Origin: Malacoraja senta
Taxonomy: Eukaryota
Assembly: GCA_038087875.1 (NCBI GenBank)
Contig: JAXLNO010000046.1
Coordinates: 1 to 64,000 of the forward strand
Length of the DNA: 64,000 nt
Direction: 5' to 3'
In this document: piece after piece, positions 1 to 64,000 of the stretch
Layout: every line of letters starts with the position of its first letter
Numbering within the stretch: the first letter of the stretch is position 1
Notes under the pieces: model-generated
What the model was told of the DNA's origin: nothing
Databases searched by the model: none
What the model saw: only the letters and a program-made list of their open reading frames with translations
Position numbers and translations under genes: made by a program

Positions 1-146
1 AGGGAGGGAGAAAAAAAAGGAAGGAGAGTGGGAGGGAAAGAGGGAGGGGGAGGAAGAGAGAGGGAGAAAAAGAGTGGGAGAGGGAGGAAGAGAGGGAAAG
101 AGAGAGAGGGAGGGAAGGAGGGAGAGAGCGAGGGAGGGAGAGGGAG
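1..146. repeat. GA-rich low-complexity tract
   Basis: Almost pure A/G. Confidence 0.9.
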
Positions 147-633
147 GCTTCCAAAATGGCTTCTACATCATCATCATCTGGTGCTAAAAGCAGGAAGCAG
201 CAATATACAAAGAGATGGCAATGAATGCGCTGTCAAGTAAAGTGCATAGAAGACATGTCAATTGGTAGCAAAGTTATGCATTCTTGTACTCTTACATGGG
301 TATGACCGCACATAAAAAATTACACTTTCAGCAAAATGGCACAGTGTAAAAATACTGATTTCCTCAGCAAAATATTGATTTTCAGGTACTAGAATACTGA
401 AATGCTCTGACAAAACTTGGCAGCTCTGTACAAAGGGCATGTGGTTTGGTTTCCTTGCACAAGGAAGATTCTGTTTGTCTTGTCGGCAGTATGATTCATT
501 ATCATCTCCCTGGATCTTCCCACAGTTTTTCCTACATCCAGATTGGAGAGTATCATTTGGCGCATTGCATCTGTGTTAGTTCTTTAGAAATCTCCTATAA
601 ACCTATGTGTGCACCCTTATTGTTTAATTTTAG

Positions 634-925
634 CAGTGACAGCGATGCTGGAGATAAAATCAGCGACTGGAAAAAACGAGATGAAGAACGAAAGAAAGAG
701 ATAGAAGAAAGGAGAAAGAAACAACAGGAGGAAGAGCTGAGGAAATTAAGAGAGAAGGAAAGGGAGGAGGAAGAAGAAGACAAGAGGAAACGGAAAGAAG
801 AAAAAGAAAGAGATGATCAGGATAAATTAATTGATGAAGTAGATAAAGAACCAGCAAAGAAGGTCAAGAAAGTTCGAACTAAGTCAAAATATTCTTCTGA
901 TTCAGACTCTGCAGTGGAAAAGGAG
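634..925 (+). CDS. HDGFL2: HDGFL2 coding exon (charged coiled-coil region)
   Basis: Acceptor tttTAG/CAG at 631-636, donor GAG|gtgatt at 926; encodes [18 protein letters not shown]...[10 protein letters not shown]. Confidence 0.9.
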
Positions 926-3900
926 GTGATTAAAAAATATTTATTTACGTTTGGTTTGGAGATTTTAATTGTGTTTAGATCTTAACTCATCTTAGTCAGT
1001 TTCAGTGGTCATTAGTTGTTATGATGAGTGCATGCCACTGTTACAACCTGGATCATTCTTGTGAGTACTAGCAGATTATTTAATTCCGGGTAATCGTAAT
1101 AAAACAAATTTGTGAGTAATACAAACAGTATTTATTAAAATTTAGTGATCTTGTATATCTTTACTTTGATTATAAATTTTTCATGTTATTTCTAGACTTG
1201 AATATTATTACTGGTAACAATACATAAACCAAACTGATGATTTTTTAAAAAAGGCACAAGGATGCAGCAACTAAGGGCAGCACGATGGCACTGCGGTAGA
1301 GTTGCTGCCTTAAGGCCCAGTATCCCGGCTTCATTCCTGACTACGGGTGCAGTTTGTACAGAGTTTGTACATTCTCCCTGTGACGGAGTGGATTTTCTCT
1401 GGATACTTTTGTTTCCTCCCATACTCCAAAGATGTACAGGTTTGTAAGTGAATTGACTTTGATAAAATTGTAAATTGTCCCCAGTGTGCAGATAGTGCTA
1501 GTAGGATAGTATGGGGTGATCGCTGTTTGGCACGGACTTGGTGGGCCGAAGGGCATGTTTCTGAGCTGTAAAGTAAAACTAATATAATATTTTAAATTAT
1601 TTGTTATTACCAGGATGTGATTTGCAAGGTCAGCGTTTATTGCCCTTCCATATTGCTCTTAATGTGGTGGTGAGAAGCTCCCTTCTGGTGAAGGTACTCT
1701 GACAGCGATGTTGGAGAGGAAGTTCCTGGATATAGACATGGCAATACAGAACCAGAGATTCTTGGTGGGGATCCTAGAGGTTGTTGTGTTCCACCTGATA
1801 CAACGTATTGTTTATTGTCCTTGTCCTTCATGGTGGTAGAGATTGTGTGTTTGGGAGCGACTGTAGGAGTAGCTTAGAGTAACTGCAACACCCTTTATAG
1901 ATGGTACTCACTGCTGACTCTCTGAGCTGGTGGTGTAGGGAATGGTTGTTTGGGGTAGTTGGTGTGTTGTGGATTGCACAGTACCACACTTCAGACTGGC
2001 TTTGTAGACGATGGAAAAATGAAAAGGCCTTGATTTAGTGGGAGGGGGGGGGGGTCTAGTGCAGGATTAGACATCTCCATACAATTGTATTTGCAATGTT
2101 ATGTGGCTAGTCTTGTTCACTTTTAGTTGATAGTGACCAATAAAATGTTAATGTTGAGACTTGGCCATAACAATACCATTGAACATGAAAGTAGATAGTA
2201 AGATTCTCACATTGGAGGTGGTAAGACTCTCACATGACCGGGCATTTATGTGCTACAAATATTACTTGCCACATTAGTTCATAGTTAAATGTTGTCAAAG
2301 GTCTTGCTGAATGTAGATCTGGATAGCTTCATTTGCTTAGCAATTGTGCAATTATCTGTTAACTTCTTTGTGATGGGGAAAAAAAACTTTTTGATGAAGC
2401 AACTAAAGATGGTGGAGTCCAGGAAACTGCCTTGAGAAAAGTTTCAAAGAGGTTCTAGTATTAGGGCGATTAACCTCCATCAACCATTACACTCTTTCTT
2501 TGTGCAAGGTATGACTCCAGACATTCAAGAGTGTTCCCTTTGATGTTCAATGACTTTCGGTTTACAGGGCACCTTGATGCCACTTGGTCAAATGCTGCCT
2601 TGATATCAAGGGCTGTCACTCTTGCTTCATATTTGCATTTGGCTATTTGGTCTATATTTGGACCAAGGCTTGAAAAGGTCTATGGAAGACTGATCCCGTA
2701 AAAACCCTAAATGGCATCAGTGAGATGATTTTGAATGAGTAAATGTAGCTGGAAAGCACTGTTGATGATAGTTTCAAAAGATTTGTTGATTATTAAAAGT
2801 AGATTGATTTGTGTGGTAATGAGCTTGATTAGATTTGTCCTGCTTTATAAGCAAGTTTGCAATATAATTTCATACTTAGGCAATTTTCCACATTGTTGGA
2901 TGGATGCAAATGTTGTATTGGAACAGATTGGCTAGCAGGTATTACAACTGAGATGTTGTCTGGTATAGGAGCAAAGAGGTCCTTCTGCAGTTGTACAGAG
3001 CCCTAGTGAGACCACACCTGGAGTATTGTGTGCAGTTGTGGTCCCCTAATTTGAGGAAGGACATTCTTGCTATTGAGGGAGTGCAGCGTAGGTTTACAAG
3101 GTTAATTCCCAGGATGGCGGGACTCAAATGCTGAGAGAATGGAGCGGCTGGGCTTGTACACTCTGGAGTTTAGGAGAGGGGATCTCATTGAAACATATAA
3201 GATTGTTAAGGGCTTGGACATGCTAGAGGCAGGAAACATGTTCCCGATGTTGGGGGAGTCCAGAACCAGGGGCCACAGTTTAAGAATAAGGAGTAAGCCA
3301 TTTAGAACGGAGACGAGGAAACACTTTTTCTCACAGAGAGTGGTGAGTCTGTGGTATTCTCTGCCTCAGATGGCAGTGGAGGCAGGTTCTCTGGATGCTT
3401 TCAAGAGAGAGCTAGATAGGGCTCTTAAAAATAGCGGAGTCAGGGGATATGGGGAGAAGGCAGGAACAGGGTACTGATTGGGGATGATCAGCCATGATCA
3501 CATTGAATGGCGGTGCTGTCTCAAAGGGCCAAATGGCCTACTCCTGCACCTATTGTCTATTGTAGCATTTGTAATGTTCAGTGCTCTGTGTTCTGACAGC
3601 TGATGAGACAATTACAAGATTTAGAAGATAATTTCAAAATTAATAAATGAGAATCATAATCGATTCTAGTATATTTAAGAATTGTATGTGTTGACGACAT
3701 TTAAATTATTCAAAACTAGGGTGTCATAGATCTAAGGTGGACAAAAATGCTGGAGAAACTCAGCAGGTGAGGCAGCACCTATGGAGCGAAGGAAATAGGC
3801 GACGTTTCGGGTCAAAGCCCTTCTTCAGGGTTTCGACCCGAAACGTTGCCTATTTCCTTCGCTCCATAGATGTTGCCTCACCCGCTGAGTTTCTCCAGCA

Positions 3901-6900
3901 TTTTTGTCTACCTTCGATTTTCCAGCATCTGCAGTTCCTTCTTAAATATTTTGTCAAAGATCTAAGACGGTCATCAATAAATCCCGAAAGCACTGGAACG
4001 AAACCATGCTGAAGGCAATTATAACACGTAACTTTGTACTGTATGAACGGTATACTCCATTGCATTTCTGTTTTATTTCTAATATCCAGTGTTTGCATTG
4101 TTTTAGTTTGATTACATTTCAATTGTATGTGGCATTGTGTAGACTATCAATATGTAAATGTTGAGAAGGCACAAGGAATCTATCCCCACACACTTTGGTT
4201 GAGTCGGCATGATTTGGAGAGGAGGTTTTACAATTTTTCTATCAGACTGTATGTGGAGTCTGACTTTGATGTGGCATCAGTTCAGATTCTGATTTTGGAT
4301 TTACAATGGAGACTATTCTATACCAATGCTAAAATCTGAATGCAAATATACACTGCAATATTTTACAAAAGTAACTTGTGCTGACTGCAGAATATGCCGA
4401 AGAAAGCAGATTGATGCATTTATGGGTTGAATTTTTATTTGCATTCAACCATCTTGGTCCACGGAGCATTTCTTTATACAGGTTCTCAGCAGGTTATGAA
4501 GACCTCATTTCTGAGAACTGCTCTTAACCCAAACAGTTTGCAAGTCAAAAAGCAATTACCCGCAATATTAATAAAAAAACAAGCACGTGCTGTCAGGGTA
4601 GGCAAGGTAGGCACTGCCTACCCTGACTAAAATTATAAAATGGTAATTATTAAATATAAATAGTAAAGGCATGGGAGAATTATGCCTACCTAAGAGGCGT
4701 TCTCTAAGAGAAAGTGTGTGCAACTCACATGCCGTCGACGCTGCTTCAAGGCTTCACAATAAGGGGAGCTGAAGCCAGCTGAAATTCTGCCTTTGCACCG
4801 TGGACTGCGTACTGGGCATGCGCAGCGCAAGTTTCTTGGCGAGTTTTTCAAACATGGATTGTCATTATCTTAAGAGTATCTTAGGAAACAAAGAGAGAAA
4901 AAGGGAGTTTGTGTACAAATAATATGGTAAGTAAATTTCTTTGAGCTATATGTTTTTAAATACCGTATTTCCCGGCTATTTTTTTACCCAAAAATAAGGC
5001 ACGAAAATTTACCTGCGTCTTGGAGGCCGAAGGTTAGGTTGCTAGACAAGAAAGAAAGACTTGGCTATGTACAAGAACGATGTTGCTATACTGAGGGATA
5101 GCCAAGTCTATCCCTCATTGCTGGCAGCTGATGGGAAGCGGCTGTAAAAGGACAGCGCCGCTGGGGGGGACAGTTCCTTTCACAGCGTGTGGGGAGTCTG
5201 GCCCAGGGTAAAGTTGCGGGGAGGGCAGGAGCGTTGATAAGGAGGGGGTCGGGGATCATGCCAGCAACTCACTTGCCACAATGCTCCGGGCGCGGAGCCA
5301 CCGCATTGTGGCCGGGGAGGGAAGTAGCTCGGGTGACAGCGCGATCAAGGGACCAATTGAGGTTACTCGGCTGTCGGAATTTAAGGATTGGCGGGAAGTG
5401 GCTGACATGAGCGAGGCCGACGAGCGGCAGGTGAGAGATGTTCAGATGGAGAGCACTGCCAGTGGTGAGCGGGCCAGCAGAAGGCGCTGAGGTGGCAGCC
5501 AGTTCCCCTGTCCGGTCCCGGCAGCCTTCTTTCAAAATTTAGCAACTCAAAATGGGGGTGCGTCTTCATTGCCGGGAAATATGGTACTTTATTAAGGGAT
5601 ATGGCTTTTGAAGACTTTATAAAAGTCGACTGACAGCTTACGGAGAGGAGAACAATCTGCGCAAGCGCGGTTTAAGATTTTTTAAAAACCGACTGACTGC
5701 CTATCCTGAGTAATTACTCACGGCACGTGCCTGATAAAAACATACACCAAACATGGGCAACATGTAATTAGATCAGGGCATTTAAGTCAACCATTCAAAT
5801 GTTGTTAACTGAGTTCTCACATCACAGAAGATGCCTGCAGCCCCATACCAGTTGGCAGAACTATTCCGCCAGTCTCCCAAATGGTTGTACTAGCTTCGTA
5901 AGTTGGGGAGGTTCATTACTGTTTACATAAAGTGTTGTTTAATAAGTGAATGGGAGCACATCGCTTTATTATTTATAGGTGAAAAAAAAGCCAAAGAAAC
6001 CACTTCCTGAACCCACAAACAAATCGAAAAAAGAGCGAGAACAAAAAGAAAGAAAACGTAAGCTGGAGGATCGACACAAAGATAGGTGAGTTGTGTTTCT
6101 TACTACAACAATTCAGCTTTCAGCACCCAATTCTTTATTCTGTGTTGCCTTCAAAGAAAACCAACATTTGTTCAAGGTGCAATTATCCAGTAAAATCGAA
6201 GGGCCGAATGGCCTACTCCTGCACCCATTTTCTATGTTTTAATGTTTCTAATCCAGTGTTTTTTTTCTTGAGATTCTAGCATCTATAGTTCCTTGTGTCT
6301 CCTTTTGAAGTTCAGTTTGGTTTTGACTATGATACTGCCAATGGAAGGAGGGTTTGCTTGTGCATAAGAATAACTCTATCTCGCAAAATTCTGGAGGGCT
6401 GTCAGTGCCATTGAACCAATGCCAATAAGCAGCCTAGGGTAAATAAATGAATCCCAGGATTCTGAAGGATCACAAGAGAATTTTGCCTAGGGACATAATT
6501 ACAATTTAATATTCACTCAATATCTGTAGTTATTTGGCCATTATCACAGTTTTGCTTGCTGTGTGCAGATTGGTTGCCTAAATTCTTACATTATTATAAC
6601 TTGTACATTTCACATTTTTTAAATAATTCTTTTCTGTGCAGGACAGCCAAGGCAGAAAAGGAAAAGAAGAAAGAAGAAAAGCTACAAGTTAAAAAAATAG
6701 AAAAGAAAAAAGGTATATCCCATAGGGGTTTTAAATTGTTGCTCAAGGTTATCAATTAAGACTTGGTGACATCCGAGTTTAATTTAATGGCAACATAGCC
6801 ACTCCCAGGGAATTTTGTGAATATAAGATTGTGGAGTTACAACAGATCCTTTTCTAGGCTGACAGCAGTAAAATCTTAATTGATTTTAGTTTCTGTACAC

Positions 6901-9900
6901 ACATCAACAATAGATTAAGCAAGTGGTGAAAACTGAGTGGAACATTCAGCTGATTTGCCATCTCCATGCTGCTCCACCTTACAGTTTATTAAGGCTTACT
7001 ATAGCAGAGCCAACAAATTTCTGATGACATTTTCTATGTTTCACAGAAATGACAGCGGAACAGAAACTTCAGAAAATACACACTGACATTAAACATGCTC
7101 TGAAGGTTGACAATCCTGTGAGTATCAGTAGCGACCTGTATTGGACGGCCAGTGTTTCTGTCGGAGAGAAGTTGGCTAATGTAGAATGTAAGAAAAATGA
7201 AGTAAAATTCTTAAAAATGTGAGTCTCTTAAAAAGGGGCTTAAAGTTACCAATCTGCACTTCAAAATGAAGTCAATTTGTGCAAAACAATTCTTTCTTCC
7301 ATTATTTTTGTTGATGTTGGGCATATTTACAATGCACGAGATACAAGGAACCATGTTGCCCAAGGTTACCTGTAATATGTAATTATTTCATCAGATGAAT
7401 TTTGGATAATCAGTATTAAAATATTAGTTTGATAACTATAGTCAAGTCAAGTCAAGTTTATTTGTCACATACACATACGAGATGTGTAGTGAAATGAAAA
7501 GTGGCAATGCTCGCGGACTTTGTGCAAAAAAACAACAACAAAAAACCAAACTACAACAGAATGGAAGAATAGAATCACATATTTTACATATTAAATAGTG
7601 TGGGCGGAAGGAAAAAGGGGGAAAAAACAGGGGAAAAACAAAAAACAGCAATTTTTTAAAAGACAGTAGAGTGTTACAGTAAAGTTAGTCCCTGGTGAGA
7701 TAGGAGTTTACAGTCCTAATGGCCTCTGGGAAGAAACTCCTTCTCAACCTCTCTGTTCTCACAGCATGGCAACGGAGGCGTTTGCCTGACCGTAGCAGCT
7801 GGAACTGTCCGTTGCAGGGGTGGAAGGGGTCTCCCATGATCTTATTGGCTCTGGAGTTGGACCTCCTGATGTATAGTTCCTGCAGGGGGGCGAGTGTAGT
7901 TTCCATTGTGCGTTCGGCCGAACGCACTACTCTCTGCAGAGCCTTCTTGTCCTGGGCAGAGCAATTCCCAAACCAAATTGTAATATTTCTGGACAAGATG
8001 CTTTCCACAGCCGCTGAGTAAAAGCACTGGAGGATCTTCGGAGACACTCTGAATTTCCTCAATTGCCTGAGGTGGTAAAGGCGCTGCCTTGCCTTACTCA
8101 CGAGTGCTGCAGCGTGTGATGTCCATGTCATATCCTCAGAGATGTGGACTCCCAGGTATTTAAAACAGCTCACCCTATCCACAGTATCCCCATTTATCCT
8201 CAATGGTGTGTACGTCCTCGGATGATGTGCCCTCCTAAAGACCACGATCAGCTCCTTCGTTTTTTTGATGTTCAAGAGGAGGCTGTTGTCCTGACACCAG
8301 AGTGCCAGATCAGCCACCTCCTCCCGGTAGGCCTTCTCATCGTTGTCTGAGATCAGGCCCACCACCACAGTGTCATCAGCAAACTTGATGATCGAGTTGG
8401 AGCTGAACCTGGTCACACAGTCATGTGTGTACAGGGAGTACAGTAGGGGGCTGAGGACGCAACCCTGGGGGGATCCTGTGCTCAGGGTGAGGGACTTCGA
8501 TGTATTCCCTCCCATCTTGACTACTTGGGGCCTGGCGGTGAGAAAGTCCAGGGTCCAGGCACACAGGGGGGTGTTGAGCCCTAATTCCAGTAGCTTCTCG
8601 GCCAGTCTGGTGGGGCTATCGTGTTGAAGGCTGAACTGAAGTCTATGAACAGCATCCTCACATAGCCCCCCTTCTGGCTGTCAAGATGAGAGAGAGCGGT
8701 GTGCAAAACCTGGGAGACCGCATCGTCCGTGGATCTGTTCGGACGGTATGCGAATTGTAACTGGTCCATGTTGCGAGGGAGGAAGGCGCAGATGTGTTTC
8801 TTCACCAGCCTCTCAAAGCATTTCATGACTACCGAGGTGAGGGCCACCGGACGGTAGTCATTCAGACAGGCTGGGGAGGCATTTTTAAGTACTGGTACAA
8901 TGATGGATTTTTTGAAACAGGCAGGGACCACGGACTTGTCCAGGGAGAGGTTGAATATTGTAGTGAACACCGGAGCTAGCTGCGTAGCACAGGACTTAAG
9001 TACTCGCCTCGAGATGCCATCGGGGCCTGCAGCTTTCCTCGTGTTCACCCGTGTCAGAGCCCTCCTCACATCGTGCTCGGACAACGAGAATGTGTGCACA
9101 TTCCTCCCTTCAGCTTCGATAGCCAGCACGCTGACGGTATTGTCGATAGTCGGCAGACCTGGGGTGGTGTTGCCCGTCTCGAAACGAGCGTAAAAGGAGT
9201 TCAGGTCATCAGCTAGGGAGGTGCCGGCACTTGCGGATGAGGGAGTGTGCTCCGGTAGTTGGTTACAGTCCGTAGCCCCTGCCACAGGCGTCTGGTGTCC
9301 TGCTGCTCCATCTGTGACTCCATCTTGTCCCTGTACCTCCTTTTTGTGTCCTTCACCGCCCTTCGCAGTTGGTAGGACTCTACCTTGTAGACGTCCATGT
9401 TTCCGGATGCCAGGCCCGAGTTGTAGGCAGCGGTGCGAGCATTCAAGGCAACACGAACGGACCTGTCTACCCAGGGTTTTTGATTCGGAAAGGTGCTAAC
9501 CCTTACCGTGGGGACGATGTCGGTTATTGTTGCGATGAAGTCCGTGACTGCTTCCGCGAACTCACTGACGTTTCTGGAACTTGCTTGGAACATATTCCAG
9601 TCAACATCTCTCAGTGCATCTTGCAGCATGGCCTCTGACTGGTCGGACCATCGCTTTACGTCCCTTGTCACTGCCGCTTCCCGAGCTATCCTCTGTACTC
9701 CGGCAGCAGGAAAATGGCAGCGTGGTCAGATTTTCCTAGGGGAGGGAGTGAAACGGCCTTGTAGCCCTTCCGGAACGGCGTGTAGCAGTGGTCCAATGTT
9801 CTTTCCCCCCTGGTGGCACACGTGATGTGTTGGTAGAGGTTCGGCATGACCTTCTTGAGATTTGATTTATTAAAATCTCCAGCCACCACCATAGCCGCAT

Positions 9901-12900
9901 CTGGGTACTTTTGATGTCGACATAGCACATCGCGTAGGGCCGATAGTGCCACGTCGGTGTCGGCATGTGTTGGAATGTAGACGGCTGTGACGATCACTGA
10001 GCCGAACTCTACAGGTGACCCCTGCAGAGCGTTCCTAGACAGAATCAATATTCGATTTTCTGTAATGTTAAACTGCATCATGCGCATGTGTTAACAAATA
10101 CGAGTTGAAAGAAATTTGTACATTTGTTTTACATACACACTCGATGAGAATGAAATTTATTCCGTATCTCAAATCCATCAAGAGTGATTTGTGAATTTTT
10201 TTAAGTTTCCATTAACCGAATGGTGTAACATGAGATAGACACAGAATGTTGGGGTAACTCAGTGGGACATCTGTGGAGAGAAGGAATGGATGACATTTCG
10301 GGTCGAGATCCTTTAACATGAGGGATGCCTGTACAGTATAGCCTGACTGAGGGGAAATTATTGATGTCAATTGATTTCTCTGAGTTTATGCACATTCATA
10401 TGTAGTTAATTCTCATTAGCCACATTTCTATGAAGGGATTCCAACAAATAATGTTGAATTTGGATTGATGGAGGTCAAGTTCACAACCTATAGTGTTTGT
10501 GAACATTAATTAGAAATGTAATCGTTAATTGGGTGTGGCACAGCAGTAGGGTTGCTGCCTCACAGTGCCAGAGACCTGATCCTGACTACGGGTGCTGTCT
10601 GTACACAGTTTGTACGTTCTCCCTGTGTTCCAGGTGCTCCGGTTTCCTCCCACATTCCAAAGATGTGCAGGTTTGTAGGTTAATTGGCTTCTGTAAATTG
10701 TCCCTATTATGTAGGATAGAATTAGTGTATGGGTGATGGTAATCGGCATGGGCTCGGTGACCCTAAGGACCTGTTTCCACACTGTATCTCCAAGCTAAAC
10801 TAAACTAAACGCTTATATATAAAATATTACTTCATGGAGCATCTACTTAGAATAATATTTCTCATTTTCCACACCATATTAAAACAATCACATTCTTCAA
10901 CATGTCATCAGTAAATATGTATTATAGCAAGAGTAGAAGTAGTGAGGATATAAACAAGAGGAGGATTAGCAGATGGCAAGAGTCAAGTCATTTTGCTTCC
11001 AGAAAAATATAACAACCTCATAAAACGTGACATTCTGGTACAAATAAATGATCTCTAGTGTCAGTAAACTAATTATGTCATGAAGAAACAAAATAAGCTT
11101 GGAAGGAGCTTTGCTGCATACGTGAAACATGATATAAAATGTCTAGTTCATGGAATGCCACCAGGTGGCACTAGTAATCTGTTTTTACATAGTCACGCCC
11201 TGCCTGAGAAGCAGCGTGTGTTAATATTGGCCTGGGGTTGTTCTGTACAGTGTGTGACAGGAACCAAATGAGAAACAAGTACAAACTTTGAAGCTGGCAG
11301 TGTTGACCAGCTTGTGACAGCTAACACATGTACCAAAACTGAACAAAAAGTAATGTATGGGGTCTACTGTAATGGAACTCAAAGCAAAGCAAACTATACA
11401 CATTCATCAGAGTTTTTAAATTTCAATTCTTGATGTGTTGTAGGATGTAAAGAAATGTGTGGAGGCACTTGAAGAATTACGAACATTGCAAGTCACAACA
11501 CAACTCTTGCAGAAACATAGTGATCTGGTTGCAACACTAAAAAAAGTATGTTTATTGTGCTACTTTAATTATTCTTTATAACATTGTGATTTTAATTGGA
11601 TAGAGCCGAGAGAGAGTGTGTGTGTGTCTCTCTCTCTCTCTTAATTTCAGGCCCTTCTTATTTGGCATTTCCTAATGTTACTTTGAATCCCTTCATCTAA
11701 ATCAGAGTTGGAAATTACCAACACTAATAACGTTTATTAAAATTTATCATGGGACAAGTTTCTATTGGCTCTGATAGTGATATTTTTTAATATTTACCTG
11801 TAATTTATTGTTGTTACAGGTTGTAATTTAAAGACTGCATGGATGAACTACAACAATTGTTCATCCCAGTTTGGCAAAAGAATAAATCAGGGAAGGTAGT
11901 GCATCCGTGGATAACAAGGGAAATCAGGGATAGTATCAAAACAAAAGATGAAGCGTACAAATTAGCCAGAAAAAGCAGCCTACCAGAGGACTGGGAGAAA
12001 TTCAGAGTCCAGCAGAGGAGGACAAAGGGCTTAATTAGGAAAGGGAAAATAGATTATGAAAGTAAACTGGCAGGGAACATAAAAACTGACTCCAAAAGAT
12101 TTTATAGATATGTGAAGAGGAAAAGATTAGTTAAAACAAATTTAGGTCCCTTGCAGTCAGAAACAGGCGAATTGATCATGGGGAACAAGGACATGGCAGA
12201 CCAATTGAATAACTACTTTGGTTCTGTCTTCACTAAGGAAGACATAAATAATCTGCCGGAAATAGCAGGGGACCGGGGGTCAAATGAGATGGAGCAACTG
12301 AGTGAAATCCAGGTTAGCCGGGAAGTGGTGTTAGGTAAATTGAATGGATTAAAGGCCGATAAATCCCCAGGGCCAGATAGGCTGCATCCCAGAGTACTTA
12401 AGGAAGTAGCCCCAGAAATAGTGGATGCATCAGTGATAATTTTTCAAAACTCTTTAGATTCTGGAGTAGTTCCTGAGGATTGGAGGGTAGCTAATGTAAC
12501 CCCACTTTTTAAAAAGGGAGGGAGAGAGAAAACGGGGAATTACGGACCAGTTAGTCTAACATCGGTAGTGGGGAAACTGCTAGAGTCAGTTATTAAAGAT
12601 GGGATAGCAGCACATTTAGAAAGTGGTGAAATCATTGGACAAAGTCAGCATGGATTTACGAAAGGTAAATCATGTCTGACGAATCTTATAGAATTTTTCG
12701 AGGCTGTAACTAAGGGAGAACCAGTGGATGTGTTATATCTGGACTTTCAGAAGGCTTTCGATAAGGTCCCACATAAGAGATTAGTATACAAACTTAAAGC
12801 ACACGGTATTGGGGGTTCAGTATTGATGTGGATAGAGCACTGGCTGGCAGACAGGAAGCAAAGAGTAGGAGTAAACGGGTCCTTTTCAGAATGGCAGGCA

Positions 12901-15830
12901 GTGACTAGTGGGGTACCGCAAGGCTCAGTGCTGGGTCCCCAGCTTTTTACAATATATATTAATGATTTGGACGAGGGAATTGAATGCAACATCTCCAAGT
13001 TTGCGGATGACACGAAGCTGGGGGGCAGTGTTAGCTGTGAGGAGGATGCTAGGAGGCTGCAAGGTGACTTGGATAGGCTGGGTGAGTGGGCAAATGCATG
13101 GCAGATGCAGTATAATGTGGATAAATGTGAGGTTATCCACTTTGGTGGCAAAACAGGAAAGTAGACTATTATCTGAATGGTGACCGATTAGGAAAAGGGG
13201 AGATGCAACGAGACCTGGGTGTCATGGTACACCAGTCATTGAAAGTAGGCATGCAGGTGCAGCAGGCAGTGAAGAAAGCGATGGTATGTTAGCATTCATA
13301 GCAAAAGGATTTGAGAATAGGAGCAGGGAGGTTCTACTGCAGTTGTACAGGGTCTTGGTGAGACCACACCTGGAGTATTGCGTACAGTTTTGGTCTCCAA
13401 ATCTGAGGAAAGACATTCTTGCCATTGAGGGAGTACAGAGAAGGTTCACCAGACTGATTCCTGGGATGTCAGGACTTTCATATGAAGAAAGACTGGATAG
13501 ACTCGGCTTGTACTCGCTAGAATTTAGAAGATTGAGGGGGGATCTTATAGAAACTTACAAAATTCTTAAGGGGTTAGACAGGCTAGATGCAGGAAGATTG
13601 TTCCCGATGTTGGGGAAGTCCAGAAGAAGGGGTCACAGTTTAAGGATAAGGGGGAAATCTTTTAGGACCGAGATGAGAAAAACATTTTTCACACAGAGAG
13701 TGGTGAATCTGTGGAATTCTCTGCCACAGAAGGTAGTTGAGGCCAGTTCATTGGCTATATTTAAGAGGGAGTTAGATGTGGCCCTTGTGGCTAAAGGGAT
13801 CAGGGGGTCTGGAGAGAAGGCAGGTACAGGATACTGAGTTGGATGATCAGCCATGATCATATTGAATGGCGGTACAGGCTCGAAGGCCCGAATGGCCTAC
13901 TCCTGCACCTATTTTCTATGTTTCTATGTTACTGAATTAAGGCTATAAAACGATGCATGTTTTATCTTTGCAAACAATACTTTCCCTGTGATATCCCTTC
14001 CTGGAATTAACTTGACTATTGGATAAGTAGCATACAGAAAATAGGTTAACTCCTCCAAAGAGTTGAGATATCTAGAAACTGCATTATTTCTCTTCAGTAT
14101 TTCTGCACTTGCAAAGACAATTCTGAGACCATCTCGATTACTTTGTTTTGTCGGACCCACTCTGCCTCATCTTGTCTACATATTATTGGCAATGTTTTCC
14201 AGATACGCCGCTACAAAGCTAGTCAGGAAGTAATGACAAAGGCAGGTGAGATCTACAAACATTTAAAGTCCATGTTTATGGGAGGAGATGATTCTGCCAA
14301 CAATACATTGAAGAAGAATCCCTCTGACCCAGAGCAGGAGAAAGATAAAGCCAAAGAAGAGGAGAAGGAAGCTGAAGATAAAACAGTAAAGAAGCAAGAC
14401 TCGGGTGAGTACTGTGCGGATAGGATGCTGTGACACATGCTGTACTTGCCTGCTGCAATATCTGTTTCTCTTTGTAATCTGGGAGTTAGCCTATTTCTGA
14501 TGTATCTATAAAATGTCTTTAAAGCCCCTTAAGATTACAAACTATTGCTGAGTTTATAAATATGTTCTTTCTGCACAAAAATGGGTGATATTGTAGATAG
14601 TGAGCATCAGTCTGAAGAAGGGTCTCAACCCAAAACGTCACCTATTCCTTCACTCCATAGATGCTGCCTCAACCGCTGAGTCTCCAGCATTTTTGTCTAC
14701 CTTGTAGGTAGTGAAGATGTTTGTCAAAAATTGCAGCGGGATTTTGATCGGTTGGGCAGGTGGAGCTGAAGAATAGTTGATGGATTTAATACTAAAATAT
14801 GTAAGGTGTTGCATTTTAGGAAGACTAGCTAGGGCAGGACATACACAGTGAATGGTAGGGCTCTGTGGAGGTAGTTGATGCAGGTACTATCGCAACCTTT
14901 TAGAAACATTTAGACAGGTGCATGGATCGGACAGGTTTATAGGGATATGGGCCAGGCGCAGGCAGGTGGAACTAGTGTAGATGGGGCATGTTAATCAGTG
15001 TGGGCATGTTGGGCAGAAGGGCCTGTTTCCACGCTGTATGACAGTGATGATGGACTTAGAAACATAGAAACATAGAAATTAGGTGCAGGAGTAGGCCATT
15101 CGGCCCTTCGAGCCTGCACCGCCATTCAATATGATCATGGCTGATCATCCAACTCAGTATCCTGTACTTGCCTTCTCTCCATACCCTCTGATCCCTTTAG
15201 CCACAAGGGCCACATCTAGCTCCCTCTTAAATATAACCAATGAACTGGCCTCGACTACCCTCTGTGGCAGAGAGTTCCAGAGATTCACCACTCTCTGTGT
15301 GAAAAAAGTTCTTCTCATCTCGGTTTTAAAGGATTTCCCCCTTATCCTTAAGCTGTGACCCCTTGTCCTGGACTTCCCCAACATCGGGAGCAATCTTCCT
15401 GCATCTAGCCTGTCCAACCACTTAAGAATTTTGTAAGTTTCTATAAGATCCCCTCTCAATCTCCTAAATTCTAGAGAGTATAAACCAAGTCTATCCAGTC
15501 TTTCTTCATAAGACAGTCCTGACATCCCAGGAATCAGTCTGGTGAACCTTCTCTGCACTCCCTCTATGTCAATAATGTCCTTCCTCAGATTTGGAGACCA
15601 AAACTGTATGCAATACTCCAGGTGTGGTCTCACCAAGACCCTGTACAACTGCAGTAGAACCTCCCTGCTCCTATACTCAAATCCTTTTGCAATGATTAAT
15701 GTTAGTATGAATTTTAGTTCATTGTTTATGCACTTGGAAAGTTCGGGTTTCGGCCCGAAACGTTGCCTATTTCCTTCGCTCCATAGGTGCTGCTGCACCC
15801 GCTGAGTTTCTCCAGCACTTTTGTCTACCC

Positions 15831-15861
<31 letters not shown>

Positions 15862-18423
15862 GGGCTTTGAGAGAAAGGACAATAGACAATAGGTGCAGGA
15901 GTAGGCCATTTGGCCCTTCGACCCAGCACCGCCATTCATTGTGACCATGGCTGATAATCCCCAGTCAGTACCCCGTTCCTGCCTTCTCCCCATATCCTTG
16001 ACTCCGCTATCATTAAGCACCCTATCTAGCTCTTGAAAGTATCCAGAGAACCGGCCTCCACCGCCCATTGAGGTAGAGAATTCCACAGACTCACAACTCT
16101 GTGTGAAAAAGTGTTCCAAATGGCCTACACTCTTATTCTTAAACTGTGGCCCCTGATTATGGACTCCCCCAACATCGTGGACATGTTTCCTGCCTCTAGC
16201 GTGTCCAACCCCATAATAATCTTATGTTTCAATAAGATAACCTCTCATCCTTCTAAACTCCAGAGTATACAAGCCCAGCCACTCCGTTCTCTCAGCATAT
16301 GACAGTCCCGCATTCCCGGGAATTAACCTTGTAAACCTATGCTGCACTCCCTCAATAGCAAGAATATTCTTCCGCAAATTAGGGGACCAAAACTGCACAC
16401 AATACTCCCGGTGTGGTCTCACTGGGGCCCTGTACATCTGCAGAAGGACCTCTTTGCTCCTATACTCAACTCCTCTTGTTATGAAGGCCAACATGACATT
16501 CACTTTCTTCACTGCCTGCTGTACCTGCATGCTTATTTTCATAGACTGATGAACAAGGACCCCCCAGATCCCATTGCATTCCCTTTTTCCCAACTTGATA
16601 CCATTTAGATAGTAATCTGCCTTCCTGTTTTTGCTACCAAAGTGGATAACCTCACATTTATCCACATTAAACTGCACCTGCCATGCATCTGCCCACTCAC
16701 CCAACCTGTCCAAGTCACCCTGCATTCTCATAGCATCCTCCTCACAGTTCACACTGCCACCAGCTTTGCGTCATCTGTAAATTTGCTAATGTTACTTTGA
16801 ATCCCTTCATCCAAATCATTGATGTATATTGTAAAAAGCTCCGGTCCCAGCACCGAGCCTTGCAGTACCCCACTAATCACTGCCTGCCATTCTGAAAGGG
16901 ACCCGTTAATCCCTACTCTTTGTTTCCTGTCTACCAACCACTTCTCTATCCGTCAGCACTCTACCCCCAATACCATGTGCCCTAATTTTGCCCACTAATC
17001 TCCTATGTGGGACCTTATCAAATGCTTTTGTAAAGTCCAGGTACACTACATCCACTGGCTCTCCCTTGTCCATTTTCCTAGTTTCATCCTCAAATTCCAA
17101 AAGATTAGTCGAGCATGATTTCCCCTTTGTAAATCCATGCTGACTCAGACCGATCCTGTTACTGCTATCTAAATGTGCCGCTATTTCATCTTTTATAATT
17201 GACTCCAGCATCTTCCCCACCACCGATATCAGGCTAACTGGTCTATAATTCCCTGTTTTCTCTCTCCTGCCTCTCTTAAAAAGTGGGATAACATTAGCTA
17301 CCCTCCAATCCACAGGAACTGATCCTGAATCTACAGAACATTAGAAAATTATAACCAATGCATCCACGATTTCTAGAGCCAGTTCCTTAAGTACCCTGGG
17401 ACGCAGACCATCAGGCCCTGGGGATTTATCAGCTATCAGTCCCATCAGTATACCCAACACCATTTCCTGCCTAATGTGGATTTCCTTCAGTTCCAGTCAC
17501 CCCAGATCCTCTGGCCACTAGTATATCAGTAAGATTGTTTGTGTCCTCCTTCGTGAAGACGGATCCAAAGTACCTGTTCAACCCATCTGCCATTTCCTTG
17601 TTCCCCATAATAAATTCACCTTTTTCAGTCTTCAAGGGTCGGAGAAAGGATGAAGAAAGCTTTCATTTTCTGAGCAACTGTTCTGGATATTCAATAACTG
17701 AAAATGCAGAAGCCCAATTTAAAATGAAAGGACAATATTTCTGTTATTATTGATTTAGTTTATTCATGTGCTAGATTACTTTCTTTTTTAAATTAAGTTT
17801 GCATTTGATCAGTTTCTCTGCAAAACCATCAACAGATTTATCTAATGCAGTGAATGGAGAGAGAGTGTCTCTGAAGAATGAAATCCTCCCGGAGAATCAA
17901 GAACAAGATCGACCACAGACAGAGGAAGAGAAAGACACTGAAGAAACGTTGATGGGTAATCAAAACAGGTACTGGTGACGGAAATCCTGGGAGGGGGGGG
18001 TGGGGGCACGTCCCCTCCATGTTTTGAGAGGTGGGGGACAATCTCCCCCCCCCCCCCCCATGTTTTGTAATCCGGATTTTGAAATTCGGTGGAAAAAAAA
18101 CGATTTAAAATCTCAGTTTTCCGAAAGACAGTGGGGGTGTCACCATAAAGCGCTTGTTAAATGTCTCTATTAACACCATATTAACAGGATGTGTCACCAA
18201 TTATGTTTTGCCCTTCCAAAGCTGTCTGATTGTGGGTACAATTACCATTTGAACTAATTGGATATATTGGTGGATGGGAAAGATTTAAACGGGTATCGGA
18301 TTTAAATGGGTCATTAAGGAATCTGGTCGAACGGGTTTCCTGGCTGGCTTGCAGGTAAGTCCCTCATTCACGGTCACTCATGTTATTTAGTATGTTTTTC
18401 ACATCTCTCTATCTCGCTCTCTC

Positions 18424-18454
<31 letters not shown>

Positions 18455-21400
18455 GTCTCACCCCCTTCCAAGGTTGGCTCTTCCGTTTGCCTTTATTTGC
18501 TTCAGTTTTATTTGTTTAAGTGTTATTTATCACATTGTAGCTTTTGAAAGATTCATGCGGGTATCAGACGCATTCTAAGAGCTGAATCGACCCGTTTGCG
18601 GGGCCTTTCATTGCCCGGCACAGCTTAAAATCAATCTGCTGCATCGATTTTGAAGCCCCCGCCGGTCGATTTTAAGCCACGCTGGGCGATGAAAGGCCCT
18701 GCGAATGGGCCGATTCATGCCCCACGATTCGGGGCGAACGAAGCTGCTGTTGCTGGAGTTTGGAGTCGGTCACCAACCAGGTCAGCTCCCGCTGTTACCG
18801 TCCACAGGGCCCACTGCCGAAACCTCGCGTGTGTGCGCATGCGCGCGGCCGTCAAGGAATTGTCCCCCCCCCGCCCCCCATGTTTTGATAGCGATTTCCG
18901 CCCCCTGGTGACGAGGACAAACAATTCAATCTGTTCCATTAACTCGGTATTGCATGTAAACCTTGTTCAGCTGCTGGATTATTTGATGTTGTATGTTTGT
19001 ACAGTCAAATGTGCCTTGTTCTGGATTGAGTTTAAAGTTTGGGTTGACAATTTTGAAGCTGCCCTATCCAGTAGAGTTAGTGGCAAAAAATACCTGTTGC
19101 TTTATTAGAAAAAGTTCCCTTCTTTATGGCATTCAATCACCCATCACAAATTGATCTGGAACATTTTCCAAAATTGTTCCATCTATCAGCAAAGCTGTAT
19201 TTATAAAAGTGATTATTTTTTAGCTATTCTTTTGGAAGAATTTGGCTTTGAAATAAATATTAAGTATGGCTTCTGGAGGGGTATGACCAGTGGAGTTCCG
19301 CAACGATCTGCACTGGGACGGTTGCTGTTTGTGATATATAAATGACCCAGGTGTAACCTGCAAGGTTAATTCCCGGGATGGCGGGACTGTCATATGCTGA
19401 GAGAATGGAGCAGCTGGGCTTGTACACTCTGGAGTTTAGAAGGATGAGAGGGAATCTCATTGAAACATATAAGATTGTTAAGGGTTTGGACACGCTAGAG
19501 GCAGGAAACATGTTCCCGATGTTGGGGGAGTCCAGAACCAGGGGCCATAGTTTAAGAATAAGGAGTAAGCCATTTAGAACGGAGATGAGGAAACACTTTT
19601 TCTCACAGAGAGTGGTGAGTCTGGAATTCTCTGCCTCAGAGGGCGTTGGAGGCAGGTTCTCTGGATGCTTTCAAGAGAGAGCTAGATAGGGCTCTTAAAA
19701 ATAGCGGAGTCAGGAGATATGAGAAGAAGGCAGGAACGGGGTACTGATTGGGGATGATCAGCCATGATCACATTGAATGGCGGTGCTGGCTCGAAGGGCC
19801 AAATGTCCTACTCCTGCACCTATTGTCTATTGTCTAAAGATGAGCAGGAAGACAGATGATTGGGCGACTTTTAAAGATCAGCAGAAGGTAACTAAAAAGA
19901 CAATATGGGGAGAAAAGATGAAGTATGAAGGTAAGCTAGCCAAGAATATAAAGCTGGCTCGAAGGGCCGAATGACCTACTCCTGCACCTATTGTCTATTG
20001 TGTCAATATAGATGGGTTGGTGAGTAAGTTTGCTGATGACACCAAAACTGGAGGCGTTGAAGCCACTGAGGATGACTGTCAGAAGATACAACTGGTGAAA
20101 TAGGCGGAGAAATGGTAGATGGAGTTTAACCTGAGCAAGTGTTATGTGTTGCATTTTGGGAGGTTAATACAATTAATGGCAAACTGTTAAGAGGATTGAT
20201 GTGCAGACGGATCTTGAAGGGTTCAAAGATGGCAGCAAAAATAGATAGGGTGATAAAGAAGGTGTATGTTATGCTTACCTTCATTGTTAGGGGCATTGAG
20301 AGTCAGAAAGTAATGCTCTGTAGGACTTTGGTTAGTCTGCATTTGGAGTAGAGTCATAGAGTGATGCAGTGTGGAAAGAGGCCCTTTGGCCCAACTTGCC
20401 CACACCGGCCAACATATCCCAGCGACATTAGTCCCACCTGCTCACATTTGGGTCCATATCCGTCCAAACCTGTCTAACTGTTTCTTAAATGTTGGGATAG
20501 TCCCTGCGTCAACTACCTCCTCTGGCAGCTTGTTCCATACACCCACCACCATTTGTGTGAAAACGTCATTCCTCAGATTCCTATTAAATCTTTTCACCTT
20601 AAATCTATGTTCTCTGGTCCTCGATTCACTTACTCTGGGCAAGAGACTCTGTGTATCTACTGAATCTATTCCTCTCATGGATTTTATACATCTCTATAAG
20701 ATCACCCCTCATCCTCCTGTGCTCCAAGGAATAGAATCCCAGCCTACTCAAAATATCCCCATAGCTCAGACCCTCTAGTCCTGGCAACATCCTCGTAAAT
20801 CTTCTCTGTACCTGTTCCAGTTTGCCAGCATCTTCCCTATATAATGTTATCCAGAACTGAACACAATACTCTAAATGCGGCCTCACCAACGCCTTGTACA
20901 ACTGCATAATGACCTCCCACCTTCTATACTCAATACTCTGACTAATGAAGGCCAATGTGACAAACACCTTTTTGACCACCCTATCTACCTTCGACTCCTC
21001 CTTCAAGGAACCATGCACCTGTTCTAGATCCCTCTAATCGACAACACTCCCTAGAGCCCTGCCATTCACTGTGTAGGTCCTGCCCATGTTAGACTTCCCA
21101 AAATGCAACACCTCACACTTCTCTGTATTACATGCAGTTCTGGTCGCCTCTATTACAGAATAGATGTGAAAGTTTTGGAGAGGGTGCAGAGGAGGTTTAC
21201 CAGAATGCTGCCTGGATTAGAGGGTTTCAGCTACAGGGAGAGGGTGGATAGACTTGGATTGTTTTCTCTGGAACATTGGAGGTTGAGGGGAGATGCGACG
21301 AAGTAAATAAAGTTATGAGAGGCTTAGATAGGGTAGACTAGTGTCACTCATACTGTGGCTCTGTGAAAAGGGGGGGCCGGTGATCGCTCCGTTTCCGTGT

Positions 21401-24400
21401 CGGAAGGAGGGGGGGGGGAGGATGGTTTGAGTTCCTCTTTCCCCTGACTCAGTCTGAAGACGGGTCTCAACCCGAAATGTCACCTATTCCTTTTGTCCAG
21501 AAATGCCGCCCGACCCGCTGCGTTTTGTGTCTATTCTTTAATCTCTCAGCCTGATATAGCAGAATCTCCCTGAATTAGCTTGACGCCATGACGGAAGCCG
21601 GTTACGGAAATGGCGCTGAAGATTACCCATCACCTACTACGGCTTTTTAGAGGAGTGGACCATCTTGCTCACTATAAGATCTTTGGATACGATAGTGACA
21701 TTTAAGAGTCTTTTAGATGGGCACATAAAGTGCAGGGAATAGAGAGATATATATCACGTGCAGGCAGATGAGGCATTATGGCACAAACATTGTTAACTGA
21801 AGGTCGTTCCTGTTCTGGACTATTCAATGTTCCATTTTCCTTCCACATCTATATCAAGAAACATGAGGAGCTATAAAAATAGGGGCTATAGGTCCATTAT
21901 GTCTGTTCACCCTTCTCAGAGGCTGTACATGTAAAGCCACAAGAGTTAGGGATGTGGGTTTGATGCAGAAGATGTATTAATACATGTCAAGAATAGGCTT
22001 CCTTCGCAAGCAGAAGATCTTTTGAAATTGTTGGCCAAAACAAAGTGTATTCAGCCTGCTGCCCACATCCCGTGTTGACGTGGTCTGGCTGCAGTGGGTC
22101 AGGTGGCCATCTTGTCCACAGGTGGAAAGCATCTCGATAGACAGTGAAAGATCAGCTGGGGTGGGTTCCACCTCCCAATTCCCAGACAGCCTTTAACACG
22201 AGGCAGAGCTTTGGGTTATATAAAAAATACTAATATATATAGTTTTCAATATATTTGATAGCTAAAGACACTTAAAAACACAAGTTTTCGTTTTTTTAAA
22301 TATATAAAATTAATTTAAAACAATTTAAGACTAAAAAATAATTAGACGTATTAGAATAAAGTAACTTGCATCTTTAGCAGTTGTAATTGGCACGATGCTG
22401 GAGTCCGTAAATGAAGAGGTGAGGAAATTCAGAAGATAGCTTATATCATCTAAATGGAGAGAGACAGCACATGAATGAAGTACAAGAGGGCTCCAGATGT
22501 TCTTGTGCCTGAGTCACAAAATTCTCGCAGGTGGATAGTTAAGAAGCAAACCATGTTTTGATCTTTATTGCAAAGCGGTTGTACTTTTAAGATGGAGGGG
22601 TTTAGTTGCAAATGTGCATGGTGTTGCTGAGGGCTCACCTCGGACCATACGGTCTACGGTTTTAGACCCCTAAGAAAGATGTAATAACATTGGTGGCAAT
22701 TCCGTGGAATCTTAGAAACATAGAAAAATAGGTGCATGAGTAGGCCATTCGCCCCTTCGAGCCAGCACTGCCATTCAATATGATCACGGCTGATCAGCTA
22801 AAAATCAGTACCTCGATCCTGTTTTTCCCTTTTTCGCTTGATTCCGTTAGCCCTAAGAGCTATATCTAACTCTCACTTGAACACATCCAATGAATTGGCC
22901 TCCACTGCTTTCTGTGGCAGAGAATTCCACAGATTCACAGCTCTCTGGGTGAAAATGTTTTTCCTCATCTCAGTCCTAAATGGCCTACCCCTTAATCTTA
23001 AACTGTGACCCCTGGGCTCCCCCACCATTGGGAATATTTTTCCGGCATCTACCCTGTCCAATCCTCTAAGAATTTTATATGTTTCTATAAGATCTCCTCT
23101 CATCCTTCTAAATTCCAGCGAATACAAGCCCATTCGACCCACTCTTTCATCATATGTCAGTCCCGCCATCCCGGGAATTAACCTGGTGAACCTGCACTGC
23201 ACTCCCTCAATAGCAATAATGTCCTTCCTCAAATTAGACCAAAATTGCACACAATACTCCAGGTGCAGTCTCACCAGGGTTCTGTACAACTGCAGTATGA
23301 TCTCTTTGCTCCTAAATTCAAATCCTCCCGAAATGAAAGCCAACATGCCATTAGCTTTCTTCACTGCCTGCTGTACCTGCGTGCTTACTTTCAGTGACTG
23401 ATATACAAGCACACCCAGGTCTCATTGCACCTCTCCTTTTCCTAATCTGATAATAATCTGCCTTCCTGTTCTTGCCACCAAAGTGGATAACCTCACATTT
23501 ATCCACATTATACTGCATCGACCATGCTTCTGCCCACTCACACAACCTATCCAAGTTACCCTGCAGCCTCATAGCATCCTCCTCGCAGCTCACACTGCCA
23601 CCCATCTTTGTGCCATCTGCAAACTTGGAGACATTACATTTAATTCCCTCATCTAAATCATCAATATATATTGTAAATAACGGGTCCCAGCACTGAGGCT
23701 TGTGACACCCTAATGTCACTGCCTGCCATTCTGAACAGGACCCGTTAATACGACACCTTATATTTTGCTTGAAGAGCTTACCACACCACAGTATGAACAC
23801 TGTATTCTTTATTTTTAAGTTACTTTAAGTATTTCTACTTACTCTCCTCCCCTTCCTCCTTGTCCCCTTCCTTCCATCATAGTTGTTTTAAAAGTTCCAC
23901 AGTTGTTCACATTGTTTTCCTCTTGAGATCACACCGTCCCTAGCCAACAATGGGCTTAACATGCACCTCCCTGCATGAAGCATTTGTGGCCGGTCTTGAA
24001 TTGGCCTGGTCACCTCACCTCAGCTCTTTGCCCTCCACCCTCTAGTTTCAGGCTGAAGAAGGGTCCTGACCCGAAACGTTACCCATCCTTTATCTCTTGA
24101 GATGCTGCCTGGCCAGCTGAGTTATTCCGGCACTTTGTGTCTATCTTTGGTATAAACCAGCATCTGCAGTTTTTTGTTTCTACAATTAGAACCAGACTTT
24201 TTGGGTATAAAGTAAAAACAAAATGCTGAAAATACCCAGCAGGTCAAGCAGCATCTATGAAACAAATGTAACATTCTCGTTTAATAACTCTTTATCAGGT
24301 GTGAAGTAAAGAGGTAGTTCTCCTCAAAATTGTGATTAGAAATTTTGAGCTCTCACAGTAATCATTGAGAATTGATGCTTGCTGAAGTGTTAATTTTAAA

Positions 24401-24757
24401 CATGAAAGTAAATGATTTTTGTTGAGAGAAGTTTTTATTCTCACTGGATGGCAGAACAGTCCCCAAGGTTCCTGAACACTTATGGTTAGTTTAAATCCAC
24501 AACATCAGCAATTTGCAGACTGGATATGGTTTTAATGTATATGTTTTCTCCTCTGATCACTGCTAGATTTGTATTAGAGTTGTAGATTTTGTTTTTGTTT
24601 TTCCCCCCACTAATTTTGAACACATTGATTGTGTGGAATGATGGTGTTTTGTTTTTTTAGTACTCCAGATCTACTGAAAGTGCTTCATTCAGATGGCCAG
24701 CACACGACTGGCACAGAGCCTGTCTCTATGGAGATGCCATCAGCTATCAAGAGTTGA
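634..24757 (+). CDS. HDGFL2: Hepatoma-derived growth factor-like 2 (HDGFRP2), 3' part; join(634..925,5979..6085,6642..6712,7047..7117,11444..11545,14203..14404,17836..17968,24661..24757); 5' exons (PWWP domain) lie outside the window
   Basis: All introns are GT-AG and phase-consistent (0,2,1,0,0,1,2). The peptide matches HDGFL2-specific segments ([34 protein letters not shown]; DLSNAVNGE) and the LEDGF-type integrase-binding domain ([72 protein letters not shown]). Tail-to-tail adjacency with a perilipin cluster matches the known HDGFL2-PLIN4/5 synteny. Confidence 0.92.
1275..1582 (+). mobile_element. tRNA-derived V-SINE-like element (HE1 type)
   Basis: tRNA-like head (ggcacgatggcactgcggtagagttgctgcc), central tttcctccc..ccaaagatgtacaggtttgta block, taaac-type tail; sister copies elsewhere in the window. 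Confidence 0.7.
1630..2960 (-). mobile_element. Old CR1-clade LINE fragment
   Basis: RT motif [11 protein letters not shown] at ~2583-2615 (- strand); degraded. Confidence 0.55.
2963..3563 (+). mobile_element. CR1 LINE 3' fragment
   Basis: [32 protein letters not shown]; 3'UTR and (ctattgt)n tail. Confidence 0.9.
3734..3945. mobile_element. Penelope-type short repeat, inverted pair, with minimal hammerhead core
   Basis: ~90-bp arms in inverted orientation; - strand core CTGAAGA-AGGG..CCC-GAAACGTC at 3801-3828. Confidence 0.7.
4580..5733. mobile_element. Non-autonomous hAT-like DNA transposon
   Basis: TIR CAAGCACGTGC / GCACGTGCCTG, subterminal TAGGCA repeats, approximate ATAAAAA TSD. Confidence 0.6.
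4963..5584. mobile_element. Tc1/mariner(pogo)-type MITE nested in the hAT-like element
   Basis: 14-bp TIR CCGTATTTCCCGGC (1 mismatch), TA on both sides. Confidence 0.75.
5979..6085 (+). CDS. HDGFL2: HDGFL2 coding exon
   Basis: ttatag|GTG...GATAG|gtgagt; encodes [35 protein letters not shown]; phases 0/2 fit neighbours. Confidence 0.88.
6642..6712 (+). CDS. HDGFL2: HDGFL2 coding exon
   Basis: tgtgcag|G...AAAG|gtatat; encodes [23 protein letters not shown]; phases 2/1. Confidence 0.88.
7047..7117 (+). CDS. HDGFL2: HDGFL2 coding exon (IBD start)
   Basis: ttcacag|AA...CCT|gtgagt; encodes [24 protein letters not shown]. Confidence 0.92.
7441..10012 (-). mobile_element. Rex1/Babar LINE, 5'-truncated and frameshifted
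   Basis: APE (VVAGDFN, TLDHCY, GKSDH) and RT ([44 protein letters not shown]) motifs typical of Rex1; (CTTGA)n tail at 7441. Confidence 0.9.
10534..10810 (+). mobile_element. V-SINE-like element
   Basis: gtggcacagcagtag..ggtgctccggtttcctcccacattccaaagatgtgcagg..(ctaaa)n tail. Confidence 0.75.
11444..11545 (+). CDS. HDGFL2: HDGFL2 coding exon (IBD)
   Basis: ttgtag|GAT...AAA|gtatgt; encodes [34 protein letters not shown]. Confidence 0.93.
11826..13930 (+). mobile_element. CR1 LINE, 5'-truncated, young
   Basis: RT ORFs 11839-13164 and 13286-13837 ([31 protein letters not shown]); (ttctatgt)n tail. Confidence 0.95.
14203..14404 (+). CDS. HDGFL2: HDGFL2 coding exon (IBD end)
   Basis: ttttccag|ATA...TCGG|gtgagt; encodes [25 protein letters not shown]...KKQDS. 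Confidence 0.93.
15057..15693 (-). mobile_element. CR1 LINE 3' fragment, young
   Basis: Near-identical to the 3' ends of the copies at 11826 and 33799. Confidence 0.93.
15878..17640 (-). mobile_element. CR1 LINE fragment
   Basis: Frameshifted RT pieces (ORFs 16222, 16749, 16906); (ctattgt)n tail. Confidence 0.92.
17836..17968 (+). CDS. HDGFL2: HDGFL2 coding exon
   Basis: caacag|AT...AACAG|gtactg; encodes [16 protein letters not shown]..., resembling mammalian DLSAPVNGE. Confidence 0.85.
17972..18913. mobile_element. Non-autonomous DNA transposon (hAT-like)
   Basis: Inverted ends CGGAAATC / GATTTCCG; flanking direct repeat CTGGTGACG at 17972-17980 and 18905-18913. Confidence 0.55.
19265..21340. 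mobile_element. Cluster of nested CR1 fragments (+ 19360-19815, + 19950-20000, - 20470-21120, inside an older + copy)
   Basis: Several CR1 RT C-terminal ORF pieces on both strands. Confidence 0.8.
22714..23748 (-). mobile_element. CR1 LINE 3' fragment
   Basis: ORFs 22873-23412 and 23351-23800; ttctatg tail. Confidence 0.9.
24040..24185 (+). mobile_element. Penelope-type short repeat with intact minimal hammerhead core
   Basis: CTGAAGA-A-GGGTC-CT-GACCC-GAAACGTT at 24053-24080. Confidence 0.65.
24661..24757 (+). CDS. HDGFL2: HDGFL2 probable last coding exon
   Basis: Strong acceptor gttttgtttttttag|, phase 2 fits; encodes [32 protein letters not shown]; followed by a largely repeat-free AT-rich 3'UTR-like stretch with AATAAA at ~25644 and ~26514. 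Confidence 0.7.
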
Positions 24758-27700
24758 AGCTTTGAATCCAAATCAACTGTGGGACATGTTTCAAGATCTG
24801 GGTTATTTTCAAATAAGAACATTTGTCACTTGAATTATCCTAGAACCTAGTAAAGACTGTTTGGTTTTGTTGTCTGCCCACACAAAGAAGCTAAAAGAGG
24901 TTACTTGTTACACAGAGCTGTTTTTCTTCATTTTGTTGAAAAGAGAAAACAAAATATTGTTTGGTACAATAGAGATCTCTTTTTCATAACCTTGAGTGGA
25001 GGAAGTGTATGTGATGCAAATGCAAAGATGGCTGCTTTTGATGGGAGGAGTGGTACTGCCAGGAAATTCCATGGATGTTCTGATCAGCAGATATCTTGGA
25101 TAAATATGTAAACAGGGTTCCAGCTGAAGATATGGCAGCCAATAAGGCAAACCCCAAGGCAATCATGATGCATGCTTTACCTAATTCTAGAACATATTTG
25201 TTTCTGACTTCACTTGAAATTATTTGTTTAAACGTTTTGTCGATTGAAGTATGTTCTTCATGATGACTTGGCTCACAATTAGTCAAAGTCTGTTTTTTAA
25301 AAAACTCTTACAACTACAATTTTCCCCAAGATGATCCATTTCTCAGTCCATACCTAACTTTTTTTTAAAACAAAAACAATTATGTAACCATTTCAGTTTT
25401 ATGTAATTTGTAAAATACAACTTTGTAACCAGTTATTAAAGTTTGACCTTGTGGGAGTTTGTACTTGAATTTAACACTGATGTAGTGAACTTTATTTTAA
25501 ACTGCTTTGTATGGAGAGTAGGGTGGAAGAGAGCAACAATGCAGGGGAGACCCACATATGGGCATTGATCCTCTGAATTTGTTTCGCCTTTTCCAAACCA
25601 CAAACATGCCATTCCATTTGCTCTCTTCCTTCATTCTTAATGTAATAAAATGAAGTTTTGACAACTCCTATACTTTCAGAAGACCTCACAACTGTGGAAC
25701 AACTTATTCATTTGTCTTCCTTTCCTTCTCTAGCCTGGAAGGCCAGTAGGTTAAGTTCTGGATTCATCTAACCTATTCTGTTTATTGATTAACCTCATCT
25801 TCACTTTTTATTGTCACAACTGTGGTGATGTGCATTGTAAAACATCGCTTGCTTTTGTTTATTGATTTAAAGAAAACAAATCAAATCCTGTTGTAAAAGA
25901 CCACCAAGGACAAATGGCCTTTAGCTAATTCAGAAAGTTTTAAAATGCAAACTTTTATATATAAAGAAATAATGTGTGGTGTTTTCTTTGAGTTTGTTTC
26001 TAATCAAAGTTTAATGAATATGATAAAAATCTAACTACCATTAAAATTGGGGCTCCTAGGCTGTAGACTACTGAACAATTCTGTCCATGAATTTAGCTGA
26101 CAAAAGCAGTGTTTAAATGTGTATTAAGGAAGGAAATCCAACCAAATATGGTGGAATTATTAAATAATCACCATCTCTGCCTAAAAGACTAGAACACTGA
26201 ACCTAGATCTAACAATTCCATGTACTAATGTAAGAGTGCTATTGTGTAAGGTAGATAAAAATGCTGGAGAAACTCAGCGGGTGAGGCAGCATCTATGGAG
26301 CGAAGGAATAGGCTATTGTGTAGGTAGTTCTGGCAGTTTATTTCATACAACACTCATAGTATCATGCTACTATTTTGTGGACAATTTCCCTCGTGGCAAA
26401 AGTAAAAACAAAATAATAGCTGGACAAAAGTGACATGTGCAAAGTCGTGCTACAAGTCTGAAGATTTGGCTAGGCAGTGTCAAAAAAACTGAACAGCTGA
26501 AATATTTATTTTCAATAAATAACAATAGAAGAATATCTATCATAATTGTAATTTGCAGCTGTTGCTGTTCCTGCGAGCTTCACCTTCTCTAGGTTCCATG
26601 TGCACCAGTCTGTTCCCCCCATCCACCCATCCACACCATTCAGGCTCCATCGTTCTTCATTTGGCATGTTCAAATGTTACACTCCTATTCTCATTCAGAC
26701 TTCCCTTATTTAAGTGTGATACTGTTTTCCACAGACATATTGATCTGATTACTAAATAGTAGCTTGGGTCCAAACATTTTCCTATTTTAGAAATGTTGCT
26801 ACAGTGATACCAAAATACAGGACAATTTTAGCAGCCACCTTGTCTGCAGCTGATAAACACCTTGTGGTATTTATCTGGATTAGGAATTGCTCATTGATTT
26901 TCAGATATCTGTTTGAGGTAGTTAATTCTGAATCTGAAGTGATCATTTCCAAATGTCTAATCACCTCCAATGTTTCGGGTTTGCAGAAAACTGCTGGTTT
27001 TTTGTGCTTGTAATAATTGCTTGTTCTCCCTTCTCCTGGAAAATTAGCTACTTGGAAAGTAGTTGAAAATGGACATGGATACACAGAAGTCATTTAATGA
27101 GTTGTCATGTGTAAGTGATTTTCGGTTATCTTTATGTTTTTACTTCAGGGTGGTAATTATGAGATTTTAAACTATTATACCTGTCAAACCATGACAGCAC
27201 ACTAAATATTTTTGTGTTTGTTTGTTATCCAGACTTGTGTGCATTCCCCAAGGACATAGACCCCAGGAACAGATCCTTGGGCCAACTTGTCCCTGTCAAC
27301 CTAGATCCCCATCTACTGTAGTCCTGGTTGACCCATATGCCTGTAAACATTTACAATGTAAGCAAATACAACATTTGACAGGTGATTGTCAATAAAATCC
27401 TGAAAATTTTAACTTTTCCAATCACTGTAGATTGCACATCCTGTCTTGCTAATGTTGTGATCATATTCAAGAAACGGGGTTACTCATGAGTGAACCCAAC
27501 AAATGGCTCACTACCCGGTCTAATTGCTGGATGGTGCTAGCTGGGCTGGAGTACCCTTGTGCAAGAGTGGGATCAATGTGTATAACAAGGCTCAGTGCAA
27601 AATAGGCTTGAGTTATGAAACTACATTGTGAAGGTTTAGAATAATTATTTGTCGAAGGAAGTTAAGAATTCAAGCTCAAACTCATCAGTAATTGATCACC

Positions 27701-28371
27701 TTGAAAAACCACTGAAGGCAAACAAACCAAAAAGGAAGCGTTTAGCTGTTCTGCTTGTATATAAATATAAAATAGTTGCTTGCAACATTCTCGTTAACTT
27801 TCCAAAGAGAAACGACTGGTATTTTTGCAAGTGGTTCCAAATCATTGATTCCTATCAGTAGTTGAGATTTAATCAAACCTGAAATGCATATGGGAGTAGA
27901 TGGTTTTCTTCCCATCCTCCAGACCATCCAATCCATCTGAAATAGTCAGATTTCACACTTGCATACTCCACATTTTATTTCCTCATAAGCTATAGGATCT
28001 AACTCAAAGATGATTAAATCTTTGCACTTCATCTGGTGTGCATCAATCTCAGTTCATACTGTTTTCAAACATACATAAAAGGGATGATTAGTACGAAATC
28101 CAATTTGATCTAATTATTTCAATTTGAGCAGATAATGTCCAATTTGAGTTTACTGATGGAAGATTAGTAAATTGTGGTGCTAATAGCTGCAATATATCAC
28201 AAGATTTGTTTGTAAAACTCCAATATATCACCATGAAGTCATAATAGCTTGATTGACAGCAAAAGACTACTAGACTGCACAATATCTTTTGCACCTTCAT
28301 TTAAAAGATGAACATAAAATCATATTGCTATCAAGAGTAAGAGCTTAATAGCAACTTGGCAGATGTACTTA

Positions 28372-28733
28372 CATAGAAAATAGGTGCCGGAGTAGGCCAT
28401 TTGGCCCTTTGAGCCAGCACCGCCATTCAATATGATCATCCAAAATCAGTAGTCTGTTCCTGCCTTCTCCCCATATCCCTTGATTCCGTTAGCCCTAAGA
28501 GCTTTATCTAACTCTCTCTTGAATACATCTAGTGAATTGGCCTCCACTGCCTTCTGTGGCAGAGAATTCCACAGATTCACAACTCTGGGTGAAAATGTTT
28601 TTCCTCATCTCAGTCCTAAATGGCCGACCCCTTATCCTTAAACTGTGACCCTCTGTTCTGGACTCCCCCAACATCAGGGAAAATGTTTCCTGTATCTAGC
28701 CTGTCCAATCCCTTAATAATTTATATGTTTCTA
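28372..28733 (-). mobile_element. CR1 LINE 3' fragment
   Basis: Same 3' end as the other CR1 copies. Confidence 0.85.
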
Positions 28734-29446
28734 AATGAATGTGATTGAGCAATAAGGGGTGAAGAGAGGATTCATAGTAATCCTCCTGCAGGAAGAGATA
28801 TTGAAAATTTAAACTTGTTCAAGAGTACATGTATTTCCAGGAAATTGATTAATTGGTAGTTTTGGCAACTTACAACATAACTGGAGTAACAGAATTGAAG
28901 ACTGAGTAATTTCAAAAGGAAGATGCATTACTCTGCAATCTATTGACATACTAACACCAGATATTGGAAATGAAAGCCAAATAAACTAACTGCACAATGT
29001 TTCCATTGTTCACAATGCAGTGGTGCAGCAGGATCACTGACCATATGCCGGTAGTAAAATGGCCCATTAATTGATCAACTGTCAAGGGAAAAACATACAA
29101 ATGCAAATCTGCTCTTGCACATGCAACATATTAGAATTACTTTGGACATATTTCACAGTAGTCCACAATCTTCCCTTACTTGGCTGTGACTGTACAATCA
29201 ATTGAGCCTCAAGAAATGGCATTATAGCAACTCTAATCAATATATGAAACACGAGCAACACATTTCACTGGTGATTCCACTGCTTGCTTCACCAGTTGGC
29301 AGAAATAGCTCCCTTTTTATTAGAAGCAAGATCATTGGTGTCCAAAAAGGGAAGATGTAGATGCTAGAAATCTGAAAGAACAGATAATACTGCAAATGTA
29401 GCATCTGTGCAGAAAGAAAAGGACCTAATTAGTATTAGTATTAGTC

Positions 29447-29846
29447 CAGACCCTTCTTCAGACTGATGTGGGTCTCGACCCGAAACGTTGCCTATTTCCT
29501 TCGCTCCATAGATGCTGCCTCACCTGCTGAGTTTCTCCAACATTTTTGTCTACCTTCGATTTTCCAGCATCTGCAGTTCTTTCTTAAACATAATACATTA
29601 TTAGAACCACCACTGAAAGGTTGTCAACCCAAGCTATTAATTCTATTACCTCAACGGATGCGTGATCTGAGAATATTTCAATTGAAGATAAGCGCAGAGT
29701 GCTGGAGTAACTCAGCGGGTCAGGCAGCATCTCTGGAGAACATGGATAGGTGACGTTTCAGAGTGCTGGAGTAACTCAGTGGGTCAGGCAGTATCTCTGG
29801 AGAAAAAAGATGGGTGATGTTTTGGGTTGGAACACTTCTTCAGACT
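29447..29846. mobile_element. Cluster of Penelope-type short repeats
   Basis: gacccgaaacgt..gatgctgcc..gctgagtt..tccagca units on both strands. Confidence 0.65.
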
Positions 29847-30780
29847 TGTACTTCAGAAGGTTTCAATTGTCAATTATTTGGGTTATAAATGTAATCCTTT
29901 TTTTAAAGAAACAAACCCCAGTACATAGCTCATGTGCAAAATGAGCTCTTATTTTTTTAAAGGATCCAAATATGTTTGCTTCAGACAAATGCTAATTAAT
30001 TATTCACACTAGGACACACTGATAAGTGGTAAAGACTTTGCATTCTTCTATTGTTCAGACCCCATTTTATTTTTTGTTGTGAGCACAGGATGTTAATGAT
30101 AAATAAAACAATGTGTTCCCACCCCCACTCACAAAAAAAAAGATAAAAGACCAGGAGATGCAGTAGTGTGATGAGGCAATTGTAAAGTTGATTCTGCTCC
30201 CACTCCAGCAACAAGGAGATACTCGAGCTGGGTTTTAGCTTCATTTTAACTTTAGCCAACACTGGTATCAAGGCTCGGTCTTGTGGAATGCTGGCTTACA
30301 TCCTTGTTTCTTGAATTAATCAATGATGATACATCTCCCAAATATGGTAAATTGATTGAATTGGAAAAGGAGCTGATTCAGTATATCAGCATACAATTCT
30401 AACTTAGACTATTAATGGCAAAAATCACAAATAGTGATTTAAAAAAAAACTGGTTTAGGTTTTAAAAGATCTAAATGTTTCAGCCACAATTTAATGGATA
30501 GCACTCTTGACCAACTCTGGTTGGAAGTTTGTTCAAATTTGAGCACAAAAATCTTGACTAAATCGTGTCTGTGGAGAACCGCATATGCCCTCCCCCGCCG
30601 CTGCTCCGGCGCCGAACCTTGGCCCAAACAAAAGCCACTGGAAAAGGCGAGAGGTGCAGCGGAAGGTCAACTGCCCGCCGAGGTCGCTCTGTGACCTGTG
30701 AAGATGCCGAGGGATTCGGGTCCCACTCACTGTGGGGGAGGGCAGGTGTGGTTCTCCACAGACCTGGAGCTCCGACCTCA

Positions 30781-31095
30781 GTCAAGTGAAGTCAATTTTA
30801 TTTCTAGAGCACATTTAAAAACAACTCGTTGACCAAAGTGCTTTACATCAGTGCAGGTACTAACGTGTAACATACGGTGGTACATAGATCTAACAATACA
30901 TACATAAATACATACATACAGCGCTCCCTCAGAGGACCTCAAGAAACGCTTGTGAGTAGAAATAAGTTTTACGTCTAGACTTAAATGAGTCGATGGAGGG
31001 GGCAGTTCTGATGAGAAGAGGGATGCTGTTCCACAGTCTAGGTGCTGCAACTACAAAAGCGCAGTCGCCCCTGAGCTTATACCTGGACCGCGGGA
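30781..31095 (-). mobile_element. L2 LINE 3' fragment
   Basis: RT end GDCAFVVAAPRLWNSIP..SFKSR and L2-type 3' stem-loop tgtaaagcactttggtcaac..aaatgtgctctagaaataaa. Confidence 0.75.
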
Positions 31096-31949
31096 TGGCA
31101 GTCGGTGTAGCGACGGGAATCGCTGAGCAACGGTTCCCGCAAAGGAGCGGCAGTCAGCGGGGTAGATGGCAGGAGAGAGGAGGCAGGGACTGGGGAATGG
31201 GGGAGGGGCTTTGCCCCCCCACGCCGTCTGCAAGTCTGGGGCCACCACCGGACAGGGACAGGCACATCCAGCCGCCCTTCAGCATGGACCAGTGGGGAAG
31301 GGAGAACTAGTGTCTCTAACTCCAGTAGCAATTCAACAGCGGTTGCAGCGTGGGAGACCCGGTTCGATACAATGTTTTTCTCCAGTGACCTATGACCTGG
31401 GCATGCTCAGTCGGAATACCGAACTCGCTTATACGGGTATTGAACATACATAAAACAAGATTGTGCCAAAACATTTTCATTCAACGCGCCACGATATTGG
31501 TTCACTGGTGCACATGTAGATATGCAGGGATTTGGGTACTTGGGAAATGGCAAGTGGGTGTCTGTGAGAATGGGCTGATGACCTCACTTTGCAAGCACTA
31601 AGTCCGGAACTTTACAGAAGTTTCAGGAAGCTTCTGCACCTGTGACCCACTGGTTGCCACAAAGTCTGGGCTTTTGCAGGAGCTCCAGAACTCCGACGCT
31701 TAATGCATGATTGGTCCAGAAGGGTGGCCTGCACCTACAAGTTTCTTATTGCCCTAAAGATGTTTCTACTTTGTTTCTGTGTCTCCCCACCGTCACCCGT
31801 GATTGGTATGTTTCCCTATGTACTAAGATGTTTCTACTTTGTTGCTATGTATGAAGATGTTTGCAGGTACTGTTATATGATTGGGCGAAGGAGTTGTGAC
31901 TCCATGTATCTTCTCTCCGGTGTTGGTGATTGGGTTTGCAGGGGTTGCC

Positions 31950-32211
31950 CTCCCCCTGTATCGTCACCAGGCAGAAAAATCACTGAAAGAGGAGACCTTT
32001 GCTTGTTCCTTACGAAAATCGAACCAGATATCCAACATTTTGTTTCTTAGCATCAGCCTCAAGGATCGCATTATATTAAAGGTAATTTCAATTAATTTTA
32101 TTGTTTTATGCTGGGTATGTAATTTTTTTTTCAATTTAAATATTAGTGGGAGTACGAAAACTTTACCCTCACAAAAGTGGGCGCTAAGGTATTAAAAGGC
32201 TGAAGAGCACT
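31950..32211 (+). mobile_element. hAT-Charlie-like transposon 3' remnant
   Basis: Transposase C-terminal-like DLCLFLTKIEPDIQHFVS*HQPQGSH followed by the end ..aaaggctgaagagcactg. Confidence 0.55.
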
Positions 32212-33798
32212 GCATTGGAGGAACTGTTAAATTAGATGCACATGAAACTCCATGGCTCCATTTAGAAACAGCATCCAGGTTGCCTTTTGCTTCAACGAGA
32301 AGGAACAATCTTATGGAAATATAAAATATTCCAGTAGTCTCTCATCTGACATTTAACGGTTAAAACAAATCTGATGAACCTTTCTCATTACAATGCCACA
32401 CCTTATTACAAGACCATAACCTTTATTAAACCCAGAACAAATATCATGAAAGAACAGTCGAGTGGATTTATCCACAAATATTAAATCCTAGTGACTTGAA
32501 AATTTAGTTGTGACTTCTAACAATAATGCCATGTCCTAATTGACAAATTATTGCTTGCAAGAACCAAAAATTCCCTCTTGCATATTGAAATTGCAATTCT
32601 TAACTTTAAATACAACATACTCAATAACTTACTAAAGTGATACGTGGACCCCACATTCAGCTTTCTACGATGATTGACCAACCTGCTGACCCCATGCTAC
32701 ATAAGTTCTATGAGTAGAATTAGGCCATTCGGCCCATCGTCTACCCCTCCATTCAATCATTGCTGATCTATCTTTCCCTCTCCACTGCATTGTCCTGCCT
32801 TCCCATAACCCCTGACACCCTTCATAATCAAGAATCAGTTAATCTCCACCAATCTTCTAAAGATTACCAAAAATCCTACTCTGGCTCCTCGTTTGCTGTG
32901 GTCTTAGGCAATTTGTCTAGGAGAGATTTATTTCAATGTATAATTTTCAGGGCACAGAATTTTAATGTACTTTTGATCATTAAAAGCTCACAATTAAACA
33001 CCAAATGACTCAACTTGCTCATCAACTAAAATTGGAACTCATTGCAAAGTATTTTGGCTTGCAAAAGATTAGCACATTTTCAAAGGCCAAAAATCTACAA
33101 GGTCTATGCAATTACCTATGTGTAAAGCAGGTCACATGCCACTTCATGCAATTGAGTTTGGATATTATATAAGGCAAATCTTGCAGGATTGTATTGCGCT
33201 TCAGTGGCAAGGTATAAGTGGAGTTGAATTCACTACTAGTTATTTACATGAAATCGTTTATTCTGGTTACAAAAAATCAATTTCACAATGTTTTCAGCCA
33301 AGGTAGGTCAGCTAAGAGCACTGGTCTAGAATCAATCACATGAATAGTTCACTGCATTAACATCTAGAGTGCAAGATTCAAACCAGTGACCTATTATTAC
33401 ATAGGAGCAGTCAGAATGTCTGCCAGAAGTTTTGTTTAAATGAATGCTCGATGTTGAATAAAACTTCACTATTGATGTTCATCAATTTTAGATTGTACAA
33501 TTCCAATTGGCTCCTGATCTTCAGTGGGTTTTGGGATGGAGTATCCCACCAACCAATCAAGGTGAGTATTGTGAAGCACATAGTCCATCACTCCATGCAT
33601 GCCCCATGGATCTTCACTAGTTGCTCTTTACTCTGTACGGATAGATCCGAGTAGAGGTGGCTGAGGACAGGGTACTGGATATCTCCCCGATGACCATTTA
33701 CTCCCATGACCAATTACCATTTGCTCTTCAATGTGCCGAGGCAACCCATGGACATTTGAAGCAAGGTTTGACAATTGCTGAGAAAGATTACGAGTCAC

Positions 33799-36028
33799 CT
33801 TTGATGGTATCAAAGGTAACTTTGAGGGTATGAGACGTGAATTGGCCAAGATTGACTGGTAATTAATTCTAAAAGGGTTGACGGTGGATATGCAATGGAA
33901 GATATTTAAAGACTGCATGGATGAACTACAAAAATTGTTCATCCCAGTTTGGCAAAAGAATAAATCAGGGAAGGTAGTGCATCCGTGGATAACAAGGGAA
34001 ATCAGGGATGGTATCAAAGCGAAGGATGATGCGTACAAATTAGCCAGAAAAAGCAGCATGCCGGAGGACTGGGAGAAATTCAGAGACCAGCAGAGGAGGA
34101 CAAAGGGCTTAATTAGGAAAGGAAAAATAGATTATGAAAGAAAACTGGCAGGGAACATAAAAACTGACTGCAAAAGTTTTTATAGATATGTGAAAAGAAA
34201 GAGATTAGTTAAAACAAATGTAGGTCCCTTGCAGTCAGAAACAGGTGAGTTGATCATGGGGAACAAGGATATGGCGGACCAATTGAATAACTACTTTGGT
34301 TCCGTCTTCACTAAGGAAGACATAAATAATCTGCCGGAAATAGCAGGGGACCGCGGGTCAAAGGAGTTGGAGGAATTGAGTGAAATCCAGGTTAGTCGGG
34401 AAGTGGTGTTGGGTAAATTGAATGGATTAAAGGCCGATAAATCTCCAGGGCCAGATAGGCTGCATCCCAGAGTACTTAACGAAGTAGCTCCAGAAATAGT
34501 GGATGCTTTAGTAATAATCTTTCAAAACTCTTTAGATTCTGGAGTAGTTCCTGAGGATTGGCGGGTAGCAAACGTAACCCCACTTTTTAAGAAGGGAGGG
34601 AGAGAGAAAATGGGGAATTACAGACCAGTTAGTCTAACATCGGTAGTGGGGAAACTGCTAGAGTCAGTTATTAAAGATGGGATAGCAGCACATTTGGAAA
34701 GTGGTGAAATCATTGGACAAAGTCAGCATGGATTTACGAAAGGTAAATCATGTCTGACGAATCTTATAGAATTTTTCGAGGATGTAACTAGTAGCGTGGA
34801 TAGGGGAGAACCAGTGGGTGTGGTGTATCTGGACTTCCAGAAGGCTTTCGACAAGGTCCCACATAAGAGATTAGTATACAAACTTAAAGCACATGGCATT
34901 GGGGGTTCAGTATTGATGTGGATAGAGAACTGGCTGGCAAACAGGAAGCAAAGAGTAGGAGTAAACGGGTCCTTTTCAGAATGGCAGGCAGTGACCAGTG
35001 GGGTACCGCAAGGCTCAGTGCTGGGACCCCAGCTATTTACAATATATATTAATGACCTGGATGAGGGAATTGAATGCAATATCTCCAAGTTTGCGGATGA
35101 CACTAAGCTGGGGGGCAGTGTTAGCTGTGAGGAGGATGCTAGGAGACTGCAAGGTGACTTGGATAGGCTGGGTGAGTGGGCAAATGTTTGGCAGATGCAG
35201 TATAATGTGGATAAATGTGAGGTTATCCATTTTGGTGGCAAAAACAGGAAAGCAGACTATTATCTAAATGGTGGCCGACTAGGAAAAGGGGAGATGCAGC
35301 GAGACCTGGGTGTCATGGTACACCAGTCATTGAAAGTAGGCATGCAGGTGCAGCAGGCAGTGAAGAAAGCGAATGGTATGTTAGCTTTCATAGCAAAAGG
35401 ATTTGAGTATAGGAGCAGGGAGGTTCTACTGCAGTTGTACAGGGTCTTGGTGAGACCACACCTGGAGTATTGCATACAGTTTTGGTCTCCAAATCTGAGG
35501 AAGGACATTATTGCCATAGAGGGAGTGCAGAGAAGGTTCACCAGACTGATTCCTGTGATGTCAGGACTGTCTTATGAAGAAAGACTGGATAGACTTGGTT
35601 TATACTCTCTAGAATTTAGGAGATTGAGAGGGGATCTTATAGAAACTTACAAAATTCTTAAGGGGTTGGACAGGCTAGATGCAGGAAGATTGCTCCCGAT
35701 GTTGGGGAAGTCCAGGACAAGGGGTCACAGCTTAAGGATAAGGGGGAAATCCTTTAAAACCGAGATGAGAAGAACTTTTTTCACACAGAGAGTGGTGAAT
35801 CTCTGGAACTCTCTGCCACAGAGGGTAGTCGAGGCCAGTTCATTGGCTATATTTAAGAGGGAGTTAGATGTGGCGCTTGTGGCTAAAGGGATCAGAGGGT
35901 ATGGAGAGAAGGCAGGTACGGGATACTGAGTTGGATGATCAGCCATGATCATATTGAATGGCGGTGCTGGCTCGAAGAGCCGAATGGCCTACTCCTGCAC
36001 CTAATTTCTATGTTTCTATGTTTCTATG
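33799..36028 (+). mobile_element. CR1 LINE, 5'-truncated, with uninterrupted 683-aa RT ORF (33878-35929)
   Basis: Complete RT domain, no endonuclease; (ttctatgt)n tail; TSD GTCAC at 33794-33798 and 36028-36032. Confidence 0.95.
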
Positions 36029-37485
36029 TCACAGCCAGTGATTGAGATTCAAGCTGCAATTCCAATGTTGTTGAAGTGTCAATTCTTGGTTTCCCAGCCA
36101 CTGGAGGAAATCAGAATTAAGTGGATCTGAAATGCCACTGGGGAAATTGCTTGACCATCTAGAATGATTGGAAAATTCAAAGCTGTTCAAGTATAATAAC
36201 TGCTGATGGCTTTTGTAAAATATTACAGTGAGGGAATGTCAAGAAATATTATCAGGATATTTAGTTAAGGGTCCAATTTAATGGTTTGAGTAGCAATACA
36301 ATTTCTGGAGTCCAAGAGCGGTACTAACATCCCCAATGACTGGTCCTCATGCACCAGAATGTACAATGACTTAGTTAAAATACATTGGCATGTGCATTGC
36401 CAAATGCGAAGACCTCTGGTTCAGCAAGGGTACAATAATAAAAAACTTAGTGAACTAGGGACATGTTGAACCATTCAAGACCCAGCTATCAGTAATAAAG
36501 AACTTGCACGTTTGTGAGGGTGGAGACTTTGCTTGCCTCTATATTAGCAATTCCTTAGCAAACCATACCTCTGGTTTCCCAGAAATCTCTTGCATTTTTT
36601 CATTAGGCTGCATCTTCCTCTGGTCACCAAATATCTCACCGAGCCGTTTGGATATCTTGTAGTTCGACAAATGCTGAATCTGCTCCTTTCTTTGCAATTT
36701 CAATCTCGCGAGATCAATGCGAGATTAATATGCAAAAGCCAACATTGGACAAAAGCAACTTTGGATCTGGGTACGCTAATTAAATGGTCATTGCTTGCGA
36801 ATTTAAAACAGGATTCAGTAGAAAAACAGGAAACCAAGTTAAAATTGAGGCTGCCATCCAGTACATAATTTGCTCAAGTTTTCAGAAGAATCAAATTATT
36901 TTAGAACTGAAGGTTACTAGCAGATGATGACCAACAGAATGCATTTCTTACCAGATCCACAAGCTTGCAGGGATGAGAGTTTGCTGACCATTCAAATTGG
37001 CTTGCTTTATTTTAGCTGTGGAATACCAGGCCTTTTGTGAGCCTTTCAGATCAAAGATCCTCAGTGTACATAATAACTCTGCTCTGGTCTGTTACACGGT
37101 CGGCACCTTCAATGGGGGCAACCACTTGATTGGGAAGAAACAAATCAAAATCACTCCAATTCAGCAAGAACTCTTGCAGTCAAGGTTTGCATTGATCGAT
37201 TGTGTTTTTAAAGAACATTGCATGCACGTTTAAGGATTCATTCATAGCAGAAGATCACTGCATCATGTTCGATGTTCAATGGTGTATACATTCAGATAAT
37301 AGCTAGCCAACAAAAGTCAGATTTGAAGTTATCTTAGGCATGGGGGATGATTAAGGAAGTCCTCAGATTTCAGGAGTGCAGTGTCCATTCCAGCAGCCAC
37401 TTCACTGTACTGTAGTTGTTGTCATGGCTACAACTCCCATTACAGAGTCCTTTACACCCTGGAAACTTGATGTCACCAGTTCCTT

Positions 37486-37901
37486 CATTCATTCATTCAT
37501 CATCGTTGAAAACATTAGCGACGCAGTGGTGCTGGTTTTCGACGGGAACGGTGACTGACGCACCACACATCTCTGTCCTCCAGTTCCTGCGGACATCCGC
37601 CGCTGGAAGTAAAGAATTTTGGTGTGTGTCCTTTATCATCATTCCTTACAAGCTATATACGACAGTGATCACAACTGCTACTGAAGTGTGGATGGCCGTT
37701 GGCTCGCTAGAAGCTCATCCACCCTTTGACAGGTCTTGTTTTTGGTCCTGCTGGTGAGGAGGGGGCTTTGGTCACAGCCCCCTCCTCACCTGGCAAACCA
37801 GGTGGGGGAAACGGTTTAGTCGCCGACTATCCAACCATGGAGCAGGTAGCACGGGATTACATGGTACCAGTGGTGGGGGGAACTCCCCCCCCCCCCTCCC
37901 A
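37486..37901 (-). mobile_element. Short non-autonomous retroposon, probably RTE-clade derived
   Basis: 11-bp TSD ACCAGTTCCTT (37475-37485, 37902-37912), (TGAA)n 3' tail, RTE-like C-terminal motif ELEDRDVW, internal 15-bp perfect hairpin. Confidence 0.7.
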
Positions 37902-38009
37902 ACCAGTTCCTTGGTTTCAGTAAGGACCTGGAATATTGGATAGGTCAAATATTAATTTATGTTTAATCCTAATAAATGGTGCTTATAATTCAATGCACAA
38001 CAATGCTTA

Positions 38010-38133
38010 GATCCCAAATGTGCTGTAATGGCCCCTTTCATTGTAGCTTTCAATCACATGGCACTTTAAAGGATCCCATATGTGCTGTAACGGCCCCTTT
38101 CATTGTAGCTTTCAATCCCATGGCACTTTAAAG
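38010..38133. repeat. 62-bp tandem duplication (2 copies)
   Basis: gatcccaaatgtgctgtaa..ggcactttaaag twice, 3 mismatches. Confidence 0.9.
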
Positions 38134-39149
38134 TATATCTACTTGCAACTTTTATAAAATATTAGACAGTTGGCCTTCAAATCCACACATTCTTTCCCTT
38201 ATCCTTTTAGCAGCCTTAGATTTGTACCTTAATATGATCCAGGTTGTAATGTTGCCGAGCAGATTGATGAAGCAAGAACAAATGTTCATATACCAAGGTA
38301 CAGAACACAAACCTAGTCTGTGGACTGGAGAAGGATGAGAGGTTTCTCCTCCAGATTGTCCAAGCATATTCATTGGCGCTGAAGCTGGAATTCACAAGTT
38401 AAATTATGTATTTTCTTGGGAGAATTTGGATCATTTTATAAGGCTATGTACTTTTTAATAGAGCGGACAACTAATGGTGTCTATGCAGGCAGCTCTCACA
38501 AATCTGTTGATCCACATCAAGTTTGGTAGATTAGCCAATTGGAACAAACTTCCTTGTATATGCAAGCTTAAAATAAACAGCAAGTTATAAGATTGACAGA
38601 GGGCTCAGCTTAGTTGGAGCTATGATGCAAGCTGAAGTAAGTCAGCTACTTTTGGAGAAATTGATGGTGTTAGCTACAAACATACAAGTAATACAAACAG
38701 CCATGTATTTAGATATTACATTAGAAGTTCCAACTTGTCTACCATTGGTTTGGTATTACTGGCAGCTGCTGCTGAAAGAATCTTCACTCCTTGTTCTGCT
38801 ATTTCACAGATGGTCTCTTTGGCATGGGCAGATGCAGCAGAGACCTGGTCACGTGGTAGATCCATCCCTTTATCAACCACACTCTGAAAGATGAATTCAT
38901 ACTATTAGCTATACTTGGAGCAATTAGTCCAAATACTGACCATTCATTTGTTGTGGATAGGATTTTAAATATTGATATGCTTTCAAGAATTCTAGTCAAC
39001 AAATTTGTACATCTAATAAATTATCAACAGTGCAGATATTTCCTATTGTAGACATTGAGAATTAAACCATTAAAGAGCTACTTACAGATTTAGAACTAGC
39101 AAATTTAAAGATTGATACAACTACCTTCCATTAGAAACTTACTGTTACA

Positions 39150-40455
39150 TAGTTATCTGGACTACACTCCTCCCACCCTGCCTCTTGTAAAGATGCGGCC
39201 CCCTTCTATCAATTTCTCCGTCTCCACTGCATCTGCTCCAAAGATACATTCCATTTTAGGACATCCGAGATGTCCTTTTTAGTAAACATGGCTTCCCCAG
39301 AGCTGTCTTAGATGAATCCTTCACCCATATCTTGTCCCATAGTTCTGCTCTTGCTCCCCCTCCTCTCAGATGGAACAAGGTTAGAGCTCACCTGGTCCTC
39401 ACCTTTCACCCCACCAGTCTTTGTATCCAACAAATCATTTTGACAATGATATTTACCAGCACTTGGCCACTCAGTCTTGGCGATGCAAGTGCTTGCCCAG
39501 ACACTTTTTAAATAATGTGAGAGTATCAGTCTCTGTCACCCACTCAGTCAGTGCACTGCAGATCCCTCCCAAGTCTCTTACCCTAAACCAATGTTCTCTG
39601 TTTTAAGCAAGCCAAGACTCCACCAGTCCCCTCTTCCCATCTCCACCCCTTTCTGCCTTTTGCAACTCCTTAGTTCATGCATCCCTTCCACCCAAACCAG
39701 AGGGTGCAGGATTATAACACCTGTCCCTATACCTCCTACCTCACCTCCATCCAGGGACCCCACCCCAGCAGTCCTTCCAGGGAAGACAGGTTCATGTGCA
39801 CCTCCTCTAACTATCTACTGCATTCAGTGTTTCCAATGTGGCCTCCTGTACATCAGCGAGACCAATTGTAAGCTCACCCATCATTTCACCAAACACTTGC
39901 GCTCAGTCCGCCAAGGCCAATCAGATCTCCGGCCTTAGTTTAGTTTAGAGATACAGTGCGGAAACAGGGCCTTCGGCCCACCGAGCCCACGCCGACCAGC
40001 GATCCCCGTACATTAACACTAACCTACAAACCTGTACGTCTTTGGAGTGTGGGAGGAAACCAAAGATCTTGGAGAAAACTCATGCAGTCATGGGGAGAAC
40101 GTATAAACTCCGTACAGACAGCACCCATAGTCGGGATCAAACCCGGGTCTCCGGCGCTGCAAGCACTATAAGGCAGCAACTCTACCACCAGCCGCCCATT
40201 AAGTCTCTTCCAAGTCCCCAATGGTTGCTAACTATTTTAACTCCCCTTTCCATACTGACCTTTCTGTCCTGGGTCTTTTCCTGGAGTAACTCAGCAGGTC
40301 AGGCAGCATTTCTGAAGAACATGGATAGGCAACGTTTTGTGTCGGGACCCTCCTTCAGATATCGCCTATCCATGTTCTCCAGAAATGCTGCCTGACCCGC
40401 TGAATTACACCGGCACTTTGTGTCTTTTTTTTGTAAACCAGTATCTGCAGTTTCT
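39150..40455 (+). mobile_element. Penelope-like element remnant (RT thumb plus GIY-YIG), interrupted by a V-SINE (39936-40190, -)
   Basis: YLDYTPSHPASCKDAAPFYQFLRLHCICS and IYCIQCFQCGLLYISETNCKLTHHFTKH (GIY-YIG pattern IYCIxCxxCxxxYIGET); ends in the short repeat family. Confidence 0.75.
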
Positions 40456-41375
40456 TGTAGTGATAAAATTTAGAAATACAAGTAAAATGTATTTCATGCC
40501 TTGTTTAAAACAGAGAACATTGGTTTAGGGTAAGAGGTTTAGAAGGGATTGGTGGAAGAGTTTCTTCACTCAGTAAGAATGATTGGAGTTTGCAGTGCAC
40601 TGACTGAATGGGTGACAAAGACTCTCACAATGTTTAAAAAGTGTCTGAGCAAGCACTTGAATTGCCAAGACTGAGTGGCCAAGTGCCAGGAAATAGCAGT
40701 ACTGCAGATGGGTGTTCTACTGGCCAGCATAGATATGATGAGCTGAAAGCCTGTTTCTGTGCTGCCTGACACCATGACTGTCGGTAGGGAGAGAACAGAT
40801 TATAAAAAGAAAGCTGCAAAGACTGGAGCCACCTCCTGCACATGGAAGCTGACCCTATGTTGTGGAGTCTGGTCAGAGGGCAGCATTGTTCGCAGGCGAA
40901 GCCTTGTTGCCTGCCACATGATTTAGATTCCAAAGGAAGAACAGAGCTCTCTTGTATCACCAGTAAGCAGCTGACTAATGCATCTCATTACTCCTTCAAT
41001 ATTCACTTTCCAGACTATTTAATAGATGTTGTCTTCAACATTGCTTTGAAATTTATTCTGCAATTCACATCCTTGCAAGTGTATATATATATATCTACAG
41101 TTGTTTAATTTGAATCAACTCAGAAACAATTATTGATGCTTGCATATTGTCCGGTCAGTAGAAACCCTCACTGCAATGCAGGACAAAGATGACCAATCTG
41201 GGACACTTGGAGAATGCCTGAGAGTGTTTGAAATTCTGGGTTTGTTCTGAATTCAAAACCTACTACTGAGTGTCACCTTTGTTCCATGTAATCCTTAAAC
41301 ATTGTCAAAATAAATTGTGCCAAAGAAGTAATGAATCCAACGTGTAAAAGCTTTGTTTAAAAATGTATTAAAAAA

Positions 41376-41700
41376 AATAGGTGCAGGAGTAGGCCATTCT
41401 GCCCTTCTAGCCAGCACCACCATTCAATATGATCATCCAAAATCAGTACCCCGTTCCTGCTTTTTCCCCCATATCCCTTGATTCCTTTTGCCTTAAGAGC
41501 TAAATCTATCTCTCTTGAAACCACCCAGTGAATTGGCCTCCACTTGCTTCTGTGGCAGAGAATTTCACAGATTCACAACTCTCTGGGTGAATTTTTTTTC
41601 CTCATCTCAGTCCTAAAGGGCCTACCACTTATTCTTAAACTGACCCCTGGTTCTGGACTCCCCCAACATCAGGAGCATTTTTCCTGCATCCAGCCTGCCC
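41376..41700 (-). mobile_element. CR1 LINE 3' fragment
   Basis: CR1 3'UTR and ORF end. Confidence 0.85.
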
Positions 41701-42144
41701 ATTAAAATGGTTATAACAGGCTGGATCTGAATGCACATAATATATAGAGAACTGAACCTTAGATGGCTGTACCAACCTCTCCTATTGGGAAATTCCATAC
41801 AAGCAGTGTGCAAGTATGTGTGGATGACACACAGGCCAAAATTAGAGACCTCTCTTCATAGTTTTCAGTGAGGAAGTGCCCCCATTGAAAGTAAATAGAA
41901 AACAGGGCTGTAACCTCCTCAAAGGCATTGAAACAATTGTCCAATAACAGCCAAAACTTGTACAATTCTTAAAGGATATCAAATTTGTATTTTTCTTTTC
42001 CAAATAATATTTAGTCTTGCAAAAGCAAGATTAAATGTGCATTTAAATTCAGGATTTTAATTCAAACTTACTTTTACATTGGGACAGTTAACTATAGACA
42101 AGCACAAGTAATAGCATATTACCAGAAATCTAATTGAACCTCTG

Positions 42145-45100
42145 ATTTTACTTCGGAGTCACGTGAGTCGCTTTCTTCAGATAACTTGTAGTTGGAACAA
42201 CACAAGTCAGAATGGAGAAAGGATGTAAGAGGCGTTCCGCACGTAATCTCGAGAAAGACCATGGGTCTGCGAGTAGCGGGCGCCCTTTTGAGGAGTTGGT
42301 AACAGCTATATACGGTTAAAAAATATACCGTTGTAGCGCCATTAGGGCACAAGACAGACAAAAGGCCGGGTGGCCAGCAGACTCTGAGGAGTCAGACCGG
42401 AGGATCCCCGCCTCAGGCAGACATTTTGTCTATTCGGGTCCGCGTTGGGAGAGCCAGCGCAGGGAATGCCTGGGGAAGGTCCGGCTTAGCGTTGGCCTAC
42501 AAGAGAGCCAGCGCAGGGAGTGCCTGGGGAAGGTCCGGCTTAGCATTGGCCTACAAGAGAGCCAGCGCAGGGAGTGCTTTGGAAGGTCCAGCTCAGCGTT
42601 TACCTACGGGAATGCCAGCGCAGGGAATACTTGGGAAGGTCCGGCTCAGCGTTGGCCTACAGGAGAGACAGCGTGAGCAATGCCTGGATAAGGGCATTTT
42701 ATGCGTTGGTCTACAGGAGAGCCAGCGCCAACTATGTCTGGAGGAAGACAGTTTAAACGTTGGCCTACAGGAGAGCCAGCACCAGCAGCACCTGAAAGAA
42801 GGCTGCCTATGCGTGGGCCTACAGGAGAGCCTGTGCGGCGAGCACCTGGAAAAGGGTGTACTATGCGTAGGCCTATGGGAGAGCCAGTGCTAGAAACACC
42901 TGAAGCAGGATGCCAGTTCGCCCCCTCCATGAGGAGGATTATTTTACGCAGCAAAGATTCAGATGACGAATCATATGAGGACCAGAGCCCAATAACAGAG
43001 CCTAAAGGACCAGGTTTGGCACAATATATAACATTTGTTGTTCCAAAACTATCAGGGGAACCATTGGGAAATAAATTAGCAATGTCAATAAATTACTTGC
43101 TCTCCCAGCAGCTCCAGGTTCTGACCATGTATGAGCTGTCAAAAAATATGAAACCGCAGAATTGAGCACTGCAAGCAGTCTCAGCGGTGAGAAAATGACA
43201 GATGGTGTTGAAATTGCTGGTTCAGGCATTATGGCTTTGGCCAGAGGTTTGGATGGAGAGCATGTGTCTGTATCACAACAAGGTTGACTTAGCACTCATG
43301 TGTAGTGCGCACTTTGAAATAAACTGTATTTATAAAAGTGCTATAAGACCTAACATATACCCTAAGTTTGCGGGGCTCTGTAAACCATCTAATATTCAAT
43401 TGCCTAAATCTGTTTTTGGAAAAAAAATTTTTTTTTTAAATTAAAAAAAAACTAGCCAAAAAAGGGTAAAAGACCTCGATGAAGCTGTCGGTGATTGGCA
43501 GATCAAATCAAAGGCAGTTTTCCCTACCGACGTGTGGTGACTGGGGACAGTGAAGGATCAAATCAGCCTTTCCAATATTTGCGTTATTGGCGCACTGCTC
43601 CTGAGGTACGTGGAGGTACAATATTCCCACTAAGATCAGGGGATAACAATTGCCATTGGCAAACCCTGAGGTAGGTGGGTCTGGTTCTGTAAGAGACATA
43701 TTAATGTTTTACACTTACAAGTTGGGGAAGATTACAATTCTTCCTAAAAGAATGGCAATCTGATGTATTTTATACTGTACAGTATTGTGGGGTTTAGAAT
43801 TGAATTCTACCCATATTTGGATTCTCCTACTCAGCATATTTCAAACCGGACACATATTTTCTCAAAAGAAGAGAATATGCAGATTCAGGCAGAACTTGAA
43901 ATATTGTGTAAAAAGGGGTAATTAAGAAATCAGTTCACCATCACCACCAATTTGTGCCGAGTATTTTATTAGAGCAAATAAGGATGGTGGGTGTAGAATT
44001 ATTCTAGATCTGACAAGTCTTAACCCTTTTTGGTACAGTATAAAAAACAGTTTTGGAGACATTTGCCAATACTATGCAGCTAAATTCAAGAAAATGCTAT
44101 ATGGCTAGCATAGATCTTAAAGATGCATATTACTGTGTGGCTGTACATGGTAATAATCATAGATATTTAAAATTTAGCTGGATGAGTCAATTATGGCAAT
44201 TTAAACCATTGTATTAGGGTTTAACCTCAGCTCTGAGACTATTTACCAAATTGTTAAAACCAATCTTAGCACTACTAAGAGCTCAGGGCCATTTGGTAAT
44301 GGCCTATTTGGATATATTCTGATTGTAGGAAACACTCGGGCTACAACAGAACCACCAGTGTCAAGAATCAAGCTAACTTTGGAGAGGCTGGGATTTATTA
44401 CCCATCCAGATAAATCCAAACTATTACCAAGCACAGTAATTGATTACTTGGGTTTCATTATTAAATCAGAACACATGGTAGTGATTCTGCCCAAGGATAA
44501 AGGCTGCATTTAAGTGGAAGTTGTATTAAGCTCATTGCACAGCACCAACCCTCAATTAGGCAGGTAGCAAGCCTGCTTTGCAAACTAATTGCTCATTTCC
44601 AGCTGTACAATTTAGATCGCTGCATTATCAGCATTTACAGCAAGCATAGGTACAGGCATTGAGGATACAATCAGGGCATTTTGCCAAGCCCATGTAATTG
44701 CCAGTTGCAGTTATTACTGGAATACTATGGTTGATCATGAGTGTCTCAAATGCTTCCAGAGAGATCCTGGTTGAAACACCTTCCATTATTCTACAGACTA
44801 ATTTTAGTGCTCTAGGTTGGGGTGCTACTTATACTATTTCCAGTTGTGGAGGTAGATGGAATGTGGAGAAAGTACCTTTGATCCAATAACAAGGGATCAT
44901 TTAATGAGAGTTTTTAGGAACATTTTATGGACCTAAAGCTTATTGCTCTAATATGCAAAGTTTGCATGTTTAGGTACAGATTGACAACACTACGGAATAG
45001 AAACGTATGTTAATCATTTGAGTGGTATTAAGTCAGAAGCTTGTGAATAGATTGGCTAACGTGATCTGGACCTGGTGTTTTTACCAGAAATATTTTGTTT

Positions 45101-47059
45101 CGGTAATCTATCTACCAGGTAGATTCAAAATAGTTGCAGACTCAAGGTCACGTAAATTCAATGACAATACAGAATGGATGTTGGATCGTGACAAATTTAA
45201 TAATATTGTTGCACGGTTGGGGATGCCAGAGATTGACTTGTTTGCTTCCAGACTTAACCACCAATTACCTAAATATGTGTCATGGGAACCTAATCCTGGG
45301 GGCAGTAGTGGTGGATGTTTCTCGCTGCATTGGGGTAAAAAAATTTTGTATGCATTGTCTCCATTTTGCCTCATTTAGTCAGTGTATACAGAAGATCAAA
45401 CAGGACTCCGCTTCGGGAGTATTGGTGGTACCAGACTGGCCTACACAACCATGGTACCCTCTGGTGTTAAAAATGATCACAAAGCCCCTTATGATTTTCC
45501 CAAACAGAATTAACCTGTTTGTGCACCCCATAACTGATGATTCACATCCTTTACATAATCATATTTGTTTGTTGGTTTGCAGATTCTAAGGAGTGCCATA
45601 TCTCGGAAGAGGACTATCAGATCATACTGTGGATGTTATTGCAGCAACCTGGAAGGATAGTACCCAGAAGCAGTACATTTCTTACATAAGGAAATGGGAG
45701 GTGTTTTGCTTAAGGTAGAATATTACATATCACACTGCAGACATCTCAGACGTGTTAGAGTTTCTATCAACTCTTTATTTTGATTGGCAGTTAAGCTATA
45801 GTGGTTTCAATACTGCAAGGAGTGCCCTCTCTGCATATCTATGGAGGGAATCAGAACAACATTCTGTATGGTCACACCCTTTGGTCTGTAGATTTATGAA
45901 GGGAATTTTCAATTCTAAGCCTCCTAGACACAGGTATACAGAAATCTGGAATGTAAGAGATGTGTTATGCTTTTTCGTTAATGGACTCCTATTGCAGCTC
46001 TGTCCTTGGCCAAAATTACCATGAAGGTAGTCATGCTCAGGACACTGGTTTCAGCACAGAGAGTGCAAACATTGCAGAAACTACGAATAGACATGATGGA
46101 AATAGCAGCAGATGCTATTACGTTCTATGTCTATGATTTGCTTAAACAGAGTAGACCTGGAGTCACAGGGTGTAAGTTGGGGTTTACAGCATATCCTACG
46201 GATCCACGTCTATGTGTAATATCACATTTACAATGTTACATTAAAGCCACCCGAACCTGAAGAGGTGCAGTATCAGCATTCTTTATCAGCCATAAATAAA
46301 CGCATAAGAAAGTGTTGGTTCAGACTATTTCAAGATGGCTGAAGCAGGTGTTGCTTGATGTAGGTATTGATACTGACAAATTTAAATCTCATTCCACCAG
46401 GGCGGCATCAACATTGGCGGCCAAGGATTTGGATGTTCCAATAGACCATATCCTCGCGGCCGCAGGATGGGCAAGTGAAAGGATGTTTCACAAGTATTAC
46501 CATAAGGAGATTACAGTACCTGTGGTTATTTGGTAGTGCTGTTTTGGATTCAGTATTAAGTTTCCCCTTGTGATAAAGGGGTTACTATTGTGGTGATAAA
46601 TTAACCATTAACTGGTTGCATCCATGTTGTGGTTATGCATTGTTGATTGCTTTACTTATTTAGAGTCAATCAATGCAGTGAGACACCTGGATTTGAATCT
46701 ACGGCGTGAAATCACAGAGCTTTGAAATCTTCACGTAGTCACTCACGTGACTCCAAAGTAAAATAGTAAGATTAAACGAGAACTTACCAGTTTGAAGTTT
46801 GATCTTTATTTTATGAGGAGTTACGATGAGGGACTACGTGCCCTCCACTCCCAACCCTCATAAAGGTCAAACTGGTAGTTCTAGTTTTCACGTATCTTAC
46901 TATCATACTTCAGTAATTATCTGTGATTTCACACCGCTGCTTTGAAGATTGACGCGTGTGCGGCTGGACGGGCTCTTCTTCACATAGTCCCTCATCGTAA
47001 CTCCTCATAAAATAAAGATCAAACTTCAAACTGGTAAGTTCTCGTTTAATCTTACTATT
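42145..47059 (+). mobile_element. DIRS1-like tyrosine-recombinase retrotransposon, full-length but degenerate
   Basis: RT (CRIILDL, YMASIDLKDAYY, VMAYLD), RNase H (LGWGA, IDNTT, ADSRSR), MT-like (IDLFASRLN), YR (SAQRVQTL, HSTRAAS, AAGWAS..FHKYY). The internal complementary region 46741-46840 pairs with both termini (42145-42168 and 46981-47059). Confidence 0.92.
42449..42890 (+). repeat. 54-bp minisatellite (8 units plus a partial) in the DIRS 5' ORF
   Basis: Unit gagagccagcgcagggaatgcctggggaaggtccggcttagcgttggcctacaa; 18-aa GEPA...RWPT repeat. Confidence 0.9.
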
Positions 47060-47141
47060 AAGTGACTTGCATTAATTAGACGGCAAAGCACGGGTTGAAA
47101 TGAGCAGCATTCTCACTAGTTAGAATGCACAGGAAGTCTCA

Positions 47142-47727
47142 AGGGCCTGTCCCACTTACGTGTCCTTGCCACGCAAATTACGCAACCTCATGGTCCCGTT
47201 GATCCGCGACGGTCCTGCGAAGGTTGGGTGCGATTACATGCGTACGCACAGCCGTCTGGAGCGCATGACGTCATTTGAAGATGGACACAAAGCTGTAGTA
47301 ACTCAGTGGGACCCGCAGCATCTCTGGAGAGAAGCAATGGGTGACGTTTCGTGTCGAGACTCTTCTTCGGTCTGAAAAGAAGGGTCTTGACCCGAAACGT
47401 CACCCATTGCTTCTCTCCAGAGGATGCTGCTGGCCCCCGCTGTGTTACTCCAGCATTTTGTATCCATCTTCAATTTTCTTGGCCCTGCTCTGGGAGTAGA
47501 AGTGGGGGGCGGATCCGGACCGCAACGGCCATGAGCCCCAGGCCAAGTTCAGCGATCATTTGCCAGCTGCTGCTGCTGTTTAGTTCGCTACAAAAATTTC
47601 GGAGCCCCGTGCGATGTCGCGCACAACTCCATACCCCTCCGCGCTTCTCAGCGGGACCGGCCCCGCGCCTCAACGTGACGATGTCGCGTAATTTGCGTGC
47701 CAAGGACACGTAAGTGGGACAGGCCCT
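47142..47727. mobile_element. PIF/Harbinger-type MITE
   Basis: ~45-bp TIR AGGGCCTGTCCCACTTACGTGTCCTTG..; 3-bp TSD TCA; carries internal Penelope-type repeats. Confidence 0.85.
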
Positions 47728-47895
47728 TCACTCCCTAGCCTAAAGCATCAAGTACTTCAGGTTTTCACTTAAATGTGTGCACTTGATTGATCTCAAATGC
47801 CCTTTCACACACCCACGTCTGAAGTGGCATTCCAGCGAAAGGGATTGTGACCATTAAACAAAAACTTATGCACACTGGAAAAAATGTGCACAGAC

Positions 47896-48092
47896 TAGTT
47901 TAGTTTATTCAAACAGGTCCTTTGGCACACGGGGTCCACGCCAACCAACAATCACACATACACTAGTTCTATTCTACACACTGAGGCCAATTTACTTAAC
48001 CCCATTAACCTACAAAGCTGCACATCTTTGGAATGTGGGAGGAAACAGAGCACCTGGAGAAAACTCCATGGTCACAATGAGAACATACAAAC
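47896..48092 (-). mobile_element. V-SINE-like fragment
   Basis: Reverse complement of the family at 10534. Confidence 0.65.
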
Positions 48093-48139
48093 TTTACTTG
48101 AATCAACATTTCAGGGACTCACTGCTTTGAGAGAATATC

Positions 48140-48181
48140 TTTATTTAAGAATAAACAGATAGTGCCATTATAACTTTTATT
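48140..48181 (-). terminator. Candidate polyadenylation signals of the perilipin gene
   Basis: AATAAA on the - strand at 48176-48181 and 48140-48145, about 0.7 kb after the stop and just before a SINE. Confidence 0.5.
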
Positions 48182-48891
48182 GACAATATTTACTGGAACA
48201 TTTGGCATGTCATCCAATTTAAAATTAGAAACTCGCCCAATACTGTTGCGTTGACAAATGAAAGATGTTTGGATGACTACAAGTGAAAGTATGTGAAGAA
48301 AGTGCTCGTGAAACTTCAGTGCCCATGTGTCACCTAGGTTATTTTTTTAAATCCCAAACAATTCACACTTCAAAAAAAGGATTTAGTTCTTTAAGCAACA
48401 CCATGTTAAAGCAAGGAGTACTTGGGACTGAAGACTAGTTTAAATGTTAGAACAAATCTTTTCACCCAAGCACCATGCTGATGTGGTCAGATGAAGCCCA
48501 ACACACGCTCATACTATAGCCTGTTCAAGTTAACATACTTACTGGCTGGTATGTAGGAACAAGTTGCAGTTCCTATTTTCAGAGTAAATTCAGGCATTGC
48601 ATAAAGGTAATAAATGTGATACTATTTCAACATGTAATTTCCCAATCAGTATTGGGAAATACAGAAACATACATTGCAATCATGCAGTGCTAGAAATACT
48701 AGGACAGGACAACACATTGAAATTGATAGGATACTGTAAATAAATTGAGACAAAGTAGTTTGGTGGAATGTTGTTCAATTTCTCTTAAAATACAAATTTA
48801 GTCAAATAGCAAGGTCAAAGTTTAAATGCCAAGAATTAACAAGTTTAACACAGGCAATCTACCCAACAAGTAGAACTTGAGGGTGGTTACA

Positions 48892-49266
48892 CTATTCCTT
48901 AATTTCATCCATTGCAATCATCTCCTGTGGTGGTGATTGAGGGTTCTCAGTGAGCTGTGGGGCAAAAGGACCAACCATCCAGTTGAGGGGAGTGTTGTGA
49001 AGCACATAGTCCATCACCCCATCCATGGACTCACGGATCTTCAACATCTGCTCCTGGCTTTGTGCCAGGAGCTGCCCAGACAGATCCCCAAAGGAATGTG
49101 CAGAAGAAAACGAAGTGTGGATGGTCTCTGCTGTTTTGCGGATCTGCTGTACTTTATCTTGAATGTGCTGGGGGAGACCGTGAACATTCGAAACCAAGGT
49201 GCGACAGGTTGTCTGTAGTTGTTGAGTGAGACCATGGGTCATGGTCAACATTCGAGATTCAAGTTG
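48892..49266 (-). CDS. PLIN3: Perilipin last coding exon (four-helix bundle)
   Basis: tttattgcag|CAACTT; encodes QLESRMLTM...[17 protein letters not shown]...DEIKE*. Confidence 0.93.
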   Translation of the reverse strand, partial: QLESRMLTMTHGLTQQLQTTCRTLVSNVHGLPQHIQDKVQQIRKTAETIHTSFSSAHSFGDLSGQLLAQSQEQMLKIRESMDGVMDYVLHNTPLNWMVGPFAPQLTENPQSPPQEMIAMDEIKE

Positions 49267-52200
49267 CTGCAATAAAAACAAAGGAATTTTAAACGAGTAA
49301 ATCTACAAACTAATGCCAAGATCTGGTGGATAGCCAGAATTTGTATTACAAATAACCCATTCCACCAGGTTGGAGGTTAGGGCACCAAACACAGCTGCTA
49401 CACCTGAATATACCACTAGATGCATTTTATGAAATCATTTGAATTAATGCAAATTAGTCACAGATTCCAAGGGAAGTTTACAATAGTTCCAAATGTCTAA
49501 ACAATTCAGTAGTCAGATTAGCCATCCAGCACTTGCCAAGTAATATTTGTGATGGCCAACTGGAGGAAAGTCACAATCACTAACTTTATTGCAGCTATTT
49601 GGATTTCACGATAATGAAGGAGTATTTAATTTCCAAGGAAATGAGGGTATTTTAATCCTAATACCTAAATATTAGTTGACTCACTGAAATGTTCTGTGGC
49701 TACAAGATTAAAAAAGTACAGTCTTCACTCCTATAGGTTTCAGGGTTGTTCCATTTCCTACCTCTGTTTTCGGAGCACTTTGTTCCTCTACTTTAGCATC
49801 AGGTTGATTTTTCACCCAATCATCCCAGGACTGATGTAGTTTCTCCTGAACACCATGGAGTTTCTGATTTGCTGAATCCACTCCTTTCTTTGCCAATTCA
49901 ATCTATAAACAAACCTGGTTATAAGATGCTGGAAAAAACACCCTAAAATTTGTCCCTCACCAATTCTCCTCCAGCAAGAGTTCACAAGACTGAGTTTTAT
50001 CAGTAAGCCCTTTAGATGCTTGCAGAGTATTGAAAGGTGTGTTAACATAAGAGATGTTCTTGGCCAATACAAATATTCACACATGCCATTGTGGCTGTAC
50101 ACATTATTACCCCAGAATAGTGAAGGTGTAAACTGAAGAAACTCAGCGGTTCAGCCAACACTCCATTACATCAAAATGGTTTTTAAACCCCTGAGGAATG
50201 GTGTCCACCTGCCCCAAATTAATGGTGAAGGGAATATGGAAAGGTTTAGAAGGATATGGGCCAAACACAGGCAGTTTGGTCAAGTGTAGATGGGGCACCA
50301 TTTCTATGTTGCATGACCGGCAGGAAGTGGATGTGGACTTGGCATCCAACACGTGGACATCTCAAATGTCTACCTTGTACAGTGTAAACAAGAATAGAGC
50401 TACAGGAAATACAAGTGCACTTCCAGAGAGCCATCTTGTGCTCAATGGGCCAGACCACATCCAAGCTGCAACTCAAGTGCTTAAAGATAGAGCAGTGCAT
50501 AATTTGTGGTTTAAAGCAGCAAAAATAATTCTTACCAGATCCATTGTGTTGTGAAGTTGAGAGATGATTTCTTGGCTGCTTTGCCTAACCTTCTGTATCT
50601 TAGCAGTGGAGTGCTGATATGCTCTGTGACGAACCTTGGAGGACAAAGATCCCAAACGCACATAGTAACTTGACTCTTGTACTGGGGCCAACTCAAAACC
50701 TTCTGTAGATGTGGCCAGTTTTGCTGGAATACAGGAAAGGTTAGAGGCAGTTTAGGACTGTTGAACATTAAACACCAACTAGATTTAATGTACTAACCAA
50801 AACTACCATTTACGTTGAAATTTCTAGCATTTGTTTGAAGATAGATTATAGAAGCTATGATTGTGAGGTTATCCACTTTGGTGGCAAGAACAAGAAGGTA
50901 GATTCTCTGAATGGTGTCAGGTTAGGAAAAGGTGAAGTACAAAGAGACCTGGGTGTGCTTGTACATCAGTCACTGAAAGTATGCATGCAGGTACAGCAGG
51001 CAGTGAAGAAAGCAAATGGCATGTTGGCCTTCATAACGAGAGGAGTTGAGAAAAGGAGCAAAGAGGTCCTTCTGCAGTTGTACAGGGTCCTGGTGAGACC
51101 ACACCTGGAGTATTGTGTGCAGTTCTGGTCTCCTAATTTGAGGAAGGACATTCTGGCTATTGAGGGAATGCAGCGTAGGTTCACAAGGTTAATTCCCGGG
51201 ATGGCGGGACTGTCATATGAAAGAAAGGAGCGACTGGGTTTGTATGCACTGGAATTTAGTAGGATGAGAGGGGATCTTATAGAAACATAACATTAAGGGA
51301 AATGGACACGCTAGTTGCAGGAAACATGTTCCCAATGTAGGGGGAGTCCAGAACCAGGTGCCACAGTTTAAGAATAAGGGGTAGGCCATTTAGAACTGAG
51401 ATGAGGAAAAACCTTTTCACCCAGAGAGTGGTGAATTTGTGGAATTCTCTGCCTCAGAAGGCAGGAGGCCAATTCGCTGGATGCATTCAAAAGAGTTAGA
51501 TAGAGCTCTTGGGGTTAGAGGAATCAAGGGATATGGGGAGAAGGCAGGAACAGGGTAGTGATAGTGGATGATCAGCCATGATCACATTGAATGGCTGGCT
51601 CGAAGGGCCTACTCCTGCACCTATTGTCTATGTATCTATGTATTGTTGAGACTATTTAAATAGTTTATTTCAAACTTAAGTCTTCTGATCCTATCCATAA
51701 TTGCAAGCATTAGAATAGAACTGCCAGTGGAATCAGTAGGTACTGAATTGAATATATCAGACTTCACAACTTGCTCAGACTTCAGTGAAGTATTTGATAA
51801 AGTCTCAAATGTGAAACATTGGTAACTTTGTAGATGACAAAAGTTGACACTGTTTAGAACAAGATTAGTTGTAGCCCATTGGACCAGACTGTTTAGCTAA
51901 TGAGCGAAGGAAATAGGCACCGTTTCGGACCGAAACCCTTCTTCAGACTGATGGGGGGGTGGGGAGACGAAAGGAAAAAGGCGGAGGAGCCCGAGGGCTG
52001 AGAGGAGACAGCCCGAGGGCTGAAGGGGAGGAGACAGCAAGGGCTAACAGAATAGGGAGAATTCAATGTTCGTGCCACCAGGATGCAGACTCCCCAAGTG
52101 GAAGTTGACAGAGGAAGTGGAGGAGGAACTTGCATTAGGGGCCAAGCAAGATGGTGCACTTTGAGAACTATTAACAGTAGGACACACACAATAATAGGAA

Positions 52201-55200
52201 GGGTCCCAGGAGCATCAAGGAACAGAGGGAACTTGTATGTTGAACAAACCCTGAAGATAGCACCACAGGTAGATAGTGTGGAACACCAGATATTTGTCTT
52301 CATGAGCCAAGGCATAGATCATGAGAGATAATACAACTTTAAGATATTGGTTATGGTACGACTGGAGTAGTGGTCAGTACTGGTCAGCACACTGTAGGAA
52401 AACTTGCACGAGGAGATTCACCAGGATGTTGTTATGAAGTGACAGGATAGGCAGAGATCATTATTGTTCAAACAGATTTACAGCATAGACAGGAAGTATA
52501 TTTATAGGTAGCCGATGGTCAAAGTGTCCACTTGTGTTGTCAGACAACCACAATTATTGGTGTCCACCATATCCAAGACTGTCGGTGGGGCAGTGCACAA
52601 AGAAAGTCATGACTTAGAGATGTCTGTTCTTCGACCAAATCTGAAAACATTGATTCAGAAAGATTAAGATAAAGACTGACAACACCGATTGTCACAGTAT
52701 CCAACCTTCCTGCCCACCATACAGAAGACAACTTATACAAACCAAGTTTCTTACCTAGTTCTTCTTCAGTCAAAGGAAGATAATGATCAACCATCTCCTC
52801 AGATTTGTTGAATGCGTTGTCCACACCAGTGGCCACCATCTGGCCAACTTTGGATGTCATGACGGTGTTTACTCCTTCAACCACCACATTTCTGGTAATT
52901 TCAATGCTATTGTGTACAGCTCCCTTGGCCATGTCAACTACACCAGTCACAGTGTTGGAGACGGCATCTTTCGCTCCAGTGATGGTGGATGAAACAAGCA
53001 CCTTGGTGTCTGCAACAACCTGCAAAGACAATTTGGTATCCAATGGTGACAAGAACAAAATTCCATCTAGATGCAACTTTCTGGTTTTCACTGGGAAGCT
53101 AGCCAATCCATTTCATGAACTTTTGATCATTTATAATTGTTGAATGGATTAATTTGCCATTACCAATAACAATGTAAACTTTAACATTTGTTTAGAGAGA
53201 ATAGCACTTTGAATGGCAATACTTGCATTAGTGCAGCAATTTATATAGCTTACAGAAATTACATTGAAAGATAAAAATCTTGAATATACCACTGACGTCA
53301 GATATTGAACTCTGCAATCAAACCAGGTTCTTGCAAGTGAAGGCTTTATTTGCCATTTATACCAAATGAAGCACATAGCCCCCCAAAGCTGGAGTTTGCA
53401 CCAAAGATACTAGAGGAGCTTTGGTTTGCACACCTTTCCAAAGCCCCTATTGCAGGGTAGACGTTCCTTACCTGGGGTGTGGATTGTTGCAGGATTGGAA
53501 GCTTCTCTTCCAGTTTATCCAACCCCATACAGGCATATTCATTAGCTGCTGCAACTGAAGAGAACAGTTTAGTTACACAGTACTTATAAATGCAATAAAC
53601 CCCCTCACCCACAATGACACAACAACCTTGTATTCCACATGGTTGCCATGACCCGGGTCAAGTTACGCAACACGATCTTCCCGCTAGAAGTCCACATCAG
53701 GTGGTGATCCAAAATACATTTGTACTTGCCCCAAAACTCCAGCATTAAGGGCATGTGACAAATGTTTATACGAAGGGATACAGATCATGGTCAATACTTT
53801 GTATGGATGCCCTTAAGAAACGCTTCATTAGGAGCAGAAAGAGAAACTGAAATCATTTCAGGGCTTGAAACTTCTTGTGAACAGGCCAAGTGATATAGTG
53901 TGAAGGTCTAAATCAGAATGCAACTAATTCCATGTTTTATCTAGATATGTCTTACTTTGTGGTTCCAGCTTGTTCATGATGGGCTTGGCACCACTGACAG
54001 CCACAGCAGAGATTGCCATCACTCCCTGCTCTGCAACATCGCACACAGTCTTCATGTATGGGTGGTTCTCCTTGGTGTTGTTATAAACAGCTGACACCAT
54101 ATCATAGGCAGAGCTCACAAGAGGCAGGTTTGTAACCCTGTTCACCACATTCTGAAATAAAGTTGACATTTTTTCCATTAACACAAGCCCAAAATCAGGT
54201 CAAAATCAGTCACCCCCCACTTCACATTACCAGCAATGGGGTATAATATGCAGCCCCCTGCACTTGGATCTTCTACACCATCCCCACCCCAAGTTTTAAA
54301 GTTTATTTTGAATATACACAACTGAGGTTGAATTCCAAAGATTCAAAGCCATTACATTAGTGAATCACCAGCATTGACAATCCCTCGTTCTAGATAGCCC
54401 AACTCGTCTCAAAAAGTTGATAATTTACACGATCAGTTCTATCAGACTGAAGAAGGGTCTCAACCCAAAACGCCACCTATTCCTTCTCTGCCTGTCCCGC
54501 TGAGTTACTCCCACTGAGAATTTTGTGCCTATTCCCTCATGGTAGCTTGGCTGAATTTGTACAAAGACTCAGCGCGTAGTCTGTGAAACCATTCTTTTCC
54601 ACCATAAGAGTGTAACTCTTTCTTATTTCTTCTCTTTCTCAAACCCAGGTGACACTAACAGAATGTATTGGAGCCTACCAGAGAGAAGGCAATTCTGGAT
54701 TTGATGTTGTCTAAGGGAACTCAAGGTAAAGGAACCACTAGGAGGTAGTGACCATAATATGATAAGTTTTAATCTGCAATTTGAGGGAGGAGGTTAAATC
54801 AGAAGTGTCAGTGTTGCAGTTGAACAAAGGGGACTATGTTGGCATGAGGGAGGAGCTGGCCAAAGTTGACTGGAAAAGGACCCTAGCAGGAATGACGGTG
54901 GAACAGCAATGACAAGAATTTCTGGGTATAATCCAGAAGATGCAGGATCATGTCATTCCAAAGAGGAAGAAAGATTCTAAGCGGAGTAAGAGTCATCCAT
55001 GGCTGACAAGGGAAGTTAAGGATGGAATAAAACTAAAAGAAAACACAACAAAGAGTAGTGGGAAGCCAGAGGATTGGGAAACTTTCAAAGGATAACAAGA
55101 AGGTAACAAAAAGGGCAATACGGGGTGAAAAGATGAAGTACGAAGGTAAGCTCGCCAAGAATATAAGGGATAGTAAAAGCTTCTTTAGGTATGTCAAGAG

Positions 55201-58200
55201 AAAAAGATTAGTAAAGACAAATGTGGGTCCCTTGAAGGCAGAAACAGTTGAAATGATTATTGGGAACAAGGAAATGGCAGAAGAGTTGAACATGTACTTT
55301 GGTTCTGTCTTCACCAAGGAGGACACAAACAATCTCCCAGATGTACTAGAGGACAGAGGATCTAGGAAGACAGAGGAACTGAAAGAAATTTGCATTAGGC
55401 GAGAAATAGTATTGGTGGACTGATGGGACTGAAGGCCGATAAATCCTCAGGGCCTGATGGTCTGCATCCCAAGGTACTCAAGAAGGTTGCTCTAGAAATA
55501 GTGGATGCATTGGTGATCATTTTCCAATGTTCTATAGATTCAGGATCAGTTCCTGTGGATTGGAGGGTAGCTAATGTTATCCCATTTTTAAAGAAAATGG
55601 CGAGAGAGAAAACAGGGAATTATAGACCTGACATCTGACAACATTATCAGTCTGACATCAGTGGTGGGGAAAATGCTGGAGTCAATTATTAAAGAAGTAA
55701 TAACAGCACAATGGACACACTAGATGCAGGAAAAATGTTCCCAATTTTGGAGAGTCCAGAGGCCACAGTCTAAGAATACAGGGGAGGCCATTTAAAACTG
55801 AGATGAGAAAACCCCTTTTTCACCCAGAGAGTTGTGAATTTGTGGTATTCTCTGCCACAGAAGGCAGTGGAGGCCAATTCACTGGATGAATCTAAAAGAG
55901 TGTTAGATAGAGCTCTTGGGGCCAGCGGAAACAAGGGGCAGGAGGCAGGAACGGGGTACAGATTGTGTATGATCAGCCATGATCACAATGAATGGCAGTG
56001 CTGGCTCAAAGGGCCGAATGGCCTTCACCTGAACCTATTTTCTATGTTTCTAATGTCCCTTTTACACTGATCAAATCAGCTCTCCTGCATCGGCTCAAAC
56101 TGAACACTTTACTGGGAGGATCTCCACAGCTCAAAGACCCACTGAATGTTGTCAAAAACCCTACACACAATTATAGATCTTTAATTGGAGAGGGAGCCTG
56201 CCAGGTTCCAAATGCCACATCCATCCCCAGCAAACCTCTATTCCCTCAGTCAGAGGTACAGCAGAGCTAGGCCAGTCATGGCCTGGTCCCATTTTCCTGC
56301 ATTTGGCCCATAGCCCTCTAAACCTTCCTGTCCATATATCAGTCTAAATGTATTTTAAATGTCTCAATTTCCTCTGCTTCTATTGCTTCCTCCACCAGCA
56401 GCTTATTCCAAATAAAGACATTCCTTCTTGTGATAATGTCCCCTCACCCACCCAATAAATCACTCTACCTCCCCTCAAGACCATGTCCTTTAGTTTTAGA
56501 ATCCTCTAACCTGGGAATAACAGATTGTTTATTTTATCCGTACCCCTCATGATCTTCTATGACTCAAGAAAACCTCACAGCCTCCCATGCTGGAAACAAA
56601 GTCACCCTCAGCCTTCTACACTCCAAAGAAAAACATCCCAGCCTCTAACCTCTTTATAACTTCAATTCTGTCAACATTCTGGTGAATCACTTTTGCATCC
56701 TTTCCAACTTGAAGACATTCTTCCTATAGCTGGACAGCCAGAACTGCACACAGCATCCCAAGTGTGGTCTCACCAATGATATCAGCTGCAACACGATGAC
56801 CTACCTTTCGTACTCAATACCTTTCCCAAGAAGGCAAGCTTGCCAAATGCCTTCTTCACAACACTCTAGGTCTGGAACATACACCGTGCAAGTCTTCCCT
56901 TGTTTGGCATTACCAAAGTGAAACATCCAAGTTAAATTCCATTTGCTATTACTTTCCCAACTGATAGAGATCATGTTGCAAACTTTAGATATCCTTTCTC
57001 TACTCTGCACCTATTGTCTAATGTCTCACTGCCCACTATTGGTGTAACTGGTTTCCTTTATTCATTACAACCTCAAAACTCAGATTTGTCAAAACAAGAT
57101 TTTCCTTCCATCAGCTGACAACAGATGAAATTCCATCAACTTCAACACTGATTTATTTCAGCTCATTCACTCTGCACCCGTTATTCTCCACTACAAAGTC
57201 ATTTTCCATTCAAGTGGAAATTGAGAGAGTGCAGTGCTTTAAAACAAAACAGACCGCATCAAATTTACACTAAAAAGCCATTACAGCAAAACTGAATCTA
57301 GCTCATTTTGTATATGGTGTTAGACTTGCAGACTTTATGAATGCTATTCTTAACAATGTTTATATTCACATGGGTTGTTAGATGGGAGTCCCAGTCATCA
57401 TGAGCCAGACACCACAAGATTATCGCACTTTTACTTCATGTTGTCCCACACTTCAACTACAGAACCATCCAATCACCACAGCTCGGCCAAAAAAAAGTTA
57501 TGCTCAAACCAATTTCTCCAGCTGCTGTTACATCTAATTTCACAAAACTGCCCACCCGTCTCACTGAGAGTTTAAATCTTTCTACAACCCAAAACTTGCC
57601 ACTATTCATTAGGACCTTAAAAATGCCTCAGCAAAATTAGTTTCTAGTTAAAATGTTATCACAGGAGATGCAACAATATTCACTTCTGGACTGATAAGAG
57701 TAAAACAAATCCACAATGACTGATGTTTGAAGATCACAACCTGCAGCTTTGCAAGATAAAAGGGCTCCGATTACAAACAAGATTTCATACAATATATTAA
57801 TTTCATCAAGAAGAAATGCCACAATTTGTTGTGCGATTGGACTCGTACAAGACTGGCCCTCAAATCCTCACCTTGCTCCCCAAAGTGGGGAGAGAGGGGC
57901 TTTAACTGGGTTTTCATCCAACTGGCCAAGAGGAAACTACAGCAGCCATTTTGAAGAATTGTAACACGATTTTATAAACTACAATAAGGAGTAATTTTAA
58001 CAAAGCAAGATTTTTTTTATGCTTAAAGCAAGGAAATCTAAAATAAAGAATTTGCTAAATAGAAAGAAAAGAGAATGCCAAAAAGAGAATTCTAAGCCAA
58101 TTGCCGCTGTTGTCGGGCAGTGTGTGAGTTACAGAAGTTTTACAGAAGTTACAGAAGTTTTAAAGAAGTGGGTGAAAGGTCGCAGCTCGAGTGTGTGAGT

Positions 58201-58429
58201 CAGACGGTGACAATTCCCGGAACAGCCCACAGCGCTTCTTCCACTCGTGACCCCAGAGCCGTGTTGTAACCACCGTGGGTCCGGGGTCCGGAGCCGGGGG
58301 GGGGGGGGGGGGGGGGGGTGGTCAGTGCGGCCGGAATGAGACCAGGGTCAGGGTCAGGGTCGGGCTTGGTACCTTCTGCTCGTCGCCAACAACAGCCACT
58401 TCAACGTTTGTAGACACTTCGGACGCCAT
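48892..58429 (-). CDS. PLIN3: Perilipin (PLIN3-like; PLIN2/3 family lipid-droplet coat protein), 434 aa; complement(join(48892..49266,49762..49902,50536..50723,52755..53019,53472..53554,53956..54151,58373..58429))
   Basis: Open frame across 7 GT-AG exons, Kozak GCCATGG. Contains the PAT domain ([38 protein letters not shown]; [21 protein letters not shown]), 11-mer repeat region, [11 protein letters not shown] and C-terminal [20 protein letters not shown]. The family call is firm. PLIN3 rather than PLIN2 is inferred from synteny with HDGFL2 and from the lack of PLIN4 repeats and the PLIN5 tail. Confidence 0.85.
49762..49902 (-). CDS. PLIN3: Perilipin exon
   Basis: ttatag|ATT...GAG|gtagga; encodes [29 protein letters not shown]...KTE. 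Confidence 0.92.
50536..50723 (-). CDS. PLIN3: Perilipin exon
   Basis: ttccag|CA...CTG|gtaag; encodes [38 protein letters not shown]...MDL. Confidence 0.93.
50862..51642 (+). mobile_element. CR1 LINE 3' fragment (perilipin intron)
   Basis: ORF 50835-51290 and CR1 3'UTR. Confidence 0.9.
52755..53019 (-). CDS. PLIN3: Perilipin exon (11-mer amphipathic repeats)
   Basis: ttgcag|GTT...CTAG|gtaag; encodes [11 protein letters not shown]...[17 protein letters not shown]. Confidence 0.93.
53472..53554 (-). CDS. PLIN3: Perilipin exon (PAT domain end)
   Basis: ttcag|TTGCA...CAG|gtaagg; 83 nt; encodes [26 protein letters not shown]. Confidence 0.93.
53956..54151 (-). CDS. PLIN3: Perilipin exon (PAT domain)
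   Basis: tttcag|AATGTG...CAAA|gtaag; 196 nt. Confidence 0.93.
54670..56052 (+). mobile_element. CR1 LINE with internal deletion of most of RT
   Basis: Endonuclease end (GGSDHNMI), linker ORFs 55058 and 55423, then a jump to the 3' end at ~55710. Confidence 0.85.
58373..58429 (-). CDS. PLIN3: Perilipin first coding exon ([19 protein letters not shown])
   Basis: Acceptor ctccatag| with exon starting at 58438, 9-nt UTR then GCCATGG; donor AAG|gtacca. Confidence 0.85.
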
Positions 58430-58715
58430 GGCGGAAATCTATGGAGAAGAAACGGGTCAAATCAGGCGGTTCAACTCTTCATCCACATCAGCGACAAGTC
58501 ACGGGGAAAGAAAGTTATTAACTCGTCGGCAGAGATCGGTTGGGGGATAAAAACTACACAAAAATAAAGTTTCTAAGTATATAAAATTTAAAGATGTAAA
58601 ATACTGGAAAACATTTGCGTAACCGTCACAGTTACTTTGAACATGAATGAATAAGTTGAGTGGAGGGTAGACTCGCCGACCCGACCCGACCCGTGGGACA
58701 CACGCAGCCACCAAC

Positions 58716-58930
58716 CTTGTGTGAGACGCTCGCTTCTCCAGGGTGGGGACTGGAGCCGCGACCGATGATTTAAACCCCCGGTGACGGGTCGGGTGGGGCC
58801 CTGAGCGATTGACAGCAGCTCCAACCAGCCAACCTTGAACGAAGCAAACCGAAAGCAGTCATGGGTCAATGAGAATGGGCGGTGTCGGCATGGAGGAGAT
58901 GACGAGGTGGGCAGTGGAGCAAGGACCCAC
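58716..58930 (-). promoter_or_regulatory. Perilipin promoter and probable non-coding exon 1 (~58716-58750)
   Basis: CpG-rich island (~58170-58930), TATA-like TTTAAA at ~58770, CAAT-like motif at ~58808, GC box at ~58877, donor AAG|gttggt at 58715. Confidence 0.55.
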
Positions 58931-59679
58931 ATCTTTTTTTTATTAACATTTCATTGCAAATGTAGAATTACAAGTCTGTAGAAGGGACTCGACCCTGAAA
59001 CATCACCTATCCATGTTCTCCAGAGTTGCTGCCTGACCCGTTGAGGTACTCCAGCACTTTTTTTTTGTAAACCATCTCCTGCAGTTCCTTGTTCCAGAAT
59101 CACAAAATGCAGATTGAGCCATTTGAGTCATTCATTTGAGTCATGCCAAAGTACTACGCCTGGATGTAATGAGAGGAAGTATTGGATATTATTATGACTT
59201 TTTACAACCATTCTTTGTGCTGAAGTTGGTTTAGGTGAGGATTTGTGCAACATGGTTTAAGAACCTGACAGATGATGGAAGAAGCTGTTCTTGAATCTGG
59301 ATGAAACGGTTCTCGAGACTCTGTACTTCTTTCCTGATTCTAACAGAGGATGGTGTAGATCTGTGGTGACATTAGCAATCATTTGGAGGCAGCATTATAG
59401 AGAGGTCAATACTCATGATGGACCAGGCAATGTCCATCATGTTCTGCAGCCTCCTTCATTGTTGACCATTCGAATGATGGAACGAAGCAATGAAGTAACC
59501 AGTCTGTGTGCTTTCCATGAGGAATGCAGTGTGTCCAGTACAGATCAGGAGAGATTTGTGTGCTCAGGAATTTGAAGCTGCTGACTCTCCACGCCTGTTC
59601 CCTGAATGAAGAAGGATGTTCCATCCCTCGGCACTTTCTTGGAACAAATACATAGCTACCAAAAGTGGTGACACAGAGA

Positions 59680-60830
59680 TATTCTTATACTCAATGCCCC
59701 TGGCAATGAAGGCAAACATACCATATGCCTTCTTTACCACCCTATCTTCTTGAGCTGTGAACTTGGACTCCAAGATCACTCTGAACATCAATGCTGTTAA
59801 GGATCTTGCCATTAATTGTATACTCTCATGTCCCAAAGTGCAACACCTCACACTTGCCTCTGTCTTCTATGCCATTCACCTTGAATCCCGTAAATCTTAA
59901 TCTACGGAGATCAGCCTACCATGAGGGACTTTATCAAATGCCTGAGTAAAGTCCATGGATACAACATCCACCACCCTATCCTCATCAATCTCCTTTGTCA
60001 CCTCCTCAAAAACACTCAATCAAATGAGTAAAACCCCTGTCCCACGGTACGAGTTCATTCCAAGAGCTCTCCCGAGTTTGCCCTGATTCGAACTCGGAGA
60101 TTTACGGTAATGGCCACTTGTCGGTACTCGGGGCTCTCGTGGACATTTTTCATCATGTTGAAAAATCTTCACGAGTCTTCCCGTGCTTACCTGCCGTGAG
60201 TCTTCCCGAGTACCCGCCGTCAGCGCTAAGAGACGTCCCCGAGCTCCAACGTACCCGCTACGTTCATTCTCTGTGCTTACCATGAGTTTGATTTTTTTTA
60301 AACTCGGGAGAGCTCTTGGAATGAACTCGCACTGTGGGACAGGGCTATAAGACATGACCTGCCGCATTCTCTCTAATATTTCCCTCCCACTGATGGAGGC
60401 TCACAGGCCTATAGTTCCTTGGATTCCCTCTATTCCCCTTTTTAAACAAAAGAACAGCATTGGTCGCTCTCCAGTCCTCCAGGATCTTGCCTGTGGCTAG
60501 AGAAGAAATAAAGATCCTCTTCAAGATCCCATCAGGCCCAGGGGACATCCACCTTAATGCTTTTCAAGAGCCTCAGCACTACCTTCTCGATCTCAAACTG
60601 CCCTAGCATAATTGTAGTCTCCAAGTCCTTCTTTTCAGTGAATACAGGTATTCATTTAGTACCTCGCATCCTCTGACTCCGCATAGATTTCTTCCTTTAT
60701 CTGACCTTCTCCCAGGTCACCATCTTGGTTTAATGTGTGTATAAACTGCCTTGAGATTTGCCTTAATCCGACTTGCCAATGACATTTCATGGCTGCCTTT
60801 GGCCGTTCTACACCCACTAGAGTTCCTTCC
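59680..60830 (-). mobile_element. Old CR1 LINE fragment
   Basis: NPRNYRPVSL, GRSCLTHL, FDKVPH motifs. Confidence 0.7.
60032..60347. mobile_element. PIF/Harbinger-type MITE inserted in CR1
   Basis: ~48-bp TIR (CCCTGTCCCAC..GAGTTCATTCCAAGAGCTCTCCCGAGTTT), TSD TAA; removing it restores the CR1 motif GRSCLTHL. Confidence 0.85.
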
Positions 60831-62219
60831 TACTCACCATATTCTGCAGAAGCTCCATCTGATGCCATCAAAGATAGAAATATTCTCAATCCTCATTGAA
60901 TCCAGCATTGGACAGAAGAACTAGAGTTGAAGCTGTAACATGTTGACCTGTGGCCTCTACATCAGTCTGCCTGACAACAGTGATGAAGACATCAGAAAGC
61001 ACCAGATTGGAATAAATTAATCTGGGAAGACATTGGCTAAATGAAAGAGCCAACAAGGATTTGTTATAATGTCTTATTGGCAAGATTGAATTATTTCCAG
61101 GCACAGCAAATAATCACAAGAAACATTGAATGTGAAACATGCTCAATGTTAACAAAGGGGGACGTGAAACTGGTTTACTAATCATGCCAATGACATTTCA
61201 TGGCTCCCATTGGCCATTCTAACCACCCACTAATAGTGACAGTGGGCAGATCCACAAGACAGGTCAGGTGGCAGTTGTGGAGGCAATTAACAATTGATAT
61301 TCAGGTTAGGACGATTCAGTGTGAAGATTCAAGTTTGTAGCGCCTGCAGTTTGCATCTCCAGATCCTTTATAGATTGGGAACTTAACAGCAGATTGCTTA
61401 ACAATCGATTTTTATTTAATTACTCCTTAATTTTCTAAGGTGTCTAGACTTGTGTGTAGTGAACAGAATTCAGTTTGCAGATGATAAGACCTAGTTAAGA
61501 TTGCTCAAGGATTGTTTTAACAAAGATGTGCAGGTTTGTAGGGTAATTGGCTTCTGTAAATTGATCCTAGTGTCTAGGATAGAACTAGTGTATGGGTGAT
61601 TGCTGGTCACCAACGACTCTGTGGGGTCTGTTTCCACACTATATCTCTAAACTAAATCAGGTGGTGAAATAGGCAGAAGCATGGCTTGTATTTATAGTAT
61701 GTACTTTGAAATGCATTTATATGTCAATAAAATTGTAAATGGGCCAATTAAATGGTGACCAAGTTGCCCATTAACATTATTCCTATCAGATAACGTGGTC
61801 AAAGATTCCATTCATGACATGAAGAAATGTGCTAGAATCTCAATTACAGAAGAAGCAGCACTTCTAGGCTTGAACAATTCTGACTGTTGGTAAAACGGAG
61901 ACTTTTAGAAGGGAATACATGAATCTTCCATGAGATTAATGAGGGGCTTCTGTCTGAGGTGTTGGACAAATAAGATTGTCTTCATTGGAAGACAGGTTTT
62001 CAAAAGTAGCCCAATAAAAAATGGACAGGTTTTAATAGGGAAATAACGGACAGCAGGTAGAATAGTTGTCAATAACCAAATACATTTGAAACTGGATTTT
62101 AGGAGTGAACTGGGCATGACAAATATTACAAAGAAGGCATCATGTACTAGTGCAACAAGAACAGGTTCACTTTAAGTGGAACATTGAGCAAGTTAAGTGT
62201 GGCTCAGAATGAGCAGCCA

Positions 62220-62635
62220 GCTGGGGTGAATGGACAATGTTATGCTGGGGTGATACATGGACAATGCTCTGCTGGGGTGATACATGGACAATGTTATGCT
62301 GGGGTGATACATGGACAATGCTAGTGTTGGGGTGAATGGACAATGCTAGTGTTGGGGTGATACATGGACAATGTTATGCTGGGGTGATACATGGACAATG
62401 CTCTGCTGGGGTGATACATGGACAATGCTCTGCTGGGGTGATACATGGACAATGTTATGCTGGGGTGATACATGGACAATGTTATGCTGGGGTGATACAT
62501 GGACAATGCTAGTGCTGGGGTGATACATGGACAATGTTATGCTGGGGTGAATGGACAATGCTAGTGTTGGGGTGAATGGACAATGCTAGTGCTGGGGTGA
62601 TACATGGACAATGTTATGCTGGGGTGATACATGGA
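62220..62635. repeat. 27-bp minisatellite (~16 units, some 24-bp variants)
   Basis: Unit gctggggtgatacatggacaatgttat. Confidence 0.95.
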
Positions 62636-63274
62636 GTCTAATAATAGATCTAAACCAGCACCCAAAACAAGGTGAGGCAGAGGGTCAAGACCAAAGTCAA
62701 TCTTGAATCTTTGAATCTTGCCTCATGTCCCATTGCAGGCCACATGCTCCACATTAAACTGGCAATGACTTAAGGAACTGGGTAAAATTTGAAGCCACAT
62801 CTGAATCAGGGACTAAAGACAGTTAATAAGGATACAACATAGGTTAGAAATGAGCCTAATATTAATGTCATTTCACTCATTTCATAGCAAAGAAAACTGA
62901 AGTGCTTAATATATTATTGGCAGCATTAGACTGATAGAAACTGCCCATCCCAGGGATGTTAAATCAAATTGGAAGTCTGAAATAGATTATGACATGGCAA
63001 GGCAATTTCTGAAGTGCTGCGGAACAAACATACTGACCTAGAAGGTGTTGGAGTTCATATTTACAATAGCAAGTCTTGTTTACATAGACAGCCAAGTAGA
63101 ATTGAATAAAGACTAAACACCAATTCCCTAGGAAAGCACACTTATTACTGGAACACTCGAAGAACTTGCCATCTTGTTGCGTACGCGGCATTAATCTAGT
63201 TACGTAGTAGAAGCAAAGTACATTTTTTATCTTTGCAAGATTGGGTTTTCATTTCCAATTGCTGGTTGCTTCTA

Positions 63275-63590
63275 CATTGACACAGATTTCCAATCTTCAC
63301 TTATTTGTGGGATGATGAGTCCTGAGGCATCTGTTCTCCAGTCAGCTGTGGGATGAAGGGTCTCATGAACCAATGAAGGTAAGTGTTGTGAAGCACATAG
63401 TCCATCACTCCATGCATTCCCTCGTGAACCTGCCACAGCTGGATCAGCCATTGTACAGATGGATCCTGGTAGGTGGAAGCCCAGGACAGACAGGGTGCTG
63501 AAGATCATCACATCTGCTACATTTGCTCTTTGAGGCAGCCCATGAACATTTAACAGATGGATTGTAGTTTGTCAGAAAGATTCCACCACC
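63275..63590 (-). pseudogene. Decayed last exon of a third perilipin paralogue (continues past the N gap and the window edge)
   Basis: The - strand reads NLSDKLQSIC*/NVHGLPQ.../[37 protein letters not shown], with frameshifts and stops. Confidence 0.78.
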
Positions 63591-63660
63591 TCCTCCCCCA
63601 CCCCTTCTCCCCCTTCTCCCCTGCCCCCACACCTTCATTCCTTCCCCTCTCTCTCTTGCT

Positions 63661-63800
63661 NNNNNNNNNNNNNNNNNNNNNNNNNNNNNNNNNNNNNNNN
63701 NNNNNNNNNNNNNNNNNNNNNNNNNNNNNNNNNNNNNNNNNNNNNNNNNNNNNNNNNNNNNNNNNNNNNNNNNNNNNNNNNNNNNNNNNNNNNNNNNNNN
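63661..63800. other. Assembly gap flanked by CT-rich low complexity
   Basis: 140 N. Confidence 0.99.
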
Positions 63801-64000
63801 CTCCCTCTCTGCCCCTTGAGCTCACCCACTGTTCTGTAAGATCAAGGCCAATCCCAATGTAACTGCAATCCCACTGGTAACTTTTCACCATTATTCTTAT
63901 CCAGAATTCTACCACTGCCTGCAAAATAATCAAAGGCTCAACTTCCACTGCGAAAGAGAATTCCAAAGACTCATTGATATACGAGAATTTTCCCGAACAG

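Follow-up and report, generated by a model that had tools for sequence, protein, structure and literature searches.

The window, by which we mean the whole stretch of 64,000 nucleotides of Malacoraja senta analysed here, holds one intact perilipin gene, the remains of two dead ones and part of HDGFL2. These features are arranged as follows.

401-17975, plus strand: 3' part of HDGFL2, tail-to-tail with the perilipins; exon-like stretches at 620-982, 5979-6086, 7028-7219, 11444-11578, 14170-14430 and about 17775-17975
38883-33469, minus strand: the relic, six colinear perilipin exon remnants
48892-58429, minus strand: intact A-type perilipin, from tblastn and an exon model; coding exon 1 at about 58429-58370, remaining exons at 54151-53956, 53554-53472, 53019-52755, 50702-50536, 49902-49762 and 49266-48892
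63275-63571, minus strand: last exon of a second dead perilipin, B/C-type, upstream of the intact gene

HDGFL2 was identified by its IBD exons on the plus strand, which match human HRP-2 (PDB 6T3I, 112 bits) better than PSIP1 (95 bits). The relic thus indeed lies between HDGFL2 and the intact perilipin, as originally predicted, at a distance of at least 15 kb from HDGFL2 in the window. A motif search of the window found no PWWP exon, and the N-terminal part of HDGFL2 is probably outside the window. In amniotes, PLIN4 and PLIN5 are the genes that adjoin HDGFL2. The intact A-type gene shares 93% identity with a Rhinoraja longicauda XP protein named 'perilipin-2-like'. As for the second dead copy, its last exon scores highest with shark C-type short perilipins, and any remaining part of it would lie past the assembly gap (63661-63800) or outside the window.

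The 414 aa protein model of the intact neighbour was used as a tblastn query against the whole window. All matches to the relic are on the minus strand and in strict colinear order: aa 4-69 at 38892-38728 (42% identity, E 4e-9), aa 81-97 at 38369-38319, aa 105-123 and 161-178 at 37485-37347, aa 197-234 at 37084-36975, aa 244-262 at 36704-36648 and aa 299-398 at 33798-33517 (35% identity, E 6e-10). Throughout the window, no perilipin match scored besides the intact gene, the relic and the last-exon remnant (here 63571-63340). A weak 'exon 2-like' match at 61601-61473 was rejected, since it partly coincides with a generic repeat (61521-61656), further copies of which are at 10658-10799 and 47944-48030. 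When the stop-free pieces of the relic were compared with Pfam, Perilipin (PF03036) was the sole family matched, at 26.1, 12.7 and 14.6 bits, and the profile positions (41-69, 310-337 and 379-398) are again colinear. The similarity to the family therefore spans the PAT, 11-mer and 4-helix-bundle regions in order.

The exon remnants and the two insertions are listed below in the direction of transcription.

38722-38883, minus strand: coding exon 2 remnant (PAT region), one open frame
38313-38384, minus strand: coding exon 3 remnant, AG and GT retained
37902-37927, minus strand: coding exon 4 remnant (11-mer repeat exon), 5' part
37486-37901, minus strand: SINE-like retroposon of 416 bp within exon 4
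37338-37474, minus strand: coding exon 4 remnant, 3' part
36952-37088, minus strand: coding exon 5 remnant, acceptor AG and donor GTAAGA retained
36569-36704, minus strand: coding exon 6 remnant, AG and GT retained
36028-36053, minus strand: coding exon 7 remnant, 5' part (LESQSLAV)
33794-36027, plus strand: LINE of 2.2 kb, antisense inside exon 7
33469-33793, minus strand: coding exon 7 remnant, 3' part (4-helix-bundle region and C-terminus)

These limits agree with the original prediction of a six-exon perilipin pseudogene at 33469-38883, whose remnants were said to match coding exons 2-7 of the neighbour and to keep most of their splice sites. Indeed, all six acceptor AGs and three clean donor GTs (of five donors) are retained and are homologous in position to those of the neighbouring gene. 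Of the other two donors, that of exon 2 has shifted by one base and that of exon 4 has changed from GT to CT. A processed (retrotransposed) pseudogene is ruled out, because five introns with splice sites are retained and the copy sits within the ancestral cluster. A search for the first coding exon of the relic in 38884-48890 returned noise only (E at least 0.05).

Stops, frameshifts and two insertions were also said to have disabled the copy; this holds, and both insertions are real and exonic. Exon 2, with its acceptor ttcag, is open, and in-frame deletions of 5 and 6 codons have removed conserved PAT residues from it. A 10-nt deletion in exon 3 gives frameshifts placed at 38381 and 38365, and the final codon of this exon is TAG (38315-38313) where live genes have CAG. 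In the 3' part of exon 4 there is a frameshift at 37404, about 19 codons are deleted and the LPMTKEEL end is gone. Exon 5 has two stops (37063 and 37048) and three frameshifts (37085, 37027 and 36968); exon 6 is frameshifted at 36644 and contains stops in its original frame. Exon 7 begins after a retained acceptor (ttgcag), lacks one codon (Q) in its 5' part and, once the LINE is excised, resumes its frame at 33793. Its 3' part has frameshifts at 33687, 33652 and 33605, a TAA in the entry frame and, at its end (33469), the native stop region (..IDEHQ followed by TAG TGA). Altogether the reading frame is interrupted by about 10 frameshifts and 3 in-frame stops, and there are several deletions plus 2 retroelements within exons; thirteen lesions, in five exons, break the frame, and indel events number about 16 in 1 kb. 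Given these frameshifts, stops, deletions and retroelements, the relic contains no full-length perilipin ORF.

The SINE-like insert is bounded by a perfect 11-bp target-site duplication: the 5' part of exon 4 terminates in one copy, AAGGAACTGGT (37912-37902), and the second copy is at 37485-37475. The element has a (GAAT)n tail and is present in high copy number in related skates. Three relatives (organisms B, C and D) have the same site occupied, while no copy was found within the loci retrieved from other species; an Rfam search of 33300-39200 gave no match. The LINE has a reverse transcriptase ORF at 33878-35929 (RVT_1, 117.7 bits), a tail of (TTTCTATG)n and GTCAC at both junctions. In contigs from two closely related species this LINE is missing and 33793 is joined directly to 36028. 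We therefore regard the LINE insertion as recent, and the segment 33794-33819 as part of the LINE rather than of exon 7.

Which perilipin the relic derives from is best judged by comparison with the cartilaginous fish copies. In a frameshift-aware alignment of the 1021-nt relic concatenate, 196 of 329 positions are identical to the B-type protein of Heptranchias perlo (P0042; 59.6%, score 651) versus 163 of 324 to the live A-type neighbour (50.3%, score 465). Particular motifs point the same way. The exon 4 peptide of the relic, VLTETKELVTSSFQGVKDSVMGVVAMTTTTVQ, corresponds to B-type VLAETKELVTSKMTDVKESVMGVVDVTTTAVQ, and the extra 11-mer of A-type proteins is absent from it; GMDTALLKSE corresponds to B-type GMDISLLKSE; the exon 7 start LESQSLAVTRNLSQQL corresponds to C/B-type LESQSLALTRNFSDQL; and the C-terminus EPI..IDEHQ corresponds to B-type EPI..IDKPQ. 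Among 147 new 50%-identity cluster representatives, drawn from the 150 best matches in a search of a library of 1.84 billion proteins, there were no better relatives outside the chondrichthyan A, B and C types.

Shark B-type perilipins, which databases name 'perilipin-2-like' or 'perilipin-3-like isoform X1' (besides P0042 these include Scyliorhinus canicula P0081 and Carcharodon carcharias P0125), share with the relic an orthogroup, the exon structure, a shorter 11-mer exon, the C-terminal motif and a place downstream of an A-type gene in the same orientation. The difference is that the shark ORFs are intact (412-427 aa), whereas the skate relic is broken. Callorhinchus milii 'perilipin-3' (P0070) is likewise intact, with about 50% identity to the relic. 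Shark C-type short perilipins (about 330 aa, e.g. Heptranchias P0127) belong to the same clade and are nearest to the relic at the exon 7 start. However, C-type genes skip the PAT exons, while exons 2 and 3 of the relic are recognisable as such, hence the relic does not follow the C-type gene model.

The IQ-TREE phylogeny places the relic, on a long branch (0.72), with the shark B and C types at 100/99, a value that refers to joining B+C as a whole and not to the position within. Guiding the projection of the relic by an A-type protein left this placement unchanged (SH-aLRT 99). Callorhinchus P0070, from a holocephalan, branches as sister to the elasmobranch B/C set including the relic (99/95); the other Callorhinchus protein, P0028, goes with the A type, a weak placement (72/38 for the alternative). 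The chondrichthyan copies together make up one clade (100/99) inside the PLIN3/4/5-type branch, and PLIN5 nests among amniote PLIN3. Of PLIN4 and PLIN5, it is PLIN5 that the trees sample. Because the chondrichthyan copies form a single clade, their duplications are independent of the tetrapod PLIN3/4/5 duplication. This agrees with an account of perilipin family evolution in which cartilaginous fish were unsampled and the PLIN3/4/5 duplications were assigned to tetrapods, once the coelacanth had branched off (PMC5342826). The tetrapod PLIN3/PLIN4/PLIN5 cluster beside HDGFL2 and the chondrichthyan A/B(/C) cluster probably occupy the same ancestral locus; they belong to the same family branch and are both products of tandem duplication, yet without one-to-one orthology of the chondrichthyan genes to PLIN4 or PLIN5.

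Gene order is in accordance with the tree. In the window, the A-type gene (58429-48892) is followed immediately downstream by the relic (38883-33469) in the same orientation. In Callorhinchus, A (P0028, at 1-6308 of the retrieved locus) is followed on the same strand, 3.7 kb downstream, by the intact B gene (P0070, 10001-15513), and in Heptranchias an A-type gene, A2, is followed by an intact B-like gene of 427 aa in the same orientation. At the Heptranchias, Callorhinchus, Rhinoraja and Narcine loci, a search of the 10-kb flanks turned up no HDGFL2 exon; these flanks are shorter than the distance of at least 15 kb in the window. An intact orthologue in sharks had been proposed as the test of lineage-specific loss, and intact B-type genes were found in 11 shark species. 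Together with the intact sister gene of the chimaera (P0070), this contradicts the idea of a member lost across chondrichthyans.

It has to be considered whether the relic is simply a recent duplicate of the live neighbour, specific to the species or genus, that decayed fast. The two are adjacent, on the same strand and alike in exon structure. Nevertheless, the relic is closer to shark B than to this neighbour, from which it is separated by a saturated dS of 1.9, and an AU test rejects its grouping with the A-type clade (p 0.0017). In our opinion these results refute a recent duplication, and the earlier view that this is an old paralogue is upheld. Hardly more credible is the suggestion that the relic is the cartilaginous fish orthologue of tetrapod PLIN5 or PLIN4, to which the neighbouring HDGFL2 and the short 11-mer exon seemed to point. 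A grouping with PLIN5 is rejected by the AU test (dlnL 100.8, p 2e-49), the duplications that gave rise to these genes are placed in tetrapods, and Tandem Repeats Finder detected no PLIN4-type long 33-mer array in 33300-39100. The length of the 11-mer exon has another explanation. About 180 nt had been predicted against 265 nt in the intact gene, and the exon is indeed short, at 163 nt, but its likeness to PLIN5 does not hold. A B-type exon natively has about 244 nt, 7 codons fewer than the A-type one, and two deletions in the relic account for about 80 nt more; deletion had been mentioned as an alternative from the beginning.

One could also argue that the gene is alive and only appears broken through assembly errors or unusual splicing, as exon 2 still has an open frame and the splice sites are mostly preserved. 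We find this very hard to reconcile with thirteen frame-breaking lesions and two exonic retroelements, or with independent contigs from three related species, about 2-4% diverged, which carry the same relic, including the SINE, plus additional frameshifting indels of their own. Rhinoraja, moreover, does without the entire 8.2-kb relic interval, which is missing through a clean deletion. None of the sequencing runs that hold the unique part of the relic is labelled as RNA, the kind of library not being stated. One run flagged 'RNA?' is probably DNA, and essentially repeats alone are covered in it. A different question is whether a single loss of B, in the ancestor shared by every batoid (skates, rays and electric rays), lies behind the relic, which would then be very old and not specific to skates. 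We consider this a real possibility, though a somewhat doubtful one. In its favour, no B/C-type protein appears in the match lists for four annotated batoids (Rhinoraja, Mobula, Hemitrygon and Narcine), where B/C proteins should outrank the A matches, a result that depends on annotation; the 10 kb that follow the Narcine A gene contain no remnant; and the heavy decay, with a dN that is biased downward, would allow a neutral period longer than the one estimated below. On the contrary, neutrality since the batoid stem predicts a dN near the synonymous value of about 0.33 per lineage, while the estimate is about 0.20, and the other batoid loci retrieved keep no DNA at the site in which lesions could be compared, Rhinoraja having a clean deletion.

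The explanation that we favour, with a probability of roughly 0.88, is that the relic is the unprocessed, non-functional skate orthologue of the B-type perilipin, decayed after an A/B tandem duplication in stem chondrichthyans. What was observed directly and speaks for it is the homology, the exon structure, the lesions, the phylogenetic placement, the A-then-B order and the presence or absence in relatives; intact copies in the skate genome were searched for in this window. Under this reading, a single PLIN3/4/5-type gene beside HDGFL2 would have been duplicated in stem cartilaginous fishes to give A and B in tandem. In sharks and the elephant fish, B has stayed intact directly downstream of A and with the same orientation. 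In the ancestry of this skate, B presumably lost constraint and decayed via point mutations and small indels, was hit by the SINE-like retroposon in exon 4 and, much later, by the LINE in exon 7, and would yield no perilipin today.

As the cause of this decay we infer relaxed selection. The relic compared with B gives a dN/dS of 0.29; the corresponding values are 0.13 between skate A and shark A and 0.21 between B genes. A rough estimate from such data is that the relic has been neutral over 20-60% of the interval following the skate/shark split; the dating is crude, with dS partly saturated and dN biased downward by the alignment guide.

Lineage-specific gene loss is an ordinary phenomenon, here a well-documented one. 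The locus indicates that chondrichthyans duplicated a PLIN3/4/5-type gene independently, before the chimaera/elasmobranch split, and that skates, perhaps batoids at large, subsequently lost one of the two old paralogues. The relic provides a dated, lesion-by-lesion marker of this loss, and for genome annotation it serves as a clean case of a pseudogene, probably of the unitary type, that had gone unannotated. It also calls for caution with the shark names 'perilipin-2-like' and 'perilipin-3-like', which should not be taken to imply one-to-one orthologues. The biological weight of the finding is modest unless the loss tracks liver-lipid and buoyancy biology. Sharks have huge lipid-filled livers for buoyancy, and batoids are mostly bottom-living. 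One may speculate that an A/B/C cluster expanded independently in cartilaginous fishes, was multiplied in sharks and cut to A alone in batoids, in which case the relic would reflect an ecological shift in lipid storage; we think this unlikely. Such a shift may be linked to another feature of cartilaginous fishes, which seem to have no PLIN2 orthologue. In this skate, both B/C-type copies that flank the live gene are dead.

The disabled six-exon perilipin at 38883-33469 on the minus strand is a real pseudogene and an ancient paralogue of its live neighbour. We identify it as the skate orthologue of a perilipin specific to chondrichthyans, here called B-type, which sharks and chimaera have kept. 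The live protein, searched by tblastn against the whole window, matches the minus strand in six colinear places from 38892 to 33517 (the two longest with E 4e-9 and E 6e-10), and the stop-free pieces match only Pfam Perilipin, with colinear profile positions. Exon limits of the remnant were taken by reading the sequence itself; the features of the locus are as follows.

~620 to 17975, plus strand: exon-like stretches of the HDGFL2 3' part, IBD exons included
36053-36028 and 33793-33469, minus: remnant coding exon 7
33794-36027, antisense inside exon 7: LINE of 2.2 kb, RVT_1 117.7 bits
36704-36569, minus: remnant coding exon 6
37088-36952, minus: remnant coding exon 5
37927-37902 and 37474-37338, minus: remnant coding exon 4
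37486-37901, inside exon 4: SINE-like element of 416 bp, 11-bp perfect target-site duplication, (GAAT)n tail
38384-38313, minus: remnant coding exon 3
38883-38722, minus: remnant coding exon 2
58429-48892, minus: live A-type perilipin, seven coding exons identified
63275-63571, minus: second dead perilipin last exon, frameshifted, upstream of the live gene

All six acceptor AGs are kept, while three donors are clean, one is displaced by one base and one is now CT. Lesions were called by aligning the remnant, with frameshifts allowed, to its closest live relative. There are frameshifts at 38381, 38365, 37404, 37085, 37027, 36968, 36644, 33687, 33652 and 33605 and in-frame stops at 38315-38313 (CAG to TAG), 37063 and 37048. 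Exon 2 has two in-frame deletions and has lost conserved PAT residues, exon 4 has an internal deletion of ~19 codons, and ~20 codons are missing around the exon 4/5 junction. The original prediction was accurate in coordinates and description, including the two insertions. In related skates the SINE-like sequence reaches a word depth of 1e5-1e6, versus ~50 for its flanks, and contigs of these skates run into it from either side; it therefore belongs to a high-copy family and its insertion is shared with them. The LINE insertion is recent, since in two related species the contigs connect 33793 straight to 36028; once it is excised exon 7 stays in frame (QLESQSLAV joined to TRNLSQQL). Intron 3 also carries a 62-nt unit duplicated in tandem at 38010-38133, which is single-copy in related species.

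Protein searches with the live skate protein and with a shark relative define three chondrichthyan types, all on one chromosome in each species. A-type proteins (sharks, batoids, chimaera) have 76-96% identity to the live skate gene, which itself shares 93% with a Rhinoraja longicauda 'perilipin-2-like' protein and 96% with a skate protein from Logan. B-type proteins have 412-427 aa (480 aa in one model) and ~60% identity to A. C-type proteins of sharks (~330 aa) are near B and without PAT exons. A decayed PAT exon (L003 11045-11200, ~40% identity to B), skipped by the model of the Heptranchias perlo C-type gene, makes C-type genes look like B copies with their N-terminal exons lost.

The remnant shares 59.6% identity with Heptranchias B (329 aligned codons) versus 50.3% with its A neighbour, and none of 147 more distant perilipin-family representatives matches it better. 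It shares the B-type signatures, namely GMD..LLKSE, a C-terminal EPI..ID..Q and an 11-mer exon that lacks the additional 11-mer of A-type. In an IQ-TREE phylogeny of 53 sequences (UFboot/SH-aLRT) it falls within the shark B+C clade (100/99), also when its frames are read with the A protein as guide. The intact Callorhinchus milii 'perilipin-3' (P0070) is sister to that group (99/95), and A-type is a separate clade (100/98, first tree). Grouping the remnant with A is rejected by the AU test (dlnL 47.8, p 0.0017), so the idea of an old paralogue rather than a recent copy holds.

A lost member of the PLIN3/4/5 cluster had also been suggested, with an 11-mer exon of PLIN5-like size. The remnant is no PLIN4/5 counterpart in this analysis: the AU test rejects remnant plus PLIN5 (dlnL 100.8, p 2e-49), and the exon is short because the B-type exon is natively shorter (~244 vs 265 nt) and has suffered deletions. 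All chondrichthyan copies form one clade inside the PLIN3/4/5-type branch (100/99), PLIN5 lies inside amniote PLIN3, and PLIN2 is a clade of its own with no cartilaginous-fish sequence among the protein-search matches. Granneman et al. 2017 (PMC5342826) placed the PLIN3/4/5 duplications in tetrapods, with cartilaginous fish unsampled, and our tree agrees with that timing. All chondrichthyan PLIN2/3-like genes found lie in one cluster, many annotated 'perilipin-2-like'; a low-quality Scyliorhinus torazame protein of that name (P0265) groups with PLIN1.

As predicted, the remnant lies between HDGFL2, whose exons for the integrase-binding domain score higher against human HRP-2 (PDB 6T3I, 112 bits) than against PSIP1 (95 bits), and the live perilipin, and the perilipin array is tail-to-tail with HDGFL2. 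The order is the dead last exon at 63275-63571, the live A gene, the dead B gene and HDGFL2. The former exon carries B/C-type motifs (NLSDKLQSIC and another of 13 residues), scores best against shark C-type last exons (mean 178, versus 166 for B and 160 for A) and is 82% identical to remnant exon 7 over 91 nt; an assembly gap at 63661-63800 and the window end cover the rest of this copy. The pattern is alike in Callorhinchus, where B-type P0070 lies 3.7 kb downstream of the A-type gene on the same strand, and in Heptranchias, where a 427-aa B-like gene comes after A2, with a C gene upstream of A1.

B-type is intact in 11 shark species, so the intact shark orthologue that had been proposed as a test exists, and the remnant stands as a well-founded example of lineage-specific gene loss, of moderate interest. 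The same searches returned no B/C-type protein for Rhinoraja, Mobula, Hemitrygon or Narcine, and nothing was found in the 10 kb downstream of the Narcine A gene. Syntenic Rhinoraja sequence can be followed from the A gene up to window position 41551 and continues from 33336 onward through a single junction with no assembly gap, hence 8.2 kb, the entire relic included, has been deleted there. The relic is present in at least three other species, ~2-4% diverged, with extra frameshifting indels (among them, in all three, +CT at 37404 and -2 at 37457, and in two of them -1 at 38764). No RNA evidence was found for it: no run holding its unique part is labelled RNA and these runs look genomic, and one possibly-RNA run was judged to be DNA, its coverage being essentially of repeats alone.

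Pairwise Nei-Gojobori estimates give dS 0.95, dN 0.275 and omega 0.29 for the remnant against shark B, dS 0.67, dN 0.086 and omega 0.13 for skate A against shark A, and omega 0.21 for B between shark and chimaera. Simple two-rate reasoning together with indel density suggests that the remnant may have evolved neutrally during some 20-60% of the period after the skate/shark split, with wide error, which does not decide between a skate-lineage loss and a single stem-batoid loss.

The window also holds a DIRS-like retroelement at 42148-47102 (traces of a reverse transcriptase and the C-terminus of a tyrosine recombinase; Phage_integrase match of 23 bits at 46312-46533) that the syntenic Rhinoraja sequence lacks, and a tandem array of roughly 100-nt units at 62220-62635, lying between the live gene and the second dead last exon. 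The Heptranchias cluster (CM068665.1), as assembled, comprises seven or more perilipin genes or fragments, arranged as inverted blocks across ~130 kb; another dead last exon of a perilipin, interrupted by several stops (L001 20612-20851), lies 5.7 kb downstream of its intact B gene.
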